Source: Pseudomonadota bacterium (lineage in GTDB: Bacteria; Pseudomonadota; Gammaproteobacteria; Burkholderiales; Gallionellaceae). Taken from it: a DNA stretch of 64,000 nt. The notes under the pieces were generated by a model. The model saw only the letters and a list, made by a program, of their open reading frames with translations, was not told the DNA's origin and did no database searches. The translations under genes were made by a program, and so were the position numbers. The stretch spans positions 481 to 64,480 of the forward strand of contig JBDRPZ010000043.1 in NCBI GenBank assembly GCA_043826585.1. The letters are read 5' to 3'. Of this stretch, positions 1 through 64,000 are shown piece by piece. Within the stretch, counting starts at the first letter, position 1; each line of letters starts with the position of its first letter.

Positions 1-74
1 AGTTGCGAGAGCAAGAACGCCCCCGGCAGCAACGTCGTCACCTTCATGAAAAAACCTGAATAAGCGAGGACGCC

Positions 75-302
75 ATGCCCTATTACATCTACCGCATCAC
101 CGAACGTCCTATCCGCATCCTGGCAAAACTGGAGCAGTATGAGGCCTACAAAGAAGCCTCCGCCCGTGCCAAGGAATTGCGCAAGGAAGAAGTGTGGGGC
201 GAGAACGGCACTATCAAGATGATCCATGCCGAGAATGAGATGCAAGCCGAAGACCTGTTGAACGAAGTGCGCGAACCGGCACCGCAACTGGGCGACGACT
301 GA
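75..302 (+). CDS. hypothetical small protein (75 aa)
   Basis: ATG-started ORF MPYYIYRITERP... with charged, helical composition. No better overlapping frame. Family not recognised. Confidence 0.45.
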   Translation: MPYYIYRITERPIRILAKLEQYEAYKEASARAKELRKEEVWGENGTIKMIHAENEMQAEDLLNEVREPAPQLGDD

Positions 303-326
303 GTCGCGTAGCAGGAGGCTGAGCAG

Positions 327-764
327 ATGGACGAAGCAGCCTACAGAAAGACACTGGAAGCGACACACCCCCTGTTGTGTCCGTTCAGCAAGGCTTTGTT
401 CTCGGCTTGTGTCGCTTGCTCCCAGGCCGGGCGCATGAATCTGGCGGAACGCGAATTGATCGTCTGTCGTGAAGCCGACCTGCAACAGCGCTGTACCCGC
501 ATGCACGACGCCTTGCGTCACAACTTCGGTTTCGCCATCCATATCCTGCACGACGAAGCGCCCATCCCGCATGCGCAGGAGATGCGCATCCAGTGCGGCG
601 GATTACGTGGTCTGCAGGACGTGTTGCGCGGCGATGCCGAGGTGACCGATGTGGACGAATTGATTCGTGCGGCACTGCAACACTGGTCGGAGGAAGGGGA
701 CATCCCGTTCTCGGCTGTGGTGCACGCCGCGCACCTGCATTACCAGGGCAGACACAGCAGATGA
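327..764 (+). CDS. hypothetical Cys-containing protein (145 aa)
   Basis: ATG 327 is preceded by AGGAGG at 313-318. Contains several Cys pairs (CPF..., CVAC). Family not recognised. Confidence 0.5.
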   Translation: MDEAAYRKTLEATHPLLCPFSKALFSACVACSQAGRMNLAERELIVCREADLQQRCTRMHDALRHNFGFAIHILHDEAPIPHAQEMRIQCGGLRGLQDVLRGDAEVTDVDELIRAALQHWSEEGDIPFSAVVHAAHLHYQGRHSR

Positions 765-831
765 ACGGCGCTGCTACAGCTACAATGCATTGCGCCGAGC
801 ACAATAACTAATTACAGGTATCGAATCGGGA

Positions 832-1818
832 ATGACTACCGCTACCACATTGCAGGACCGCTTCAGCCGCCGCATCGACTATCTCAGACTGTCGGTGACG
901 GACCGTTGCGACCTGCGTTGCAGCTACTGCATGCCGCAGGGATTCAGCGACTACGAGCAGCCTGCGGACTGGCTGACCTTCGACGAGATCGAACGTGTAG
1001 TCGCCGCGTTTGCGCGCATGGGCACTTCGCGTTTCCGCATCACCGGCGGCGAACCCTTGCTGCGGCGCGACCTGAGCGGACTGGCTGCACGCCTGTCCGG
1101 CCTGTCCGGCGTGGAAGACCTTTCGCTCAGCACCAACGCCACCCATCTGGCCAAGCATGCCGCCGCGCTCAAGGCGGCGGGTGTCACCCGACTCAACATC
1201 AGCCTCGATTCCCTGTGCGCGGAACGCCTGCACCAGATCACCCGCCGTGATGCGCTGGACGAGATACTGGAAGGCTTGCTGGTCGCCAAGGCCAGCGGCT
1301 TCTCGCCGATCAAGATCAACATGGTGGTGATGGCCGATGTGAACGAGGACGAAGTGGAGGACATGGCTGCGTTCTGCTTCCGCCACGGCTTCGTGCTGCG
1401 CCTGATCGAGACCATGCCCATGGGCGAGACGGGACGCAACGCGGCTTATGTCGATCTGCAACCGATCCGTCAGCGCCTGCAAGAACGTTTCGGGCTGGTG
1501 GACGGCATCGTTGGCGGCGGCGGACCCGCGCGTTACCTGGTCACGCCGGACGGCAAATCCAGCATCGGCTTCATCACCCCCATGTCGCAGCATTTCTGCG
1601 AGACCTGCAACCGCGTGCGGCTGTCGGTGGATGGCACGCTCTATCTGTGTCTGGGGCAGGAGAATGCCTTGCCCTTGCGCCCCATGTTGCGCGCAGGTTG
1701 CAGCGACGAGGAACTGGAAGCCGCCATCCGCAGCGCCATCGAACTCAAACCCGAGCGCCACGAATTCAGCGAACAACCCGGCAAGATCATACGCATCATG
1801 TCGATGACAGGAGGATGA
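832..1818 (+). CDS. moaA: GTP 3',8-cyclase MoaA (radical SAM)
   Basis: 328 aa. N-terminal radical-SAM motif CDLRCSYC (CxxxCxxC) and C-terminal [14 protein letters not shown] second-cluster region. First gene of the moa operon. Confidence 0.95.
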
Positions 1819-1819
1819 G

Positions 1820-2317
1820 ATGAGCCTCACCCATTTCAGTGAATCGGGCCGTGCGCGCATGGTGGATGTTTCCGGCAAGGAAGCCACGGTACGCGTCGCC
1901 ATCGCCAGCGGCATCATCCGCATGCACCCGCAGACCTTGCAGCGCATCCGTGATGGCAAGATCGGCAAAGGCAACGTGCTGGCCGTGGCAGACGTCGGCG
2001 GGGTGATGGCCGCCAAACGCACACCGGACATCATCCCCATGTGCCACGCCATCAGCCTTTCCGGTGTGCAGGTGGAGTTCAGCGAAGTGCTCGAAGCGGA
2101 CGCGCATGGCTGCGTCGGCTTGCAGGCCGTGGTCACCGCCAGCTGCGTCGGCCAGACCGGCGTTGAGATGGAAGCACTGACGGCCGTCAACGTCGCGCTG
2201 CTCACCGTCTACGACATGTGCAAAGCCATAGACCGCGGCATGCGCATCGAGTCCGTGCAGCTCGACGAGAAGCGCGGCGGGAAGAGCGGTGTGTGGAAAC
2301 GCGGGGAGGACAAATGA
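1820..2317 (+). CDS. moaC: cyclic pyranopterin monophosphate synthase MoaC
   Basis: 165 aa with the MoaC-like core ...[11 protein letters not shown]...[10 protein letters not shown]... ATG lies 2 nt after the moaA stop. Confidence 0.95.
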
Positions 2318-2553
2318 TCAAAGTGCTGTTCTTCGGCCCTGTTGCCGACCGCGTAGAAACACGCGAGATGGATATCGACTACACGGACGGCATGACCCTG
2401 CACGACGTCACCCACAAGGTCGGCATGCTCTATCCCGGCGCACTCAGCATCGTCAGCTTCATCGCGGTCAATCAGGAACAGGTACACGACAAACAGACTG
2501 TGCTGAAAGACAACGACGAGATCGCCTTCATGGCGAAGTTCTCTGGAGGTTGA
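2314..2553 (+). CDS. moaD: molybdopterin synthase sulfur-carrier subunit MoaD
   Basis: 79 aa ending in ...KFSGG (C-terminal Gly-Gly). ATG 2314 overlaps the moaC stop (ATGA). The longer ORF start at 2218 lies inside moaC. Confidence 0.85.
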
Positions 2554-2554
2554 G

Positions 2555-2980
2555 ATGAACGAACCGGTACGTATTCAGGAAACTGACTTCTCGCAAGACG
2601 CCGAGATCGCTGCGCTCAAGGCAAGCTCAAAACGCATGGGCGGCATCGCCACTTTCCTTGGCTGCGCACGTGACTTCTCCGAAGGACGTGACGTCAGCTG
2701 GATCAGCTTCGAAGCCTACGGCAGCATGGCGCTGGCCGAGATGCGCAAGTTGCGCGAGGAAGCCATCGCCAAGTTCGATCTGCTCGACGCCCGCATCGTG
2801 CATCGTGTCACCACGGTGTCCGCTGGCGACAACATCGTGTTCATCGCAGCTGGAGCCGAGCATAGGGCCGCCGCTTTCGACGGCTGCCGCTGGATCATCG
2901 ACGAACTCAAACAGCGTGTGCCGATCTGGAAGAAGGAAGTGACGCCGGAGGGGGAGGCGTGGGTCACACAACATCCGTGA
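2555..2980 (+). CDS. moaE: molybdopterin synthase catalytic subunit MoaE
   Basis: 141 aa, starting 1 nt after the moaD stop. MoaE-like C-terminus ...DELKQRVPIWKKE... Confidence 0.9.
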   Translation: MNEPVRIQETDFSQDAEIAALKASSKRMGGIATFLGCARDFSEGRDVSWISFEAYGSMALAEMRKLREEAIAKFDLLDARIVHRVTTVSAGDNIVFIAAGAEHRAAAFDGCRWIIDELKQRVPIWKKEVTPEGEAWVTQHP

Positions 2981-3441
2981 ACCCTGTCAGGGTTGAAGTG
3001 CTGGATTTTTCTGCAGTCACATTCGGTTCAGACGCGTACAAGCGCACCTGTGAATTGCGCAATGATGTATTGCGCAAACCGCTGGGGCTGGACCTTTTCA
3101 ATGAAGACCTGAGTCAGGAGAAGGAGCAGTCGCACTTCGGGCTGTTCGATGATGATGGGCAACTGATCGCATGTGTGATCGCCATCCGTCTGGCACTCGA
3201 TACAGCCAAGATACGCCAGATGGCAGTCAGAAGTGGATATGAAGGGCAGGGTGTGGGGCGAGCCTTGATGCGTGCGCTGGAAGTTCAGCTGGCCAAGGAC
3301 GGCGTGACGAAACTGATGTTGCATGCACGCCTGTCTGCCGCAGGTTTCTATGAGAGACTCGGCTATGTCCGATCAGGCGAGCCATTCGTGGAGGTCGGGA
3401 TACCGCACATCCGCATGAAAAAATCTGCAGATATTGAATAG
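2959..3441 (+). CDS. GNAT family N-acetyltransferase
   Basis: Acetyl-CoA binding motif ...RSGYEGQGVGRALM... Longest ORF starts at GTG 2959 inside the moaE end; GTG 2977 or 2998 are alternative starts. Confidence 0.7.
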   Translation: MGHTTSVNPVRVEVLDFSAVTFGSDAYKRTCELRNDVLRKPLGLDLFNEDLSQEKEQSHFGLFDDDGQLIACVIAIRLALDTAKIRQMAVRSGYEGQGVGRALMRALEVQLAKDGVTKLMLHARLSAAGFYERLGYVRSGEPFVEVGIPHIRMKKSADIE

Positions 3442-3444
3442 ACC

Positions 3445-3936
3445 ATGAAACTCATTTCCTTCGTCGGCCATTCCGGTTCCGGCAAAACCACCCTGATCGA
3501 AAAGCTGGTGCGCGAACTGACGCAGCGCGGCTTGCGCGTGGCGACCATCAAGCATGCGCATCACAAGGTGGCTTTGGATACGCCGGGCAAGGATAGCTGG
3601 CGCTATACGCAGGCGGGGGCGGCGATGAGTCTGCTGGTGACCAATGGCGCGGCTCAGCTCGTGGCGACACAGGTCGAGCAGGATGATCCACAGAAATTGG
3701 CCGAGCGTTTCCTCGGCGAGGCCGATCTGGTGCTGGCAGAGGGGTTCTCGCTGGCGCCGGGTGCGAAGATCGAGGTGTTGCGTCGCGAGTGTTCATCGGA
3801 GCCCCGCTGCACGGTGGAAGAGGGCGTGGTGGCGCTGGTGACCGATGTGGACGAGGTCTATCCGCAACTGCCGCATTTCGCGTTGGACGATGTGGACAAT
3901 ATCATCGATTTCATTCTGCAACAGGCGGAGAGATGA
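3445..3936 (+). CDS. mobB: molybdopterin-guanine dinucleotide biosynthesis adaptor MobB
   Basis: 163 aa with P-loop GHSGSGKTTL. Sits between the moa and mobA genes. Confidence 0.85.
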   Translation: MKLISFVGHSGSGKTTLIEKLVRELTQRGLRVATIKHAHHKVALDTPGKDSWRYTQAGAAMSLLVTNGAAQLVATQVEQDDPQKLAERFLGEADLVLAEGFSLAPGAKIEVLRRECSSEPRCTVEEGVVALVTDVDEVYPQLPHFALDDVDNIIDFILQQAER

Positions 3937-4514
3937 TCGCAGACTGTACCGCACTGATCCTCGCGGGGGGTGATTCCAGTCGCATGGGGCAGGACAAGGC
4001 TAACCTGCTGCTGGATGGCGAGACTTTGCTGCAGCGCGTGATGACAGGCATGCAGCAGCTGTTTCCCAAGGTCATCGTCAGCGTGCGCCAGCCGCGCGCG
4101 GAAGTATCGTTGCCGCAGGTGAGCGATGGTCATGAGGATGGCGGACCGCTGGCAGGGCTGGTGGCAGGGCTGGCGCAAGTGGAGACGGACTGGATGTTCG
4201 CGGTGGCGTGTGACATGCCTTTCATCCAGTCTGCAATCATTGTGCACATGGCGGTGCTGAGAGCTGAGCAGCAGGCAGTCGTGCCGACGATAGGCGGACA
4301 TCCTCAGCCCTTGTTCGCCTTCTATTCGAAACAGGCATTGCCGGTGATGCGCGCGGCTTTGGCGAGTGGCGAGAAACGTGTGCGTGCAGTGTTGAAGCAA
4401 CTGGACGTGCGTTATGTACACGAAGAGGAGTTGCGGGAATACGATCCGCAGTTCCGCAGTTTTTTTGATCTGGATACGCCGCAGGACCATGCTGCGGCAC
4501 AGGAGTTGAAGTGA
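3933..4514 (+). CDS. mobA: molybdenum cofactor guanylyltransferase MobA
   Basis: 193 aa from ATG 3933, which overlaps the mobB stop (ATGA). N-terminal LILAGGDSSRMG motif. The ORF-track start at 3789 is a spurious extension inside mobB. Confidence 0.85.
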   Translation: MIADCTALILAGGDSSRMGQDKANLLLDGETLLQRVMTGMQQLFPKVIVSVRQPRAEVSLPQVSDGHEDGGPLAGLVAGLAQVETDWMFAVACDMPFIQSAIIVHMAVLRAEQQAVVPTIGGHPQPLFAFYSKQALPVMRAALASGEKRVRAVLKQLDVRYVHEEELREYDPQFRSFFDLDTPQDHAAAQELK

Positions 4515-5743
4515 GTGATCTGAGCGTAGCAGCGGCGCAGCAATGTATCATCGAGGCAATGAAGAGACTGGGTACGGAATCCGTGCCCTTGCAGCAGGCG
4601 CTGGGGCGTGTGCTGGCCACAGATGTGATCGCGAACCGCGACCAGCCGCCGTATGACGTGTCGGCGATGGACGGTTTTGCCATCCGCAGCGCGGACGTGG
4701 CGAACGCGCCAGCCGTGCTGGAGATCATCGAGGACATCAAGGCCGGCGACATGCCGCGCAAGACCGTGCAGGCCGGACAGTGCGCACGCATCATGACCGG
4801 TGCGCCGGTGCCGCAGGGTGCGGACGCAGTGATCCGCGTGGAAGACTCGGAAGCGGTATCGGAAACGCAGGTGCGCATCAACGTGTCAGTAAAGATGCGC
4901 AACGATATCCGTGACCGAGGCGAGAGCATGCGCCACGGCGAGATCGTGCTGAGTGCCGGTACCGAGGTCACGCCGGGCGTGGTCGGCATGCTGGCGATGG
5001 TGAAGTCAGCACAGGTCGAGGTGTGGCGGCAGCCGCGCGTGGCCATCCTTTCCACCGGAGACGAACTGGAAGGTCTGGACGAGCCGATCGATGCGAACAA
5101 GATCCCGGATGCGAACAGTTATGCGCTGATGGCACAGGTGCAGGCGCTGGGCATACAGCCGGTGCTGCTGGGCATCGCGCGCGATGAACCGGAACATCTG
5201 AAAGAGATGCTGCAACGCGGTTTGCAGTTCGATGTGCTGCTGGTCTCCGGCGGCACATCGGTCGGTGTGCATGACTACGTGCGACCGACACTTGAAGCGC
5301 TGGGTGTGCAGATGAAATTCTGGCGCGTGCAGATGAAGCCGGGACATCCGATGGCGTTCGGCGTGGCACCGCTGACATGGGTGTTCGGCCTGCCGGGCAA
5401 TCCAGTCTCCAGCATGGTTTGTTTCGAGCAGTTCGTCGGTCCCGCACTGCGTCATTGCATGGGGCATGCGAAGGTCTTCCGTCGCACCGTAACAGCGAAG
5501 CTGGAGCGCGATGTGAAGCACAAGCACAGCCGCACGGAATTCGTGCGGGTGATGCTGGGCAGGGAAGGCGGCGCGTTCACGGCGACGCCGACCGGGGATC
5601 AGGGCAGCGGCATCCTGCGTTCGATGGCGCTGGCAGAGGGTTTGATGGTCGTGCCAGCCGAGTGCAAGGGACTGGTTGCGGGCGAGCAGGTGTCGGTGCA
5701 GTTGCTGGACGGTACGGCCTATCAGGATGAAGCAGGGGAGTGA
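4511..5743 (+). CDS. moeA: molybdopterin molybdotransferase MoeA
   Basis: 410 aa. GTG start overlaps the mobA stop (GTGA), with AGGAG at 4501-4505. MoeA-like domains (...LVSGGTSVGVHDY..., ...GLPGNPVSS...). Confidence 0.9.
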   Translation: MSDLSVAAAQQCIIEAMKRLGTESVPLQQALGRVLATDVIANRDQPPYDVSAMDGFAIRSADVANAPAVLEIIEDIKAGDMPRKTVQAGQCARIMTGAPVPQGADAVIRVEDSEAVSETQVRINVSVKMRNDIRDRGESMRHGEIVLSAGTEVTPGVVGMLAMVKSAQVEVWRQPRVAILSTGDELEGLDEPIDANKIPDANSYALMAQVQALGIQPVLLGIARDEPEHLKEMLQRGLQFDVLLVSGGTSVGVHDYVRPTLEALGVQMKFWRVQMKPGHPMAFGVAPLTWVFGLPGNPVSSMVCFEQFVGPALRHCMGHAKVFRRTVTAKLERDVKHKHSRTEFVRVMLGREGGAFTATPTGDQGSGILRSMALAEGLMVVPAECKGLVAGEQVSVQLLDGTAYQDEAGE

Positions 5744-5744
5744 G

Positions 5745-6290
5745 ATGAAAGCACGTATCGGTTTCGTGACGGTGTCGGATCGCGCCAGTCGCGGTGAATA
5801 TGAAGACAAGGGCGGCCCGGCGATGCAGGCTTGGTTCGCACGTGTGCTGACCAGTGAATGGGAAGCCGTGGCACGGGTGATCCCGGATGAGCAGGCACAG
5901 ATCGAACAAACCTTGATCGAACTGGCTGACCGGGAAGGGTGCAGCCTCATCGTCACCACCGGCGGCACCGGCCCCGCATTGCGCGATGTCACACCGGAAG
6001 CGACCGAAGCGGTGTGCGAGAAGATGATGCCGGGCTTTGGCGAGCTGATGCGCGCCGAGTCACTCAAGTTCGTACCGACCGCCATCCTGTCTCGCCAGAC
6101 CGCCGGCATACGCGGCAAGAGCTTGATCGTGAATCTGCCGGGCAAACCTTCGGCCATCGACGATTGCCTGAACGCCGTGTTCCCGGCTATTCCCTATTGC
6201 ATCGATCTCATCGAAGGCGCATGGCTGGAAGCCGATCCCGCGCAATGCAAGGTCTTCAGGCCGGCGCACGCCAAAAAGCAAAGCGCTTGA
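5745..6290 (+). CDS. mog: molybdopterin adenylyltransferase (Mog/MoaB family)
   Basis: 181 aa from ATG 5745, 2 nt after the moeA stop. Mog-type motif IVTTGGTGPALRDVTPEAT. Confidence 0.8.
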   Translation: MKARIGFVTVSDRASRGEYEDKGGPAMQAWFARVLTSEWEAVARVIPDEQAQIEQTLIELADREGCSLIVTTGGTGPALRDVTPEATEAVCEKMMPGFGELMRAESLKFVPTAILSRQTAGIRGKSLIVNLPGKPSAIDDCLNAVFPAIPYCIDLIEGAWLEADPAQCKVFRPAHAKKQSA

Positions 6291-6302
6291 CCCGCCAAAC
6301 AA

Positions 6303-6340
6303 AAGGCCTCCGACTGTTCAGTCGGCGGCCTTTGTGTTTG
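6303..6340. terminator. bidirectional rho-independent terminator between mog and sqr
   Basis: 12-bp stem AAGGCCTCCGAC / GTCGGCGGCCTT with one mismatch and a 6-nt loop. TTTGTGTTTG follows on the + strand and an A-run precedes it, giving a T-run on the - strand. Confidence 0.6.
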
Positions 6341-6350
6341 ATGCGGATTC

Positions 6351-7622
6351 TTACTTCAGCTTCTCGATACCCAGCATCTTCATGATGCTGCCCTCGTAGA
6401 ACGGCTCGGTGGTGCCTTTCTTCATCTTGCGGATGAAGTATTTCTCGAACGCGACCTTTGCGAGGTGTACCCATTTGCCTTCGGAGAACCAGTTCACGTT
6501 GCGTGGCGGGATCTGCGGGATGGCGACGAATGCGACGCCGCTCTCGCCGAAGTCGGCCAGACATACCGCGTTCCAGGTGGCTTCTTCATCGGCGGGCTGG
6601 CCGGTGAGGTCGGCTTTGATGTTGTGCACGGTGGCAGTGACCATGGATTCGATCATGTAGCCGGTCTTGGGGGTGCCGACCGGAACCGGTGTCGGCTCTA
6701 CCGGCGGGATGGCCACGCATACACCGACAGCGAAGATGTTCTTGTACTTCGCGTTGCGCTGGTGCTTGTCCACGGTGATGAAGCCGCGCGGATTGGTCAG
6801 GCCTTCAATGCCGAACACTGCGTCGATGCCCTTGAAGGCAGGCAGCATCATGCTGTATTTGTAGGGCAGTTCGTGCTTTTGCTTTTCCTGACCCATGTCG
6901 TCATGTTCGGTGACGTACATCTTGCCGTCCTCGACCTTGGTGACCTTGGCATTGCAGATCCACTTGATGTGCTTGTCGCGCATGGCGGATTCGAGGATGC
7001 CTTTGGAGTCGCCGACACCGCCCAGTCCGAGGTGGCCGATGTAGGGCTCGGAAGTGACGAATGTCATCGGGACTTTGTTGCGGATCTTGCGCTTGCGCAG
7101 GTCCGTTTCCATGATGAATGCGTATTCATATGCCGGTCCGAAGCAGGAGGCACCTTGTACGGCACCGACCACGATGGGGCCGGGCTCGTTGCAGAAGTCG
7201 TCCCAGATATCGTGCGATTTCATCGCGTGATCGACGTGGCAGACGGATTGGGTGAAACCGCCGTGCGGGCCCAGACCTTCGATCTCATCGAATGCCAGCT
7301 TAGGACCGGTGGCGATGACCAGATAGTCATAGTCCATGGTGGTGCCGTCGTTCAGTTCGAGCTGGTTCTGATCGGGGTTGACGCGTTTTACGCCGGAGGA
7401 ATTGAATTCGATGCCCTTGCGCTGCAGATAGGTGCGCACCGGGAATTCGATGTGTTTGCGTTCACGCCATTTGACACCTACCCATGGGTTGGAAGGGGTG
7501 AAGTGGAAGTTTTCGCCGTTGTTGACGACGGTGATCTTGTGCTTGCTGTCCAGTTCTGCGCGCATCTCGTAAGCGGCCGGCATGCCGCCGATGCCTGCAC
7601 CCATGATGACTACATGTGCCAT
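6351..7622 (-). CDS. sqr: sulfide:quinone oxidoreductase (type I-like)
   Basis: 423 aa with FAD fold MAHVVIMGAGIGGMP. Close to collinear with the Acidithiobacillus-type SQR as I remember it (...KTGYMIESMV..., ...VHLAKVAFEKYFIRKMK...). Confidence 0.9.
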   Translation of the reverse strand: MAHVVIMGAGIGGMPAAYEMRAELDSKHKITVVNNGENFHFTPSNPWVGVKWRERKHIEFPVRTYLQRKGIEFNSSGVKRVNPDQNQLELNDGTTMDYDYLVIATGPKLAFDEIEGLGPHGGFTQSVCHVDHAMKSHDIWDDFCNEPGPIVVGAVQGASCFGPAYEYAFIMETDLRKRKIRNKVPMTFVTSEPYIGHLGLGGVGDSKGILESAMRDKHIKWICNAKVTKVEDGKMYVTEHDDMGQEKQKHELPYKYSMMLPAFKGIDAVFGIEGLTNPRGFITVDKHQRNAKYKNIFAVGVCVAIPPVEPTPVPVGTPKTGYMIESMVTATVHNIKADLTGQPADEEATWNAVCLADFGESGVAFVAIPQIPPRNVNWFSEGKWVHLAKVAFEKYFIRKMKKGTTEPFYEGSIMKMLGIEKLK

Positions 7623-7775
7623 GTATGTTCCCCCGTTAGGTTGATGTTGATGGAATTGCCCCGGTTTTCTTCCGGATGCTGCTTTCTCTCCCGGTCCGTA
7701 ATTAGGCGCAATAAGGTATGTCAGTGTCTATAACCCCATTGGGTATTGTGGGTAACCCATATGGTGAGCAAGGCT

Positions 7776-8438
7776 TTATAGATCGTTATCGGTCTTGTTC
7801 TGTTCCTTGGCGAACAGCACGGCAGCTTTGACGCGGGAAGACAGATTGAGCTTGTTAAGGATGTGGCGTACGTGCTGTTTGACGGTGTCGTAGCTGATGG
7901 ACAGTGTCTGCGCGATGGCTTTGTTGCTTTCCCCGCGTGCAAGCAGTTGCAGGATCTCTTTCTCGCGCTCGGTCAGCAGGCTGAGAGAGTGTCGGGGTTC
8001 GCTGCCGGGTTGTTTGCCCTTGAGCATGTCGATCATTTTCACGGTCATAGAGGGGGCGACCACCATTTCGCCGGCTGCGACGCGGCGGATGGCATCCACC
8101 ACGTCCTCCGGGGCCATATCCTTCAGCAGGAAGCCGCGTGCACCGGCCTTGATGGCGTTGGAGAGGTCGGTCTCGGAGTCGCTCATGGTGAGGATCATGG
8201 TGGGGATGTTGCAGCCGTCTTCGCGGATCTGTTGCAGCATGGCGATACCGTCCATCGGCTTCATGCGCAGATCCATCACGATCACATCCGGTTCGAGTTC
8301 GATAAGTTTTTGCAGCGCTTCCAGACTGCCGACTGCGCCGAGCACGTTAAAGCCGTAGCCGTTGCTCAACAATTCACACAGACCCATACGACAAAGGTTC
8401 TGGTCGTCCACCAGGGCGATCTTCAGCATCTCACTCAT
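7776..8438 (-). CDS. NarL/FixJ-family response regulator
   Basis: 220 aa. Receiver domain (...VDDQ..., DVIVMDLRMKPMDG) plus a LuxR-type HTH (LTEREKEILQLLARGESNKAIA). Confidence 0.85.
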   Translation of the reverse strand: MSEMLKIALVDDQNLCRMGLCELLSNGYGFNVLGAVGSLEALQKLIELEPDVIVMDLRMKPMDGIAMLQQIREDGCNIPTMILTMSDSETDLSNAIKAGARGFLLKDMAPEDVVDAIRRVAAGEMVVAPSMTVKMIDMLKGKQPGSEPRHSLSLLTEREKEILQLLARGESNKAIAQTLSISYDTVKQHVRHILNKLNLSSRVKAAVLFAKEQNKTDNDL

Positions 8439-9651
8439 TCATCGTTCTCCAGTTGGCTTCCGGTTCAGGGAAGTAAAATTGTACGCAAGTTCCCAGACCT
8501 TTTGTGCTCTCGACTCTGATCTCGCCGCCGACACGCTGTGCACGCTCGCGCATGATGACCAAACCGTAATGGCCTTCGGCGGGGGCGAAAGTGCCTACGC
8601 CATTGTCTTCTACCATGAATACATAGTAACCGCAGACATAATCGACGATCACTCTGGCATGCGATGCATTGGAATGCTTCTCGATATTGGAGAGTGCCTC
8701 GCGCACGATGTTGTAGGTCTGTATCTCGTGTTCCAACGGCAGGTCCATATCGGCGATACGCACTTTGCAGTCGAGCGTGATGTGGTTGCGTCGGTTGAAT
8801 TCGCCGCACAGGTCCTGCAAGGCATACAGCAAGCCGGCGGGGTTCATCTCGCTGCGGAAGTCGGTGATCAGGGCGCGCACGGCTTTCTGGCCGATCTCCA
8901 GCGCATCTTCTATATCGCCCACATATTTCGCGGCAGTGTTTTTGTTGTTGCGCACCGCGTCACGCAACAGGGTGGTGTTCATGCGCGCGTAGTTCAGGGT
9001 CTGCGCCAGCGAGTCATGTATCTCGTTGGCAATGGACTGGCGTTCCATCAACAGTTCGGCGCGGCGTGCCTCGCGACCGGCCTGGGTGTGTTCGATCAGC
9101 GCGGCCAGCATGTCGGCGAAGTTGACCGCCATCTGGGCGGTCGGGCTGAACGTGGTCTGCGGGGTGTCAAAGAACAGGGTGAACACCCCCAATAATGTGT
9201 CGGCGGATTCACGTCCTTCCAGCGGGATGGAGATCACCGATTGCATGCGTTGACTGGCAGAGCCGCATTGCCGGGTCTCGCAGTTTTCGATGGTGGTGGC
9301 ACACATGCCGTGGCGGAAAGCGTCACGAGTGCATTCTTCGCAGGCCAGCTCGCTGACGCGTTCTGAATCCAGTTCCTCGTTCGACAGGCCGACAGTGCTG
9401 ATGACGGGCAGGGTCTGTTCGTCCGGCAGCAGGATGCGGATCACGCCGGCACGTGCATGCAGCATGCCAAGGGCGGATTCCAGACAATGGTTGAGCAGGG
9501 TCTCCAGATCGCTGGCTCGCTGGGAGAGGAAGCTCTGTTCCACGCACGCGTCCACGCCGCCGTCCAGATCTGGCGGGATGAACTCTGGCTCGCTAGTCCA
9601 GATGAATTCGGTTTCATCCGAAAGCTCTGCGGGGATGGATAGTCTGTTCAT
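8431..9651 (-). CDS. soluble GAF-domain sensor histidine kinase (HisKA_3/NarX-NreB class)
   Basis: 406 aa with no TM segment. GAF-like N-half with a 5-Cys cluster, H-box EIHDSLAQTL, and an HATPase region (...EALSNIEKHS..., DNGVG). The stop overlaps the regulator start by 8 nt. Confidence 0.8.
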   Translation of the reverse strand: MNRLSIPAELSDETEFIWTSEPEFIPPDLDGGVDACVEQSFLSQRASDLETLLNHCLESALGMLHARAGVIRILLPDEQTLPVISTVGLSNEELDSERVSELACEECTRDAFRHGMCATTIENCETRQCGSASQRMQSVISIPLEGRESADTLLGVFTLFFDTPQTTFSPTAQMAVNFADMLAALIEHTQAGREARRAELLMERQSIANEIHDSLAQTLNYARMNTTLLRDAVRNNKNTAAKYVGDIEDALEIGQKAVRALITDFRSEMNPAGLLYALQDLCGEFNRRNHITLDCKVRIADMDLPLEHEIQTYNIVREALSNIEKHSNASHARVIVDYVCGYYVFMVEDNGVGTFAPAEGHYGLVIMRERAQRVGGEIRVESTKGLGTCVQFYFPEPEANWRTMNE

Positions 9652-10045
9652 TGTGACTCTGCAAGAAAGGGTTGCGTGGTCAAGCTCAAGACATTTTGCG
9701 GTACTGGAGTACTCTTATCGTTTCAAGGTTATGTCGCTTTGCAATAAATATCAACCGTTAGGAAATTGTGCCCGAACTCTCCCTTCGGTCGGGAAGGGGG
9801 CTCCCCCTATATGTGTGCAGGCAGGACGCGGCTTATGCGGCTAGTCACTCCCAATTGCCACATGGAAATAAAGGGTATAAGGGGCCACCCCGATGCCATC
9901 CTCTCCAGGATCACAGGGATATCCGGCCGATAAGGGTTCCTGGATACGCGGGCGGCCAAGTGGCCCAGCCAAAAAGCGGCAAGGCGTCACCGGTAAATAA
10001 AGGGTCTATAATCCCACTGTCCCGAACCAATCAGGAGCAACGACC

Positions 10046-10432
10046 ATGCAACACCTCACCCCGAAAGAAGCTTACGATTTTCTGCAGGCCAATCCCGAAG
10101 CCGTGTTTGTCGATGTGCGCAGTGAGATGGAATATATGTTCGTCGGTCATCCGCGCGGCTCCATCCATATTCCCTGGGTGGACGGACCGGACTGGGAGAT
10201 CGATCCCATGTTCGTTGCGCATGTGCGCAAAGCTGCCAGCGTGAATCGTCCGGTGGTGCTGATCTGCCGTTCCGGTCGTCGTTCCGCCGATGCAGGCTTG
10301 GCACTGGAGAACGCGGGACTGAAGGATATCTACAACGTCACGCACGGCTTCGAAGGCGACCTTGACGATAATCATCATCGCAATTCGCACAACGGCTGGC
10401 GCTTCGAGGGCCTGCCCTGGGCCCAGACATAA
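10046..10432 (+). CDS. single-domain rhodanese (sulfurtransferase)
   Basis: 128 aa with active-site loop CRSGRRS. AGGAG at 10033-10037. A TATAAT box lies at 10007-10012 upstream. Confidence 0.85.
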   Translation: MQHLTPKEAYDFLQANPEAVFVDVRSEMEYMFVGHPRGSIHIPWVDGPDWEIDPMFVAHVRKAASVNRPVVLICRSGRRSADAGLALENAGLKDIYNVTHGFEGDLDDNHHRNSHNGWRFEGLPWAQT

Positions 10433-10451
10433 AGTAATCCCTCCTGCGGTA

Positions 10452-10490
10452 TCCATGGCCGCATCTTTGCGGCAATATTGCGGCCATGGA
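10452..10490 (+). promoter_or_regulatory. perfect 12-bp-stem hairpin covering the start codon of the C-S lyase gene
   Basis: TCCATGGCCGCA (10452-10463) pairs with TGCGGCCATGGA (10479-10490) across a 15-nt loop. The right arm contains ATG 10486. Confidence 0.4.
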
Positions 10491-11649
10491 TAAACGCTTT
10501 GATTCAGCTCCCGATCGCCACAACACCGCCAGCCTGAAATACGATCTGCGCCGCGAGATATTCGGCCGCGCGGATGTCATCCCCCTGTGGGTGGCCGATA
10601 TGGATTTCGCCGTGCCTGAAGCGGTGCAGCGCGCATTGTCGCAACGCGCCGAGCATCCCGTGTTCGGTTACACCATCCATCCCAAATCCATGTATGACGC
10701 GCAGATGCACTGGCTGTCCACTCGCCACGGTTGGGACATCACGCGCGAATCCATCCTGTTCTGCCCCGGGGTCGTGCCTTCATTACATGCCTGCATCATG
10801 GGTTTGAGCCAGCCCGGCGACGGTGTGATCGTGCAGCCACCTGTGTATGCGCCGTTCCTGACTGCCGCCGAGACCTGCGGGCGCAAGTCATTGCTCAATC
10901 CCCTCAAGCTTGAAGATGGTCGATACACTTTCGATCTGGATGACCTCGAACGTTGTGCGCGTGAAGGCGGACGCATGTTGGTCCTGTGTTCGCCGCACAA
11001 TCCGGTCGGACGCGTGTGGCAGCGTGAAGAATTGCAGGCGCTACTGCTGGTGTGCGAAAAGCATGACATCACAGTGGTCTCGGACGAGATCCATGCCGAC
11101 CTGATCTATCCCGGTTTCAAGCATGTGCCACTTGCCACGCTGAACGACAAGGTGAACATCGTCACCGCTGTCGCGCCCAGCAAGACTTTCAACATTCCCG
11201 GTCTTGGCCTGTCCACACTCATCGTGCCGGAAGAGGCGGATCGTAAAGCCATCACCCGGGCATTCGACACGTTGCATGTCGGTGCCTACAACCCGTTCAG
11301 CATCGCCGCATTCGAAGCGGCGTATCGCGAAGGTGCGCCCTGGCTGGATGACTTGATGGTGTATCTGGCCGGTACGCGCGACATGGTGCGCGACTATCTG
11401 CAACAGCATCTGCCGCAGATCAAAATGATCGAGCCGGAAGGGACCTATCTGTTGTGGCTCGATTGCCGCGAGATGGGCTTGGGCGACAAACAGCTTAAAG
11501 ACTTCTTCGTGAAACAAGCGGGTGTCGGTTTGAGTCCGGGCACGATGTTCGGCACCGAGGGCCGCGGCCACATGCGCATGAACATCGGCGCACCGCGCAG
11601 TCTCATCATGCAAGCATTGCAGAATATCTCAACCGTGATGCACGCCTGA
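10486..11649 (+). CDS. PatB/MalY-type PLP-dependent C-S lyase (cystathionine beta-lyase-like aminotransferase)
   Basis: 387 aa with a class I/II aminotransferase pattern (...CSPHNPVGRVW..., ...APSKTFNIPGL... with the PLP lysine). Confidence 0.85.
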   Translation: MDKRFDSAPDRHNTASLKYDLRREIFGRADVIPLWVADMDFAVPEAVQRALSQRAEHPVFGYTIHPKSMYDAQMHWLSTRHGWDITRESILFCPGVVPSLHACIMGLSQPGDGVIVQPPVYAPFLTAAETCGRKSLLNPLKLEDGRYTFDLDDLERCAREGGRMLVLCSPHNPVGRVWQREELQALLLVCEKHDITVVSDEIHADLIYPGFKHVPLATLNDKVNIVTAVAPSKTFNIPGLGLSTLIVPEEADRKAITRAFDTLHVGAYNPFSIAAFEAAYREGAPWLDDLMVYLAGTRDMVRDYLQQHLPQIKMIEPEGTYLLWLDCREMGLGDKQLKDFFVKQAGVGLSPGTMFGTEGRGHMRMNIGAPRSLIMQALQNISTVMHA

Positions 11650-12489
11650 TTAGCGCTTGCCGAAGCGCAGCACCAGCAATATCCCCCCCAGTACCAGCAC
11701 AGCAGACACGATCAGGTCGCGCGTGACAGCTTCGCCTAATAACAGGATGCCCGCGATGGCGGCCAGCACCGGCGCGGAGAGTTGCACCGTCGAGGCGGTC
11801 ATCGCACGCATGTGTTGCAGCACGCGATACCACAGCACATAACCCAAGGCAGAGGTCATCGCGCCCGATAGCACGGCATACAACACGCCTTGCGCATCCA
11901 GTTGCAGCCATGGCAGGGCTATCAGCGAGAGGGCGACAGTCAGCGGCGCGGCGCGCAGGAAGTTACCTGCGGTGGCCGCAGCCGGATTCTCCTGTCCCCT
12001 GCCCAACATGGAATACACCCCCCAGGCGATGCCGCTCGCCAGCATCAATATCGAATCCAGCACCGACGGTGCTTCGACGCCGGGCGACACCAGGATCACC
12101 AGGCCGACCATCGCAGACACGAAACCCGCTTTCTGGATGTGCGTCATACGTTCACCCGCGATGAATCCCGCGATGAGCATGGTCGCCTGCACCGCTCCGA
12201 ATAGCATCAGCGCTCCCGCGCCGGTGTCTATGCTGCGGTAAGCGAAGGAGAGGGCGACGGCATAGATGAATAGAGCCGTCGCGCTGCGCCAGTTGCCGTG
12301 CGCGAGCGGTGCCTGTCTTTGCAGACTCATCAACATCCACAACATCGCAGCACCTGACAGCAGCCGCACGCTGGTGAAAGTGGCCGCGTCGATGGCGGTC
12401 TCTTTCAGTGCCATACGGCAGAGCAATGAATTGCCGGCGAAGGCGATCATGGTCAGCGTGGTGAGGATGGCGAGGCGGAGGCGAGTCAA
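11650..12489 (-). CDS. EamA/DMT-family transporter
   Basis: 279 aa, about 10 hydrophobic helices, duplicated EamA pattern. TTG start lies 10 nt after the egtD stop. Confidence 0.8.
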   Translation of the reverse strand: MTRLRLAILTTLTMIAFAGNSLLCRMALKETAIDAATFTSVRLLSGAAMLWMLMSLQRQAPLAHGNWRSATALFIYAVALSFAYRSIDTGAGALMLFGAVQATMLIAGFIAGERMTHIQKAGFVSAMVGLVILVSPGVEAPSVLDSILMLASGIAWGVYSMLGRGQENPAAATAGNFLRAAPLTVALSLIALPWLQLDAQGVLYAVLSGAMTSALGYVLWYRVLQHMRAMTASTVQLSAPVLAAIAGILLLGEAVTRDLIVSAVLVLGGILLVLRFGKR

Positions 12490-12498
12490 GATGTTTGT

Positions 12499-13488
12499 TC
12501 AGCGCGCCAGCTTCAGCGGCTCGGCTGCGGACTGGCCAAGGTAATGCACGTTGAATAATTCGTTCTCGTCGCGCCAGGTAGATTGCAGGTGCCAGCCAGC
12601 GGAGCGGGCCAGCTGCCGGAATTCCTGCGCGGTGTATTTGTAGGAGTTCTCGGTGTGGATGCTCTCGCCCTCATCGAACTCGAACGATTCACCGTTCAGT
12701 CGTATCGCTTGTTTGCGGCGGCTGACCAGATGCATCTCGATGCGCCCGTGCGCCTCGTTGTAATACGCATGATGTGCGAACTGTTCCGCGTCGAGGTGCG
12801 CGCCGAGTTCGCTTTGCATGCGCTTCAGCAGATTGATGTTGAAGGCGGCGGTGTGACCCGCGGCATCGTTGTAAGCGGCATTCAATATCCCGGTAGATTT
12901 CTTTGCATCCACGCCGATCAGCAAGCCGCCACTTGGTCCGACCAGGTCTGCGACGCGTTTGAGCAACTTCACGGCTTCGTCCGGTGTGCAATTGCCGATA
13001 GTGGAGCCGGGAAAGAACACCACCTGACGTTTACCCGCATGGTGCTTGAGCGCATGGCCGGGCAGTTGATGGTAGTCGGCGCACAGCGGTTGCATCCTGA
13101 GTTTCGGGAACATCTCTTGCAGGCGCTGTGTGCTTTGTTGCAGGTGCGAGTCGCAGATGTCGACAGGGATGTAAGCGGCATCATCGTCCAGATGCTGCAG
13201 GATCAACGGCGTCTTGATCGCGCTGCCGCTGCCCAGTTCGATCAGCGTGCATGATCTGCCGATCATCTCTGCCATCTCCGCGCCGTGACGTTCAAGGATG
13301 GCGGTCTCGGTGCGTGTGGGGTAATACTCCGGCGTCTCGCAGATCAGGTCGAACAAGTGCGAGCCGTGCGCGTCATAGAAATACTTGGGCGGGATGCTCT
13401 TGGGACGACTGCGCAAACCTTCGCGCACGCTACACAGGAAGTCGTCCTCTTCCTGATCCTGCGAAGGGGTGGGTGATTCGTTGCGCAT
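12499..13488 (-). CDS. egtD: L-histidine N-alpha-methyltransferase EgtD
   Basis: 329 aa with the signature ...PKYFYDAHGSHLFDLICETPEYYPTRTE... and SAM-binding ELGSGS. Confidence 0.9.
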   Translation of the reverse strand: MRNESPTPSQDQEEDDFLCSVREGLRSRPKSIPPKYFYDAHGSHLFDLICETPEYYPTRTETAILERHGAEMAEMIGRSCTLIELGSGSAIKTPLILQHLDDDAAYIPVDICDSHLQQSTQRLQEMFPKLRMQPLCADYHQLPGHALKHHAGKRQVVFFPGSTIGNCTPDEAVKLLKRVADLVGPSGGLLIGVDAKKSTGILNAAYNDAAGHTAAFNINLLKRMQSELGAHLDAEQFAHHAYYNEAHGRIEMHLVSRRKQAIRLNGESFEFDEGESIHTENSYKYTAQEFRQLARSAGWHLQSTWRDENELFNVHYLGQSAAEPLKLAR

Positions 13489-13586
13489 CAGATGTCCTCC
13501 GCCAGACGCAGACCGGAGAACATCCAGCGGTCCGCAGCCCGGAAAAAGTTGCGGTAACTAACGCGCATATGATCCTGTGCATTGAC
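13488..13586 (-). other. in-frame continuation of egtB after its TGA, encoding the conserved EgtB C-terminus
   Basis: 32 sense codons [32 protein letters not shown] in the egtB frame. The terminating TGA (13490-13488) overlaps the egtD ATG. Confidence 0.75.
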
Positions 13587-14726
13587 TCAACAACCGCCGC
13601 GCAACACCATCTGGTCGCACATGAACTTGCCGTTGTATTCGCCCAGCGTGCCGGGCAGCGGTTTGAAACCGGGATAGGGCAGGTAGGCGCTCTGCGTCCA
13701 TTCCCACAGGTCGCCGTATAGCTGTGTCATGCCGCTCTGCTGCGCGGGACGCGGCACATACAAACCGTTGTCGAGGAAGTTGCCCGCAATAGGCTGCGCA
13801 CTCGCTGCATGCTCCCATTCCGCCTCGCTCGGCAGCCGCTTGCCCGCCCAGCGTGCATAGGCATCCGCCTCGTAATAACTCAGGTGCGACACCGGCTCGT
13901 TCAGCCGCAGTGCATGCGCGCCGGTGAGGTCGAAATGCATCCAGTCACGATCCTGTTTGAACCAGTACAACGGTGCTTGCCATCCCTGTTCCTTGATTGT
14001 GCGCCACGCATCGGACAGCCACAGATCGACGCGCTCATAACCACCGTCTTCGATGAAAGCCAGATACTCCGCGTTGTTCACCAGTCGCGTGGCAAGACGA
14101 AAATCCTGCATGTAAGTCTTGTGGAGGGGGCGCTCGTTGTCGTAGGCGAATGCATCGCCGCTGTGTCCGATCTCGACGATACCTGCAGGGAATTCCTGCC
14201 AGCCCATCGCGGGCACCGATGCGGCGGGGGGCGGCTCGATCCGGTGATAGACCGGATGCAGCGGATTGATGGAGAAGTTGTAACGCGTATCCATCAGCAG
14301 CAACTCCTGATGCTGGATTTCGTGCTCCAGTCCCAGCTGCAAACGCTGGCGGATATCGGCGGCGTGTTGTTCGGGCACATTGCTTAGCAGATCGAGCAGT
14401 GCGCCATCGACATGATAACGATAGTCGTATACCTCCTGCACGGTCGGGCGCGACAGCATGCCGCGCTGCGGACGCGGGAAGAAGGTGCCTGCCGTCTCGT
14501 AATAGGAATTGAACAGGTGCGCATATTCTTCGCGCAGCATGCGGTAACCCTTCGCATACGGTACGAGGATGAACATCTCGAAGAACCAGGTGACATGCGC
14601 AAGATGCCACTTGGGCGGACTCACGCTCTCCATCGCCTGTATGCAGTAGTCCTCGGCCTCAAGCGGGGCGCACAATGCTTCGGAACGCGCACGCACCGTG
14701 CGGTAACGCTCGATCAGTTCATCCAT
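13587..14726 (-). CDS. egtB: ergothioneine sulfoxide synthase EgtB, truncated as sequenced by an in-frame TGA at 13587-13589
   Basis: 379-aa ORF. DinB-like N-terminus (SPPKWHLAHVTWFFE) followed by an FGE-sulfatase domain, ending ...VLRGGC. The full-length frame is 13488..14726 (413 codons). Confidence 0.85.
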   Translation of the reverse strand: MDELIERYRTVRARSEALCAPLEAEDYCIQAMESVSPPKWHLAHVTWFFEMFILVPYAKGYRMLREEYAHLFNSYYETAGTFFPRPQRGMLSRPTVQEVYDYRYHVDGALLDLLSNVPEQHAADIRQRLQLGLEHEIQHQELLLMDTRYNFSINPLHPVYHRIEPPPAASVPAMGWQEFPAGIVEIGHSGDAFAYDNERPLHKTYMQDFRLATRLVNNAEYLAFIEDGGYERVDLWLSDAWRTIKEQGWQAPLYWFKQDRDWMHFDLTGAHALRLNEPVSHLSYYEADAYARWAGKRLPSEAEWEHAASAQPIAGNFLDNGLYVPRPAQQSGMTQLYGDLWEWTQSAYLPYPGFKPLPGTLGEYNGKFMCDQMVLRGGC

Positions 14727-14733
14727 CGTTTCG

Positions 14734-15024
14734 TCACTCCTCTATGGTGACGCCGTGCCAGAACGCGACGTGATCCTTGATGCGGGCCGCCATGGCTGAC
14801 GGCTCGGGGTAGTACCATGCTGCATCCTCATTCACTTTCCCGTCAACCTCGACGTTGTAATAACTCGCTTCACCCTTCCACACGCAATGCGAGTGCGAGC
14901 TGCTGGGCTTGAGGTATTCCTGCTTCACGGATGATAGCGGGAAATAGATGTTGCCTTCCACGCGATGGATATCCTTGCTCGCCGCTTCGGCGATGATCTG
15001 ATCGTTCCAGATGGCTTTGGGCAT
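14734..15024 (-). CDS. DUF427 domain protein
   Basis: 96 aa. Pattern ...VEGNIYFP...HCVWKGEASYYNV...AAWYYPEP... is typical of DUF427. Its stop lies 7 nt upstream of the egtB start. Confidence 0.8.
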   Translation of the reverse strand: MPKAIWNDQIIAEAASKDIHRVEGNIYFPLSSVKQEYLKPSSSHSHCVWKGEASYYNVEVDGKVNEDAAWYYPEPSAMAARIKDHVAFWHGVTIEE

Positions 15025-15123
15025 GTTGTTCTCCTGTATGGCTAGTGTTCGATTGGTGGCCGTTGCTATGTGTCAGTCGCTTGATATCCGTTGAACCTTA
15101 CAGTGTGATGAATCCTCATCGAT

Positions 15124-15351
15124 CTATTCATCGCAACACCGCATCTCGTTGCGTGCCGCGCTGTAACTCGATACGCAGAACGGCACTACGAAGTTGAGCA
15201 ACATCTGTGTCAGGTTGATGGGGCCGCCCGAGATCAGATTGCCGCCCTGATTCACCAGGTTGAGCAGGCTGCCGACCACCAGCGCCACCTTCAATGCCGG
15301 GAACATGATCTGGCGGCGGCTGGCGATGCGGAGCAGGCGTATCAAGCGCAT
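15124..15351 (-). CDS. NrtS-like small membrane protein (putative nitrate/nitrite transporter family)
   Basis: 75 aa with two hydrophobic segments. ALKVALVVGSLLNLVNQG...VVPFCVSSYSA resembles the NrtS family as I recall it. Confidence 0.55.
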   Translation of the reverse strand: MRLIRLLRIASRRQIMFPALKVALVVGSLLNLVNQGGNLISGGPINLTQMLLNFVVPFCVSSYSAARNEMRCCDE

Positions 15352-15359
15352 GACACTGG

Positions 15360-15806
15360 CTAACGGAAGTGGCGGCGCAGGATGCGCTCTGCATCAGGTG
15401 CGGCGATGTCTTCCTTGTTCAGGAACAGGAACACATCACGTTCGCCCAGCTTCGGATGTCCTTCCGCCTTGGCGTTGAACGGCAGGATGGTCGCGCCGGG
15501 GTGCAGGTCGCTCACGATGCGCTGCAGGGTGGGCTGGGTCGAATCGAACTCCGTCAATCCCGCGAATATCACCGGCAGGTTCGGATAGTTCTTGCGCAAC
15601 GCGGCGAACACCTCCGCGGGCTTGGCCGGTATGGAAGAGACGACCGCCGTCGAGATGATCGCGCCGCTGAACGACCCAAGTTTGCCGGGATGTATATCGC
15701 CGATGTCCTCCAGTTTGCTCGGCTGGTATCCGTTCTTTTCGAGGAAAGGCCTCATCTCCGAAACGATGAATGCATGCGGTCGTGCAAGTAAGACTTTCTT
15801 GGCCAT
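15360..15806 (-). CDS. hypothetical protein (148 aa)
   Basis: ATG ORF co-directional with its neighbours. Family not recognised. Confidence 0.5.
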   Translation of the reverse strand: MAKKVLLARPHAFIVSEMRPFLEKNGYQPSKLEDIGDIHPGKLGSFSGAIISTAVVSSIPAKPAEVFAALRKNYPNLPVIFAGLTEFDSTQPTLQRIVSDLHPGATILPFNAKAEGHPKLGERDVFLFLNKEDIAAPDAERILRRHFR

Positions 15807-15816
15807 GGTGCGCGCC

Positions 15817-16680
15817 TTATGCGGTGGCTACGCCATGTTGGCGCAGCACCTCCAGAAAGGTGTCTGGCTCGGGTCGCACGCTGTAGTTGTCCGTCTCGTG
15901 CGACCACAGAATCTTGCCGTCCTTGCCGGTGATGATCACCGTCGGCATCACTGTGTCGCTGTCGTAGCCAAGTACCTGCATGCCCATGGGCAGGCCGTTC
16001 TTGTGTTCGATGCCCAATGCACGTGCGGCTGCATTGCCTTCATCGGTGAGGAAATCGAACTTCGCGTCGTAGGTTTTGGAAATACCGATGGTGTTCTCGT
16101 GCGGTTGCGGGGCGATGAAGGCGACGCGCACGCCGAGTGCATCGATCTCTTTGTAGCGCGCAATCAGTTCTTTCAATTGCGCGGAGCAGAACGGGCACCA
16201 GTTGCCGCGATAGAAGATCAGGATCGCAGGACGGTCGGTCAATTGTGACGAGCTGACCATCTTGTCGTTCACATCGCGCACGCTGAAGTGCGGCAGTTTC
16301 GCGCCGACCATCAGTTTTTCGCTGGGCTGACGGTTGTCGTAGGTCGAGAACCAGTATGAGTACAACAGGAAGGTCACCCAGCCGCTGGCAGCCAGCAATG
16401 CCGCCACAGCTTCTGCGCCAGTGGTCGCCCATTCAAACGCGGCCAGCGCTGCGCCAGCCAGTCCCAGCACATTGATAACGGGAAAGTGTTCGCTGGTGCG
16501 TGCAAGGTTCTTCAGCATCATGGCGCGCATGATCACGGTCAGGATGGGGGCTACGGTCAGCATCACGCCGCCCCAGACCATCGGTGCGCCGCCTTGAGAG
16601 AGCATCCAGCCCGCATACGCGGCGATGCCCATGATGACCATCATGTATGTACTGATGAAGATGGATTTGAGCAGGTTCAT
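15817..16680 (-). CDS. membrane-anchored peroxiredoxin-like (AhpC/TSA-redoxin) protein
   Basis: About 4 N-terminal TM helices, then a redoxin domain with FYRGNWCPFCSAQL. ATG 16680 has GGAG 6 nt upstream. The ORF-track start at 16692 is TTG. Confidence 0.75.
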   Translation of the reverse strand: MNLLKSIFISTYMMVIMGIAAYAGWMLSQGGAPMVWGGVMLTVAPILTVIMRAMMLKNLARTSEHFPVINVLGLAGAALAAFEWATTGAEAVAALLAASGWVTFLLYSYWFSTYDNRQPSEKLMVGAKLPHFSVRDVNDKMVSSSQLTDRPAILIFYRGNWCPFCSAQLKELIARYKEIDALGVRVAFIAPQPHENTIGISKTYDAKFDFLTDEGNAAARALGIEHKNGLPMGMQVLGYDSDTVMPTVIITGKDGKILWSHETDNYSVRPEPDTFLEVLRQHGVATA

Positions 16681-16737
16681 TTTAGTCTCCAATGTGTCCG
16701 GTTGCCGCCGCGCGATCGCGCGGCGGATGGTGCGTGC

Positions 16738-17325
16738 TTATGCCGCCTTCTTGCAGCAGGCATACTCGTCAGGTGCCTGCCAGGCTTCGTTGGCGAATGC
16801 GGCATCCAGCGGCGTGTCGGTCAGGTGGTTGGTGTAGTTGCTCAGTGTCTTCATGGTGACGCCGAGCAATACTTCCAGCGCGTTCTGTTGCGTATAACCG
16901 GCGGCGAAGAAATCCTTCAGCTCCTGACTGCCGACCACCCAGCCGCGCTCGCGCACTACGGCACGGGTGAATGCCACCAGCGCATTCAGCTTCTGGTCCT
17001 GCAGGCAGCCTTGTGCACGCAGTGCATCGACGCGCGCACCGTCGACCTTGACCAGGTTGCGTGCGAGGAATGAATGCGCGGCTACGCAGTATTCGCAGCG
17101 GTTCTCGATGCTGGCCGAGATCAATACGATCTGCTGCTCTTCCGGGGTGAGGGCGCTCTGCTCTAGCAATGCGCCCAGTTGCTTGTAGGCGCTCAGCGCG
17201 TTCGGTGCTTCAGCCAGATGCGCATACAGATTGGGGATGAAGCCCAGGCCTTTGTTGGCGGCTTCGAGGATGGGCAAAGCGCCGACGGGCGCGCTTGCGA
17301 GGTCATGCAGTTTGAATGTGTTCAC
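16738..17325 (-). CDS. carboxymuconolactone decarboxylase/AhpD-like family protein
   Basis: CxxC-type motif ENRCEYCVAAH. The probable start is GTG 17325 with AGGAGA upstream (family N-terminus ..NTFKLHDLASAP). The longest ORF starts at 17373. Confidence 0.8.
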   Translation of the reverse strand: MNTFKLHDLASAPVGALPILEAANKGLGFIPNLYAHLAEAPNALSAYKQLGALLEQSALTPEEQQIVLISASIENRCEYCVAAHSFLARNLVKVDGARVDALRAQGCLQDQKLNALVAFTRAVVRERGWVVGSQELKDFFAAGYTQQNALEVLLGVTMKTLSNYTNHLTDTPLDAAFANEAWQAPDEYACCKKAA

Positions 17326-17441
17326 GGTCGTCTCCTGAATGGGTTGGGCAACGTATTTGTTGCGTGGACCCATTGTCAGGATGCGGAGGCTTGCCCTCCA
17401 TGACCGGAACAGCGTGATTTATGTCCGAACGTCCGGAAGCT

Positions 17442-18341
17442 TCAGCCGCGCACCTTGCCCGGCGGCACGCCGACGATGCGCTTGAACGCCTTGCGGAACG
17501 CGGCTTCCGATTCGTAGCCGCAGCGCAGCGCGATATCCAGCATGTTGGCGCGTTCGTCCGCCAGCATGGCTGTCGCCATCTGCATGCGCCAGGTCGCCAC
17601 GAATTCCATGGGCGGCATCTTCACCATCTGGCTGAAGCGGTCAGAGAACGCGGAGCGCGACTGGCAGGCCAGGGCCGCCATGCGTTCCACTGTCCAGACT
17701 TCGGCAGGCGCATCGATGAAGGCGGATACGGCTGGGCGCAGGTGTTCATCCGCTAGCGCGGACAGCAGTGGCGAAAGTTTGGGGTCCATCTCCAGTACAT
17801 GGCGCATCACATACAGGAACAGGATATCGGCCAGCCGGTCGAGGATCGCATTCGCGCCCAGCGCATTCTGCATCGCTTCATCCGTCATCAACTCGATCAA
17901 TGTGCGTATCTGAACGCCGGGCGGACTCTTGTCCGGGCGGATCAGCAGGAAGTCGGGGAAGGCAGCCAGCAGCAGGCGGCGGATGTGCGGCGGCAGATAC
18001 AGATGTCCGCATAACAGACCGGCACCCGGTGCATCGCGGTCCAGCGGGGCAGGGTGGCGGAAATCGCAGGCCTGTTCCGGGATGCCGGGCACGGCGCTGA
18101 AGGTGTGCGATGCGTCATGCGCGAAGAGGGCGATGTCTCCCGCATTCATGCGCGCGGGTTTGCTGCCGTCCGGCATCACGATCCACGCCTCGCCGTGACA
18201 CACCAGATGGAAAGTCGTCGCGTCCGAGCCGCCGGGAGTGGACATGTGCCATGCATCGCACAACTGGCCGACGTAATACACCTCGGCGCCGAGATGCAGG
18301 CGGCGCAGGAAGTCGTTGACCGGAAGCGGTGTTGTGTTCAT
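17442..18341 (-). CDS. AraC-family transcriptional regulator with N-terminal cupin domain
   Basis: 299 aa. C-terminal double HTH (...ALACQSRSAFSDRFSQ..., ...IALRCGYESEAAFRKAFKR...). Confidence 0.85.
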   Translation of the reverse strand: MNTTPLPVNDFLRRLHLGAEVYYVGQLCDAWHMSTPGGSDATTFHLVCHGEAWIVMPDGSKPARMNAGDIALFAHDASHTFSAVPGIPEQACDFRHPAPLDRDAPGAGLLCGHLYLPPHIRRLLLAAFPDFLLIRPDKSPPGVQIRTLIELMTDEAMQNALGANAILDRLADILFLYVMRHVLEMDPKLSPLLSALADEHLRPAVSAFIDAPAEVWTVERMAALACQSRSAFSDRFSQMVKMPPMEFVATWRMQMATAMLADERANMLDIALRCGYESEAAFRKAFKRIVGVPPGKVRG

Positions 18342-18348
18342 CCGGCTC

Positions 18349-18525
18349 TCAGAGTTTGCGCGGCAGTTCGCGTGCCGCCTTGCGGATGAAGGCGAGTTGT
18401 TTCTCGAAGTTGCGGCAACCCCGGCACATCAGCAGATGCATGCGCATGGCGATGCGCTCGCGCAAGGTGATGGGGCGGTCGTAGGATTGCGACAGGAGTT
18501 CGGTGTTGTGTTTGCAGTCGAGCAT
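18349..18525 (-). CDS. zinc-binding (ZAS, zf-HC2) anti-sigma factor, 58 aa, missing from the ORF track
   Basis: MLDCKHNTELLSQSYDRPITLRERIAMRMHLLMCRGCRNFEKQLAFIRKAARELPRKL carries an HxxxCxxC motif. It starts 7 nt after the sigma-factor stop. Confidence 0.7.
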   Translation of the reverse strand: MLDCKHNTELLSQSYDRPITLRERIAMRMHLLMCRGCRNFEKQLAFIRKAARELPRKL

Positions 18526-18531
18526 GTATGG

Positions 18532-19095
18532 TTACCTCGCGTTTCCAAACCAGTTCAGATCCAGGCATTCGCGCAATGCCAGCCGCGCGCGGTGCAGGAT
18601 CACCCAGCAGTTAGCCGTGGTGATATCCAGTTCCTGACAGATCTCTTCGGTCGACATGTCCATGAACTCGCGCATCATGAAAGCGCGCGCGGTGTTGAGC
18701 GGCATGCGCTGGTTGCATTGCTCGAACACGTTCCAGAAATGTGTGTTCTCCAGCGATTGTTCCGGTGCGTTCCAGGTCTGCGGCGGATCGGCCCAGTGGC
18801 CGTTCTGCTTGAACAGCGCGTCCACTAGTTGGTTCTCGTCTTCGCCTTCGGCCACATCCAGTTGCGGTTCGCGCGCGCGTTTGCGCAACACATCCATGAT
18901 CTTGTGTTTGAGTATGCCCACCAGCCAGGTGCGCGGCGAAGACTGTGCGGCGAACTTGGCTCTGCCCTCTATAGCGGCCACCAGCGTCTCCTGCACCACA
19001 TCCTCGGCCAAGTTGGGGTCGCGCAGTTGCAGCATGGCGTAGCGCAACAAATAGCTGCGATGTTCATGCAATACCTGGGGATCGATGTCGCTCAT
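18532..19095 (-). CDS. ECF-subfamily RNA polymerase sigma-70 factor
   Basis: 187 aa with region 2 (...YLLRYAMLQLRDPNLAEDVVQETL...) and region 4 (...STEEICQELDITTANCWVILHRAR...). Confidence 0.9.
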   Translation of the reverse strand: MSDIDPQVLHEHRSYLLRYAMLQLRDPNLAEDVVQETLVAAIEGRAKFAAQSSPRTWLVGILKHKIMDVLRKRAREPQLDVAEGEDENQLVDALFKQNGHWADPPQTWNAPEQSLENTHFWNVFEQCNQRMPLNTARAFMMREFMDMSTEEICQELDITTANCWVILHRARLALRECLDLNWFGNAR

Positions 19096-19197
19096 TCAGG
19101 CTCCGGTAGGCTGGCGAAAGGCGGATGCATGGTAGCACCCGCCACAATGCAAAACACCCGCCGGGTGAGGGCGGGTGCGAGGTGCGCTCGGAAAAGA

Positions 19198-19839
19198 TCA
19201 GTGACGGGTCGCTGCACAGGGGTTTCTGGTTGCGCAAGGATTAGCCGCCGCACAAGGGTTCGTTGCGGCACACGGATTTTTCGCCGCGCACGGATTGCTG
19301 GCGCGGAATCCTTTCTGCAGCGAACCCGTGTAGGCCGTCAGCGCGGCCAGCCGCTTGCTGTTCCAGGGCAGCGGCTTGGTCGCCATCGGCACCACCATGC
19401 AGAACTGCACCATCTCATCCAGATGGACTTGCTTCACCCCGGCGCGCTCACCTGTCATCTGCACATAGTGCGGATAGGGTTGGGCGAAGGTGGCCTGAAA
19501 AGCACCGTTGTCGTCATGGCAGGTGCTGCACGACATGCCGTTGCTGCTCAGGCGCGTGTCGCTGAACAAGCGCTTGCCGTAGGCCATCAGTTCCTTGTTG
19601 CTGCCACGATAGGGGCGATAGTGGGCCGGGCGCATCACGCCCTTCACATCCATCTTCACCATTGCGGCGGCGCAGGGGTTGGCTGCCGCACAAGGGTTCT
19701 TCGCGGCGCAGGGATTCATGCGCGAGCTGCGCGGCGCACAAGGATTGGCGCGGCAGGGGGCGGCCAGTGCCATGCCGCCGACCGACAGGCTCAGCACGCC
19801 GGAAGCGATCAGGGTATTCATCAGACGGGTGGGTTTCAT
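19198..19839 (-). CDS. secreted mono-haem c-type cytochrome (CCP-like haem domain) flanked by NPCAA hexapeptide repeats
   Basis: 213 aa with a signal peptide (...GGMALAA), one CSTCH haem motif in GKRLFSDTRLSSNGMSCSTCH, and NPC(A/x)A repeats at both ends. Confidence 0.75.
   Translation of the reverse strand: MKPTRLMNTLIASGVLSLSVGGMALAAPCRANPCAPRSSRMNPCAAKNPCAAANPCAAAMVKMDVKGVMRPAHYRPYRGSNKELMAYGKRLFSDTRLSSNGMSCSTCHDDNGAFQATFAQPYPHYVQMTGERAGVKQVHLDEMVQFCMVVPMATKPLPWNSKRLAALTAYTGSLQKGFRASNPCAAKNPCAATNPCAAANPCATRNPCAATRH
19201..19302 (-). repeat. coding tandem repeat, C-terminal NPCAAx x5
   Basis: Translates to ASNPCAAKNPCAATNPCAAANPCATRNPCAATRH. The NPC codons vary synonymously (aat ccg tgc, aac cct tgt, aac ccc tgt). 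Confidence 0.85.
19663..19761 (-). repeat. coding tandem repeat, N-terminal (A/N)PC units x5
   Basis: Translates to APCRANPCAPRSSRMNPCAAKNPCAAANPCAAA, directly after the signal peptide. Confidence 0.8.
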
Positions 19840-19971
19840 TTCGTTCTCCTATGTGGGGTGGCGGCTGTTGGTCGTACAGGATATGCCATCCTTACAAAAA
19901 ATCTTTTGTGTAAGGAATCCGGGACTCAAACGACCAAACCACATCGCCCCATACAAACCAAGGAGATCGCC

Positions 19972-20346
19972 ATGTTCAAGAAACTGTTATTCACGCTGGC
20001 CCTGCTGTTCCCCCTGTTCGCGCAGGCTGCAGGCCAGCCCTACACCCAGGACAAACTGGATGCGCTGAACAAGGCAGGTAAACCTGCGCTGGTGTTCATC
20101 CATGCCCCATGGTGCCCGACCTGCCGCGCGCAGGATGCCGTGCTGGACAAGTTGCTGCCGACCGCCGAGTTCAAACCCCTCACTACGCTCAAGGTAGATT
20201 TCGACGACCAGCAGGATGTGGTGAAGGCATTCGGCGTGCGCTACCAGAGCACGCTCATCGTGTTCAAGGGCGGCAAGGAAGTGGCGCGCGTGACCGGCGA
20301 GACGGACAGGGACAAGATCGCTGCGTTGTTGCGCAAGGCGCTGTAA
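19972..20346 (+). CDS. periplasmic thioredoxin
   Basis: 124 aa from ATG 19972, with AGGAG at 19961-19965. Signal peptide MFKKLLFTLALLFPLFAQA and active site WCPTC. The 505-aa ORF starting at 18829 is a spurious upstream extension. Confidence 0.85.
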   Translation: MFKKLLFTLALLFPLFAQAAGQPYTQDKLDALNKAGKPALVFIHAPWCPTCRAQDAVLDKLLPTAEFKPLTTLKVDFDDQQDVVKAFGVRYQSTLIVFKGGKEVARVTGETDRDKIAALLRKAL

Positions 20347-20349
20347 GCG

Positions 20350-21075
20350 ATGGAACTGAGCGCAAGCAGCTACAGCCTGTCGTTTCTGGCCGGCGTGCTG
20401 TCTACCCTGTCGCCCTGCGTGTTGCCGCTGGTGCCCATCCTGATGGGCTCGGCGGCGGGCACGCATCGCTTCGGCCCGTTCGCGTTGGTGGGCGGGCTGA
20501 TGCTGTCGTTCACGCTCATTGGCGTGGGGCTGGGTTCGCTGGGCGGCAGCATCGGTCTGGAGCAGGATACGTTGCGCATGGTCGGTGGCATCTTGCTGCT
20601 GTTGTTCGGCGCGGTGCTGGTCTCCAGCCGCTTGCAGGACAGGTTCAGCGCGGCGGTCAGCCAGTTGGGTGTGGGGCAGGGCATGCTGGCGCGTTTCAAC
20701 CTGGACGGTCTGCATGGTCAGTTCCTGCTCGGTCTGTTGCTCGGCGTGGTGTGGAGTCCATGCGTCGGCCCGACCCTGGGCGTGGCGATCACATTAGCCA
20801 GTCAGGGCGAAGCGATGGTGCAGGTCGCTTCGGTGATGCTAGTGTTCAGTCTCGGTGCCGGATTGCCCTTGCTCGCACTCGGCATGTTGTCGCGACAGGC
20901 GATGGGCAAGTGGCGCGGGCGCATGCTGGCTGCGGGGCAGAAGGCCAAGAAACTGTTCGGTGTCGCCTTGCTGCTGATCGGCGTGCTGGTGCTGTCGGGT
21001 GCGGACAAGGGCTTCGAGCGTTGGGCGGTCAACGCCATGCCGGAGTGGATGGTTAACCTGACTACACGCTACTGA
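20350..21075 (+). CDS. CcdA/DsbD-like cytochrome c biogenesis thiol:disulfide transporter
   Basis: 241 aa, 6+ TM helices, conserved LSPCVLPLVP and ...WSPCVGP... motifs. Confidence 0.85.
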   Translation: MELSASSYSLSFLAGVLSTLSPCVLPLVPILMGSAAGTHRFGPFALVGGLMLSFTLIGVGLGSLGGSIGLEQDTLRMVGGILLLLFGAVLVSSRLQDRFSAAVSQLGVGQGMLARFNLDGLHGQFLLGLLLGVVWSPCVGPTLGVAITLASQGEAMVQVASVMLVFSLGAGLPLLALGMLSRQAMGKWRGRMLAAGQKAKKLFGVALLLIGVLVLSGADKGFERWAVNAMPEWMVNLTTRY

Positions 21076-21090
21076 GAAGTGGAGGCGAAG

Positions 21091-21927
21091 ATGTCCGAGA
21101 AAGAATCCCTGTTGAATACGCTGCTTGGTCTGTCGATGATCGTCGAGGCGCGCGATCCGTACACAGGCGGCCACCTGTGGCGTGTGTCGCAATTCTCCAA
21201 GTTGCTGGCGCAGGAGGCGGGCCTGTCGCAACGTGACATCGCGTTGTGCGAGGTCGGCGGCTTCCTGCACGACCTGGGCAAGGTCGGTGTGTCCGACGCC
21301 ATCCTCAACAAGCCGGATCGGCTCACCGATGGCGAATACGCTGTGATCAAGACACATCCCTCGGTCGGCGGTCGTCTGCTGTCCAACCATCCGTTGGCTG
21401 ATCTGGCCTACGAGGCGGTGGTCGGCCACCACGAACGACCGGACGGCAACGGCTACCCGAACGGATTGGCCGGCGAAGTCATCCCGGAAGTCGCGCGCAT
21501 CGTCAGCATCGCCGACGCCTTCGACGCCATGACCAGCACACGCGCCTATCGCAAAGGCATGCCGATGGAAAAAGCATTCTCCATCATCGGCGAAGAAACG
21601 GGACGCCAGTTCGATGCGAAGCTGGCGAAACATTTCCTGTCGCTGAGCAAGACCAGCCAGTTGTCGCACATCGTCGGTCACAGCGAACCCGGCTTGCCGC
21701 TGTTCCAGTGCGGTTGCGGCGCACCGCTGGCGATACGTGGCTCGATGCGCGACGGCGAGCATGCGTATTGCCACTGCTGCGGCGGTGAATCGCGCCTGAG
21801 CAAACATGGCGACGAGCGCAAACTGGAAATGACAGGCAAGAAAGGCGATGCCTCGGTGCTCGCGCCGGACTGCGACACCGACCTGATCGGGGCGATGGTG
21901 GAAGAGATCGCGCCGCATGTGTTGTGA
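21091..21927 (+). CDS. HD-GYP domain protein (putative c-di-GMP phosphodiesterase) with C-terminal Cys-rich ribbon
   Basis: HDLGK...GHHERPDGNGYP motifs. C-terminal FQCGCG...YCHCCG. ATG 21091 has GGAGG 5 nt upstream; the ORF-track start at 21079 is GTG. Confidence 0.85.
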   Translation: MSEKESLLNTLLGLSMIVEARDPYTGGHLWRVSQFSKLLAQEAGLSQRDIALCEVGGFLHDLGKVGVSDAILNKPDRLTDGEYAVIKTHPSVGGRLLSNHPLADLAYEAVVGHHERPDGNGYPNGLAGEVIPEVARIVSIADAFDAMTSTRAYRKGMPMEKAFSIIGEETGRQFDAKLAKHFLSLSKTSQLSHIVGHSEPGLPLFQCGCGAPLAIRGSMRDGEHAYCHCCGGESRLSKHGDERKLEMTGKKGDASVLAPDCDTDLIGAMVEEIAPHVL

Positions 21928-21935
21928 GCTGAAAA

Positions 21936-22313
21936 ATGAACACACAACTGAATAACACGGTCGAGATCAACGGCAGGCAGGTGCTGGTGGAGTGGAGCAA
22001 AGCCGCCGCCCGCGAACTCGCGCAACGCAGCCAGCCGCTGGTGGTCGAGCTGGAACTCTACTTCTCCTGCCTGGTGAAGAAGTTCGTCCACTTTCATGAA
22101 GGACAGCAACAGCGGGATACCATCACCGTGAGCGACAAGCTCGCCGTCTTCTTCCGTCCCGTCACTTCAACCGCCTGTTCGTTCGAAGTCGCAGACCGCC
22201 TGGGTCGACAGCCGGAGATCGAGCTCGACACGCCCAACGTGCGCAAGATCGCACCGAAGCGCATCAGGCTGGATTATGTGCGCGGCAATTGGCTGGGGGA
22301 GTTCTGGATATAG
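21936..22313 (+). CDS. hypothetical protein (125 aa), last gene of the trx-ccdA-HD-GYP operon
   Basis: ATG ORF 9 nt after the HD-GYP stop. Family not recognised. Confidence 0.5.
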   Translation: MNTQLNNTVEINGRQVLVEWSKAAARELAQRSQPLVVELELYFSCLVKKFVHFHEGQQQRDTITVSDKLAVFFRPVTSTACSFEVADRLGRQPEIELDTPNVRKIAPKRIRLDYVRGNWLGEFWI

Positions 22314-22340
22314 CGCCATCAGAGGATGGTTGCCTGAATA

Positions 22341-22904
22341 TCAGAGACTCAAGAACTGCTTTCTTTCGAAGTCCATCGCCTTATCAAAAGCAAGTGGGTT
22401 GGCGGTCAGCCGCTGGATGATCAGGGTTCCTTCAACCACGACCAGGAATCGTTCTGCCCACAGCTTGGCATCATTGCTTTTCAAGCCAGCTTCCATTCCC
22501 AACTTTTGCAGCGCTTCCAGGAATGCGAAGTAATTCTTGCTCACCTGAGCTCTGATTTCTTCTTTTGCTTCGCCAAGACTCAGCGTATTCAGCAGGCAAT
22601 TTTTTGCCCCATTGCTGTAGAACGTTTTGAGCGTTTCCACCATTGTGCTGAAACGGGCCTGCGGTGTCTTTTGTGTATCCAGCAGCGGCTCGATGACGTT
22701 CTGCTGCAGCTGCCCGCTGAAATAGGAAACGACCGCCTTGACCATATCCACTTTTCCCTCTGGAAAGTAGTGGTAGAGACTGGATTTTCTCAAACCGGTG
22801 ACTTCCGATAACTGTGAGAGCGTCGTTCCTTCATAGCCATGACAGCGGAATACCTCGAAGAGGGATTCCATGATTGTGTCGTTGGGTGTGGATTGCTGTG
22901 CCAT
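22341..22904 (-). CDS. TetR/AcrR-family transcriptional regulator
   Basis: 187 aa. N-terminal HTH ...GYEGTTLSQLSEVTGLRKSSLYHYFP... Confidence 0.85.
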   Translation of the reverse strand: MAQQSTPNDTIMESLFEVFRCHGYEGTTLSQLSEVTGLRKSSLYHYFPEGKVDMVKAVVSYFSGQLQQNVIEPLLDTQKTPQARFSTMVETLKTFYSNGAKNCLLNTLSLGEAKEEIRAQVSKNYFAFLEALQKLGMEAGLKSNDAKLWAERFLVVVEGTLIIQRLTANPLAFDKAMDFERKQFLSL

Positions 22905-22946
22905 CTATTGTTCTCCTGAATTTGCTTGACATCATACCGAACGTTC

Positions 22947-22992
22947 GTTAGATTTCAACTGTACCGAACGTTCGGTACAGTTGAAATCTAAC
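22947..22992. promoter_or_regulatory. 46-bp perfect palindrome (candidate TetR operator or leader hairpin) in the divergent promoter region
   Basis: GTTAGATTTCAACTGTACCGAAC | GTTCGGTACAGTTGAAATCTAAC. The inner box CGAACGTTCG (22965-22974) recurs at 22938-22947. Confidence 0.6.
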
Positions 22993-23011
22993 CAGACATA
23001 AGGAGTCCATC

Positions 23012-23389
23012 ATGAACAAAGTAGCAATCATCATTCTTTCTGACCCGGCGAATGGCGGGGAGGATGCATTCGGGCGAGCATTCAACGGCCTGGCGGCGGC
23101 TTGGGACATCAAGCAGGCAGGTGGTGAAGTCACCATCATTTTCCAGGGGGCAGGCGTGCGCTGGCCTGCTTTGATCACCAAGGCGGATCATTCGCTGAAT
23201 GGTCTTTACGAGTTGGTTAAAGGGAACATCGAAGGTGTTTCGTGTGGTTGTGCCGATGCATTCGGTGCAGCGGATGCGGCTGCGGCGTGCGGCATGAAGA
23301 TGATCAAGGAAAATCCGGTTCCCGGCACGACAGGCTTGGCCAGCTTTGCAAAATTGCTCAAATTCGGCACGACTGTTTTGACGTTCTAA
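23012..23389 (+). CDS. DsrE/DsrF-like family protein (putative)
   Basis: 125 aa with AGGAG at 23001-23005. Pattern KVAIIILSDP...GGEVTIIFQGAGV resembles DsrE-fold proteins. Contains Cys residues in ...VSCGC... and ...AACG... Confidence 0.6.
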   Translation: MNKVAIIILSDPANGGEDAFGRAFNGLAAAWDIKQAGGEVTIIFQGAGVRWPALITKADHSLNGLYELVKGNIEGVSCGCADAFGAADAAAACGMKMIKENPVPGTTGLASFAKLLKFGTTVLTF

Positions 23390-23482
23390 CTGGGTGTTGC
23401 CCCTTGCATCCAGTAAGGGGCAATCCGCAGACGTTTGGAAATTAGATGTGGAAATCGTTCTACACATCCCTGGAGAGCAAAC

Positions 23483-25078
23483 ATGCCCAATGCATTTGCA
23501 ACCATCAGCTTCACCGAAAGCGTAAAAGCAGCCCAGACGCGCTATGGCAGTCGTGAAAACAATCGCGGGTTCGAATTGCAGGAAGATCCGCGTAATGAGC
23601 TGGGCGAACTTGAGAAAGAGTTCATTGCACGACGTGACAGCTTTTACATGGCGACCATTTCGGAGAACGACTGGCCGTACGTCCAGCATCGAGGCGGCCC
23701 TGCGGGATTCCTGCGAGTGCTGGATGCACGCACTATAGGTTTCGCAGACTTTAGTGGGAACAGGCAATACCTCAGTGTAGGGAACTTGAACGCCAATGCC
23801 CGCGTATCCCTGATCCTGATGGACTACCCCAACCGACGTCGCCTGAAGATATGGGGCGTCACCAAAATCATCCACGAGGAAGATGAGCCGGAATTGCTGA
23901 AAGGACTGGTCGTGCCCGGATACAAGTCGCGGGTTGAGCGGGGCATGCTGATCACGGTCGAAGCGATCGAATGGAATTGTCCGCAGCACATCACGCCCAG
24001 ATATTCCGAGGCGGAAGTAGACCATGCCATGAAGCCTTTGCTTGAGGAGAACAAAAGGCTGCGCGAACTGCTGCAGCAACAATCCCAGTCGGAAACTGTT
24101 GCGATTTCAACGCCGGTTCTGGGGAACGGTCCGCTTTCCCTCGTAATCGCAGGCATACGTCAGCTTGCACCGCGTGTCCGTGCCTACGAATTGCGTCATG
24201 CTGATGGCGAAGACCTTCCCGCCATTGCGGCAGGATCGCACATCTCAGTCCCGGTGTTGCTGCCTGACGGCTCAGAGAGTACGCGCAATTACTCCATCAG
24301 CAGCAGTCCCGCTTTGCAAGGCAGTTTCGAGATCGCCGTACAACTAAAGGAAAACGGTTCTGGCGGATCACGCTTCGTTCACGAGCAATACGGTTTGGGT
24401 ATGCAACTCAACTGTGGCATGCCGCGCAATGATTTTGCCTTGCATGATGATGATCGTTCAGTCGTGCTGATTGCAGGCGGAATCGGCATTACTTCGATCA
24501 GAGCGATGGCGTTTGCGCTGAAGAACGATGGACGCGATTTCCAGATTCATTATGCGGGAAGCAGCAAAGTAGACATGGCTTATGTCGACAGCCTGCACAT
24601 CGAATTTGGCGAAAGACTGTATTTATACGATTCCCCGCAGCAGAGACTGGAACTGCCCAGACTGATGGCGAGTGTCGCTGACGATTCAGTGTTCTACGTG
24701 TGTGGTCCCGCACGACTGATCAATGATGCCCGTAGCACGGCAGCAGCCCTGGGCATTCCTGAAACCAGGCTGCATGTCGAGCGTTTTCAGCACACCATTT
24801 CCGACAATGCAGGCAGCATTGAAGTCGAATTGCGCCGTTCGGGAAGGACGGTACAAGTTCCGGCCGATGTGACCATACTTGGTGCACTCGAAGCTGCAGG
24901 CGTCAGAACTGTATCGGAATGCAAGGTCGGCAACTGCGGCACTTGTGCAGTCACGGTGCTCGAAGGTGAACCGCTGCATCTGGATCAGGCACTCACCGAA
25001 CGGGAGCGTGCGCAGGGAAAGAAGATGTGCATCTGCGTTTCACGCGCAAGCACAGCCAGGCTGGTGCTTGATCTGTAG
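23483..25078 (+). CDS. fusion oxidoreductase: PNPOx-like FMN domain + FNR-like FAD/NAD(P) domain + plant-type 2Fe-2S ferredoxin (PDR/VanB-type)
   Basis: 531 aa from ATG 23483. N-terminal pyridoxamine-phosphate-oxidase-like region, mid RxYS (TRNYSISS) and GGIGITS motifs, C-terminal [16 protein letters not shown]. Confidence 0.8.
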
Positions 25079-25104
25079 TAGACAAAACCCACAAGGAGAA
25101 AACC

Positions 25105-25584
25105 ATGAATACCACAAGCGAAGTTCGTCCGCCGCTACCACCCTTCACCAGGGAGACGGCCATTCAGAAAGTGCGTTTGGCGGAAGACGGCTGGAACAGT
25201 CGCGACCCGCAACGCGTGTCCATGGTCTACACGTCAGACAGTCAATGGCGAAATCGTGCGGAATTTCCTCGCGGGCGCACTCAGATCGTTGAATTCCTGA
25301 CACGGAAATGGGCGCGCGAGCTGGATTACAGACTGATCAAGGAATTGTGGGCGTTCGACGGAAACCGCATCGCAGTTCGTTTCGCGTATGAATGGCACGA
25401 TGACTCCGGACATTGGTTCCGCTCATACGGGAATGAGAACTGGCAGTTTGATGAAAACGGTCTGATGGAGTTGCGATATGCCAGTATCAATGACCTGCCG
25501 ATCAAGGAAAGCGAACGGAAATTCTTCTGGCCGTTGGGGCGCCGACCGGATGATCATCCGGGTTTGAGTGATCTGGGCTTGTGA
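25105..25584 (+). CDS. DUF1348 (NTF2-like/SnoaL-like) family protein
   Basis: 159 aa. [24 protein letters not shown]...[10 protein letters not shown]...[14 protein letters not shown] matches DUF1348 as I remember it. Confidence 0.8.
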
Positions 25585-25626
25585 AGCAAATATGAAAAGC
25601 AGTTTAAGGAGCGGATGAGGCTGTAC

Positions 25627-25845
25627 TCAGCAACATCCTCTCCCGTGTTCCTGCACCGGCGGGCACGGCACACTTCCGTAAGAGCAATACACGCAGCAGT
25701 CGCCCGGCTTGGGTTTGAGCAGGGTGTGGCAGTGGCTGCATTCGTAGAACCACTGGCATGAATCTGTCGGCATGGTCTCCAGTTTCTGTTGCCCGCAGTG
25801 CGGGCAGGTGAGCAGGGAATCCAGTACGGCTTGGAATGCGGTCAT
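25627..25845 (-). CDS. GDCCVxC-domain small Cys-rich protein
   Basis: 72 aa from ATG 25845 (the ORF-track start at 25851 is TTG). Motifs CPHCG, CSHCH and GDCCVYCSYGSVPCPP. Confidence 0.7.
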   Translation of the reverse strand: MTAFQAVLDSLLTCPHCGQQKLETMPTDSCQWFYECSHCHTLLKPKPGDCCVYCSYGSVPCPPVQEHGRGCC

Positions 25846-25847
25846 GT

Positions 25848-26612
25848 TCAACTTGCCTGGTTGTTGATCTCCTGCTCGATTCTACGCAACAAGTCTGGCA
25901 CTGAGATTTCTATCTGGCTGGTGATGTCCAGCGCGCGGTCTTCGAAAACGTCTGCGCCAGGATGCGCCTCGGCCCATGCCCACACGACCTTGTCGCGCTG
26001 CTTCAGCAATGCCTTGATGTGCGGACGGTAGAGCACGAACATTGCACTGATCCAGCGGTTCACCGGCAGCGATGGAAATGCGTGGTCGATGATGAAGTTG
26101 TCCAGCATCGCGATCACCTGATCGGCTGGATACCAGGCTTCAGCGGTCACCCAGCGGTTGGTGGTGAACAGGGTGGTGGGGTAGCCATCCCTGTCCATGG
26201 CGATGGCGATCAGGTGGGATAGCGCTTCGTCGCCCTGCGGCCAGGGATCGGTGGCCGGATAGTCAATGGGTGAGACACCGACAGGCATACCCTTGGGGCG
26301 CAGGAAACAATGGAAGTGGCCGTGCTCTCCCGCTTCGCTGCGATGTGCGTGGTAGTAATACTGCGCATGTGTCTCGCGGTCGTATACGTCGTCTTCCGGG
26401 TAGTGATTGAATTCGTAGAAGGTCTCGCCGCGGTTCAGGGAATCGCGCAGCACTTCGCCGACGATGTTCAGTCCAGCTTTGTTCAGCAGGCGATAGCTGT
26501 CCAGAACCACCAGTCCCGCCTGCCGCATGGTGTGCAACTGCGCCAGCGGCAGGCGGGCGAGGTCAGGCTCTGCAGCCTGCCTTGCGTTGAGTGCGCTTAG
26601 TGCGCTGCGCAT
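25848..26612 (-). CDS. hypothetical conserved-looking protein (about 254 aa, start uncertain)
   Basis: His/Tyr-rich core ...FYEFNHYPEDDVYDRETHAQYYYHAHRSEAGEHGHFHCF... Possible starts are 26666, 26648, 26612 and 26528. I chose 26612 to limit overlap with the upstream gene. Confidence 0.55.
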   Translation of the reverse strand: MRSALSALNARQAAEPDLARLPLAQLHTMRQAGLVVLDSYRLLNKAGLNIVGEVLRDSLNRGETFYEFNHYPEDDVYDRETHAQYYYHAHRSEAGEHGHFHCFLRPKGMPVGVSPIDYPATDPWPQGDEALSHLIAIAMDRDGYPTTLFTTNRWVTAEAWYPADQVIAMLDNFIIDHAFPSLPVNRWISAMFVLYRPHIKALLKQRDKVVWAWAEAHPGADVFEDRALDITSQIEISVPDLLRRIEQEINNQAS

Positions 26613-26884
26613 GGATTCCTGGCACCGCACGGATTCTTCGCGGCACATGGGTTCATGGCTGCGCACGGGTTCTTCATCTTCTTGTGTTTGGCAGCGCAGG
26701 GATTTTGCTTATGTTTGGCCGCGCAGGGATTCTTGCCAGCACAAGGATTGGCCTGGCTGCTCTTGTGCGAACGTGCGGCACAAGGATTGGCTGCGCCGCA
26801 CGGGGTGGCGAGGGCGGCGCCGCTCATGGCCGCTGCCAGTGCGCCGGAAGAGATCAGGGTCTTTGCGAGTGCGTCGAATTTCAT
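26597..26884 (-). CDS. secreted NPCAA-repeat protein (95 aa)
   Basis: Signal peptide MKFDALAKTLISSGALAAAMSGAALA followed by 9 (N/T)PC(A/G)(A/G) units separated by K/H-rich spacers, ending NPCAAH. AAGGAGA RBS upstream. Confidence 0.7.
   Translation of the reverse strand: MKFDALAKTLISSGALAAAMSGAALATPCGAANPCAARSHKSSQANPCAGKNPCAAKHKQNPCAAKHKKMKNPCAAMNPCAAKNPCGARNPCAAH
26600..26806 (-). repeat. coding tandem repeat, NPCAA units x9
   Basis: Translates to TPCGAANPCAARSHKSSQANPCAGKNPCAAKHKQNPCAAKHKKMKNPCAAMNPCAAKNPCGARNPCAAH. Confidence 0.85.
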
Positions 26885-27077
26885 GTTGGTTCTCCTTGGT
26901 TGTAAGGCATGGCCGGATCGGCGGATGCAGACATTGGTCGCAGCACTTCGACAATACTTACAAACAGGATGCCGCCTTTATGGAGAACGGCATTGACGCC
27001 ACAGACACGGGCAAGGATACTTCGTGCCGCGCGGTCGGATGTTCCTTCCGTTTAACGATTAATACCTTTGGCATTCT

Positions 27078-27872
27078 GTGGCTTCTGCGACTGATTCTTC
27101 TGTGATCCGACTGAGCGATCTGCGCTTGGACGACGCACGTGCTTTGCTTGAGCATGATCCTTCATGCGAGCTGCCCGAGCCGGAAGCATCGCCCACCGTT
27201 TACGTGCAAAGCGTTTTGGATGGTTTGTGCGAATTGTCTTTGCGCGACCCGTTGACAGGCCTGTCCAATCGTCGCCACTTCCGTCATCTGCTCAACCGCG
27301 AGATCGAGTCGGTCGCGCGTTCCGGGGAATCGGTGTTGTTGCTGATGCTGGATATCGATTTCTTCAAGAAGGTCAACGATACCTACGGTCACCATGCGGG
27401 CGATCTGGTGTTGCAGGCGGTCTCCAAATGTCTGGAAGCGTGTGTGCGTCCGATGGATACCGTGTCGCGCTTCGGCGGCGAAGAGTTCGCAGCCATCCTG
27501 CCGAATTGCCCGAGTACCTTCGCCCCCATCGTGGCGGAGCGTATCCGCCAAGCGGTGTCTGAACTCGCCATCACCGTATCACCGACAGAGACCATACATG
27601 TCACCATCAGTATCGGTGGTGCATTTGCACCGGAATGGGTGCGTTCCACAATCGAATTGTGGACCGAGCGGGCAGACGAACAGCTCTATCGCGCGAAATC
27701 AGCAGGCCGAAATTGCGTTTTCATTGAAGAACAGCGCGGCGTTGCCGTTAGTGCAGATGAGAAGGGCATGTTGTTCGGGCATCACCTGTTCGGAGATCCC
27801 GAGTCCGGAAGCGTCGCTGAATATGATTCGAACAGTGCAGTAGCAGACAGTGAAATGAACAGGGCAAACTGA
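27078..27872 (+). CDS. GGDEF-domain diguanylate cyclase with a short N-terminal region
   Basis: Motifs DPLTGLSNRR, DIDFFKKVND and an RFGGEEF active site. GTG start is uncertain. Confidence 0.8.
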   Translation: MASATDSSVIRLSDLRLDDARALLEHDPSCELPEPEASPTVYVQSVLDGLCELSLRDPLTGLSNRRHFRHLLNREIESVARSGESVLLLMLDIDFFKKVNDTYGHHAGDLVLQAVSKCLEACVRPMDTVSRFGGEEFAAILPNCPSTFAPIVAERIRQAVSELAITVSPTETIHVTISIGGAFAPEWVRSTIELWTERADEQLYRAKSAGRNCVFIEEQRGVAVSADEKGMLFGHHLFGDPESGSVAEYDSNSAVADSEMNRAN

Positions 27873-27874
27873 AG

Positions 27875-28711
27875 ATGAGCGAAGTTTCCAATCCACCACA
27901 AGACGCAGTGATGACGGCGGACCTGACGTCCAAGGTGCGCAGCAAGGTGATCGCGGTGACCAGCGGCAAGGGCGGGGTCGGCAAGACTTTCGTCTCGGCC
28001 AATCTCGCCTCGGCGCTGGCCAAGCGCGGCCTGCGCGTGCTGGTGCTGGATGCCGACCTGGGTCTGGCCAATCTGGACGTAGTGCTCAATCTCTATCCCA
28101 AGATCACCCTGCACGATGTCTTCACCGGCAAATCCAAACTGGAAGACGCGATCTACAAGGCACCGGGCGGATTCTCGGTGCTGCTGGCCGGTTCCGGCAT
28201 GGTGGAATATTCGCGACTGGCCCCCGAAGTGCGCGACGATTTCCTGCGCATCATGGAAACGCTGGTGCCGAACTACGACATCGTGTTGCTGGATACCGGT
28301 GCAGGTATCTCCGATGTGGTGCTGTTCGCGGTCTCCATGGCTTCCGAAGTATTGCTCGTAGCAACCCCCGAGCCGACCGCGCTGACCGACGCCTATGCCA
28401 CCATCAAAGTGCTGGCCGCACAACAGAAGCGGCAGCAAATCCGCGTCGTCATCAATCAGGTGGCGCGAACCGGAGACGGCACTGCCATCACCACGCAGTT
28501 GCAGCAGGTGCTGGATCGCTTCGTGAACAAGGATACCGAACACCCGTTGAAGTTGATCCACATGGGCGACATCCCCGCAGATCAAGCAGTGCGTCAAGCC
28601 ATCATGAAACGCCAATTGCTGGCGCAATCCGATCCGGGTTGTTCTGCGGCACTGGCAATCACGCAACTGGCCAGCAAAGTGGAAAGCGCCGTCATCAAAC
28701 ACGGCGCATAA
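27875..28711 (+). CDS. MinD/ParA-family ATPase (FleN/FlhG-like)
   Basis: 278 aa with deviant Walker A VTSGKGGVGKT, then ...LDADLGLANLDV... and ...EPTALTDAYATIK... ATG lies 2 nt after the GGDEF stop. Confidence 0.8.
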   Translation: MSEVSNPPQDAVMTADLTSKVRSKVIAVTSGKGGVGKTFVSANLASALAKRGLRVLVLDADLGLANLDVVLNLYPKITLHDVFTGKSKLEDAIYKAPGGFSVLLAGSGMVEYSRLAPEVRDDFLRIMETLVPNYDIVLLDTGAGISDVVLFAVSMASEVLLVATPEPTALTDAYATIKVLAAQQKRQQIRVVINQVARTGDGTAITTQLQQVLDRFVNKDTEHPLKLIHMGDIPADQAVRQAIMKRQLLAQSDPGCSAALAITQLASKVESAVIKHGA

Positions 28712-28717
28712 GGTTCT

Positions 28718-30157
28718 CTATCCCTCCTTGTCGAGGGGCTGTTTGGATAGGTTGTGAATGAGCCTTCCCAATTCTGCGATGGCAGCTTCTATCTCTTCGC
28801 TCCATAGATGCCCGTAGTTCAGGCGCACATAATCTGTAAATCCTCTTTGTGCCGAGAAGATCGGTCCCGGTGCGATGCTGATGCCGAGATCGAGCGCTTC
28901 GCGATGCAATGCCAGCGAGTTGACGCCGTCGGGCAGTTTCACCCACAGGAAGTAGCCGCCGCTTGGTGCTGTCAGGCGCGTCCCTTCGGGGAAGTATCGT
29001 TCGACGGCTTCGATGAATTTGATCTGATGTAACTGCAAGGTATGGCGCAGGTTGCGTAGGTGACGGTCGTAGCCGCCTTTCTGCAGATAGCTGGCCAGTG
29101 CGATCTGTGCCGGTACTGAGGTCGCCAGTGTGGTGCTTAATTTCAGGCGTTCTACCTTTTTTGCATAACGTCCCGGCGATGCCCAGCCGACGCGGTAACC
29201 CGGTGCGAGGCTTTTGGAGAATGACGAGCAGTGCATCACCAGCCCCTGGGTGTCGAAGGCCTTGGCTGGCGTGGGGCGCTTGTCGCCGAAATACAGTTCG
29301 CCATAGACATCGTCCTCGATCAGCGGCACGTCGTGGCGTGTGAGCAAGGCGACCAAGGCGCGCTTCTTGTCGTCCGGCATCAAGCTGCCCAGCGGGTTCT
29401 GGAAATTGGTCATCAGCCAGCAAGCGCTGGGCTTGTGCTGTTTGATCGCGCGTTCCATCGCTTCGAGGTCTATGCCTTCGCGTGGATGGCACGGCACATC
29501 CACCGCTTTCAGGCCGTTGCGTTCGATCGATTGCAGTGCCGCGTAGAAGGTGGGGGAGCCGATCAGCACTTTGTCGCCCGGCTGGGTCACCGCTTGCAGG
29601 CAGAGATTCAATCCTTCCAGCGCGCCGTTGGTGATCACGATCTCGTCTGCCGGTACTTTCAGGCCGTCGATCATGTAGCGCAATGCGATCTGGCGGCGCA
29701 GTTCGGCATCGCCGGGGCTGATGTCTTCCACGCTGCGCCAGGGGTCTGTCGCTTGCACGCTGGCGGCCATGTTCTTGGCCAGCCGCGCCATGGGGAACAG
29801 CAGGGGGCTGGGAAAGGCGGAACCCAGCGGCACGGTCTTGCGAGCGCGGGTCGATTCCAGCACTTCGAACACCAGCTCGCTGACATCCACTTCCGTGGCT
29901 TTCAATCTGGTGTCGATGACAGGCTCGGGCAGTTGCGGCAGGCCATGCGCACCGCCGGTGACAAAGTATCCCGAACGTTCGCGCGCCGAGATCAACCCGC
30001 GTGCTTCCAGCAGGTAATAGGCCTGGAACACGGTGGACGGGCTGATTTTGCGTTTGGCGCTGGCCTCGCGCACTGACGGCAGGCGCGCGCCGCGCGTCAA
30101 CAGCCCCTCGCGTATGGAGCGTGCGATGTCTTCGGCGAGCAGTTCGTAGCGTTTCAT
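28718..30157 (-). CDS. MocR-type GntR-family regulator with PLP aminotransferase-like domain
   Basis: 479 aa from ATG 30157. N-terminal wHTH (...LPSVREASAKRKISPSTVFQAYYLLEARGLI...) and an aminotransferase fold (...SFSKSLAPGYRVGW...). The ORF-track start at 30403 is an upstream extension. Confidence 0.85.
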   Translation of the reverse strand: MKRYELLAEDIARSIREGLLTRGARLPSVREASAKRKISPSTVFQAYYLLEARGLISARERSGYFVTGGAHGLPQLPEPVIDTRLKATEVDVSELVFEVLESTRARKTVPLGSAFPSPLLFPMARLAKNMAASVQATDPWRSVEDISPGDAELRRQIALRYMIDGLKVPADEIVITNGALEGLNLCLQAVTQPGDKVLIGSPTFYAALQSIERNGLKAVDVPCHPREGIDLEAMERAIKQHKPSACWLMTNFQNPLGSLMPDDKKRALVALLTRHDVPLIEDDVYGELYFGDKRPTPAKAFDTQGLVMHCSSFSKSLAPGYRVGWASPGRYAKKVERLKLSTTLATSVPAQIALASYLQKGGYDRHLRNLRHTLQLHQIKFIEAVERYFPEGTRLTAPSGGYFLWVKLPDGVNSLALHREALDLGISIAPGPIFSAQRGFTDYVRLNYGHLWSEEIEAAIAELGRLIHNLSKQPLDKEG

Positions 30158-30292
30158 GGTGCGGGTCCGTATCCGATGTCTCTGCGCGATTATCTCATCT
30201 GATATGGTTTTTTTTGCCAATTCTGCTTCTGTGATGATTTCGGCCGAATCACTAGCATGCCCCCTGTCCAAATATAACGAGGGGGAGCAGTG

Positions 30293-31729
30293 ATGAACGG
30301 ATTCAACGAAAGGGAGCTGGGCATCAGCCGTGTCGGCTCGGTGACCGAGATCTATCAGGAGCTGGAGCCCTATCCGGTCAATATCGGTGAAAAGACCATT
30401 CATGCCAAACGCATGCCCGGCTTCTTCCGTTCGTTCAAGACCTGGATGCAGACCGGTTTGTGGCTATCGCTATGTTTGCTGCCTTACCTGCGCTGGAACG
30501 GCAAACAGGCGATCATGTTCGATATCGACCACAGCCAGTTCCATTGTTTCAACCTGACGGTCAGGCCGGACGAGATGTGGATGTTGATGCTGGTCTTCAT
30601 CGCGGCTTCGATGCTGATGTTCTTCGTGACCAATGTGGTGTCGCGCGCATGGTGCGGTTACATGTGTTTCCAGACGGCTTGGACCGACCTGTTCACCTGG
30701 ATAGAGGACAAGGTCGAAGGCAATCCCGCGGCGCGCCGCAAGCTGGATGCCGCCCCTTGGAGTGCGGACAAGATCATCAAGAAGGTTGCCAAGCATCTCA
30801 TCTGGTTGGGCGTCGGCTTCGTCACCGCGATCAGCTTCACGATCTGGTTCGTCGATGCATTCGAATTCTGGGATAAGTTGATCCACCTTCAGCTGCCCAA
30901 GGTGGCATGGGTGACGCTTGTTCTGATCATCACCGGCACCTATCTTTATGCGGGCTTGATGCGCGAACAACTGTGTTCATGGATATGCCCTTATGCGCGC
31001 TTCCAGTCCGTAATGGCCGATACGCAAACCATCCTGCCCAGCTACGATTTCAAGCGAGGCGAACCGCGCGGCAAGGTGCGCAAGGGGAGCGAGGTCGTCA
31101 AGCAGCAAGGTGATTGTATCGATTGCTATCAATGTGTGCAGGTCTGCCCGACCGGGGTGGATATCCGCAAGGGACATCAACTGAGTTGCATCACCTGCGG
31201 CCTGTGTATCGATGCGTGCAATTCCGTCATGGACAAGTTCGGCAAGCCGCATGGTCTGATCAGATATGCCTCGACGGATGAGATTCACGGCAAGCCGCAC
31301 AAGAAGCGCTACCAGAACCCGTGGCTGTGGGTCTATACGGGTATCTTTACGGCTTCGGTGATCGGGATCCTGTATGGCTTGACCCACATGACATCCGTGA
31401 ATCTGAGCGTCCGGCCTGAACGCCAGCCCTTGTTCGTGCGCATGAGCGACGGATCGATCCAGAACAAATACGTGCTGAAGATATTGAACAAGACCGACAA
31501 GGACATGCACTTCGCCGTGTCGACCGAGGGCAATATCACGGGGCGAACAGTCATTGGCGCAGAGAAACTGATACCTGTTAAGCCTCAGCGAGGAGCTGCT
31601 TTAACCATCTTCGTCAAAGCACCCGCAGGGAACATTTCCAAAGAAGTGACGCCGCTCAGATTCCGGGTGCAAAGTATTGAGGATTCCACTATTGCAGCAG
31701 CATATGACACCAAGTTCTATGCCCCTTAA
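30293..31729 (+). CDS. ccoG: CcoG/FixG/RdxA-type membrane 4Fe-4S protein
   Basis: 478 aa with TM helices plus CIDCYQCVQVCP and CITCGLCIDACN ferredoxin motifs. GGGGGAG RBS precedes ATG 30293. Confidence 0.85.
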   Translation: MNGFNERELGISRVGSVTEIYQELEPYPVNIGEKTIHAKRMPGFFRSFKTWMQTGLWLSLCLLPYLRWNGKQAIMFDIDHSQFHCFNLTVRPDEMWMLMLVFIAASMLMFFVTNVVSRAWCGYMCFQTAWTDLFTWIEDKVEGNPAARRKLDAAPWSADKIIKKVAKHLIWLGVGFVTAISFTIWFVDAFEFWDKLIHLQLPKVAWVTLVLIITGTYLYAGLMREQLCSWICPYARFQSVMADTQTILPSYDFKRGEPRGKVRKGSEVVKQQGDCIDCYQCVQVCPTGVDIRKGHQLSCITCGLCIDACNSVMDKFGKPHGLIRYASTDEIHGKPHKKRYQNPWLWVYTGIFTASVIGILYGLTHMTSVNLSVRPERQPLFVRMSDGSIQNKYVLKILNKTDKDMHFAVSTEGNITGRTVIGAEKLIPVKPQRGAALTIFVKAPAGNISKEVTPLRFRVQSIEDSTIAAAYDTKFYAP

Positions 31730-31767
31730 GGCGGCGGCACGAGAAACAGGGAGAGATATGCGACTGA

Positions 31768-32337
31768 TCAGACTGTCACCAGCATCCACGCCCCCATAGC
31801 GGCGATGCTCATTCCCAATACTTGAACCAGACGCGCGAAACGTTCACGCAACGCATTACTCATGACGATGCCGCTCACGTGCAGCGATGCGGTGGAGAGC
31901 AGGAAGCCTGCGGCGTAGGCGAGCGGGGCGGCTGCGCTGGGCATTTCGGCGCCGTGTGCGTAGCCGTGGAAGATGCCGAATGCTGATGTGAGGGCGAAGC
32001 TGATGGGCAATGCGAGCTTGGTCGGGCTGGCGATGAGCAGGCCGAGTATCAGCACCGAGGCGGCGATGCTGGGTTCGATCAAGGTCAGCGAGGGGATGGA
32101 CATACCGATGAACGCGCCTGCGGCCAGCATCGCCATGAAGGTGGCGGGCAGTTGCCAGAGGCGTTGCCCGCCCAGTTGTCCGGCCCACAGACCGACGGCC
32201 AGCATGGCGAGCAGGTGGTCCATGCCGCTGAAGGGGTGGGCGAGGCCGGTACCGAAACCGGATGATCCGTGACCGGTGTGCGCGCTGGCGGCAGTGCTGA
32301 CGAGAAGCAGGGCGAAGAGGGGCAGGGTGCGTTTCAT
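31768..32337 (-). CDS. hupE: HupE/UreJ-family nickel transporter
   Basis: 189 aa. Signal peptide then HTGH...GLAHPFSGMDHLLAML motif, polytopic. Immediately downstream of hynL. Confidence 0.8.
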   Translation of the reverse strand: MKRTLPLFALLLVSTAASAHTGHGSSGFGTGLAHPFSGMDHLLAMLAVGLWAGQLGGQRLWQLPATFMAMLAAGAFIGMSIPSLTLIEPSIAASVLILGLLIASPTKLALPISFALTSAFGIFHGYAHGAEMPSAAAPLAYAAGFLLSTASLHVSGIVMSNALRERFARLVQVLGMSIAAMGAWMLVTV

Positions 32338-32351
32338 GTTCGGTCTTCCTT

Positions 32352-34084
<1,733 letters not shown>

Positions 34085-34088
<4 letters not shown>

Positions 34089-35362
34089 GATGCTTTCCCT
34101 TCAGTGTTGTCCGCCAGATGTTCGGCGACGAGTTCGGTGAGGCCGATGACTTCGATATCCATGTGGTTGTTCTCCAGTCCGTCCAGCAACATGGTGCGGC
34201 AGTTGGAGCAGGAGGTGACCAAGGTCTTCACGTTCACCGCATCGAGCTGGTCCTTCTTGCGGCTGAACACTTTGACGCGCAAAGGCTCGGCACGGTGATT
34301 GGCACTGACGCCGCCACCACCACCGCAGCACCAGTTCTGCACGCCCGCATCCGGCATCTCGACGAAGTTGGGCGCGACCATGTGCATCAGACTGCGCGGC
34401 TGTTCGATCACGCCGCCGCGGCGCACCATCTGGCACGGGTCGTGGAAGGTCATGCGCGTCTCGTCCACGCTATTGGTCTTCAATTGACCTTCGCTACGCA
34501 GCTGGTCGAGCAGCTCGATGATGTGGATGACCTGGAAGGGGTAGGGGCGACCGATCAGGTTGGGGCCTTCCCAGCGCAGCGCGGTGAAGGCGTGGCCGCA
34601 TTCGGGGCTGATGACGTATTTCACTTTCAGGCGTTCGGCGGCATGCACGATGCGTCCGACTATCTCAGCCGCCAGATCGGAAGAGCCGATCTGGATGCCG
34701 CTGTTGGTGCCTTCGAAGCCGTCCGAGGCCAGCGTCCATGACACGTTCGCCTGTTTGAAGATGCGCGCCACGGCGCCGATGATCTCCGGGTAATCGGCGA
34801 TCTCGGCCGAGGACAGCACCATCATGTAGTCCGCGCCTTCCACGTCCAGCGGGATGGTGAGGCCGGTGTCTTTCTCGGCGTGTTTGATCTGCGCCTTCAG
34901 GGTGTTGATGTTCAGGCCCATCGGGCTGCCCAGTTCGATGGCGCGCTGCGTCGCGCCTTTCAGGCCTTCCGGTGCATGACCCGAAGCGACCATGCCTTCG
35001 CGCATCTTGCGCACCATGTACACGATGTCGTTGCCGACCGGACACACCAGCGAACAGCGGCCGCACAGCGTACAACTGTCGTAGATCAGCGGTTCCCACT
35101 CGGCCAGCTCCTCATCTGTGACTGGCTTGGAGATGCCGACCTTCTTCATCAGCTTGCCCCAGAAGGTGTATTCCTGCTGCCACAGGCGGCGCATCGGCTC
35201 CAGCTTGTGGATGGGCGTGTATTTCGGGTCCTTGGTCTCGGTGTAGAACAGGCAGGCATCGGCACACAGTCCGCAATGCACGCAGGAAGAGAAGAAGCTG
35301 GCGGTCGGCGAGTCGATCTGGCCGAGCAGGGTGTTGATGCCGTTCTGGAGTGATGTGGTCAT
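34085..35362 (-). CDS. isp2: Isp2, HdrD-like Fe-S/CCG-domain protein of Isp hydrogenases
   Basis: 425 aa with two ferredoxin motifs (CVHCGLCADAC, CTLCGRCSLVCP) and CCG-type Cys motifs (...NWCCGGGGG...). ATGA overlap with hynL. Confidence 0.85.
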
Positions 35363-35374
35363 GACATGTCCCCC

Positions 35375-36037
35375 TTAGATCTCGATGCCTTTGAACCCGT
35401 TCACCGCGCCGTTGTACCAGCGCGCGATGAAGGTGGTGAACATGTGCGCCAGCTTGGTGAACGGCGCGACGATGAGCAGCAGTTCCACACTGGCGATGTG
35501 CAGCGTCAGCAGCGTGATGTATTCGAACCCGATCTCGCGCAGCAGCATGAAGCCGGTCAGCAGTGGCAGGAAGGACAGCGTCCAGGTGAGGTAATCCTGG
35601 AAGTCGGACAGCATGCGCTTCACCGGATCGACGAAGCGATGCACCAGCAGCGCGATCATGGCCGCAATGGAAAGCACCGCGGCGATGTCGATCACGCCGC
35701 GCGGCATGGCGGGCCAGTGCAGGCCCAGCACGGCGCGGATCAGGTCGATGTGCTGGCTGAGGAAGAGAAAGGTGACGAAGAAACCGATGTGGAAGATGAA
35801 GCCGGCGATGACGGTGAAGTTACCGCGTGCGCTCAGTTTGGTGGTGGCGAAGCTGCGCCGCCACATGGTGCGCAGTCCGCCAGACCATTCCGAGCCGCGC
35901 GCTTGCGCCAGCGATTTCTTGCGGCCCAGCATGAAGATATGCAGCACACGATAGACCATGCCGATCACGAAGACGGCCGCAGCGATCTGCAAGCCGGTGC
36001 CGCGTACCCAGAGCAACAGTTCCTGTTCCATAATCAT
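35375..36037 (-). CDS. isp1: Isp1, NarI-like di-haem b-type cytochrome membrane subunit
   Basis: 220 aa, about 5 TM helices with conserved His residues. Lies between hynS and isp2. Confidence 0.8.
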   Translation of the reverse strand: MIMEQELLLWVRGTGLQIAAAVFVIGMVYRVLHIFMLGRKKSLAQARGSEWSGGLRTMWRRSFATTKLSARGNFTVIAGFIFHIGFFVTFLFLSQHIDLIRAVLGLHWPAMPRGVIDIAAVLSIAAMIALLVHRFVDPVKRMLSDFQDYLTWTLSFLPLLTGFMLLREIGFEYITLLTLHIASVELLLIVAPFTKLAHMFTTFIARWYNGAVNGFKGIEI

Positions 36038-36169
36038 TCCCCTTCAGCAGACCATTGAAAAACTACTGCGGTAGCCATCTGCGGCGTTGCGCGGTGCTCG
36101 TTCCGTCGCCTATCTATTTGATATGTCTTTGTCGCTCCGCTCCGTGCGCCTTGCATCTGGCTATCCTCG

Positions 36170-37270
36170 CTACGTTTTTCCATGGCCTGCAAGGTCTTCG
36201 ATCGTGATCTTCTCGCGCGACTGTTGCGCCTGTGTCTTATTGCCGCGATCTATCGCTCCCACGATGACTGCCGCTGCCGCGCCGACGACAGCAGCCGCTT
36301 GTGCCACGCTGGTGACATCGGCAGCGGGCGAGGGCAGCGGTGCGTAGAAGCTGCCCGCATCCCAGAACTTGGGTTCCGAGCAGCCGAGGCAACCATGACC
36401 GGCTTCGATGGGGAAGCCGGCGCCGCCGTTCCACTTGGTGGTCGCGCAGGCGTTGTGCGTGGTCGGGCCTTTGCAGCCCAGTTCATACAGGCACCAGCCG
36501 TTGCGTGCGCCTTCATCGTCGAAGGTCTTGGCGAACTTGCCCTGTTCATACATCGGGCGGCGGTAGCATCGGTCGTGGATGGTCTCACCGTAGAAGGCCG
36601 TGGGCCGTCCCAAGTTGTCCAGCGCCGGCAATGCACCGAAGGTCAGGTAGTGCGCCAGCACGCCGGTGATGACTGCCGGAATCGGCGGGCAGCCGGAGAT
36701 GTTGATGATGGGTTTGTCCTTGATCAGGTCGGACACCGCGACCGCACCGGTGGGGTTGGGTTGCGCGTTGGGCAGGCCGCCGAACGCGGCACAGCTGCCG
36801 ACCGCGACGATGGCCGCTGCGCCGGCGGCCGCTTCATGCAGCATGTCGAGGTTGGTGCGACCGGCGATGGTGGAATACACGCCGCCGTCCTTGACCGGTA
36901 TGGAACCGTCCACCAGCAACAGGTACTTGCCGTGGAATTCCTTCATCGCATCCTCGCGCGCCTGCTCGGCAGCGAAACCGGAGGCGGCTTGCAGGGTGTG
37001 GTGGTAGTCCAGTGACACCATGTCGAAGATCAGGCTTTCCAGCGTGGGCGAATGCGAACGCGTCAGCGATTCGGTACAGCCGGTGCATTCCTGGAACGAC
37101 AGCCAGATCACCGAAGGTCGGGACACTTTCGCCAGCGTGGCGGCGATGGCAGTCGCACTGCCGGGCGGCAGCGCCATCATGGTCGCCATCGCGGCACAGA
37201 ACTTCAGAAAACTGCGGCGGCTCACACCTTGTTCCTGCAGCCGTTGCTCCAGCGTCTCGTGTTCTTTCAT
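36170..37270 (-). CDS. hynS: [NiFe] hydrogenase small subunit with Tat signal
   Basis: 366 aa. Twin-arginine signal GVSRRSFLKF and Fe-S cluster Cys motifs (...CTGC..., ...GCPP..., ...CLGC...). Confidence 0.95.
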   Translation of the reverse strand: MKEHETLEQRLQEQGVSRRSFLKFCAAMATMMALPPGSATAIAATLAKVSRPSVIWLSFQECTGCTESLTRSHSPTLESLIFDMVSLDYHHTLQAASGFAAEQAREDAMKEFHGKYLLLVDGSIPVKDGGVYSTIAGRTNLDMLHEAAAGAAAIVAVGSCAAFGGLPNAQPNPTGAVAVSDLIKDKPIINISGCPPIPAVITGVLAHYLTFGALPALDNLGRPTAFYGETIHDRCYRRPMYEQGKFAKTFDDEGARNGWCLYELGCKGPTTHNACATTKWNGGAGFPIEAGHGCLGCSEPKFWDAGSFYAPLPSPAADVTSVAQAAAVVGAAAAVIVGAIDRGNKTQAQQSREKITIEDLAGHGKT

Positions 37271-37279
37271 CGTGTCACC

Positions 37280-37687
37280 TCACTTGGGTTGCACCAACAT
37301 CTGTTGCAGTCTTTCCAAACCGTCGCGCATGTCTTCCGGCTGACTGTGCAGGATGGCGGGCACGGCGGCGATCTCGATCAGGTCGGCGATGACATCGCCT
37401 TCGACGTTGTAGTGCGTCACCCACCATACGCCGGGGTAATGCGTCTCATATAACTCGGAATCGCCTATGGTCTCCAGCCGTGCCGAGGCTTCGCCGCGTC
37501 CCAGTGCGGTGCGCAGACTTTCGTATTCAGTGGGAGAAAAGGGCAGGCTCTTCAGATCGATCATCGAGGTCTCGCCCTGATTGATGAGCCGTTCAAGACG
37601 GGTGGCGATCTCGTGGAGCAATGCATCGACGCTGCCTATCGAATTCAGGTCAGTGGCGACTTTGATGGAGATATCGTCCAGACTCAT
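37280..37687 (-). CDS. hydrogenase accessory protein, HupH/HyaF C-terminal-domain-like (tentative)
   Basis: 135 aa. Position between the maturation protease and hynS, overlapping the hupD stop. Motif ...HYPGVWWVTHYN...IEIAAVPAIL recalls HupH. Confidence 0.45.
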   Translation of the reverse strand: MSLDDISIKVATDLNSIGSVDALLHEIATRLERLINQGETSMIDLKSLPFSPTEYESLRTALGRGEASARLETIGDSELYETHYPGVWWVTHYNVEGDVIADLIEIAAVPAILHSQPEDMRDGLERLQQMLVQPK

Positions 37688-38160
37688 TGCCAGCCCTCCA
37701 GTATTTTTTTTGTTTGCGCACAGACTTGCGGCATGGCGGCAGCGACGGCATCAGAAGGATGTTCGCCCCAGTCGATCACGTGCGGCTGGATGCCGATCAG
37801 TGCACGTCGGGTGGGTAGGTGGTCTGCCAGATGCGCGATGGCCATCAGGTCGAGCAGGCTTACTTCATGTACGCTGCGCTTGCGGTTGCTGCCGAGGAAT
37901 TCATCCATCGCTTCGCCTTCGAACACTTGTGAGTGACCGGGGGCGGCATTGAGATTTGCGGCGTCGATGACGATGAGTCGGGAAGTGTCTTCGATGGCGG
38001 ATGCCAGGGTGAAACTGAGGGTGCCGCCGTCGAGGAAGGTGATGTCGTCGCGATCCGCCAGTGCCTCGCGCAGGAAATTCATCGCATGGATACCCGCGCC
38101 TTCATCCTGCATAAGGCTGTTGCCGATACCGAGGATCAGTGTGTTTCCAGGTTCACGCAT
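37684..38160 (-). CDS. hupD: hydrogenase maturation endopeptidase (HupD/HyaD/HynD)
   Basis: 158 aa from ATG 38160. N-terminal LILGIGNSLMQDEGAG motif. The ORF-track start at 38214 is an extension. Confidence 0.85.
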   Translation of the reverse strand: MREPGNTLILGIGNSLMQDEGAGIHAMNFLREALADRDDITFLDGGTLSFTLASAIEDTSRLIVIDAANLNAAPGHSQVFEGEAMDEFLGSNRKRSVHEVSLLDLMAIAHLADHLPTRRALIGIQPHVIDWGEHPSDAVAAAMPQVCAQTKKILEGWQ

Positions 38161-38241
38161 GACGTTAGAGATGGTGAGCGGGCGACGGACGCAATCTAGC
38201 ATTAGAATGTGCACACTACAACCGACCTATGGTGTTATTTC

Positions 38242-38478
38242 ATGTGCCTCGGCATCCCCATGCAGATCGTCAGTATCGATGGTTTCAATGCCCGCTGCGA
38301 AGCCAAGGGCGTTTCCCGCGATGTGAGCCTGTTCCTGTTACAGGGAGAAGACATCAATGTCGGTGATCATGTGATGGTGCACGTGGGCTACGCCATCCAG
38401 ATGATGACCGAGCAGGAAGCGCGTTCGACCTGGGAGTTGCTGGACGAGATGCTGGCGGCTGAGGAAAACGATGCTTGA
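38242..38478 (+). CDS. hypC: hydrogenase assembly chaperone HypC
   Basis: 78 aa starting MCLGIPMQIV, the canonical N-terminal Cys2. ATG at 38242. Confidence 0.9.
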   Translation: MCLGIPMQIVSIDGFNARCEAKGVSRDVSLFLLQGEDINVGDHVMVHVGYAIQMMTEQEARSTWELLDEMLAAEENDA

Positions 38479-39568
38479 GGCGAAGGACTGGCTGGCACGC
38501 ATCCACGCGCTGAACATAGACCGCCCCCTGCGCATCATGAACGTGTGCGGCGGGCATGAACGTTCCATCTCAATGGCCGGGTTGCGCACGGCCTTACCTG
38601 AACAAGTCCAACTGATCGCCGGGCCCGGCTGCCCGGTGTGCGTGTGTCCGGAAGAGGATGTCTATCAGGCGATACAACTTGCCGTGCATGCGAACGTGAT
38701 TCTGGTTGCGTTCGGCGACATGCTGCGTGTGCCGGTGAACGTGGCGAAGGGCGAGGTGCGTTCGCTGGAACAGGCGAAGGCGGCGGGTGCCGACGTGCGG
38801 GCTATCGCCAGTCCGCGCGAGGCGGTGCAGATCACGCAACAGAATCCTGATCGGCAGGTGGTGTTCTTCGCTGCCGGGTTCGAGACCACCATGGCACCAG
38901 TCGCCGCGATGTTGCTGGAAGGCGTGCCTGACAATCTCTCGCTCTTGCTCTCGGGCCGCCTCACCTGGCCCGCAGTCGCCATGCTGCTGGATTCCGGCGA
39001 AGCAGGATTCAACGCATTGGTCGCACCCGGCCACGTGGCGACGGTGATGGGGCCGGAGGAGTGGGGCTTCGTGGTAGATAAACATCACATGCCTGCCGCC
39101 GTGGCGGGCTTCACGCCGGTGTCCTTGCTGGCGGCGATGTATTCCGTGTTGCGCCAACTGCTCGAAGACAAATGCTTCCTCGATAACTGTTATCCCGAAC
39201 TGGTGAAGCCGGGTGGCAATCCGGTCGCGCGCAAACATCTGGCGCAGGCGTTCGAAGTCACCGATGCCAACTGGCGCGGCATCGGCATCATCCCGGCCTC
39301 CGGTTATGCACTGGCGCCGGCTTATGCCGCACACGATGCGCGACTGCGTTTCCCTGCTCACAACGATGCAGAAAGAAAACGCGCAGGGCAGATGCCGCCG
39401 GGCTGCGATTGCGCGCGCGTGGTGCTGGGCCGGATCAACCCCGACCAATGCAAACTCTATGGCACCGCTTGCACGCCCAAGTATCCGGTGGGGCCGTGCA
39501 TGGTGTCGGACGAAGGGGCGTGCCGCATCTGGTGGTCCACGGGCATCCGGGCAGCGGAGCATGCCTGA
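38471..39568 (+). CDS. hypD: hydrogenase formation protein HypD
   Basis: 365 aa with motifs ...MNVCGGHE..., GPGCPVCV and ...GFETT... Overlaps hypC by 8 nt. Confidence 0.95.
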   Translation: MLEAKDWLARIHALNIDRPLRIMNVCGGHERSISMAGLRTALPEQVQLIAGPGCPVCVCPEEDVYQAIQLAVHANVILVAFGDMLRVPVNVAKGEVRSLEQAKAAGADVRAIASPREAVQITQQNPDRQVVFFAAGFETTMAPVAAMLLEGVPDNLSLLLSGRLTWPAVAMLLDSGEAGFNALVAPGHVATVMGPEEWGFVVDKHHMPAAVAGFTPVSLLAAMYSVLRQLLEDKCFLDNCYPELVKPGGNPVARKHLAQAFEVTDANWRGIGIIPASGYALAPAYAAHDARLRFPAHNDAERKRAGQMPPGCDCARVVLGRINPDQCKLYGTACTPKYPVGPCMVSDEGACRIWWSTGIRAAEHA

Positions 39569-41789
39569 AGCTAAACGCTGGATACTGACAGGAAGAGTTC
39601 AGGGCGTCGGCTTCCGGCCTTTCGTTTACTTGCTGGCACAACGCTTCGATCTCAAAGGCTGGGTGCAGAATCAGGTCGGGCAGGTGATGATCGAAGCGGA
39701 AGGCGAAGCATCCGTGCTGGATAGTTTCTCTGCCGCTCTCATCGCCGAAGCGCCGCCGCTGTCACGTCCACACATCGCCAGCGTAACGACCATCCCGCTA
39801 CGCGCTTACACCGCCTTCGAGATACGCGACAGCGCCAGTGCAGGCGAGACGCACATCCATGTCCCGCCCGACCTGTATCTGTGCGCTGACTGCCAGCGCG
39901 AGATGCAATCGCCGCAGGACAGACGCTATCGCTATCCCTTCATCAACTGCACGCAATGCGGTCCGCGCTACACCCTGATCGCGCGCATGCCATACGACCG
40001 TGCCAACACCACCATGGCAGGCTTCGCGTTGTGCGACGCATGTCGCGCCGAATACGAAGACCCCGCCAGTCGCCGCTTCCATGCCGAACCTATCGCTTGT
40101 CCGCAATGCGGGCCGCAACTGGAATTCGTGTCTGGCGAAGAGAGGTTGCATCGCGAAGCTGCATTGGTTGCCTGCATCGCCGCCCTGCGTCGCGGCGAGA
40201 TCGTCGCCGTCAAAGGCATAGGCGGTTATCACCTGATGTGCGATGCACGCAACGCTGCATCCATCGCACGTTTGCGCGAACGCAAACACCGGCCGCACAA
40301 GGCGCTGGCGGTGATGTTCAAGGACATGGCAGCGGTGCATGCAGAACTGCAAGTCGATGCGCAATCTGAAACTGCGCTGTGCGATGCCGCACGTCCCATC
40401 GTGTTGTTGCCGCGCAAGCAGGCAAGCAGTTTGCCGGACGGCATCGCGCCCGGCCTGCGCGAGGTCGGCGCGATGCTGCCTTACAGTCCCTTGCATCATC
40501 TGCTGCTGGCAGAACTGGATGGGCCGTTGGTTGCCACCTCGGCCAACCTCAGTGGCGAACCGGTGTTGACCGAAGGCGCAGAAGTGGCAGCGCGTCTGGG
40601 CAAGGTGGCGGATGCCTTCCTGCATCACGATCGGCCCATCGCGCGCCCTGCAGACGATGCCGTGCTGCGCATCATCGCTAACCAAACGCGCTTGATCCGC
40701 CCCGGTCGCGGCATCTCGCCTATTGAGATAGACCTGCCTTTTGCCTTGCCTCAAGCCACGCTCGCCGTCGGCGGCCACATGAAGAACACCATCGCGCTCG
40801 GCTGGGGCAAGCGCGCCGTGCTGACGCCGCACATCGGCGACCTCGATGCGCCGCGCAGCATCGCCGTGTTCGAACAGGTCATTGCCGACATGCAACGTTT
40901 GTATGGCGTCACGGCGCAAGCCATCGTGTGCGATGCGCATCCGCAATACGCCAGCAGTCGCTGGGCCGCGAAGCAGGGCCTGCCCGTGCAGGCCGTCTGG
41001 CATCATCACGCGCATGCCGCCGCGCTGGCGCTGGAACATGGCGCGGACAAGACCTGGCTCACTTTCACCTGGGATGGTGTGGGGCTGGGCGAAGATGGCA
41101 CGCTGTGGGGTGGTGAGACCTTGCACGGGCGCGTCGGCGATTGGCATCGCGTCGCCAGCCTGCGACCGTTCCGTTTGCCGGGCGGCGACAAGGCCGCGCG
41201 CGAACCTTGGCGTTCGGCAGCGGGGTTGTGCTGGGAGATGGGCGCTGACAAATCCTTCCCGGTGGATGACATCACCTTGCTGCACACCGCCTGGCAACGC
41301 GGCATCAACACACCATCCACCAGCGCGGTCGGCCGCTTGTTCGACGGCGCAGCGCACCTGCTCGGGATGATCGATCATGCGAGCCATGAAGGGCAGGGCG
41401 GCATGTTGCTGGAACAGATCGCGGCGGGTGAAGCGGAAGTCATCGTGATGCCGTTGAACGAAGATGCGCAAGGCGTGCTGCGCATAGACTGGCAACCCCT
41501 GATCGCCGCCATGATGCGCAACGATGTGCCGGTCGCGACGCGCGCGATGCAGTTCCATCGCAGTCTGGCGCACAGCATCGTGATGCAGGCGCAGCGCATC
41601 CATGCGCAGCAGGCGTTCGACGCGGTGGGCTTGAGCGGCGGCGTGTTCCAGAACAAGCTGCTGGCCGAGCTGGCGCTGCAAGGATTGCAACAGGCAGGGT
41701 TCGACGCGTATCTGCCGCAGCAGATACCGTGCAATGATGGCGGCATCGCCTTGGGACAATTGATGGAAGCAGGGATCAAGCATGGATGA
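39561..41789 (+). CDS. hypF: carbamoyltransferase HypF
   Basis: 742 aa from ATG 39561, overlapping the hypD stop. Acylphosphatase domain (GRVQGVGFRPFV), two zinc-finger CxxC pairs, YrdC and Kae1-like domains. Confidence 0.95.
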   Translation: MPEAKRWILTGRVQGVGFRPFVYLLAQRFDLKGWVQNQVGQVMIEAEGEASVLDSFSAALIAEAPPLSRPHIASVTTIPLRAYTAFEIRDSASAGETHIHVPPDLYLCADCQREMQSPQDRRYRYPFINCTQCGPRYTLIARMPYDRANTTMAGFALCDACRAEYEDPASRRFHAEPIACPQCGPQLEFVSGEERLHREAALVACIAALRRGEIVAVKGIGGYHLMCDARNAASIARLRERKHRPHKALAVMFKDMAAVHAELQVDAQSETALCDAARPIVLLPRKQASSLPDGIAPGLREVGAMLPYSPLHHLLLAELDGPLVATSANLSGEPVLTEGAEVAARLGKVADAFLHHDRPIARPADDAVLRIIANQTRLIRPGRGISPIEIDLPFALPQATLAVGGHMKNTIALGWGKRAVLTPHIGDLDAPRSIAVFEQVIADMQRLYGVTAQAIVCDAHPQYASSRWAAKQGLPVQAVWHHHAHAAALALEHGADKTWLTFTWDGVGLGEDGTLWGGETLHGRVGDWHRVASLRPFRLPGGDKAAREPWRSAAGLCWEMGADKSFPVDDITLLHTAWQRGINTPSTSAVGRLFDGAAHLLGMIDHASHEGQGGMLLEQIAAGEAEVIVMPLNEDAQGVLRIDWQPLIAAMMRNDVPVATRAMQFHRSLAHSIVMQAQRIHAQQAFDAVGLSGGVFQNKLLAELALQGLQQAGFDAYLPQQIPCNDGGIALGQLMEAGIKHG

Positions 41790-42786
41790 AACGCATATCA
41801 GTCTGGCGCACGGCAACGGCGGGCGCTACATGCGCGAACTGATCGACGAACTGTTCGCGCGATATTTGAAGAACCCGCTGCTCGATGTGCAGGTGGATGC
41901 CGCATCGCTGCCGCCCATGGACGGCGTGCTGATGATGACGACCGACGGCTTCACCGTGCAGCCGCTGGAATTCCCCGGCGGCAGCATCGGCTCGCTGGCC
42001 GTGCACGGCACAGTGAACGACCTCGCCGTCTCCGGCGCGACCCCGCGCTACCTCACGCTCAATGCCTTCATCGAAGAAGGCATGGAAATCGCACAACTGG
42101 AACGCATCGTCGCCGACCTGGCGCGCGCCGCAAGAGAGGCGAACGTGGCCGTGGTGGCGGGCGACACCAAGGTGCTGCGGCGCGGTGAGGGCGGCGGTGT
42201 CTATCTCGCCACCACCGGCATCGGCGTGCGGCCAGCGACGGTGAAGCTGGGACTGGACCGTATCCGCGCGGGCGATGCCATTCTGGTCAGCGGCCCGGTG
42301 GGCGACCACGGCATCGCGGTGTTGCTGGCGCGCGAACAGTTCGGCCTCAGCGGCGAGCTGATGTCAGATGCGGCCAGCGTGTACCCCTTGGCGCGAGCAC
42401 TGCTGCCGTTACCCGGACTGCGCTTCATGCGCGACCCCACACGCGGCGGACTCGCCACCGTGATGCACGAGATATGCCGCGCCACCAATCTGCAGGTGTT
42501 GCTGCAACAAGACACCATCCCCGTGCGCGAACAAGTGGCAGCGGTATGCGAGATGCTGGGTTACGACGCGATGTATCTGGCCTGCGAAGGACGGCTGGTG
42601 GCCGTGGTCGATGCCGCGCAAGCCGATGCCGCACTGGCTGCGCTGCAAGCCCTACCGCAAGGGCAGGGCGCAGCCATCATCGGCAGCGTGGGCAGTGGCA
42701 GGGCGCAGGTGGTGATGCAGACGGAGTTCGGCGGGCAGCGGCTTCTGGAAGAACTGGAAGACGACCCGTTGCCGCGTATCTGCTAG
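41782..42786 (+). CDS. hypE: hydrogenase expression/formation protein HypE
   Basis: 334 aa. PurM-like fold, ending in the ...PRIC C-terminal motif. Confidence 0.95.
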   Translation: MDETHISLAHGNGGRYMRELIDELFARYLKNPLLDVQVDAASLPPMDGVLMMTTDGFTVQPLEFPGGSIGSLAVHGTVNDLAVSGATPRYLTLNAFIEEGMEIAQLERIVADLARAAREANVAVVAGDTKVLRRGEGGGVYLATTGIGVRPATVKLGLDRIRAGDAILVSGPVGDHGIAVLLAREQFGLSGELMSDAASVYPLARALLPLPGLRFMRDPTRGGLATVMHEICRATNLQVLLQQDTIPVREQVAAVCEMLGYDAMYLACEGRLVAVVDAAQADAALAALQALPQGQGAAIIGSVGSGRAQVVMQTEFGGQRLLEELEDDPLPRIC

Positions 42787-42790
42787 TCCA

Positions 42791-43156
42791 CTACATCATG
42801 CTTCCGAACGAACGATCCGTCGTGTGCGGCGGCATCGGCAACCCGGCGATACGGCTAGCCTGACCAACAGGCCCAAGCGGGAAAAGTTGGTAAAGATATC
42901 CGCGCCCATTCACTTCTCCGAAACGCATCTCAAGGTCGTGTAACACGTCCCGTGCAGGATCGTCATTGCCGTGCGCACGGAAGCGTTCGCGCAGGTAATA
43001 GATGATCTTCCAGTGTTCATCGGTCAATTCGATACATTCAAGCCGAGCTTGCCGATTGGCAAAGTGTGGCGACCACTGTTCCAGTTCGCTCATGTTGCCT
43101 TCCGGGTCATGTTCGAAACGGGCGGGGTCTTGAATGGATTTGTTGATGTCGAGCAT
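42791..43156 (-). CDS. DsrC/TusE-family protein lacking both conserved C-terminal cysteines
   Basis: 121 aa. Family core ...LTDEHWKIIYYLRERF...YLYQLFPLGPVGQASRIAGLPMP, but the C-terminus is PHTTDRSFGSMM instead of ...TGCV or ...VKCI. Confidence 0.75.
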   Translation of the reverse strand: MLDINKSIQDPARFEHDPEGNMSELEQWSPHFANRQARLECIELTDEHWKIIYYLRERFRAHGNDDPARDVLHDLEMRFGEVNGRGYLYQLFPLGPVGQASRIAGLPMPPHTTDRSFGSMM

Positions 43157-43456
43157 GATGATTCCTCCTGCTGACTTGGATGGACAGAACAGTTCATCCG
43201 TCTGGACATCATCGAACTCTTGAGTGATATTGTCAACTATAGGTGTGGCAGGGTTATTGCAGCAGTCAGCAGCGATAGTTCAGGGGTAATCGGTTTGCTT
43301 ACAGATAGAGGGCAGGTGTTCGGCCATTGCCGCCCTTTGGACTGGATCGGAATTTGTACTGCAACCTAATCAATACCGGACACTCAACGTCTGAATTCAC
43401 TGGCCTTGCGCTTAATGCAGCGCAAGGTCAGTGGAATGATGGGTTAGATTCTCTTT

Positions 43457-44344
43457 TCACCGCGGCTTGTGCTCCGTCCGGTTTGAAATGTCGGGAATTG
43501 TGTCTACAGGAGAAATGACGGTCTGAATCTTGGCGCGGCCTTGGAGTCGCTGCTTTGCAACAAGGGCAAATGACTTTTTCGTGCGCTTCGCTTCTTCAAA
43601 TATGTTGTATATCTCGTCGCCAGACAGTGGTTCATCAGCAGCTTCAATTATCGTAGAGAAGTGATATGCAGCATCGTCTTCATTCATCGTGGGCTCTGTA
43701 TGTTCCAGAACTATCTCAGGATCAACGGACAGCGCATCTTGCATCCCTGATCCAGCGGTACCAAAACTGTGGTGGACCTTTGGCTCATCACGAAGGCTCA
43801 GATTGAAGAGATCGCGGTCGGACAACGGTACATGAAACTCATTGAAGTTGATAAATTGGCGACCATCTATGCGCATCTGAAAGTGGTAGTGCGGATGCGA
43901 TGACGGCCCAGCCCCATGACCACGCATATCGTTTTCGGTACAGTCAAACGTCCAGTCAATGTTTTTCCACTTGACGGTGTAGCTGATGACCTTTCGTTCC
44001 GATTTTTCGGATTTCAAGTCGTTGATGTTGCGCAGCATAGATTCCTCATTGGCGCACCAACGAAGGAAAGCGGCAATGTTGTGATAGTCATAGCGCGCAG
44101 TGATGCTCATGAAGTCCTTCTTCTTGAATCGGCACCGCCTGAGCAACCAGTGTGTGCAGGGATGAGAAGCGCGCATTTGTTCGAACTGCTCACCGCAGAG
44201 GTAGCAGCGGCCTTCCGCGTAGGCTTTCCGAAACTCAGCGACTTGTCGCTCGTGCTCCGCATGATCCCGACGATTGCCCTCTTCGATCTGCTCCGGTGAC
44301 AGTGATCGAAGGAAGGACTTTGCGCGGTCTGGATCGATGGGCAT
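43457..44344 (-). CDS. hypothetical protein (295 aa) with a CxxC...HxC zinc-ribbon-like motif, in the low-G+C islet
   Basis: ATG ORF. Contains CYLCGEQFEQMRASHPCTHW and the His-rich segment SSHPHYHFQM. Family not recognised. Confidence 0.5.
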   Translation of the reverse strand: MPIDPDRAKSFLRSLSPEQIEEGNRRDHAEHERQVAEFRKAYAEGRCYLCGEQFEQMRASHPCTHWLLRRCRFKKKDFMSITARYDYHNIAAFLRWCANEESMLRNINDLKSEKSERKVISYTVKWKNIDWTFDCTENDMRGHGAGPSSHPHYHFQMRIDGRQFINFNEFHVPLSDRDLFNLSLRDEPKVHHSFGTAGSGMQDALSVDPEIVLEHTEPTMNEDDAAYHFSTIIEAADEPLSGDEIYNIFEEAKRTKKSFALVAKQRLQGRAKIQTVISPVDTIPDISNRTEHKPR

Positions 44345-44431
44345 GTCGAATCTAACGTTGGAGGTAAGGGGCGCGGAGCCGGCTTCCCGGCGGAGCGTCC
44401 CTCTTGATCGAATGGTTGGGCCGCATTTCCT

Positions 44432-45088
44432 TCACTTGTTCGCTCCACTTGCAGCGGATGCTGGGACCTCTGCTTCTTTTGAGAATTTCATCGGTCCTGT
44501 GGTCGGATTATAAATGCCATAAGTTCTGACCTTTCCTTGTTCGAAGTCGAAGAAGACCTTATATTTCTCGAACGATAGAAGTCGCCCTAAACCATTTTCA
44601 GATGTTGAAACGTGACTTGGCGCCCCAAGTTTGCTGATGACTGCGTCGTACTCGGAGCCGACAGAGAAGCCAAGAAGGTATGGGGTCACGATTTGACGTT
44701 CATTCGCCCAGTAAGTTATGTGTCTGATCTTGTCGTCTCGGAACTGAACCACAACAACAGCGTCCTCCGGCTGCGCAGAACCTGAATGTGCATCGTAGAC
44801 CCAACTAACTTCCGTGCTGTGCTTGGCGATTGGTTCCCCCTTTAGGAAGCGAACGTCTGCGGGCGTGGAGTTGAGCTTTATTCCTTGGAACTCTTCCTGC
44901 GCCACGGGCCTGTTTTCGTAAGTACTTAAGCCCCAAATCCCGAGTGCCAGAATTGCCACACAACTAACCGGCAATGCTAACCCCCACTTAACTATGCGCT
45001 TCCAGTTCCAACGGTCTTTAGTTGCCACAAATAAGATGACAACACTCAAGAGAAGTGCGGAAAGAAAGATCCCTTCACCGACAGACAT
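44432..45088 (-). CDS. hypothetical membrane-anchored protein (218 aa), in the low-G+C islet
   Basis: ATG 45088 has GAGGAG 9 nt upstream (the ORF-track start at 45121 is TTG). Two N-terminal TM helices, then a soluble domain. Family not recognised. Confidence 0.5.
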   Translation of the reverse strand: MSVGEGIFLSALLLSVVILFVATKDRWNWKRIVKWGLALPVSCVAILALGIWGLSTYENRPVAQEEFQGIKLNSTPADVRFLKGEPIAKHSTEVSWVYDAHSGSAQPEDAVVVVQFRDDKIRHITYWANERQIVTPYLLGFSVGSEYDAVISKLGAPSHVSTSENGLGRLLSFEKYKVFFDFEQGKVRTYGIYNPTTGPMKFSKEAEVPASAASGANK

Positions 45089-45444
45089 TTGGCTGTACTC
45101 CTCTGCTAATTGATTGAGCAATCACGGCTGGATTGATGCGGTCCAACGTAAAGTAGATGGCAAAAACGCCATATATTCTGGAGCGATATGCCGCATAAGC
45201 CGGAAAAAATTGTCTAATGGTTTGATTCTATTAGTTTGGCAACTTTCAAACACGGCACTTCCTCTAGCAAACGCGGCATTATTCGAGACACCGCAACGGA
45301 TGGCACCGTAGCAGCAAATGCTCTTTCAGCATATATGCCGAAATATCTATATCCAGCCGAGATAATCGAATGGTCTGCATTCAAGCGCATGGCTGACTGC
45401 CGCAGAACGGTAGTCTGAAGACTGCTATGGCCGAATAGCCGCCT

Positions 45445-45828
45445 TCAAGAATTCTCTTCTCTCACCGCCGCCCTAGTCAGCCTGTCAAACCCCAACGTAG
45501 AGAACTTATCGATGTTGAGATATTCGTCGGTGACATCGACTTGTGCACCGATGTTGTTGCTGCTGCACCATTTATCCCAGGCGGGTATTCCTGCCGGATA
45601 GTTGCCGGGCAGGCCGACGAGTTTGTAGAGTCTGCCGCTGCGGGTGCTGACGGTCATGTTGTGCGCATCGAACTTTTTGATGGCGCTGGAGGTGCGGGCG
45701 AAGTTGTGGGTGACGTCGTGGCCGTGTACGTGGCGGCTGCTCTGGCCTTGTTTGGTGGTGATCTCCATCACGCTCCAGCGGCGCAGGGTGACTTCGCGTG
45801 ATGCTTCAGGTGTGGTTCTGACGGCCAT
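45445..45828 (-). CDS. hypothetical protein (127 aa)
   Basis: ATG ORF. Family not recognised. Confidence 0.45.
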   Translation of the reverse strand: MAVRTTPEASREVTLRRWSVMEITTKQGQSSRHVHGHDVTHNFARTSSAIKKFDAHNMTVSTRSGRLYKLVGLPGNYPAGIPAWDKWCSSNNIGAQVDVTDEYLNIDKFSTLGFDRLTRAAVREENS

Positions 45829-45942
45829 AGCTCTTATCCATTCGAGACCAGATTCGGAATGACAGGTATCTTAACGGAGAGTCGGGTTCGGTGCGCGCTG
45901 CTTTGTATCTGCCGCAGATAAGGGCAGGGGTAGCTTCGCATC

Positions 45943-45981
45943 AAAATACAAAAGCCGCGCGACCGGTCAGGGGCGCGCGGC
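45943..45981 (-). terminator. rho-independent terminator downstream of the 56-aa ORF
   Basis: On the minus strand: GCCGCGCG, a 12-nt loop, CGCGCGGC, then TTTTGTATTTT. Confidence 0.55.
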
Positions 45982-46001
45982 GGTGATGCTTGCGGAGCGC
46001 T

Positions 46002-46172
46002 TCAGGGGCGCTTGGGTGTGGCGTAGGGGGCGACTTTCTGGATCGGTTCCCAGGTGGTCTCATAGCCTACGAAGAACTGGCCGGGCACGATCTCTTTCTG
46101 GCGGGTGGTTACGCGGAAGGCGTGACCGTCCGGAATCTTGGGGCGGCAAAAAGGTTTCTTTTCTTCACTCAT
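46002..46172 (-). CDS. small protein (56 aa), missing from the ORF track
   Basis: MSEEKKPFCRPKIPDGHAFRVTTRQKEIVPGQFFVGYETTWEPIQKVAPYATPKRP. AAGGAGATAGGACC precedes the ATG and a terminator follows the stop. Confidence 0.45.
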   Translation of the reverse strand: MSEEKKPFCRPKIPDGHAFRVTTRQKEIVPGQFFVGYETTWEPIQKVAPYATPKRP

Positions 46173-46259
46173 GGTCCTATCTCCTTTGGTCGTTGCAAAC
46201 TGTTGCTCGTAGCGGGAGGCATATCGCAGCGGGCCCCTCCCGGGTGGCCGTGAACTTGT

Positions 46260-46673
46260 TCATTTGCGCGTGTAGTGCGCCTTGCTCGGTATCACGTGCC
46301 GCACGCCGCCTTGCGGTTTTTCCACGTCGCCCTTGTAGCGGGGGATGAGGTGGATGTGCACGTGGAAGATGCTTTGCCCGGCTGCTTGTCCGATGTTGAC
46401 GCCGACGTTGTAGCCGTCCGGTTTGAACTCGGCATCGATGAGTTTCTTTTCCTGCTGGACGAGGTTCATGCAGGCGGCGACTTCTTCCGGCGTCAGATCG
46501 AAGAATTCAGCGACGTGGCGACGCGGGATGATCAGCGTGTGGCCGGGGCTGGTGGGGTAGCTGTCGCGCGCGCTGTAGGCGTGTTCGTTCTGTAGCGATA
46601 CGCCACGCGGGTCCTTGCAGAACAGGCAGGGATTGTTGGGATCGCGCTTCTTTTCTTGTGTTGCTTCAGACAT
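46260..46673 (-). CDS. HIT (histidine triad) family protein
   Basis: 137 aa with histidine triad HVHIHLIPR and an N-terminal CLFC. Confidence 0.85.
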   Translation of the reverse strand: MSEATQEKKRDPNNPCLFCKDPRGVSLQNEHAYSARDSYPTSPGHTLIIPRRHVAEFFDLTPEEVAACMNLVQQEKKLIDAEFKPDGYNVGVNIGQAAGQSIFHVHIHLIPRYKGDVEKPQGGVRHVIPSKAHYTRK

Positions 46674-46707
46674 CAGCAGAACACCTCTTTCATTACGTTA
46701 TACTCGG

Positions 46708-47154
46708 ATGAAGATAATCATCGACGAGGGAATCATCGTGGCAGCGAACAAAGGACGGGCTTACTTTGCATTGCTTGGTTACCATTTCAACCCCGACGAC
46801 ATCACACGTTTGCTCGGCATAGAGCCCACCACGGTCAATGCCGCGGGCGCATACAGCGGGCTGGACAAGCCCGTCATCAGTTCCTGGGAGTTGTCCTCGG
46901 AAACACTCAGCGGCGAGGTGGATGTGTTCGCCTTGACCGACAGCCTCGTCAAGCAACTGGAACCGCTCAAGGAGAAGATCGTGGAAGTCTGCAAGAGCCA
47001 CAACCTGTCTCCGCGTCTGGGCGTGGCGTTGACCTTGTCCATCGACAAGGGCGAGACCAGCCCCGAAGTCGGTTTCGGCGCGCGTACCATCCGCTTCCTG
47101 GCGGATACCGGCTCGTTCATCGAGGTGGAGAACAAACTGTCCGAGCGGGTCTGA
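46708..47154 (+). CDS. DUF4279-like protein
   Basis: 148 aa from ATG 46708. Pattern AYFALLGYHFNPDDITRLLGIEPT...SSWELSSE resembles DUF4279 as I recall it. Confidence 0.55.
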   Translation: MKIIIDEGIIVAANKGRAYFALLGYHFNPDDITRLLGIEPTTVNAAGAYSGLDKPVISSWELSSETLSGEVDVFALTDSLVKQLEPLKEKIVEVCKSHNLSPRLGVALTLSIDKGETSPEVGFGARTIRFLADTGSFIEVENKLSERV

Positions 47155-47162
47155 GTCATTTA

Positions 47163-48173
47163 TTACCCCGCGACCTGAGCGTCCGGCGCGGTTCGCGCCA
47201 GCTTCATCTGTTCCTGACAATGCCGCAAGCACAGCGGCTGCAGCGCGTGCGAGAAGCACTCGATGATGACTTCGAATTCATCCGCGACCTCTTCGGCCAG
47301 CGCGGCATCGTTGGTCATCTGCGCCAGCATGTTCTGAGCGGTGGCCCTGTTCACGCGACAGAGGACAGAGACATGGATGGGCAGTTGCTGTTCCATGCCG
47401 ACCGTCAGCGCTTTCTCGTATGAATTGATCGCTTCCTTCAGGCGGTCGGGGTTCGCTTCCGATTCGCCGAGGTGATGCAGGGTGACGCCGCGGTTGTTAT
47501 GCGTGGCGGTCAATTCCAGTGCGTGATCGTCTGCGTTGAGTGCGGCCAGCGCATTCTTCCAGGCGACCACGGACTTTTGCAGTTGGCGGTTGCCCTTGAG
47601 CTGGATGCCGTAGGTGTACAGGGTCGCGCCCAGTTGATGCATGGTCTGCAACCATTCTTCGGGATGCGCTTCGCGCGTCCAGACCAGCAGGGCGTTGGTA
47701 TAGGCATCCACCGCGAGCTTCAGCGGATTGGTCTCTTCCTGTAAGCGGCCCAGCGCCTGGTTGGCTGTGCCCAGGTTGTATTGCGTACTCGCCCATTGCT
47801 GCGGCGAGTCTTCCTGTGTGATGCCTTGCAGTGCATGTTCGAAACACTGCACGGCCTGCGCGAACAAGGCCGCATCGTGGCGCTGCTGGCCCAGTGCGGC
47901 GAGGATGTTGCCGAGCTTGTTCTGCGTCTCTGCGCTTGGCGTCGCGGCCAGCGATGCTTCCAGCGCTTCGCGCAGGCGCTCGAAGATGCGCGTGCTGTAA
48001 CGGTGCTGTTCGTAATTGCCGCGTGTGAAACGGAAGTTGTCCGCGACGGCGACTTGCGTATCCGGCATGGCCGCGGCGGCATCCTGCTCACTCAGCAGAC
48101 TGAGCGAGCCCGCTATGGCGCGTTCCAGTGCCTTGTTCGCGGGGTAGAGGAGGTAGAGGGTAGAGCGCTTCAT
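47163..48173 (-). CDS. tetratricopeptide-repeat protein
   Basis: 336 aa with repeated ...W(A/L)xTQxNLGxA...Y..AL... TPR-like units. Confidence 0.7.
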   Translation of the reverse strand: MKRSTLYLLYPANKALERAIAGSLSLLSEQDAAAAMPDTQVAVADNFRFTRGNYEQHRYSTRIFERLREALEASLAATPSAETQNKLGNILAALGQQRHDAALFAQAVQCFEHALQGITQEDSPQQWASTQYNLGTANQALGRLQEETNPLKLAVDAYTNALLVWTREAHPEEWLQTMHQLGATLYTYGIQLKGNRQLQKSVVAWKNALAALNADDHALELTATHNNRGVTLHHLGESEANPDRLKEAINSYEKALTVGMEQQLPIHVSVLCRVNRATAQNMLAQMTNDAALAEEVADEFEVIIECFSHALQPLCLRHCQEQMKLARTAPDAQVAG

Positions 48174-48679
48174 TGTGCCCGTTCGAGTATCTCGTTCAGC
48201 TCAGGATCGGCACCGACCGCGCCGCCCAGGTCGATCTCATCGTCGGTCGCTTCGCGTATGGACAACACTTCCAGCATGAAGGTGACATCGCGGCCGCACA
48301 GCGGGTTGTTGCCGTCCACGGTCAGGGTCTGCTCGTCCATGCGGGTGACGATGAAGTTGCGCGGCTCGCCTTTCTCGTTCTCCATGGTGATGGTCATGCC
48401 GATCTCGCGGTATTCCTCGGGCACGTTCTCGATGCGGTCGGTGAATACCAGCGATTCGTCGCGCTCGCCGTAGAGTTGCCTGGTGTCTATGGGTACTTCG
48501 ATGATGTCGCCGACCTTTTTGCCATAGAGCTCTTTGGTCACTTCTTCGGACATCACGTCGTTCACGCCGTGCACATAGCCGATGGGGTAGTCCACGGTGA
48601 CCAGCACGTCGCCGGTCTTGTTGTCGATGACCCGGTAATTCAGTTCGACGAATTTTTCGTCTGCTATCGTTTCTGACAT
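48170..48679 (-). CDS. FKBP-type peptidyl-prolyl isomerase (SlyD-like, with IF insert, no His-rich tail)
   Basis: 169 aa from ATG 48679. Contains ...VELNYRVIDNKTGDVL... and ...NPLCGRDVTFMLEVLSIREAT... The 247-aa ORF is an upstream extension. Confidence 0.8.
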   Translation of the reverse strand: MSETIADEKFVELNYRVIDNKTGDVLVTVDYPIGYVHGVNDVMSEEVTKELYGKKVGDIIEVPIDTRQLYGERDESLVFTDRIENVPEEYREIGMTITMENEKGEPRNFIVTRMDEQTLTVDGNNPLCGRDVTFMLEVLSIREATDDEIDLGGAVGADPELNEILERAQ

Positions 48680-48695
48680 GTGTTGCTTCCTTGTC

Positions 48696-49046
48696 CTAGA
48701 ACAGCGTGGCGCCGAAGATCCTGACCTTGTCTTTCTCGTAACCGAGCACCAGTCGGCCCAGCCATTCGCCCGGTTTCTGCGAGCTTCTCTGTTTGTATAG
48801 CACGGTGACGTATTCGCCGCGGCGGATGATGCCCAGATATTCGTAGTCAGGCGACAGGGTCTTCGCCAGTTCGCTGCGGGCGAACTGCTTGCCCATCTCG
48901 ACTTCGTTGGCACCCGCGATGAAGGTGCTGGAGAAGTTGCGCGTGAACGCGCCGTAATTGCCTTCGTTCGAATACTTCACCAGATCCGCCCACATGGGAT
49001 TTGCGATCGCCAGTATCTCTTCGTCCTTCATTTCTATGATGTTCAT
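48696..49046 (-). CDS. hypothetical protein (116 aa)
   Basis: ATG 49046 has GGAG 9 nt upstream; the longest ORF starts at 49070. Family not recognised. Confidence 0.5.
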   Translation of the reverse strand: MNIIEMKDEEILAIANPMWADLVKYSNEGNYGAFTRNFSSTFIAGANEVEMGKQFARSELAKTLSPDYEYLGIIRRGEYVTVLYKQRSSQKPGEWLGRLVLGYEKDKVRIFGATLF

Positions 49047-49072
49047 CAACCAAACTCCATTCCTGCTCAAGA

Positions 49073-49112
49073 GATAAAAAGAGGACCAACATGCAACATG
49101 CCGGTCCTCTTT
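49073..49112 (-). terminator. rho-independent terminator after aprA
   Basis: Perfect 10-bp stem AAAGAGGACC / GGTCCTCTTT (49078-49087 / 49103-49112) with a 15-nt loop and a T-run on the minus strand. Confidence 0.6.
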
Positions 49113-49189
49113 AATGTACTACCAAGTTATCGCAAATACACTTGCGTAAGCCTGATTTTACAAAACCGGTAAATCAAGCCTGCGTTCGA

Positions 49190-49330
49190 CTAGTGATGGT
49201 CTACCGGCGGTGCCTTTTCCACATCGCCCACCAGGTGGTAGAGCGGTGCTTTCTCCATGGTGTACTCGCCGGTCTTGGGATCGCGGCGGGACACGGTGAG
49301 CACGAGCCAGTTCTGGTCGTCCAGCTACAT
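49190..49330 (-). other. in-frame continuation of aprA (ATG, TAG, then 45 sense codons) encoding an AprA-like C-terminus
   Basis: Same frame as aprA: M-TAG-LDDQNWLVLTVSRRDPKTGEYTMEKAPLYHLVGDVEKAPPVDHH-TAG (stop at 49190-49192). Confidence 0.75.
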
Positions 49331-51082
49331 CTAGTCGCCGCGAGAGTAGTAGCCCGGCCAGCGGGTCTCATCGCGGAACAGGGTGTGATGGAACACGCTT
49401 TCCGAAGTCAGGAAGCGATGCTTCAGTTCCCATGCACGCAGCAGTTCATGGATATCGGAAGCGGCAACATTCTCCAGATCCTCGCCCAGGATGGACATCT
49501 TCTTCAGGCCGATGTTGAGCAACTTGTCGTTGGTCATGTAGTTGACGCCGAAACCAGCGCAATACTCGTCCATCAACTTCTGCAGACGGTCCAGACCCTG
49601 ACGCGGGTTGATGAAGTTGGGGTTGACGGTACCGGCCACCACTTCATTGCTGTACACGCGATAGGTTTCCAGCGGCTTGTAGATCTGCTCGCGGCGGCGC
49701 TCGATCTGCGCGGAAGACACGCGGATACCTTCTGCCTTGCCGTCGTCGATGTACTTGCATGCTGCCTTGGCTGCCAGACGACCTTCGGTGAAGGAGCCGG
49801 AGGAGAACGCGTGCGGTGTACCGCCGACCGCGTCACCGGCACCGAACAGACCTTCGATGGTGGTCATGCGGTTGTAGCCCCAGAAGTATTCGGTCGGGGA
49901 GATGTCTTCCGGACCGGAACACCATGCGCCGCAACCGGTGGCGTGTGAACCCATCACATACGGCTCGGAGGTGGTCAGCTCGGGGTTCTCGTACTTGGGG
50001 TCCACGTCGGTGGCGGCCCACAGCACGGCCTGGCCCACGGTCATGCCGAGGAAGTTGTGCCAGCCGATCTCTTCCAGATGCGGATCCTGGAAGGCTTCCA
50101 TGGTGACCATGTGGATCGGACCGCGACCGGCGTTCACCTCGTTGATGATGGCGTGGTTACGCAAACAGGTCGGGATCGGACGGTGCGTGCGGTGGGACAC
50201 TTCCGGATCCAGATATTCCTTGCCCACCATTTGCTGCAGTGCCGGGAACCACTTGGATTCGTACTCTTCACCATAGGCGTTCTGGGTGTAGGTCTTGAGG
50301 TGCAGGAAGTAGGCACCGACCGGGCCGTAACCATCCTTGAAGCGGGCCAGCACGATACGGTTTTCCATCTGGGTCATCTTGGCGCCGGCTTCGATCATCA
50401 GACCGTAAGCGGAACCGGAAGACCACGGTGCGTACCAGACGCGGCCTGCACCTTCGCCGACGGAACGCGGCTTGAAGATGTTGGAGGCGCCGCCTGCACC
50501 GCAGATCACGGCCTTGGATTTGAACACGTGGTAGTTGCCCGTGCGCACGTTGAAGCCCACGGCACCGGCGACGCGGTTCTCTTTGGACTCGTCCATCAGC
50601 AGGTGGGTCACGCAGATGCGGTTGAACACCTTGTCGGCGGACTTCTTGGCGGCCTCGGCCACGATGGGCTTGTAGGATTCACCGTGGATCATGATCTGCC
50701 AGCGGCCTTCACGCAGGAACGAACCCTTTTTCTCGTCGCGCATGATGGGCAGGCCCCATTCTTCGAAGTTGTGCACGGTGGAGTCGACGTGGCGAGCCAT
50801 GTCGAACAGCAGGTCTTCGCGCACCATGCCCATCAGGTCGATACGCGCATAGCGCACATGGTCCTCGGGATTGTTCTCGCCGAAGCGTGTGCCCATGTAG
50901 CAGTTGATCGCATACAGGCCTTGCGCCACCGCGCCGGAACGCATGATGTTCGCTTTCTCGGCGATGACGATCTTTTTGTTCTGGCCCCAATATCTCGCCT
51001 CGAATGCCGCGCCTGTACCGCCCAGACCGGCACCGACCACCAGGATGTCGATATTGTCTTCAATGATAGTCGAGTAGCTCAT
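49331..51082 (-). CDS. aprA: adenylylsulfate (APS) reductase alpha subunit AprA, truncated as sequenced by TAG at 49331-49333
   Basis: 583-aa ORF. FAD motif ILVVGAGLGGTGAAFEA and an AprA-like body through ...FRDETRWPGYYSRGD. The full-length frame is 49190..51082 (631 codons) and contains two TAG codons. Confidence 0.9.
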   Translation of the reverse strand: MSYSTIIEDNIDILVVGAGLGGTGAAFEARYWGQNKKIVIAEKANIMRSGAVAQGLYAINCYMGTRFGENNPEDHVRYARIDLMGMVREDLLFDMARHVDSTVHNFEEWGLPIMRDEKKGSFLREGRWQIMIHGESYKPIVAEAAKKSADKVFNRICVTHLLMDESKENRVAGAVGFNVRTGNYHVFKSKAVICGAGGASNIFKPRSVGEGAGRVWYAPWSSGSAYGLMIEAGAKMTQMENRIVLARFKDGYGPVGAYFLHLKTYTQNAYGEEYESKWFPALQQMVGKEYLDPEVSHRTHRPIPTCLRNHAIINEVNAGRGPIHMVTMEAFQDPHLEEIGWHNFLGMTVGQAVLWAATDVDPKYENPELTTSEPYVMGSHATGCGAWCSGPEDISPTEYFWGYNRMTTIEGLFGAGDAVGGTPHAFSSGSFTEGRLAAKAACKYIDDGKAEGIRVSSAQIERRREQIYKPLETYRVYSNEVVAGTVNPNFINPRQGLDRLQKLMDEYCAGFGVNYMTNDKLLNIGLKKMSILGEDLENVAASDIHELLRAWELKHRFLTSESVFHHTLFRDETRWPGYYSRGD

Positions 51083-51564
51083 CAGTATTGCACTCCCTCT
51101 TTGATTTCCAGGCCATTGGATTCCAGTGTGTGCAGACCACCGTCATCCATACGGATATATTTCGGTTCGTTGAACAGCAACTGGCTGTCGCGCATCTCCT
51201 TGCTCGGTGCGGGCACCTTGCCGAGGTCGGGCGTGGCCGAGCCCCAGGGCTTGGTGGTGATCGGGGCGAGCAGCTCCATGTCTTTCTTGCCGTTGCGGAA
51301 CTTGATGCGCCACGCAATCGTGCCTTTCTCTTCGTCGCGGATCACGCGGACGCTGTGGCCCAACGGGGCGAAGTCGGCATAGCCGCGCACGTCGATGGCC
51401 TGGTGCGGGCAGGCTTTCACGCAGGAGTAGCACTCCCAGCACATGTTCGGTTCGATGTTGTAGGCACGACGCAGCTTCTTGTCGATGTGCATGATGTCGG
51501 AAGGGCAGATGTCGACGCATTCCCCACAGCCATCACAACGAGTCATATATACAAAGGTTGGCAT
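51082..51564 (-). CDS. aprB: APS reductase beta subunit AprB
   Basis: 160 aa. MPTFVYMTRCDGCGECVDICP and CWECYSCVKACP 4Fe-4S motifs plus the AprB C-terminal tail. The stop overlaps the aprA ATG. Confidence 0.95.
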   Translation of the reverse strand: MPTFVYMTRCDGCGECVDICPSDIMHIDKKLRRAYNIEPNMCWECYSCVKACPHQAIDVRGYADFAPLGHSVRVIRDEEKGTIAWRIKFRNGKKDMELLAPITTKPWGSATPDLGKVPAPSKEMRDSQLLFNEPKYIRMDDGGLHTLESNGLEIKEGVQY

Positions 51565-51591
51565 ATCGATTTCCTCTAGTTTCGTAGATGG

Positions 51592-52428
51592 TTAGTAGTG
51601 GTTCGGGCGCTCGGCCTTGATGCACAGCCCCATGTTGGGCGGGTTCTTGCCCATGTACATCGGGACGTCCGGGAATTTGCGCTGTACTTCGGGATCGGTC
51701 AGGTCGTAGTCCGGCGGCAGGTTTTCGCGTGAGCCGTCGGCCACTGTGATCTTCTTCTGGTGTGCTGCAGCAGGCTTGAAGAACATGTGCGCGAACTTGG
51801 ACCAGTACACGCCGCCGAACAGCACGGTACTGGACAAGATGAACAGGGCGAACGGGATGCCCAGTCCGCCGCCGGTGAACGACCAGATCAAGGCGAATGT
51901 CGCGGTGGCAAGCAGCGACAGGATGAACAGGTCGGCGCGCTCGACGCGGAAGCAGGGCAGGCCTTCCGCCGAGACATCGACGCGGATGAAGAACCAGAAC
52001 CAGTAGCCGCCGATGGCCAGCATCAGTGCGCCCAGATGCCAGAGTTGAGGCAGGATGGCGGGGGTGGTTGAGCCGGGCGCGGTATAGCCGAAGATCATGA
52101 TCGCTGTGGTCGCGGCGAAGATGATGAAACCGTACATGGTCAGCAGGTGGGACATGCGGCGACGCGGATTGCTGAATTCGCCGGAGGTCAGCACTTCATG
52201 CGCCAGCACTGAAGCGGCGATTACGGCCTTCTCGCCGCCACTCACGGTACGCTTGGCGTTCTTCTGAGCTTTCTTGGCATTCTCGAAAAAGTACTTGGCG
52301 CTTTTCTTGTGCATCATGTCCAGTATCGTCCCGCCCATGACCAGCAGGACCATAAGAACGATATATCCCTGCATCATCGCTGGGGATATGACATCTGAAA
52401 GTGCGGCAAAGAGGTTGCTCGTCAACAT
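51592..52428 (-). CDS. aprM: AprM-like membrane anchor of APS reductase
   Basis: 278 aa, about 5 TM helices, located between sat and aprB as in sat-aprMBA operons of sulfur oxidisers. AAGGAGA RBS. Confidence 0.65.
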   Translation of the reverse strand: MLTSNLFAALSDVISPAMMQGYIVLMVLLVMGGTILDMMHKKSAKYFFENAKKAQKNAKRTVSGGEKAVIAASVLAHEVLTSGEFSNPRRRMSHLLTMYGFIIFAATTAIMIFGYTAPGSTTPAILPQLWHLGALMLAIGGYWFWFFIRVDVSAEGLPCFRVERADLFILSLLATATFALIWSFTGGGLGIPFALFILSSTVLFGGVYWSKFAHMFFKPAAAHQKKITVADGSRENLPPDYDLTDPEVQRKFPDVPMYMGKNPPNMGLCIKAERPNHY

Positions 52429-52491
52429 CAGGTTCTCCTTAGTAATTATTACTTTTCAAAATCAGACCGAACAAAAGAGGTGTCCCTCAGG

Positions 52492-53667
52492 CTATCCGCT
52501 ATTCAATCCCGCGTAGTACTTGCGCAATATATCCAGCACTTCGGGGCGGCTGAATTCCGCCGGCACTTCTTCGCCTTCGGAAAGCATCTTGCGCAACTGG
52601 GTGCCGGACACCTGCAGACGGTCGTCGTCGCCATGCGGGCAGGTGCGCGCCGAGGCCATGCCGCCGCACTTGTAGCACCAGAAGGAGACGTCGATCTTCA
52701 GTGCCTGGGTCTCCAGTGCGTCCTTGGGGATCTTGTCGAAGATGTGGTGTGCGTCGAAGGGACCGTAGTATTTGCCGACGCCCGCGTGGTCGCGACCGAC
52801 GATCAGGTGTGAGCAGCCGTAGTTCTGGCGGAACAGCGCATGCAGCAGCGCTTCGCGCGGGCCGGCATAACGCATGTCCAGCGGGTAGCCGGATTGCACC
52901 ACGGTCTTGCCGACGAAGTAGTTCTGGGTCAGCGCGATGATGGCGTGGGTGCGCACCTCGGCCGGTATGTCGCCCGGTTTGAGGTTGCCGAGCAGGGAGT
53001 GGATCATCACGCCGTCGCACACCTCGATGGCGATCTTGGCCAGATACTCGTGCGAACGGTGCATGGGGTTGCGCGTCTGGAAGGCGGCGACCTTGCTCCA
53101 GCCCATCTCTGTGAACAGCGCGCGCGTCTCTTGCGGCGTCATGTACATCGCGCCGTATTTCTGCGGGAAGCCGCCTTGCGACAACACCTTCACCGGTCCG
53201 GCCAGATTCACCTCGCCCTGTTCCATCACCATTTTCACACCGGGATGTTCAAGATCGGTGGTGCCGAATACGGTGGCGCATTCGTGCGCCTTGTCTATGG
53301 TGTATTTCTCGGTCACCTGCATGGTGGCGAGGATGCTGCCGTCGTCCGGGTCGACCAGCGAGATGTAGTTGCCGGTGGGGATGGCGTCGGCTGTGGACTT
53401 GTCGGTAGAAAGGGTGATGGGGATGGGCCAGAACAGGCCGTTGGTGAGCGTCATGCCGTCGCAGACACCTTGCCAGTCGGCGTGGCTCATGAAACCGTCC
53501 AGCGGTGTGAAGCCGCCTATGCCGAGCATGATGAGGTCGCCTTTTTCGCGAGAACTCACTGTTACTTTGGGGTAACTACGTGCCCGATTCAACTCTGCTA
53601 TCAGATCTTCTCCCACTAGCAATAGTGGTTTGAGATCTTTCCCGCCATGCGGGTTTACCAATGCCAT
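52492..53667 (-). CDS. sat: sulfate adenylyltransferase (dissimilatory ATP sulfurylase) Sat
   Basis: 391 aa with motifs ...[13 protein letters not shown]... and ...[11 protein letters not shown]... Confidence 0.95.
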
Positions 53668-53946
53668 AAAGCCTCCCTGTTGGGTCTAGCTACGGATGGA
53701 ACAACGTCGAAATTTCAGGTGCGGACAGTAGAGGAACATCACGCTGGAGGCGATACCCCTCATGGGTTGAGGGTCACACCCCCCATAGGGGTTATGTCTT
53801 TCCCCCTCATCACGGCTATGGCAGCACTGGCGCTGGATACGCATACTTCGGCACCTGAAAGATTGAGTAATTTCGTAGGGCAGCGGCACACGAAAAATAA
53901 AGTGTTGCGCCCCGATAAAACGATCAACCCATACAAGATTCTGCCC

Positions 53947-56862
53947 ATGTCATCGACACCATTGCACGACCCATTGGCGCCGCCGGTTGCTGGCGCCACG
54001 ACCGAGATCAAGAAGACCACCTGCTATATGTGCGCATGCCGCTGCGGTATCCGCGTGCATCTGCGCAACGGCGAGGTGCGTTACATCGACGGCAACCCCG
54101 ACCACCCGCTGAATGGCGGCGTGATCTGTGCCAAGGGTTCCTCGGGCATCATGAAGCAGTATTCTCCGGCGCGTCTGACCAAGCCGCTGCGCCGCAAGCC
54201 GGGCACCGAGCGTGGTGCGGGCGAGTTCGAAGAGATCAGCTGGGAAGAGACGTTCACGCTGCTCGCTGATCGTCTCGGTGAGTTGCGTGCGACCGATCCG
54301 AAGAAGTTCGCACTGTTCACCGGCCGCGACCAGATGCAGGCGCTGACCGGCATGTTCGCGCGCCAGTTCGGCACGCCGAACTATGCGGCACACGGCGGCT
54401 TCTGCTCGGTCAACATGGCGGCCGGCATGATCTACACCATCGGTGGTTCGTTCTGGGAATTCGGCGGTCCCGACCTGGAGCGTTCCAAGCTGTTCATCAT
54501 GATCGGCACGGCGGAAGACCACCACTCCAATCCGATGAAAGTGTCGCTGGCCAAGTTCAAACGCGAGGGTGGCCGTTTCATCTCCATCAATCCGGTGCGC
54601 ACCGGCTATTCCGCCATCGCCGACGAGTGGGTGCCCATCCGTCCCGGTACCGACGGCGCGCTGTTCCTCGCCATCATCCGCGAGTTGATCGAGCTGGGGC
54701 TGTACGACCGCGAGTTCCTGGTGCGCTACACCAACTCCGGCCAGCTGGTGAACCTGGATGCGGAACACGACGAGTTCGGCATGTTCGTGCGCACCGAGGT
54801 GCCGGAAGAAGAGGGCTGTTACGACCCGCAGAACAAACTGTGGTGGGACCGTAACACCAACAAGCCGGTGGTGACCCATACCGAAGGCGCCGATCCTTTC
54901 CTGCGCGGCGAATTCAAGTTGAGCGACGGCACGCCGGTGAAGCCCGCGTTCCAGTTGTTGAAGGATCGTGTCGCGGAGTACACGCCCGAGTGGGCGGAAG
55001 GCGTAACCGGCATTCCGGCCGACACCATCCGTCGTCTGGCGCACGAGATGGGCATTACCGCCCGCGACCAGAAGATCGAACTGCCGATCGCCTGGACGGA
55101 CAGCTGGGGCAAGGAACACCAGACGGTCACCGGCAATCCGGTGTCTTTCCACGCCATGCGCGGACTGGCTGCGCACTCCAACGGTGTCCATACCATCCGT
55201 GCGTTGTCCATCCTGATGACCTTGCTGGGCACCATCGACCGTCCGGGCGGTTTCCGTCACAAGACACCGTTCCCGCGTCCGATCCCGCCTTGTGCACGTC
55301 CGCCCAACGACCCGCGCGCGGTGCAGCCGAACACACCGCTGGACGGCATGCCGTTGGGTTGGCCTGCCGATCCGGACGATCTGTTCGTGGACAAGGAAGG
55401 CGAAGCGGTACGTATCGACAAGGGTTTTTCATGGGAATACCCGCTGTCGGCGCATGGCCTGATGCACAACGTGATCACCAACGCATGGCGCGGTGATCCG
55501 TACAAGATCGACACGCTGCTGCTGTTCATGGCCAACATGGCATGGAACTCCACCATGAACACCAGCGAAGTGCGCAAGATGCTCACCGACAAGGACGAGA
55601 ACGGCGAGTACAAGATCCCCAATATCGTGGTGTGCGACGCCTTCCATTCCGAGACGACTGCATTTGCCGATCTGATCCTGCCGGACACGACCTATCTGGA
55701 GCGTCATGACGTGATGTCCATGCTGGATAGGCCGATCTCCGAGTTTGACGGTCCGGTGGATTCGGTACGCATCCCTGTGATGCCGCGTACCGGTGATTGC
55801 CTGCCGTTCCAGGAGGTGTTGATCGAACTGGGTACGCGCTTGAAGTTGCCTGCATTCGTGACGCAGGACGGCGCACGCAAGTATCGTGACTATCCCGACT
55901 TCATCGTCAACTGGGAGACTGCACCGGGTTCCGGCATCGGTTTCCTGTCCGGCTGGCGCGGCAAGGGCGGCGAGAAGAGCATGAAGGGCGAGCCGAACCC
56001 GAACCAGTGGGAGATGTACGCCAAGAACGACTGTGTGCACCATGAGGTGTTGCCACGCTCTTACCAGTTCATGCGCAACTGGAATCAGGGCTATCTGGAA
56101 TGGTCGCAGCGCAACGGTATCACGCGCTATGCCGAGCCCATCCTCATCCACCTGTATTCCGAGGTGATGCAGAAGTTCCGTCTGGCCGCGCAGGGCAAGA
56201 GCATCACGCGCCAGCCGCCCAAGCATCTGGCCAAGCGCGTCGAGACCTATTTCGATCCGCTGCCGTTCTACTACGAACCGTTGGAGACGCAAGCCAGCGA
56301 CAAGCAGAAGTATCCGCTGTCCGCCGTGACACAACGCCCGATGGCGATGTATCACTCGTGGGATTCGCAGAACGCATGGTTGCGTCAGATCCACGCACAC
56401 AACTATCTGTATGTGAATGCGCTGACCGCGAAGAATGCGGGCATCGGCGACGGCGACTGGATCTGGTGCGAATCGCAATGGGGTAAGGTGCGCTGCATGG
56501 CGCGCTATAGCGAGTCGGTGGAGCCAGGCACGGTGTGGACCTGGAACGCCATCGGCAAGGCTGCCGGTGCGTGGAACCTGACGCCCGATGCGAACGAATC
56601 GCAGCAGGGTTTCCTGCTCAATCACCTGATCTCGGAAGAATTGCCGAAGCAGGCGGACGGTTCGCGCTTCTCCAACTCCGACCCGATCACTGGGCCGGCA
56701 GCCTGGTATGACGTGCGTGTTCGTATCTACAAGGCGGAAGAGGGCGAGCCGCAACAGACCTCGCCGCAGTTCCCACCCATGAAGAAATATCCCGGTATGA
56801 AAGATGCGCCGACCTGGTTGGCCTACTTGGCGGGAGCAAGAAAGAAAGGCGGTGCGAAATGA
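53947..56862 (+). CDS. soeA: molybdopterin subunit of cytoplasm-facing sulfite:quinone oxidoreductase, SoeA-like
   Basis: 971 aa from ATG 53947. N-terminal Fe-S motif CYMCACRCGIRVH with no twin-arginine signal. bis-MGD oxidoreductase body. The ORF-track start at 53647 is an upstream extension. Confidence 0.8.
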   Translation: MSSTPLHDPLAPPVAGATTEIKKTTCYMCACRCGIRVHLRNGEVRYIDGNPDHPLNGGVICAKGSSGIMKQYSPARLTKPLRRKPGTERGAGEFEEISWEETFTLLADRLGELRATDPKKFALFTGRDQMQALTGMFARQFGTPNYAAHGGFCSVNMAAGMIYTIGGSFWEFGGPDLERSKLFIMIGTAEDHHSNPMKVSLAKFKREGGRFISINPVRTGYSAIADEWVPIRPGTDGALFLAIIRELIELGLYDREFLVRYTNSGQLVNLDAEHDEFGMFVRTEVPEEEGCYDPQNKLWWDRNTNKPVVTHTEGADPFLRGEFKLSDGTPVKPAFQLLKDRVAEYTPEWAEGVTGIPADTIRRLAHEMGITARDQKIELPIAWTDSWGKEHQTVTGNPVSFHAMRGLAAHSNGVHTIRALSILMTLLGTIDRPGGFRHKTPFPRPIPPCARPPNDPRAVQPNTPLDGMPLGWPADPDDLFVDKEGEAVRIDKGFSWEYPLSAHGLMHNVITNAWRGDPYKIDTLLLFMANMAWNSTMNTSEVRKMLTDKDENGEYKIPNIVVCDAFHSETTAFADLILPDTTYLERHDVMSMLDRPISEFDGPVDSVRIPVMPRTGDCLPFQEVLIELGTRLKLPAFVTQDGARKYRDYPDFIVNWETAPGSGIGFLSGWRGKGGEKSMKGEPNPNQWEMYAKNDCVHHEVLPRSYQFMRNWNQGYLEWSQRNGITRYAEPILIHLYSEVMQKFRLAAQGKSITRQPPKHLAKRVETYFDPLPFYYEPLETQASDKQKYPLSAVTQRPMAMYHSWDSQNAWLRQIHAHNYLYVNALTAKNAGIGDGDWIWCESQWGKVRCMARYSESVEPGTVWTWNAIGKAAGAWNLTPDANESQQGFLLNHLISEELPKQADGSRFSNSDPITGPAAWYDVRVRIYKAEEGEPQQTSPQFPPMKKYPGMKDAPTWLAYLAGARKKGGAK

Positions 56863-57590
56863 CACAGCTCGCATTGGTGATCGATTTGAACGTGTGCGTG
56901 GGTTGTAGCGCCTGCGTGACCAGTTGCAAGGAATGGAACACTTCCGGCTCGGCCGGCCCGCTGGTGGATGAGCGCCCCTACGGCGAGAATCCGACCGGTA
57001 CGTTCTTCAATCGTGTGCAGACCTATGAGATGGGCACGTTCCCGAACAGCGAGACGATGCACTTTCCGAAATCCTGCCTGCATTGCGAAGACCCGCCGTG
57101 CGTGCCGGTGTGCCCGACCGGCGCTTCCTACAAGCGCAAGGAAGACGGCATCGTGCTGGTGGATTACGACAAGTGCATCGGTTGCAAATATTGCTCCTGG
57201 GCGTGCCCTTACGGCGCGCGCGAGATCGACGAGAAACAGAAGGTGATGAAGAAGTGCACCCTGTGCGTGGACCGCATCTACGACATGACCATGCCGGAAG
57301 AGGATCGCAAGCCTTCCTGTGTGAAGGCGTGCCCGACCAGTGCGCGTCTGTTCGGTGATATCCATGATCCGGAATCCGAGGTGTCGCAGGCCATCCGCGA
57401 GGACGGCGGCTACGCGCTGATGCCGGAGTGGGGTACGCATCCTTCCAATCACTATCTGCCGCGTCGCAAGACCAAAATGAAGATCCATGCCGACGAACTG
57501 GAGCGCGCCGACAATCCGCTCAAACTCGATCAGCAATTGCCCAAGCCGGACAAGGATCAGTCGACAATGGACGACGTGTCGGCCTGGTAA
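56859..57590 (+). CDS. soeB: 4Fe-4S ferredoxin subunit, SoeB-like
   Basis: 243 aa. MTQLALVIDLNVCVGCSACVTSC and three further Cys clusters. ATGA overlap with soeA. Confidence 0.8.
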   Translation: MTQLALVIDLNVCVGCSACVTSCKEWNTSGSAGPLVDERPYGENPTGTFFNRVQTYEMGTFPNSETMHFPKSCLHCEDPPCVPVCPTGASYKRKEDGIVLVDYDKCIGCKYCSWACPYGAREIDEKQKVMKKCTLCVDRIYDMTMPEEDRKPSCVKACPTSARLFGDIHDPESEVSQAIREDGGYALMPEWGTHPSNHYLPRRKTKMKIHADELERADNPLKLDQQLPKPDKDQSTMDDVSAW

Positions 57591-57610
57591 CCAGAACTTA
57601 GCGAGAAATT

Positions 57611-58582
57611 ATGAAACCAGCATTCTCAGTGATCTTTTTGACGACCTTGATCGGTGCGGCGCAGGGCCTGTTCCTCGCCCTGTTCACGCACCAGTCGTAT
57701 GCGCTGTTCGGTTTGTTGCCGATGCAGTCCGACGACTTCTACGGCTACGGCACGCTCATCGTGCTGGTGTTGCTGGCGGCGGGTCTGGTGGCATCATTCT
57801 TCCACCTTGGTCGTCCCGAACGGGCATGGCGTGCCGCCACGCAATGGCGCACGTCCTGGTTGTCGCGCGAGGTGATCGTGCTGCCCGCGTTCATGGGCGT
57901 GGCCTTCCTGTTCGGTGTGTCGCATCTGTTCGGCATCCGCCCCGAGATCGTTACCTTGCCGGGCGGTCATGTGGTCGATCTGTCGCTGTTACTGGGGGTG
58001 GCGGGGACGTTGCTGGCGTTCGCCTTGTTCGTGTGCACGGCGATGATCTATGCCTGTCTGCGCTTCCTCAAGGAATGGAACTCTCCGCTGACGGTCATCA
58101 ATTACATCCTGATGGGCGGTTCTTCCGGTTTCATCCTGGCGGCCTTCTATGCGGCTTCCGCCGCGCCGGATCAGGCAGACTTTTTCGCCGGTTGGGCGAT
58201 CATCATTACCGTGCTGGCACTGATCGGACGCGCGGCATCGCTGGTGCGCAATGCGCGCCTAAAGCCGACCTCGACCATACAGACCGCTATCGGCGTGAAG
58301 CATCCAAAGATCACCCAGCGTTCCATGGGCGCGATGGGTGGTTCGTTCAATACGCGTGAGTTCTTCCATGGCAAGAGCGATGGCTTCCTGCGCGCGATCA
58401 AGCCGACTTTCCTGTTGCTGGCTTTTGTCTTGCCGCTTGTGTTGCTGGCGTTCAGCATGTCCACGCCTGCATTGCTGGGGCTAGCGTTTATACTGCAATA
58501 CATCGGCTTGCTGGCCGAGCGCTGGTTCTTCTTTGCGCAGGCCAACCATCCGCAGAACCTTTATTACCAGACCGTAGGCTGA
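57611..58582 (+). CDS. soeC: NrfD/DmsC-like membrane quinone-interacting subunit, SoeC-like
   Basis: 323 aa, about 8 TM helices. Third gene of the Mo/FeS/membrane trio. Confidence 0.75.
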   Translation: MKPAFSVIFLTTLIGAAQGLFLALFTHQSYALFGLLPMQSDDFYGYGTLIVLVLLAAGLVASFFHLGRPERAWRAATQWRTSWLSREVIVLPAFMGVAFLFGVSHLFGIRPEIVTLPGGHVVDLSLLLGVAGTLLAFALFVCTAMIYACLRFLKEWNSPLTVINYILMGGSSGFILAAFYAASAAPDQADFFAGWAIIITVLALIGRAASLVRNARLKPTSTIQTAIGVKHPKITQRSMGAMGGSFNTREFFHGKSDGFLRAIKPTFLLLAFVLPLVLLAFSMSTPALLGLAFILQYIGLLAERWFFFAQANHPQNLYYQTVG

Positions 58583-58592
58583 TGCAATACTG

Positions 58593-60389
58593 ATGGCAAC
58601 TCAAACTCGTACTCGTATCTGTAAAGACTGGCTGTGTCGGACGCTTCCGTTCATGCAATGGAAGCATCTGGTAGATAAACAATCCTCCCGTGCCGATCTG
58701 ATCGCCGGCCTGACCGGCGCGATGATCGTGCTCCCGCAAGGTGTGGCGTTCGCCACGATCGCCGGTATGCCGCCGGAGTATGGTCTGTATGCCGCCATGG
58801 TGCCGGCCATCATCGCCGCACTGTTCGGCTCGAGCTGGCATCTGGTGTCCGGCCCGACCACGGCCATTTCCATTGCGGTATTCGCCGCCATGAGCCCGCT
58901 GGCCGATCCCGGCTCGCCCGAGTTCATCAGTATGGTGCTGACACTGACCTTTCTGGTCGGCTTGTTCCAGTTGATCCTTGGCTTGGCGCGCATGGGCGTG
59001 CTGGTCAACTTCATTTCGCATACGGTGGTGATCGGCTTTACGGCCGGGGCGGCGGTGTTGATCGCGGCCAGTCAGGTGAAACATTTCTTCGGTATCGCCA
59101 TCGAGCGCGGCGCGCATTTCCATGTGGTGATCGAACAGCTGGTCCTGCAGCTCGGCGACATCAATCTGTATGTCACGCTGGTCGGTGCGGTGACGCTCGC
59201 TGCCGGGATATTGGCGAAGCGGCTCATCCCCAAGATGCCTTACATGATCGTGGCCATGGTGGTCGGCAGTGTGGTGGCCTGGCTGGTCAATCTGGAAGTC
59301 GGCGTGGCGACCACCCACATCACGACGGTGGGTGCGCTGCCTTCGCACCTGCCGCCGCTGTCGTTGCCGGACTTCTCTTACGACACGATCCGCAAGGTGC
59401 TTTTCCCGGCACTGGTGGTGACTATGCTGGCGCTGACCGAGGCGGTGTCCATCTCGCGCGCCATTGCGGTGAAGTCTGAGCAGCGTATCGATGGCAACCA
59501 GGAATTCATCGGCCAGGGCCTGTCCAATCTGGTCGGCAGTTTCTTCTCCAGCTACGCCTCCTGCGGTTCGTTCAACCGCAGTGGCGTGAACTATGCGGCC
59601 GGTGCGCGCACGCCGCTGGCGACGGTGTATGCCTCGATCTTCCTGCTGCTGATCCTGTTGCTGGTCGCGCCGCTGGCCGCCTATCTGCCCACGGCGGCGA
59701 TGGCGGGCATCCTGTTCCTAGTGGCATGGGGGTTGATCGATTTCCACCACATCTCCAGCATCATGAAGACCAGCCGCGGCGAGACCGTCATCCTGTGGGT
59801 GACGCTGGTGGGTACCTTGATCGATCTCGAGAAGGGTATCTTCTTCGGCATCCTGCTCTCGCTGGCGATCTATCTGTACCGCGTCTCCAAACCCGGCATG
59901 CGTCCTGTCGTGCCGTCGCCGGAAGAGGGTGCCTACCATTTTGTCGGTGCCGAAGATCATCAGCAATGTCCGCAGCTGTCCATCATGCGTATCAACGGTG
60001 CATTGTTCTTTGGTGCCGTCGACAATGTGCGTGACCGTCTGCATCAGATAGACGAAGAAGATCCACAGAAGAAATCGCTGCTACTGACCGTGCGCGGTCT
60101 GACCTTTGTAGATGTGGCCGGTGCCGAGATGCTGGCTCAGGAGGCACGCCGCCGCAAGAAGTTGGGCGGCAGGATCTACTTCTATTCATGCAAGGAAGCG
60201 ACGAAGGATTTCTTGAGGAAGTCCGGCGCAATGAAAGACATCGGCGAAGATAGCTTCTTCCCGGTGATGTCGAACTGGGTCGGGAAAATCTATCCCAATC
60301 TGAATCCGGAGATCTGCCGCAATTGCAAGGCACGCATCTTCGCCGAGTGCCATGTCAGGTTGCCGAACGGCGAACCCAGGGCGAGCTAG
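58593..60389 (+). CDS. SulP-family anion (sulfate) transporter with C-terminal STAS domain
   Basis: 598 aa. N-terminal ...DLIAGLTGAMIVLPQGVAFATIAG..., polytopic, with a STAS region near the C-terminus. Confidence 0.9.
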   Translation: MATQTRTRICKDWLCRTLPFMQWKHLVDKQSSRADLIAGLTGAMIVLPQGVAFATIAGMPPEYGLYAAMVPAIIAALFGSSWHLVSGPTTAISIAVFAAMSPLADPGSPEFISMVLTLTFLVGLFQLILGLARMGVLVNFISHTVVIGFTAGAAVLIAASQVKHFFGIAIERGAHFHVVIEQLVLQLGDINLYVTLVGAVTLAAGILAKRLIPKMPYMIVAMVVGSVVAWLVNLEVGVATTHITTVGALPSHLPPLSLPDFSYDTIRKVLFPALVVTMLALTEAVSISRAIAVKSEQRIDGNQEFIGQGLSNLVGSFFSSYASCGSFNRSGVNYAAGARTPLATVYASIFLLLILLLVAPLAAYLPTAAMAGILFLVAWGLIDFHHISSIMKTSRGETVILWVTLVGTLIDLEKGIFFGILLSLAIYLYRVSKPGMRPVVPSPEEGAYHFVGAEDHQQCPQLSIMRINGALFFGAVDNVRDRLHQIDEEDPQKKSLLLTVRGLTFVDVAGAEMLAQEARRRKKLGGRIYFYSCKEATKDFLRKSGAMKDIGEDSFFPVMSNWVGKIYPNLNPEICRNCKARIFAECHVRLPNGEPRAS

Positions 60390-60413
60390 GGTGTAGTTAT
60401 TGAAGGAGGCCAG

Positions 60414-62357
60414 ATGAGCAGCGAAGCAAGTCATACCAAAACCATTGTTGCGGCCTTCATCTTTCTAGCCTTCGGCGTGGCATCTTTCATGTTCGGCCCC
60501 AGCCGCGAGATCGCCGTCGTACTCAACTTGCTGCTGCTCACCGTGTTCCTGTTTGCCTTCGAGGTAGTCGGTGTGGATGTGGCGGCGGTCACCATCATGG
60601 TGCTGCTGGGTCTGATCAGTCACTTCAGTAGTGTGATCGGTCTGCCGCAGCCGTTGGTCGAAGGGCGGGAGTTGTTCCGCGGGTTCTCCGGCAATGCGGT
60701 GATCTCCATCATCGCTGTGATGATCGTCGGCGCGGGGTTGGACAAGACCGGCCTGATGAACAAGGTCGCCGGGTTCATCCTGCGCGTGGCGGGCAAGACC
60801 GAAGCGCGCATCATCCCGGCGGTCTCCAGTACCGTGGGCATCATCTCCAGTTTCATGCAGAACGTCGGTGCCGCAGCACTATTCCTGCCGGTGGTCGGTC
60901 GCGTCTCGGCGCGCACCGGCCTGCCGATGTCGCGCCTGCTGATGCCCATGGGTTTCTGCGCCATCCTTGGCGGCACCATCACCATGGTCGGTTCCAGCCC
61001 GCTGATCCTGCTCAACGACCTGATCCTCGCCTCCAACAAGGGGCTGGCGCCCGAGGAACAGATGCAGACCTGGTCGCTGTTCTCGGTCACGCCGATCGGT
61101 CTGGCCTTGTTGGCTGCAGGTATCGCTTACTTCGTGCTGGCGGGGCGCTATGTCTTGCCCGGTGGCGACAAGGCGAACGTGACCAGCGGCGCCAACGCGA
61201 TGGATTATTTTCGCAACCTGTATGGCTTGGACTATGCGGCGTTCGAGGTGGTGGTACCGGCCGGCAGCCCACTGGTCGGTAGACTCATCAACGATATCGA
61301 GCAGCCAAACCGCCTGCGCGTGATCGCCATCATGCGCAGCACGGATGACCTGCGCATCGGCCCTGCGCGTGACATCGAGATCGTGGCGGGCAGCGTGCTG
61401 GGCATCCTCGGTGCGCCGGAACGGTTGCGAGAGTTCGCTGCGAACAACGGTCTGCAACTGCGCGAGGAACTGGAGACCTTCGCCGAGCAATTGTCGGCTG
61501 CGAAGTCCGGCATCGCCGAGATCGTCATCCCGCCGCGTTCGGGGCTGATCGGTAAAAGTGCGCGCGATCTGTGGCTGCGAAAAAAATACGGGGTATCGCT
61601 GATGGCACTGCATCGCGGCGACAAGACGCTGCGAGAGGGAGACGGGGTGCGTGACATCCCATTCCAGTCCGGCGACGCGCTGGTAGTGCACACCGGCTGG
61701 GAGACGCTGGCCCATCTTCTGAAGGACAGGGACTTCGTGGTCATCACTACCGAGTTCCCGCGCGAGGAAACGCGCCCGCACAAGGTGAAGGCGGCGCTGG
61801 GCAGCTTCCTGTTGGCGCTGGTGCTGATCCTGTTCACCAATATCACCCTCTCCATCGCGCTGATGACCGGCGCCATCGGCATGGTGTTGCTGCGCGTGCT
61901 GAGCATAGACGAGGCGTACCGGGCGGTGAGCTGGAAATCGGTGTTCCTGCTGGCCAGCCTGATCCCGCTCGGCCTTGCGGTGGAGACCAGCGGCACGGCA
62001 AGATGGATCGCCGAACAGACCCTCTCCGTGCTGGGTGGCACGCCGATCTGGGTGATTCAGCTGGCGATCGTCGTGCTGGCTACGTTCTTTACGCTGGTGA
62101 TGTCGAACGTGGGTGCGACGGTGCTGCTGGTGCCGCTGGCGGTGAACATCGCCATTGGCGCGGGTGCGGACCCGGCGGTGTTCGCGCTGACGGTGGCGCT
62201 GGCGACTTCCAACTCTTTCTTCCTGCCGACCCATCAGGTGAATGCGCTGTTGATGGGGCCGGGCGGGTATCGCGTGGTCGATTACATGCGCGCCGGCGGG
62301 GTGATGACGATAGTGTTCATCATCGTGCTGATGGTCATGCTGAACCTGATCTTCTGA
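60414..62357 (+). CDS. SLC13/DASS-family permease with two central TrkA-C domains
   Basis: 647 aa with two polytopic halves flanking soluble TrkA-C-like segments. GGAGG RBS. Confidence 0.85.
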   Translation: MSSEASHTKTIVAAFIFLAFGVASFMFGPSREIAVVLNLLLLTVFLFAFEVVGVDVAAVTIMVLLGLISHFSSVIGLPQPLVEGRELFRGFSGNAVISIIAVMIVGAGLDKTGLMNKVAGFILRVAGKTEARIIPAVSSTVGIISSFMQNVGAAALFLPVVGRVSARTGLPMSRLLMPMGFCAILGGTITMVGSSPLILLNDLILASNKGLAPEEQMQTWSLFSVTPIGLALLAAGIAYFVLAGRYVLPGGDKANVTSGANAMDYFRNLYGLDYAAFEVVVPAGSPLVGRLINDIEQPNRLRVIAIMRSTDDLRIGPARDIEIVAGSVLGILGAPERLREFAANNGLQLREELETFAEQLSAAKSGIAEIVIPPRSGLIGKSARDLWLRKKYGVSLMALHRGDKTLREGDGVRDIPFQSGDALVVHTGWETLAHLLKDRDFVVITTEFPREETRPHKVKAALGSFLLALVLILFTNITLSIALMTGAIGMVLLRVLSIDEAYRAVSWKSVFLLASLIPLGLAVETSGTARWIAEQTLSVLGGTPIWVIQLAIVVLATFFTLVMSNVGATVLLVPLAVNIAIGAGADPAVFALTVALATSNSFFLPTHQVNALLMGPGGYRVVDYMRAGGVMTIVFIIVLMVMLNLIF

Positions 62358-62374
62358 GTCTGACGTATCGATAT

Positions 62375-62398
62375 CCCATAACCCTAAAGAGTTATGGG
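62375..62398 (+). terminator. hairpin after the SLC13 gene (weak terminator candidate)
   Basis: CCCATAAC, 8-nt loop, GTTATGGG. No clear T-tract follows. Confidence 0.3.
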
Positions 62399-62488
62399 TA
62401 TAGACACTTGCTGGTTATGGACGCAACTCAGGGGCTGGTATCAAATGCCCCCTCGCTCAGTAGTCCTATCTCGATAACAGGGGGCTGG

Positions 62489-62965
62489 ATGCATAGTCAT
62501 GATGGTGTGGATGGCAGTCGTCGTCAGGCGCTCAAGACCGGCGGTGGTCTGGGCATGTTGGGATTGTTCACCATGCTCGGCTTGTTGCCTGCCGCAGCGT
62601 TTGCAGGGGTCGACCGCAAGGCTTTCGAAACCAAGTCGCTGAATGAAGCACTCGATGCATTGGGCGGCCTGATCGCCGAAGAAAGCACCCTCATCACACT
62701 GACTGCGCCCGATGTCGCCGAGAACGGTGCGCTGGTGCCGGTGACTGTTGAAAGCACTCTGACCAATGTCGAGCAGATATCCATTCTGGCCGACCGCAAC
62801 CCCACCATGCTGGTCGCGCACTACACCTTCCCCAAGGGCACAGATGCCTATCTTTCCACCCGCATCCGCATGGCCGAGACCTCGAATGTGATCGTGCTGG
62901 TCAAAGCGGGCGAGCGTTTCTTGCGCGCGTCCAAGCAAGTCACAGTCACAGCGGGAGGCTGCTGA
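62489..62965 (+). CDS. soxY: sulfur carrier protein SoxY
   Basis: 158 aa from ATG 62489. Tat signal SRRQALKTG and a C-terminus ...VTVTAGGC carrying the carrier cysteine. The 320-aa ORF is an upstream extension. Confidence 0.85.
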   Translation: MHSHDGVDGSRRQALKTGGGLGMLGLFTMLGLLPAAAFAGVDRKAFETKSLNEALDALGGLIAEESTLITLTAPDVAENGALVPVTVESTLTNVEQISILADRNPTMLVAHYTFPKGTDAYLSTRIRMAETSNVIVLVKAGERFLRASKQVTVTAGGC

Positions 62966-63279
62966 TGGCTGCGCCTTCCAAGATCCGCGCATCGCTCAAG
63001 GATGCTGGCTATGTCGAAGTCAGGATGCTGATGTATCACGATATGGAGAACGGCCGTCGCAAGGACGAAGCCGGCAATGTCGTGCCGGCCTGGCATATCA
63101 CTGACTTCAAAGTGCAGCATCAGGGGCGGACCGTGCTGGAAGGGCAGTTCGGTACCTCCGTATCCAAGAATCCGTATCTGGTGTTCCGCTTCAGGGGCGG
63201 GAACAAGGGGGACGTGCTGTCCCTTTCATGGCAAGACAATCGGGGTGATAGTCGTTTGGATGAGACGATCATCGATTGA
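62965..63279 (+). CDS. soxZ: SoxZ
   Basis: 104 aa. The ATG shares one base with the soxY TGA. SoxZ-like ...VRMLMYHDMENGRRKD... Confidence 0.9.
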   Translation: MAAPSKIRASLKDAGYVEVRMLMYHDMENGRRKDEAGNVVPAWHITDFKVQHQGRTVLEGQFGTSVSKNPYLVFRFRGGNKGDVLSLSWQDNRGDSRLDETIID

Positions 63280-63351
63280 CCAGAGCAGGGGCCGCCGCCG
63301 GGCGGAAAACGCAGCAAACGTCGTTCAATTCAACTCAGGGGAGGTTTGACT

Positions 63352-63660
63352 ATGATTTCGTTTCGAATGCTATTGATCTTCATCGGACTGGGCTTGTGCT
63401 CTGTCGCACAGGCGGCAGGGGTCGATAAACACGCACGCAACATGGCGGCATCCTGTTCCGCCTGCCACGGCACCGACGGCTATAGCGAGGGCGGCATGCC
63501 GGTGATCGCGGGTATGGATAAAAAACTGTTTGTCATCACGATGAAGGACTTCAAGTCCGGCGCGCGTCCGGCCACCGTCATGCACCAGCATGCCAAGGGT
63601 TACTCCGACGAGCAGATCGAGATGCTCGCGAAGTTCTTCGCCGCGCAGAAGCGCAAGTGA
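63352..63660 (+). CDS. small mono-haem cytochrome c (FccA/SoxE-like)
   Basis: 102 aa from ATG 63352, with GGGGAGG 8 nt upstream. Signal peptide and CSACH haem motif. Immediately upstream of fccB. Confidence 0.75.
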   Translation: MISFRMLLIFIGLGLCSVAQAAGVDKHARNMAASCSACHGTDGYSEGGMPVIAGMDKKLFVITMKDFKSGARPATVMHQHAKGYSDEQIEMLAKFFAAQKRK

Positions 63661-63702
63661 TGCCAGTGCCAACCTGAACATACAGAACAGAGGGAGAACA
63701 AT

Positions 63703-64000
63703 ATGTCATTCAGTCGTCGTGATTTTATTAAGGCCGGCATTGCCGGTATCGCAGTCGGATCATTCCCCGGACTGGCATTCGCATCGAGCGAACTGATCAG
63801 GAAGAAAGGCCAGCGCGTGGTGGTGGTGGGTGGCGGATTCGGCGGTGCGACCGCCGCCAAGTACATCCGCAAATGGAGCAACAACAAGATCGAGGTGGTG
63901 CTGGTCGAACGCAACACGAACTTCATCTCCTGCCCGATGAGCAACACCGTGCTCGGCGGTACCCGGAAGATCGAAGACCTGACCATGGGCTATGGCACGC
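63703..64000 (+). CDS. fccB: flavocytochrome c sulfide dehydrogenase flavoprotein subunit (FccB/SoxF), 5' part, runs off the window
   Basis: MSFSRRDFIKAGIAG Tat signal, then the FAD fold VVVVGGGFGGATAAKY. No stop before position 64000. Confidence 0.85.
   Translation, partial: MSFSRRDFIKAGIAGIAVGSFPGLAFASSELIRKKGQRVVVVGGGFGGATAAKYIRKWSNNKIEVVLVERNTNFISCPMSNTVLGGTRKIEDLTMGYGT

Follow-up and report, generated by a model that had tools for sequence, protein, structure and literature searches.

This locus raises the question of why a bacterium would export a small cytochrome c whose haem domain is held between two runs of cysteine repeats. The window is the whole stretch of DNA analysed and is 64 kb long. 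It contains the gene for this cytochrome and a second gene for a small protein built almost wholly from the same repeat.

Anatomy of the cytochrome

The cytochrome gene is the first of a cytochrome-sigma-anti-sigma operon on the minus strand. Its features are as follows.

19198-19839, minus strand: NPCAAK-armed mono-haem cytochrome c, 213 aa (ORF; Pfam PF21342 SoxA-TsdA_cyt-c, E = 4.8e-9)
19762-19839, minus strand: Sec-type signal peptide, residues 1-26, cleaved between MALA and APC (direct sequence reading)
19663-19761, minus strand: N-terminal cysteine arm, residues 27-59, APC plus four NPC units (sequence; pLDDT <50)
19300-19662, minus strand: SoxA/TsdA-type haem domain, residues 60-180 (pLDDT >90; Foldseek; alignment)
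19516-19530, minus strand: CSTCH codons of the haem domain
19399-19401, minus strand: codon of the invariant Cys147
19201-19299, minus strand: C-terminal cysteine arm, residues 181-213, five NPC units (sequence; pLDDT <50)

The signal peptide reads MKPTRLMNTLIASGVLSLSVGGMALA, with cleavage before APC. The N arm is APCRANPCAPRSSRMNPCAAKNPCAAANPCAAA, and the C arm is SNPCAAKNPCAATNPCAAANPCATRNPCAATRH. The protein contains 13 Cys, 10 of them in the arms, and a single haem motif, C104-S-T-C107-H108. AlphaFold gave pLDDT values of <50 for the arms and >90 for the core. The NPCAAK arms are predicted to be intrinsically disordered, flexible poly-thiol segments.

The first-pass annotation had described a secreted c-type cytochrome with NPCAA repeats on both sides. 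This description holds, with four NPC units before and five after one CSTCH domain and with signal peptides readable on both repeat proteins. Its coordinates were also right, and both ORFs are present, but it missed that both genes lie on the minus strand. Plus-strand translation at the coordinates of the cytochrome and the small protein gives no such protein.

More than 1000 homologues of the cytochrome were found, and relatives are present in at least 569 species genomes. The N-terminal pattern is kept in the fetched homologues. Homologues without arms also exist.

Fold and class of the haem domain

By profile match and predicted structure, the core is of the SoxA/TsdA-type fold class. PF21342 matches residues 88-177 with 36.5 bits (cut-off, 27), covering profile positions 2-85 of 88. 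The CCP_MauG match is confined to some 35 residues around the haem-binding motif (residues 83-117; profile positions 2-37 of 149). Scores against the NCBIfam MauG and MbnH models were far below the cut-offs. The top 10 Foldseek matches of the core were all TsdA or SoxA, with probability 1.0 and modest E-values (3e-3 to 1e-2). The best were TsdA 4wq7 and SoxA 1h31_A and 3oa8_A, and SoxA 1h31_A superposes on the core with an rmsd of 2.5 Å over 95 columns.

Most homologues are publicly annotated as di-haem CCP/MauG proteins. Unlike these, the cytochrome has one CxxCH and not two, and its whole-domain and fold matches go to SoxA and TsdA. A SoxA/TsdA-type core leaves the public label "cytochrome c peroxidase" unsupported, and the label was rejected on the single haem motif and the partial CCP_MauG match. 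Of the earlier phrase "CCP-like mono-haem domain," the second half stands and the first does not.

An alignment of 43 sequences has invariant columns at C104, C107, H108, P123, H124, M128, Q145, C147, and P151. C147 lies 39 residues past the proximal His and is kept also in relatives without arms. Conserved residues that bear on the sixth haem ligand are C147, H124, and M128/M152. Single-sequence, profile, and C-terminal-half searches against PDB sequences never aligned the C147 region to the axial Cys of SoxA or TsdA. Neighbouring genes in the window and at 80 related loci include no SoxX, SoxYZ, or SoxB.

A selenocysteine form of the invariant Cys was also considered and was not established. 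When metagenome contigs were scanned for EM[VI]Q-x-TGA, the one match was due to chance. Protein P0477, which stops just short of the invariant Cys, is a true truncation. The in-frame TGA of a Binatia candidate (L088) is in the right register, but this candidate is not significantly similar to the core of the family.

The small repeat protein and the repeat

The second repeat gene encodes the following protein.

26597-26884, minus strand: small secreted NPCAA-repeat protein, 95 aa, 9 Cys, Lys/His-rich linkers (ORF; sequence)

It has a signal peptide, contains one TPC and eight NPC units, and ends in NPCAAH. It is thus almost all repeat, in the nine units reported by the first-pass annotation. 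A six-frame scan of the 64-kb window for NPC[AGST] gave 19 matches. Seventeen of these fall in the cytochrome and small-protein ORFs, as expected from the claim that the repeat occurs twice, and 2 are isolated elsewhere.

In relatives, 1352 units from 127 proteins give the consensus K-N-P-C-A-A-K with a period of 6. The logo is K53-N88-P-C-A85-A81-K70 (% per position), in which Pro-Cys was fixed by the selection of units. A spacing of 6 residues between units occurs in 802 cases, which extends to relatives the period first noticed in the C-terminal run. The number of units, proposed earlier as a check, does differ among relatives (2-18 in the N arm and 1-17 in the C arm).

Across the units, Asn is encoded by AAT or AAC, Pro by CCT, CCC, CCG, or CCA, and Cys by TGT or TGC. 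With Tandem Repeats Finder, the cytochrome arms show no repeat at the DNA level, and the arrays detected in the small repeat gene are weak (70-85%). Recent DNA slippage was ruled out as the origin of the repeat because no array is seen in the cytochrome arms and the codons differ between units. The synonymous variation that had been taken as a sign of selection on the peptide is real, and the repeat is kept as peptide and not as DNA.

NPCAAK repeats occur flanking the SoxA/TsdA-type mono-haem domain and as free-standing proteins of 70-150 aa, which have no haem. The Cys context is strongly conserved inside lineages and differs between them (NPCAAK, APCAAG, and KCAP/KCGA). No Pfam or NCBIfam record covers the repeat. 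Literature searches with NPCAA-type strings returned unrelated papers only and no biological paper, in line with the earlier remark that no characterised family with this repeat was recognised. Neither repeat protein matches the DUF2282 or HvfA/EGKCG models of Pfam and NCBIfam.

DUF6969

Two further genes follow the small repeat gene.

25848-26612, minus strand: DUF6969 protein, cytoplasmic, with an invariant His/Asp/Glu cluster (Pfam PF22308, E = 1.9e-81)
25627-25851, minus strand: GDCCVxC-domain small Cys-rich cytoplasmic protein (NCBIfam NF041374, 106.9 bits; cut-off, 40)

The likely start of DUF6969 at 26612 gives a 16-nt overlap with the stop of the small repeat gene. The protein is His-rich and has no signal peptide. 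Its invariant cluster, HYPxDDVYDxxxHxQYYYHxHR..EHGHFHxF, lies on a predicted beta-hairpin. No relative was found among PDB sequences, and a fold search with the model (pLDDT 73) gave no match. Besides PF22308, Pfam gave only a weak match to DUF1702, which is itself unstudied. Literature searches returned no paper for DUF6969 or for GDCCVxC.

Linkage was counted in 80 species loci around cytochrome homologues. DUF6969 is the commonest neighbour (68/80 loci), and an NPCAA-type gene lies directly 5' of it in 47 of the 68 cases. Orthologues of the small repeat protein also sit upstream of DUF6969 in relatives. A survey starting from DUF6969 found a secreted Cys-repeat peptide just upstream in Sinorhizobium, Burkholderia glumae, and a metagenome lineage. 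The Azospirillum DUF6969 gene lies behind an Mla-type ABC transporter and has no Cys-repeat peptide nearby, and DUF6969 was therefore rejected as an obligate partner of such peptides in the absolute sense. At some cytochrome loci, no DUF6969 gene lies within 10 kb.

The Cys-repeat ORFs upstream of DUF6969 are often unannotated, for example in Sinorhizobium.

Sigma factor and thioredoxin operons

The cytochrome gene is followed by regulatory genes and faces a divergent thioredoxin operon.

18532-19095, minus strand: ECF sigma factor, TIGR02943 family (NCBIfam, 259.8 bits; cut-off, 162)
18349-18525, minus strand: short cytoplasmic zf-HC2 (ZAS) anti-sigma factor with an HLLMCRGC motif (Pfam zf-HC2; NCBIfam NF052368, 76 bits; cut-off, 50)
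17442-18341, minus strand: AraC-family regulator, Cupin_6 plus HTH_18 (best NCBIfam match RclR, under its cut-off)
16738-17373, minus strand: AhpD/CMD-family peroxidase-related protein (Pfam, NCBIfam)
19972-20346, plus strand: periplasmic thioredoxin with signal peptide and WCPTC active site (Pfam; sequence)
20350-21075, plus strand: CcdA/DsbD-type membrane electron conduit (Pfam DsbD_TM)
21079-21927, plus strand: HD-GYP-type (HD_5) protein of the thioredoxin operon
21936-22313, plus strand: conserved 125-aa protein without a family, last gene of the thioredoxin operon

Among the 80 loci, the cytochrome is linked to an ECF sigma factor in 38 and to an anti-sigma factor in 33. The AraC regulator lies downstream of the anti-sigma gene in 22/80 loci. 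The thioredoxin gene is divergent from the cytochrome gene in 28/80, and the CcdA/DsbD-type gene is present in 27/80.

A shared promoter motif

Four copies of an ECF-type promoter motif were found by motif scan. One of them stands before genes for ergothioneine synthesis (12499-15024), which are listed with it.

19871-19896, minus strand: TGTAAGG-N15-CGAC, 32 nt upstream of the cytochrome start (conserved upstream of orthologues)
19909-19934, plus strand: copy 38 nt before the thioredoxin start, in a back-to-back arrangement with the cytochrome copy
26937-26962, minus strand: TGTAAGT-N15-CGAC, 53 nt upstream of the small repeat gene
15076-15102, minus strand: fourth copy, 52 nt upstream of DUF427-egtB-egtD
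14734-15024, minus strand: DUF427 (Pfam DUF427)
13587-14726, minus strand: EgtB (504.8 bits; cut-off, 360)
12499-13488, minus strand: EgtD (392.8 bits; cut-off, 290.9)

The motif is TGTAAG-N16/17-CGAC. Counted as TGTAA-N17/18-CGAC, its 4 copies in the window compare with 0.45 expected, and none of 100 shuffles reached 4. All sit 32-53 nt upstream of their genes. The gene groups behind them are cytochrome-sigma-anti-sigma, thioredoxin-CcdA, small repeat-DUF6969-GDCCVxC, and DUF427-EgtB-EgtD. In the 80 related loci, 141 motifs occur in 2.54 Mb, against roughly 19 expected by our own estimate. Of these, 82 are directly upstream of module genes; among the 82, a cytochrome or small repeat gene follows in 50 cases and thioredoxin in 19. 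In relatives the motif also precedes ORFs for DUF427, AhpC/redoxin, ArsM-like, ArsS-like, and glutaredoxin proteins, as well as three DUF2282 bufferin precursors and, in locus L048, a Met-rich periplasmic peptide. It does not fit the published Cupriavidus ECF consensus sequences, RpoQ/ECF16 included.

The cytochrome and small repeat loci are tied together by this one motif and by DUF6969. In this Sideroxydans-like genome, the two genes are apparently part of one regulon, that of the ECF sigma factor whose own gene follows the cytochrome gene. From position and conservation, we infer that this sigma factor reads the motif. The ergothioneine genes would then be co-regulated with the repeat genes.

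Distribution and gene context

Carriers of the module include iron oxidisers, denitrifiers, Accumulibacter, Methylomirabilis, and some pseudomonads. A variant form is found in Sinorhizobium meliloti and Burkholderia glumae. Both of these are tractable carriers, as are Stutzerimonas chloritidismutans AW-1 and Aquipseudomonas alcaligenes NBRC 14159. Outside Gallionellaceae, the usual operon is cytochrome, DUF6969, DUF302, and Sulf_transp. The periplasmic DUF302 protein and the YeeE/YedE-type permease occur in 32/80 loci each. The best-scoring models for the permease are YedE/FdhT and TsuA, with scores below the curated cut-offs. A literature search on DUF302, YeeE, and metals found nothing relevant. 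The Sinorhizobium order is periplasmic rhodanese, YeeE/YedE, APCAAG-repeat peptide, and DUF6969.

Metal-resistance genes adjoin the module in a minority of loci. True mer operons adjoin the gene in 7/80 loci and also in L001 and L092. An alphaproteobacterial locus has the order merR, nrsF, cytochrome, and Sulf_transp, beside merT and merA. In one locus, from Zobellella, cop/cus genes lie upstream. Arsenosugar-type genes are present in 21/80 loci and in Burkholderia glumae.

Soft-metal binding and sulfane-sulfur binding had both been proposed for the arms, and both gain at the level of gene context. The former gains from the mer and cop neighbours and from the motif common to bufferin precursors and ArsM/ArsS-like genes. 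The latter gains from the SoxA/TsdA fold, the YeeE/YedE-type permease, and the Sinorhizobium rhodanese. Binding itself is predicted in either case.

Proposed function

Our preferred reading, held tentatively and as somewhat short of probable, is that the NPCAAK proteins are periplasmic poly-thiol members of a thiol or soft-metal(loid) stress regulon and are kept reduced by thioredoxin and CcdA. It draws on the observed anatomy, conservation, fold class, gene linkage, and common promoter motif. The short RsrA-like zinc-finger anti-sigma factor would hold the ECF sigma factor and let it go under cytoplasmic thiol stress. The inducing signal would be soft metals or metalloids (Cu, Hg, As) or oxidants (HOCl). 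The periplasm would then be filled with flexible thiolate-bearing chains. These would bind the toxicant, or be oxidised by it, ahead of essential targets. Thioredoxin and CcdA would bring the chains back to the thiol state. In the cytochrome, electrons may pass between the haem and the arm cysteines of the same protein, in S-S or S-X bond chemistry as in SoxA and TsdA.

Several points stand against this reading. A simple thiol sponge needs no haem domain, no DUF6969, and no DUF302 with a YeeE/YedE-type permease. Metal-resistance genes are neighbours in only the minority of loci given above. The thioredoxin-CcdA pair could also serve ordinary haem attachment instead of re-reducing the arms.

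Alternatively, the arm cysteines may covalently carry sulfur, selenium, or arsenic species, in the manner of SoxY or Mer proteins. We regard this as rather unlikely. A SoxA/TsdA-type haem would load the arms oxidatively, as SoxAX loads thiosulfate onto SoxY, and the arms would deliver through the YeeE/YedE-type permease to cytoplasmic DUF6969, GDCCVxC, and ArsM/ArsS or MerA-like reductases. The fold of the core and its invariant Cys are consistent with such a relay of thiophilic elements. So are the usual operon outside Gallionellaceae, a permease nearest the YedE/FdhT and TsuA models, the Sinorhizobium order with its rhodanese, the alphaproteobacterial locus beside merT and merA, and the arsenosugar-type genes that adjoin the module. 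However, Sulf_transp, DUF302, rhodanese, mer, and ars-like genes are all absent from the window. The cytochrome has one haem only and no Sox partner, and the permease matches are under the curated cut-offs. The regulon resembles a stress response and not an assimilation or energy pathway.

It is also conceivable, though improbable, that the repeat proteins are RiPP-like metallophores. DUF6969 would be a new cytoplasmic metalloenzyme that modifies the repeat cysteines before Sec export, on the model of the MNIO enzymes that act on bufferins and on EGKCG oxazolin repeats. The exported arms would chelate metal through modified residues and not through plain thiols. Known precedents carry Sec signal peptides too (PMC11626156, PMC11252979, PMC12452194). 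The lack of a signal peptide on DUF6969, its invariant cluster, its position straight after the repeat gene with the overlap in the window, the Cys-repeat peptides found upstream of it in three other lineages, and the conservation of the Cys context within lineages all suit this idea. Against it, DUF6969 resembles no known enzyme in sequence or fold, and the Cys context varies among lineages. The Azospirillum copy has no such peptide, some cytochrome loci have no DUF6969 within reach, and MNIO and DUF2063 partners are absent. Just as improbable is its widest form, in which PCAA-type repeats would be the substrate, and DUF6969 the enzyme, of an undescribed chemistry acting before Sec export on whole proteins, the SoxA/TsdA-type cytochrome included. 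Such chemistry would yield metal(loid) or sulfur carriers of a new, protein-borne class, with a haem that works on its own modified arms.

A periplasmic peroxidase fuelled by thiols, in which the single haem would be peroxidatic and the Cys arms, recharged by thioredoxin-CcdA, would replace the electron-transfer haem, is highly improbable. In its favour, CCP_MauG matches the domain over its N-terminal 35 residues, the invariant H124 is 16 residues past the proximal His, which is the spacing of the distal His of Pseudomonas CCP, and peroxiredoxin, AhpD-like, and RclR-like genes adjoin or share the promoter motif. Against it, the whole domain best matches SoxA/TsdA, the free-standing repeat proteins have no haem, and cytochrome homologues without arms exist.

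Comparison with known systems

The cytochrome resembles SoxAX and TsdA in its PF21342 match and in the structures nearest its model. Like SoxA and TsdA, it has a conserved Cys after the haem motif at a similar distance, with a putative axial role. In the SoxA-SoxY system, a Cys on a flexible arm is offered to such a haem, and the cytochrome arms may work in a similar way. Unlike SoxAX/SoxYZ, it has one haem, lacks SoxX, and has no SoxYZ or SoxB genes nearby. Its carrier cysteines are many and sit in NPCAAK repeats on the same polypeptide, whereas SoxY has a C-terminal GGCGG on its own fold. The NPCAA cytochrome is also apparently under a stress sigma factor.

In actinomycetes, the SigR-RsrA pair has a cytoplasmic anti-sigma factor with HxxxCxxC, its sigma operon is autoregulated, and the regulon includes thioredoxin and low-molecular-weight thiol synthesis. 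The window also encodes a short cytoplasmic HxxxCxxC anti-sigma factor, its sigma operon would likewise be autoregulated, and thioredoxin and ergothioneine genes lie behind the motif. It differs in the sigma family (TIGR02943), in its proteobacterial host, and in outputs that are mostly exported.

Bufferins have Sec signal peptides, have sigma and anti-sigma genes in their clusters, and protect against copper (PMC11626156, PMC12452194). Oxazolins carry short Cys-centred EGKCG repeats in variable number and are linked to metal stress (PMC11626156, PMC11252979, PMC12452194). The NPCAA proteins are likewise Sec-exported and Cys-bearing, and DUF2282 precursors lie behind the same motif in three related loci. 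In contrast to bufferin genes, the NPCAA genes have no adjacent MNIO (DUF692) or DUF2063, and their partners are DUF6969/GDCCVxC or sigma/anti-sigma. In the cytochrome the arms are fused to a haem domain, a fusion not described for bufferins in PMC11626156, PMC11252979, or PMC12452194.

In Azospira suillum, MrpX/YedY1Z1 under SigF-NrsF scavenges hypochlorite (PMC4436054). The likeness lies in the export of a low-complexity peptide with many oxidisable sulfur residues (the small repeat protein has 9 Cys among its 95 aa), in a candidate periplasmic reducing system (thioredoxin-CcdA), and in ECF sigma and anti-sigma genes beside the NPCAA cytochrome. The Met-rich peptide of L048 carries the same motif. 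The NPCAA system differs in using Cys and not Met, and thioredoxin-CcdA stands where MrpX has a molybdenum Met-sulfoxide reductase. It has a soluble zf-HC2 anti-sigma factor and not NrsF (with the exception of L092), and it adds a haem domain and DUF6969.

The module occurs in at least 569 bacterial species, yet the repeat has no paper and no Pfam or NCBIfam entry. It joins the orphan families DUF6969, GDCCVxC, DUF302, DUF427, and the 125-aa protein in one apparently sigma-controlled envelope response, which also takes in ergothioneine synthesis, bufferin precursors, and ArsM/ArsS-type genes. If the preferred stress-regulon reading is true, the repeat proteins would be a Cys-based counterpart to the Met-rich hypochlorite scavenger and the bufferin copper chelators. 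The cytochrome would be a natural case in which a SoxA-like haem is tethered to the thiols that are its substrates. Several culturable carriers of the module exist.

Cysteine-repeat proteins

Two secreted repeat proteins are encoded in the window.
19198-19839 (-), NPCAAK-armed mono-haem cytochrome, 213 amino acids
26597-26884 (-), small NPCAA-repeat protein, 95 amino acids

Both open reading frames proposed in the first-pass annotation are real; they are read on the minus strand, and translation of the plus strand is meaningless. The cytochrome contains a Sec-type signal peptide, which reads as cleaved between GGMALA and APC. APC and four NPC units make up its N-terminal arm, and five NPC units its C-terminal arm, so the described flanking of a haem core by cysteine units on both sides is borne out. 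The haem motif is single (C104-STC-H108). The small protein also matches its description: a signal peptide and nine cysteine units (one TPC and eight NPC) with Lys/His-rich linkers, ending in NPCAAH. NPC[AGST] occurs 19 times in six frames of the window, 17 of them inside the two genes. As noted earlier, codons differ synonymously between units; Asn, Pro, Cys, and Ala codons all vary. By Tandem Repeats Finder, the cytochrome arms contain no DNA array, and the arrays in the small gene are weak (70-85% matches). With varying codons and little DNA array, the repeat is maintained as a peptide, in agreement with the proposed selection on the peptide rather than DNA slippage.

The protein collection contained more than 1000 homologues of the cytochrome, the majority unnamed or labelled "cytochrome c peroxidase". 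When species were scanned with one genome each, at least 569 genomes were found to carry a relative. The nearest was from a Sideroxydans MAG, with 94% identity and a gene order identical to that of the window. Further carriers were Gallionella, Rhodocyclales, Burkholderiales, Methylotenera, Motiliproteus, Denitromonas, and the pseudomonads Pseudomonas sp. C11, Stutzerimonas chloritidismutans, and Aquipseudomonas alcaligenes. Every fetched cytochrome sequence had arms on both sides. Repeat number, flagged earlier for comparison, differs widely: 2-18 units in the N-terminal arm and 1-17 in the C-terminal arm (83 cytochromes). The repeat logo from 1352 units in 127 proteins was K(53%)-N(88%)-P-C-A(85%)-A(81%)-K(70%). 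The 6-residue period reported for the C-terminal repeat run holds here, with a Cys-to-Cys spacing of 6 in 802 cases.

A search with the small protein retrieved 108 proteins, including matches from Planctomycetes, Nitrosomonas, Thauera, and marine samples. Nearly all were secreted proteins of 53-166 amino acids that had neither a name nor a Pfam domain. The only domain fused to the repeat among them was the same cytochrome domain. Neither Pfam nor NCBIfam contains a model of the repeat, and a full-text literature search on the repeat motif, DUF6969, and GDCCVxC found no relevant paper, consistent with the initial failure to recognise a characterised family. These exported, disordered segments are firmly supported as a real, widespread, and undescribed family, either free-standing or flanking a SoxA/TsdA-type haem domain.

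Haem domain

The first-pass annotation called the core a CCP-like mono-haem domain. The mono-haem part stands; the CCP-like part is not supported. Pfam SoxA-TsdA_cyt-c covers residues 88-177 with a score over the cut-off, and CCP_MauG reaches only residues 83-117. In an AlphaFold model built with a 43-sequence alignment, the core (residues 61-180) has a pLDDT of >90, and the arms are unstructured (pLDDT <50). The top structural matches of the core model were thiosulfate dehydrogenase TsdA and SoxA, with MauG and di-haem peroxidases ranking lower. The same alignment has C104, C107, H108, P123, H124, V126, M128, Q145, C147, P151, and W159 invariant. C147, one candidate for the sixth haem ligand, lies 39 residues C-terminal to the proximal His; in TsdA, the axial Cys lies 43 residues past its own proximal His. 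No sequence alignment of the C147 region with SoxA or TsdA was obtained.

Searched by its core only, the family is compact: clustering at 50% identity gives 290 clusters, of which 176 reach E ≤ 1e-10. It includes arm-less proteins of signal peptide and core (P0405, P0407, P0414, P0443, and P0451) and tandem two-core proteins (P0467 and P0465). All forms keep the EMVQFC motif, so the domain is the older part and the arms were added to it.

A Binatia MAG encodes a cytochrome c (L088:5614-6225 (+); L numbers are related loci) that is divergent and carries NPCAAK units at its C terminus. It contains an in-frame TGA at 5971-5973. The fragment register aligns this codon with the invariant Cys column of the family, and a small hairpin lies 13 nt 3'. 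This may be either a selenocysteine form or a pseudogene; the core similarity to the family is not significant. A second selenoprotein candidate, L094:3001-3324 (+), was rejected because its read-through is nonsense. It is a truncated cytochrome remnant that stops one residue short of the invariant Cys, with a 4-nt overlap onto the start of an AhpC-TSA gene.

Gene neighbourhood and DUF6969

Genes near the cytochrome in 80 species loci, assigned by phmmer
DUF6969, 68/80 loci (54 within 3 kb; median 104 bp downstream of the cytochrome)
ECF sigma factor, 38/80 loci
zf-HC2 anti-sigma factor, 33/80 loci
DUF302, 32/80 loci (periplasmic, since it has a signal peptide)
YeeE/YedE-type permease, 32/80 loci
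Thioredoxin, 28/80 loci
HD-GYP, 28/80 loci
CcdA, 27/80 loci
AraC, 22/80 loci

Outside the Gallionellaceae, the cytochrome, with an optional small repeat protein on either side, is followed by DUF6969, DUF302, and the permease. The Gallionellaceae, including the window, have two separate parts. One runs from the small repeat protein to DUF6969 and GDCCVxC. The other is divergent, with thioredoxin, CcdA, HD-GYP, and p125 (a 125-amino-acid protein without a family) on one side and the cytochrome, sigma factor, anti-sigma factor, AraC, and AhpD on the other. The permease and DUF302 are absent from the window. In Rhodocyclales loci L043, L045, L057, L060, L063, and L083, DUF6969 is separated from the small repeat gene by ~1.2 kb. 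A gene of similar size, for a multi-haem cytochrome, lies 3' of the repeat genes in an Accumulibacter locus (L091:8051-9328 (+), Cytochrome_C554-like, 425 amino acids).

In 47 of 68 cases the gene immediately 5' of DUF6969 is a repeat gene (the cytochrome in 25, the small protein in 22). In the window, DUF6969 lies at 25848-26612 (-), and its likely start at 26612 gives a 16-nt overlap with the stop of the small gene. It lacks a signal peptide, and a predicted β-hairpin holds its invariant His/Asp/Glu cluster. No relatives of known structure or function were found.

A second check was anchored on DUF6969 in plasmid and chromid records. Sinorhizobium (108 records) encodes a periplasmic sulfurtransferase, YeeE/YedE, a secreted APCAAG-repeat peptide, and DUF6969, in that order. 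The peptide (L098, about 5590-5954 (+), period 6) is unannotated in the public record examined. Burkholderia glumae pBIN_2 (L100) encodes thioredoxin, CcdA, ECF sigma, zf-HC2, MFS, a KCAP/KCGA-repeat peptide, and DUF6969. This peptide (L100:5568-5837 (+)) is secreted, has a period of 4, and has the promoter motif upstream. MTA phosphorylase and two glycosyltransferases annotated "arsenosugar biosynthesis" lie 3' of DUF6969, and the cluster is flanked by ArsS and a DedA/FAD-oxidoreductase fusion. A metagenome lineage has a secreted Cys-repeat peptide directly upstream of DUF6969 (L094:2566-2802 (-)). The residues around the Cys vary between lineages. In Azospirillum, by contrast, DUF6969 follows an Mla-type transporter with no Cys-repeat peptide nearby. 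DUF6969 and secreted Cys-repeat peptides are therefore generally, though not invariably, linked. The genetic tie of the repeat segments to DUF6969 is firmly supported.

Promoter motif

Aligned Gallionellaceae upstream regions contain a conserved element, TGTAAG(G/A)-N15/16-CGAC, 5' of the cytochrome. It is mirrored on the opposite strand 5' of the thioredoxin gene. TGTAA-N17/18-CGAC occurs four times in the window against 0.45 expected, and none of 100 shuffles gave four. The sites precede the cytochrome by 32 nt, thioredoxin by 38 nt, the small repeat gene by 53 nt, and, at 15076-15102 (-), DUF427–EgtB–EgtD by 52 nt.

The last operon encodes ergothioneine synthesis (14734-15024, 13587-14726, and 12499-13488, all (-)), with EgtB and EgtD over curated cut-offs. 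DUF427 also lies 5' of egtBD in 8 related loci.

The motif occurs 141 times in 2.54 Mb of the 80 loci, against roughly 19 expected by our own estimate from base counts. Directly downstream of 82 of these sites, in Gallionellaceae and beyond, are module genes (among them the cytochrome, small repeat, and thioredoxin genes). Other sites precede DUF427, AhpC/redoxin, ArsM-like, ArsS-like, and glutaredoxin genes, a Met/Lys/Asp-rich periplasmic peptide (L048:13222-13554 (-)), and three DUF2282 bufferin-type precursors.
L024:12748-13008 (-)
L043:15172-15465 (+)
L058:4369-4734 (+)

The sigma gene lies 3' of the cytochrome without its own motif, so the simplest reading is that the cytochrome heads an autoregulated operon with it. 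The anti-sigma factor is cytoplasmic, 58 amino acids long, and contains HxxxCxxC; we take it to be of the RsrA type, a sensor of thiol-reactive stress. The position and conservation of the motif suggest, less firmly, that the repeat genes are co-regulated with a periplasmic reducing pathway and thiol-protective functions.

Many Gallionellaceae have a conserved ORF of ~42 amino acids between the motif and the cytochrome, directly 5' of the latter (L007, L009, L012, L014, L019, L020, L022, L027, and L030, about 9800-9990 (+)). The encoded peptide starts with a head rich in Cys and Met (MSMMCKMNSSCETTPGMCVHEKMM) and has a single predicted transmembrane helix. The ORF is missing in the window.

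Possible functions and metal context

In the periplasm, the repeat proteins may buffer thiol-reactive toxicants or bind them as thiol ligands, and Trx–CcdA would recycle the proteins. A Met-rich hypochlorite scavenger (PMC4436054) and the bufferins (PMC11626156) are parallels, and some module loci contain Met-rich peptide or bufferin precursors themselves. Thiol buffering leaves the haem, DUF6969, and permease unexplained. Two rivals therefore stay live: the repeats may relay sulfur, selenium, or arsenic species covalently, or DUF6969 may modify their cysteines. The three readings are not mutually exclusive.

The window contains no mer, cop, RND, DedA–FAD, or ars-type gene of the kinds found in related loci. 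In 7/80 loci, plus L001, the cytochrome adjoins a true MerA gene, one that has the Cys pair at the C terminus. A Rhodospirillaceae contig has the order merA, merT / merR, nrsF, cytochrome, permease. In Zobellella, copAB and a cusRS-type two-component system precede the cytochrome gene; in Oceanisphaera, an RND efflux pair does. At least 10/80 loci encode, near the module, a DedA/VTT–MerA-like FAD disulfide oxidoreductase fusion of 720-750 amino acids. Its active site is CLNTGC, and MerA's C-terminal Cys pair is missing.
L062:18099-20285 (-)
L005, 16926 to locus end
L093:1-2154
L100:10811-12597

In 21/80 loci, at least one gene for ArsS, ArsM, or an arsenosugar-type glycosyltransferase is found within 10 kb. 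The genes that NCBI names "arsenosugar biosynthesis" are ArsS, ArsM-like, and TIGR04282 and TIGR04283 glycosyltransferases. Arsenosugar-type genes cluster with Cys-repeat, DUF6969, Trx-CcdA, and ECF genes in L100 (pBIN_2), L005:14550-16929, L016, L017, and L024.

Follow-up and report, generated by a model that had tools for sequence, protein, structure and literature searches.

Why should an otherwise well-preserved aprA gene carry two in-frame TAG codons separated by a single ATG, and do these codons reflect recoding, gene loss or a fault of the deposited sequence? The question is posed by the window, i.e. the whole 64-kb stretch of a Gallionellaceae metagenome-assembled genome (MAG) contig that was analysed here. 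A preliminary description had offered three options: very recent inactivation, an artefact, or UAG read-through or suppression including Pyl-like decoding. The first two are still in play, while the third found no support (TAG is an ordinary stop in the window, missense changes accompany the two codons, and egtB is interrupted by TGA). Most likely, the two aprA TAG codons carry no biological signal.

The aprA frame and its operon

The relevant features at the 3' end of aprA are:

49190..51082, minus strand: full-length aprA frame with two TAGs inside, counting 630 codon positions before its natural TAG stop
49331..49333, minus strand: first in-frame TAG, opposite Lys (AAG) in the closest strains; the family has A, V, F or K here
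49325..49327, minus strand: second in-frame TAG, opposite a Lys shared by 123/123 homologues
49193..49324, minus strand: C-terminal tail of AprA, 44 in-frame codons after the second TAG
49190..49192, minus strand: natural aprA stop, a TAG, whose counterpart in relatives is TAG, TAA or TGA
49078..49112, minus strand: hairpin and T-tract resembling an intrinsic terminator, downstream of the full-length frame

The open reading frame 51082..49331 (minus strand) comprises 583 codons and ends in ...FRDETRWPGYYSRGD. After ...YYSRGD follow TAG (49333-49331), ATG and TAG (49327-49325), and the same frame then continues as LDDQNWLVLTVSRRDPKTGEYTMEKAPLYHLVGDVEKAPPVDHH before closing at TAG 49192-49190. 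Re-reading the minus strand reproduced this arrangement as first described, together with the total of 631 codons and the terminator (49112..49078), and only the length of the tail needed correction, from 45 to 44 sense codons.

The tail had also been taken for genuine AprA, and profile and alignment evidence bears this out. Read through with X at the stops, the protein scores 1069.8 bits against the aprA equivalog model TIGR02061 (cutoff 641.75) and covers profile positions 1-616 of 616, aligns with the AprA of A. fulgidus through ...RWPGYYYRTDYPELNDEEW..., matches the AprA chains 2fja/1jnr in the PDB end to end, and shares 97% identity with AprA proteins of Gallionellaceae (629-631 aa). The proposed alignment of the TAG positions gave a clear answer: the closest strains have an ordinary AAG (Lys) codon at each, and homologues extend past ...SRGD. 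The TAGs at codons 584 and 586 thus interrupt the frame over the conserved C-terminal 47 residues of AprA, a frame that is unbroken in the sister strain.

The gene stands in a sat-aprM-aprB-aprA context:

51082..51564, minus strand: aprB, 160 aa, intact; its stop overlaps the aprA start, and the exact protein occurs in several genomes
51592..52428, minus strand: aprM, 278 aa, intact
52492..53667, minus strand: sat (ATP sulfurylase), 391 aa, intact, with a TAG stop
53947..58582, plus strand: soeABC-type molybdopterin oxidoreductase genes, intact and divergent from sat, assigned by Pfam on the syntenic loci L083-L085

That sat, aprM and aprB are intact had been noted before and agrees with their lengths in relatives and with exact proteins on record.

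Two clusters of substitutions

The two TAGs are part of a larger lesion, seen in a codon alignment with L084 and other loci and base by base against the sister strain L089:

49305..49344, minus strand: substitution cluster of 40 nt
49344, coding strand A>C: TAT>TCT, Y580S
49333, coding strand A>T: AAG>TAG, K584 to stop
49327, coding strand A>T: AAG>TAG, K586 to stop
49305, coding strand A>T: CAC>CTC, H593L

All four changes are transversions at coding-strand adenines, each one base removed from what the closest strains carry, and Y580S and H593L strike 100%-invariant residues within the same 40 nt as both TAGs. Compared with 123 homologues, the only four AprA residues unique to the window are these cluster positions (codons 580-593), and the probability that four random codons would fall within 14 of 631 is ~4e-5. 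As all four lie within 14/631 codons, their arrangement is not a matter of chance. None of the 123 orthologues has a stop at either TAG position.

Outside the cluster, aprA has been strongly conserved. The sister strain L089 shares 97.6% nucleotide identity with the window, and its aprA differs by 37 synonymous third-position changes, no non-synonymous change and no indel, from which it follows that selection on aprA was intact until effectively now. The tail apart from L593 equals that of the sister strain exactly, in protein and in DNA. The earlier remark that random decay would typically look different is therefore apt, given one tight substitution cluster in a gene with otherwise 0 non-synonymous against 37 synonymous differences.

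The repaired AprA predicted from these comparisons (Y580, K584, K586, H593) is on record exactly as P0241 (630 aa), while replacing K584 by V, A, Q or E gives proteins with no exact sequence on record. Nor is the truncated 583-aa protein on record as an exact match. In JGI metagenome contigs a 24-nt pattern recovered the positive control and only intact alleles, the stop allele being absent; a 45-nt pattern was too strict and gave no match. Two members of the JGI AprA cluster, P0244 and P0246, were rejected as the same strain (15-18 residues differ), and among the GTDB species representatives, which do not include the genome of the window itself, the best aprA match has 91.5% nucleotide identity.

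A second, smaller cluster lies in egtB:

13494..14726, minus strand: full-length egtB frame of 412 codon positions, broken once by an in-frame TGA and ending in a natural stop that overlaps the start of egtD
13582..13589, minus strand: mini-cluster of two C>A changes (coding strand), 5 nt apart
13587, coding strand C>A: TGC>TGA, Cys to stop
13582, coding strand C>A: ACT>AAT, Thr to Asn

The in-frame TGA (13589-13587) is followed by 30 conserved codons, and the site falls into an FGE-sulfatase/C-type-lectin-like C-terminal domain (Pfam PF03781). The preliminary description was right to see a similar substitution-type stop in egtB, with the difference that the codon is TGA, unlike the TAG of aprA. 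An intact EgtB is known (P0121), and egtB is also unbroken where the same strain was assembled independently. Two same-strain Logan contigs from the raw reads of SRR26275510, L088 (6717 nt) and L090 (2858 nt), agree with the window over 9573/9575 positions, and the sole two mismatches, both in L088, are the egtB lesion. The egtB variant is thus missing from an independent same-strain assembly, while the comparator for aprA is the 97.6% sister strain.

Each cluster involves a single base type on a single strand and is shorter than one short read. The natural differences between aprA and its L089 counterpart comprise roughly 24 transitions and 13 transversions, whereas 6/6 changes in the aprA and egtB lesions are transversions (P ~0.002 given the natural spectrum). 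A stop-free lesion of the same kind was found neither in the ~9.6 kb of same-strain comparison nor in ~6000 conserved columns. A screen with three relatives returned weak clusters (GGDEF, Fe-S subunit, HupE, SulP and others) that are ordinary divergence in variable segments, same-frame adjacent ORF pairs, considered as broken genes, all proved to be ordinary neighbouring genes, and a codon-usage screen for other in-frame stops was too noisy, with antisense frames scoring well at 59% GC. By eye, the six mutated bases have no apparent methylation or sequence motif in common. The 7-mer CGCGGCG occurs just 5' of both clusters, a post-hoc match at about chance level.

Origin of the lesions

We regard the aprA stops as probably (roughly 0.55) a private lesion of the deposited short-read MAG contig, i.e. 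a sequencing or assembly artefact, judging from sequence comparisons. This reading is favoured because the cluster is private, the alleles of the closest strains are intact, egtB is intact in the same-strain assembly, and all six changes are transversions. The organism's real aprA would then be intact and encode a 630-aa AprA with ...YYYRGDKMKLDDQNWHVLT... at the affected site. Looking up the products of the NCBI source contig, we infer that the deposited record itself carries the stops and that both genes are annotated as pseudogenes, since 15/15 tested intact genes of the window are on record from this contig while aprA and egtB are both missing, truncated or intact. The run SRR26275510 belongs to a NovaSeq/MEGAHIT MAG project, and MEGAHIT was the assembler for the MAGs from the aquifer (PMC11484514). 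As for the particular way in which the error arose, we infer a route such as the following: where coverage was thin, the assembly might have taken in a single error-laden or damaged-template read, and the single-read path might have been rescued by MEGAHIT as "mercy k-mers". Illumina errors of the dephasing type, in which a base is miscalled as one of its neighbours, were rejected since they fail to match the observed changes.

Several points weaken the case for an artefact. Both lesions make stops, which is rare for random errors (P ~0.007 for at least two stops from four substitutions and ~0.08 for at least one from two). Had the MAG been assembled from SRR26275510, which is unproven, a majority-path assembler would be expected to follow the intact egtB path, as Logan did. 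Moreover, the intact allele of aprA comes from a 97.6% sister strain and not from an identical one, and no stop-free lesion turned up in the same-strain comparison or the conserved columns.

The main alternative is that a sub-lineage of the aquifer population truly carries knock-outs of aprA and egtB, each caused by one multi-nucleotide event. We consider this possible, and an artefact as more likely than such very recent, damage-type clustered mutation. UAG and UGA would simply terminate translation in such cells, leaving a 583-aa AprA short of 47 conserved residues, with soeABC oxidising sulfite. The stops apparently lie within the deposited record, both lesions bear nonsense codons as would fit tolerated or favoured loss-of-function alleles, and the parallel soeABC cluster is intact next to sat. 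The substitution spectrum is suggestive as well, with five of six changes from purine to T on one strand (three A>T on the aprA coding strand and two G>T on the egtB plus strand, the sixth being A>C), and strand-coordinated changes of this purine-to-T kind are recognised as a signature of damage. According to the "A-rule", polymerases insert A opposite abasic or oxidised purines, and this might have been the source of the changes in both genes. Slow-growing cells of deep groundwater would offer a plausible setting for the accumulation of lesions (PMC11484514). On the other hand, egtB is unbroken in the independently assembled same-strain contigs, which show no further difference in 9575 nt, and the stop alleles occur in no independent sequence searched, JGI contigs included. 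Two multi-hit knock-outs within 64 kb without neutral companions would also require several coincidences, and lesions at such density across the genome would impose an implausibly heavy load. The more specific proposal that both lesions are real alleles, footprints of bypassed abasic or oxidised purines in a sub-lineage otherwise equal to the population consensus, is put forward tentatively and seems to us less likely than not.

A technical change after assembly, by which ambiguity codes or edited bases were resolved arbitrarily, is improbable. For all six positions other assemblies give the true base, and the lack of both truncated and intact products from the source contig would look the same if the recorded proteins contained X. 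However, MEGAHIT-type contigs come without ambiguity codes, the window has no N, and pseudogene annotation is the simplest reading of the look-ups.

Decoding of UAG, be it pyrrolysine-like, by a suppressor tRNA-CUA or by programmed read-through, would yield a full-length AprA and is suggested by the kept frame and the perfectly conserved C-terminus, and yet it can hardly be upheld. TAG terminates ten other genes of the window and aprA itself, where TAG, TAA and TGA interchange among relatives, and the internal TAGs replace ordinary Lys AAG codons and are conserved in 0/123 homologues. Recoding would leave Y580S and H593L at invariant residues unexplained, and the reassigned codon would not account for egtB, which is broken by TGA. 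Scans of the 64-kb window for tRNAs and Rfam elements came back empty, and neither a tRNA-CUA nor pylTSBCD was found within it. Two read-through events in one gene also multiply two already small efficiencies. We reject UAG recoding because TAG is a routine terminator, the stops have missense companions, egtB carries a TGA, no orthologue has a stop there, and the window lacks any tRNA or Rfam element.

Adenine-specific hypermutation of the aprA 3' end by a diversity-generating retroelement (DGR) has a negligible probability. In its favour, the aprA changes affect only adenines of the coding strand (4/4) and sit close to the 3' end, and the egtB lesion lies in an FGE-sulfatase/C-type-lectin-like domain, a fold that is the usual DGR target. 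Against this, the 64 kb contain no second copy of the aprA region (template repeat or gene-conversion donor), the annotated ORFs of at least 300 aa include no reverse-transcriptase domain (here or by synteny), both egtB changes are at C and not A, the aprA segment is invariant in all relatives, and DGR targets avoid codons able to mutate to stops. An ordinary old pseudogene in decay, which internal stops in a catabolic gene with a soeABC alternative might suggest, is scarcely credible given 0 non-synonymous against 37 synonymous changes, no sign of relaxed selection, no indels, an unchanged tail, and intact operon partners, terminator and natural stop.

Implications and comparison with known systems

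Internal stops in MAGs can mimic recoding or gene loss while being tiny private clusters of substitutions. In a metabolic reconstruction of this organism, APS reductase and ergothioneine synthesis should not be scored as lost without read support. A cheap and transferable check consists of an exact look-up of the repaired protein, a comparison with same-strain assemblies, and counts of synonymous versus non-synonymous changes outside the lesion. A recoding candidate would have mattered, and this reading is excluded here. Should the aprA and egtB alleles be real, they would be of modest interest: clustered mutation of the damage type would have begun to remove genes in the deep biosphere, and the genome of a very slowly growing iron/sulfur oxidiser from deep groundwater would directly record both multi-nucleotide mutation driven by damage and gene loss still in progress.

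The locus resembles pyrrolysine or amber suppression superficially only, through in-frame UAG with a conserved downstream frame, and departs from it in that the UAG is unconserved in orthologues, TAG is the normal terminator, missense changes accompany the stops and egtB has TGA. Translesion multi-nucleotide mutation at abasic or oxidised purines shares the strand-coordinated purine-to-T/C transversions within tens of nucleotides, but the alleles are known here from one deposited record, and the window shows no further event of this kind. Consensus errors of short-read metagenomes are matched by the restriction to one record, independent same-strain assemblies free of the egtB lesion, clusters below read length, the lack of indels, and a spectrum unlike natural divergence (6/6 transversions); they differ in that both lesions here give stop codons, and these lesions are known from assembled sequence. 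With the AprA of sulfur-oxidising Gallionellaceae, finally, the window shares the operon order sat-aprM-aprB-aprA, a length of 630 aa on read-through and a full-length TIGR02061 match; its protein is 97-99% identical to AprA of Sideroxydans, Sideroxyarcus and Gallionella, and is set apart by two TAGs and two missense changes of invariant residues within 40 nt that are confined to the window record.

The substitution cluster in aprA

Features of the aprA region, with base changes from comparison with the nearest genomes' allele
51082..49331, minus: aprA ORF up to the first stop, 583 codons, C-terminal end ...FRDETRWPGYYSRGD
49344, coding strand (minus): Y580S, TAT>TCT
49333-49331, minus: first in-frame TAG, followed by ATG and the second TAG
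49333, coding strand (minus): stop at 584, AAG>TAG
49327-49325, minus: second in-frame TAG
49327, coding strand (minus): stop at 586, AAG>TAG
49305, coding strand (minus): H593L, CAC>CTC
Same frame past both stops, minus: aprA tail, 44 sense codons, LDDQNWLVLTVSRRDPKTGEYTMEKAPLYHLVGDVEKAPPVDHH
49192-49190, minus: natural aprA stop, TAG
49112..49078, minus: hairpin (16 pairs) and T-tract 3' of aprA

The aprA frame comprises 631 codons, as stated in the preliminary description, with 44 sense codons in the tail instead of the 45 counted there, and the proposed terminator past the gene was recovered as a 16-pair hairpin with T-tract. The tail was rightly taken for genuine AprA, since translation through the stops yields a protein that covers the curated aprA equivalog TIGR02061 from end to end (1-616/616, 1069.8 bits, cutoff 641.75) and aligns to A. 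fulgidus AprA via ...RWPGYYYRTDYPELNDEEW... as far as the C-terminus. The nearest proteins (Sideroxydans, Sideroxyarcus, Gallionella, Ferrigenium; 629-631 aa, up to 97-99% identity) align as RWPGYYYRGD[K/V/A]MKLDDxNWHVLTV with RWPGYYSRGD*M*LDDQNWLVLTV in the window (asterisks, stops). When the window's 630 positions were aligned with 123 homologues, exactly four residues were unique to the window, all within codons 580-593 (P ~ 4e-5 for four random codons landing inside 14 of 631): S at 580 (Y in 123/123 homologues), a stop at 584 (A, V, F or K across the family), a stop at 586 (K in 123/123) and L at 593 (H in 123/123). Each is one base away from the nearest genomes' allele, and all are transversions at coding-strand adenines spanning 40 nt. 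What was found in aprA is therefore a cluster of four substitutions, and by coincidence two of them turn Lys codons into amber.

The four changes were reverted and the resulting 630-aa protein was searched as an exact sequence. With K584, it had an exact match in the public collection (P0241, an intact AprA); with V, A, Q or E at this position, none was found there. P0241 is encoded on L089, a sister-strain contig from the Logan assembly of SRR32481250 with 97.6% identity to the window over 2174 nt and 0 indels. Inside aprA, both differ at 41 positions, i.e. the four cluster changes and 37 synonymous third-position differences spread along the gene, with 0 non-synonymous differences outside the cluster; the tail past the stops shows no difference of any kind except L593.

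The egtB lesion and the provenance of the record

Features of egtB
14726..13494, minus: egtB, with in-frame TGA at 13589-13587
13587, coding strand (minus): C>A, TGC>TGA, mismatch to same-strain contig L088
13582, coding strand (minus): C>A, ACT>AAT (Thr-to-Asn), mismatch to L088

Past the internal TGA, egtB continues for 30 conserved codons to a natural stop overlapping the egtD start (TGATG). A homologue search recovered an intact 412-aa EgtB (P0121) otherwise identical to the window's, in agreement with the substitution-type in-frame stop described for this gene at the outset. Its contig, L088 (Logan assembly of SRR26275510), shares 6715/6717 bases with window 12243..18959, the sole mismatches being the two lesion bases, 5 nt apart, and a second contig from this run, L090, is the same as window 20119..22976 in 2858/2858 bases. 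An independent raw-read assembly therefore holds the window's very strain, with 9573/9575 bases identical and egtB intact.

Borehole SA2074A of the Äspö Hard Rock Laboratory is the source of SRR26275510, a metagenome sequenced on Illumina NovaSeq. MAGs of the Äspö project were generated with Trimmomatic, MEGAHIT and MetaBAT2 and placed at NCBI, single-cell genomes on figshare only (PMC11484514). All intact window genes tested (15/15) have exact protein records, all from one NCBI source contig, and exact look-up found no aprA or egtB protein from that contig, either truncated or intact; in the simplest reading, the stops are present in the deposited record itself, both genes being annotated as pseudogenes without translation. 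The run holds at least two Gallionellaceae (L087 versus L088/L090) whose AprB proteins are identical and whose apr regions are just 87.7% identical in nucleotides, and this co-occurrence may explain why the apr region of the window strain is not present in whole genes in the Logan assembly. In JGI metagenome contigs, a pattern matching both alleles recovered the intact positive control and did not find the aprA stop allele.

A screen for window-unique residues at invariant columns (~6000, in window genes with at least three relatives among the fetched loci) gave only scattered, mostly conservative changes; its few weak clusters sit where relatives themselves vary and mix transitions with transversions. 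No lesions beyond those in aprA and egtB were thus detectable, and both of these make stops. By random expectation, at least two stops would arise from four substitutions in 40 nt with P ~ 0.007, and at least one from two substitutions with P ~ 0.08. The preliminary description could see only stops and the residue screen is blind to silent lesions; allowing for this ascertainment, the stop-making nature of both lesions argues to some extent against errors arising purely at random. The heptamer CGCGGCG lies just 5' of both lesions on the coding strand (49334-49342 and 13595-13603, minus). Motifs rich in GGC are known to provoke sequence-specific errors in Illumina data. The sharing is probably meaningless because a 7-mer is common to two 50-nt segments fairly often by chance.

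Gene content elsewhere in the window

31768-42786: complete uptake-type [NiFe] hydrogenase cluster (small and large subunits, Fe-S/CCG protein, HupE, HupH, HycI, hypCDEF)

The hydrogenase cluster adjoins a DsrC-like gene (42791-43279), and molybdenum-cofactor genes (moaA, moaC, moeA) occur elsewhere in the window; this gene set thus gives the organism the means to oxidise H2 and S, and probably Fe. Between the DsrC-like gene and conserved small ORFs adjoining the apr operon lie two ORFs of 324 and 229 aa (43457-45121, minus) that score poorly on codon usage and match no Pfam family convincingly (one BamE match, sub-threshold). The region looks like a strain-specific insertion of ~2 kb, because in the relative L094 the DsrC-like gene is directly beside these small ORFs. 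A variable hotspot between hupE and a ParA/MinD-like and GGDEF gene pair contains a MocR-type regulator and a CcoG/FixG-like protein in the window (28718-31729), nothing in L092:12386-13994, ~6 kb of oxidoreductase and cupin genes in L093:13737-19486, and CheB/CheR and PAS-GGDEF-EAL genes in L094:12741-18014. L092 (GCA_054604835.1) also carries a ParE-toxin/antitoxin pair between hypD and hypC (5159-5664), not present in the window, L093 or L094.

Origin of the lesions

We favour an artefact over real mutation (probability about 0.55), because the identical strain, independently assembled, is without the egtB lesion, neither lesion occurs in any independent sequence, and two separate multi-hit knock-outs unaccompanied by neutral changes make an improbable natural history. 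On this reading a single read, error-laden or from a damaged template, would have entered the consensus where coverage was thin, which mercy-k-mer rescue in MEGAHIT makes possible. All lesion changes (6/6) are transversions, compared with ~24 transitions to 13 transversions among natural aprA differences (P ~ 0.002), and each cluster involves one base type on one strand and is shorter than one short read. Insertion of A opposite an abasic or oxidised purine classically results in purine-to-T changes, and the 5/6 lesion changes of this type on the damaged strand might be attributed to it. This signature fits both the artefact and real translesion-synthesis events in a cell lineage, a serious if somewhat improbable alternative to which the nonsense in both lesions and their apparent presence in the deposited record lend weight. 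A technical alteration downstream of assembly is quite improbable.

Decoding of UAG, the read-through or suppression raised in the preliminary description, is rejected as extremely improbable. TAG ends ten other predicted window genes at relatives' lengths (among them sat, hypE, sulP and the hydrogenase small subunit), and at the natural aprA stop the window, L089, L084 and L082 have TAG, L083 and L085 TAA, and L081 TGA (L081-L085, relatives' apr loci); TAG is therefore simply a terminator in this lineage. The two TAGs inside the frame stand for ordinary Lys codons where no orthologue has a stop, the accompanying missense changes at two invariant AprA residues are inexplicable by recoding, and egtB is broken by TGA. 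Reading through both stops, three codons apart, would have a yield equal to the product of two small efficiencies. The 64-kb window contains no tRNA genes and no Rfam matches. DGR-like adenine mutagenesis is equally implausible, with no template repeat of the aprA segment in 64 kb, no reverse transcriptase among the annotated ORFs of 300 aa or more, egtB changes at C, and a segment invariant across all relatives. Old decay of aprA has next to no probability, and slow pseudogene decay is excluded because purifying selection, by the substitution pattern against L089, acted across the whole gene until effectively the present.

In family terms the window gene is an ordinary AprA (TIGR02061), located in the customary sat-aprM-aprB-aprA operon and accompanied by soeABC; it departs from the family solely in its interrupted frame, and in this record only. 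The aprA and egtB lesions resemble known consensus errors in short-read MAGs or, alternatively, known clustered mutations. The aprA case thus represents no new kind of system, but an ordinary interruption that is most likely artefactual.
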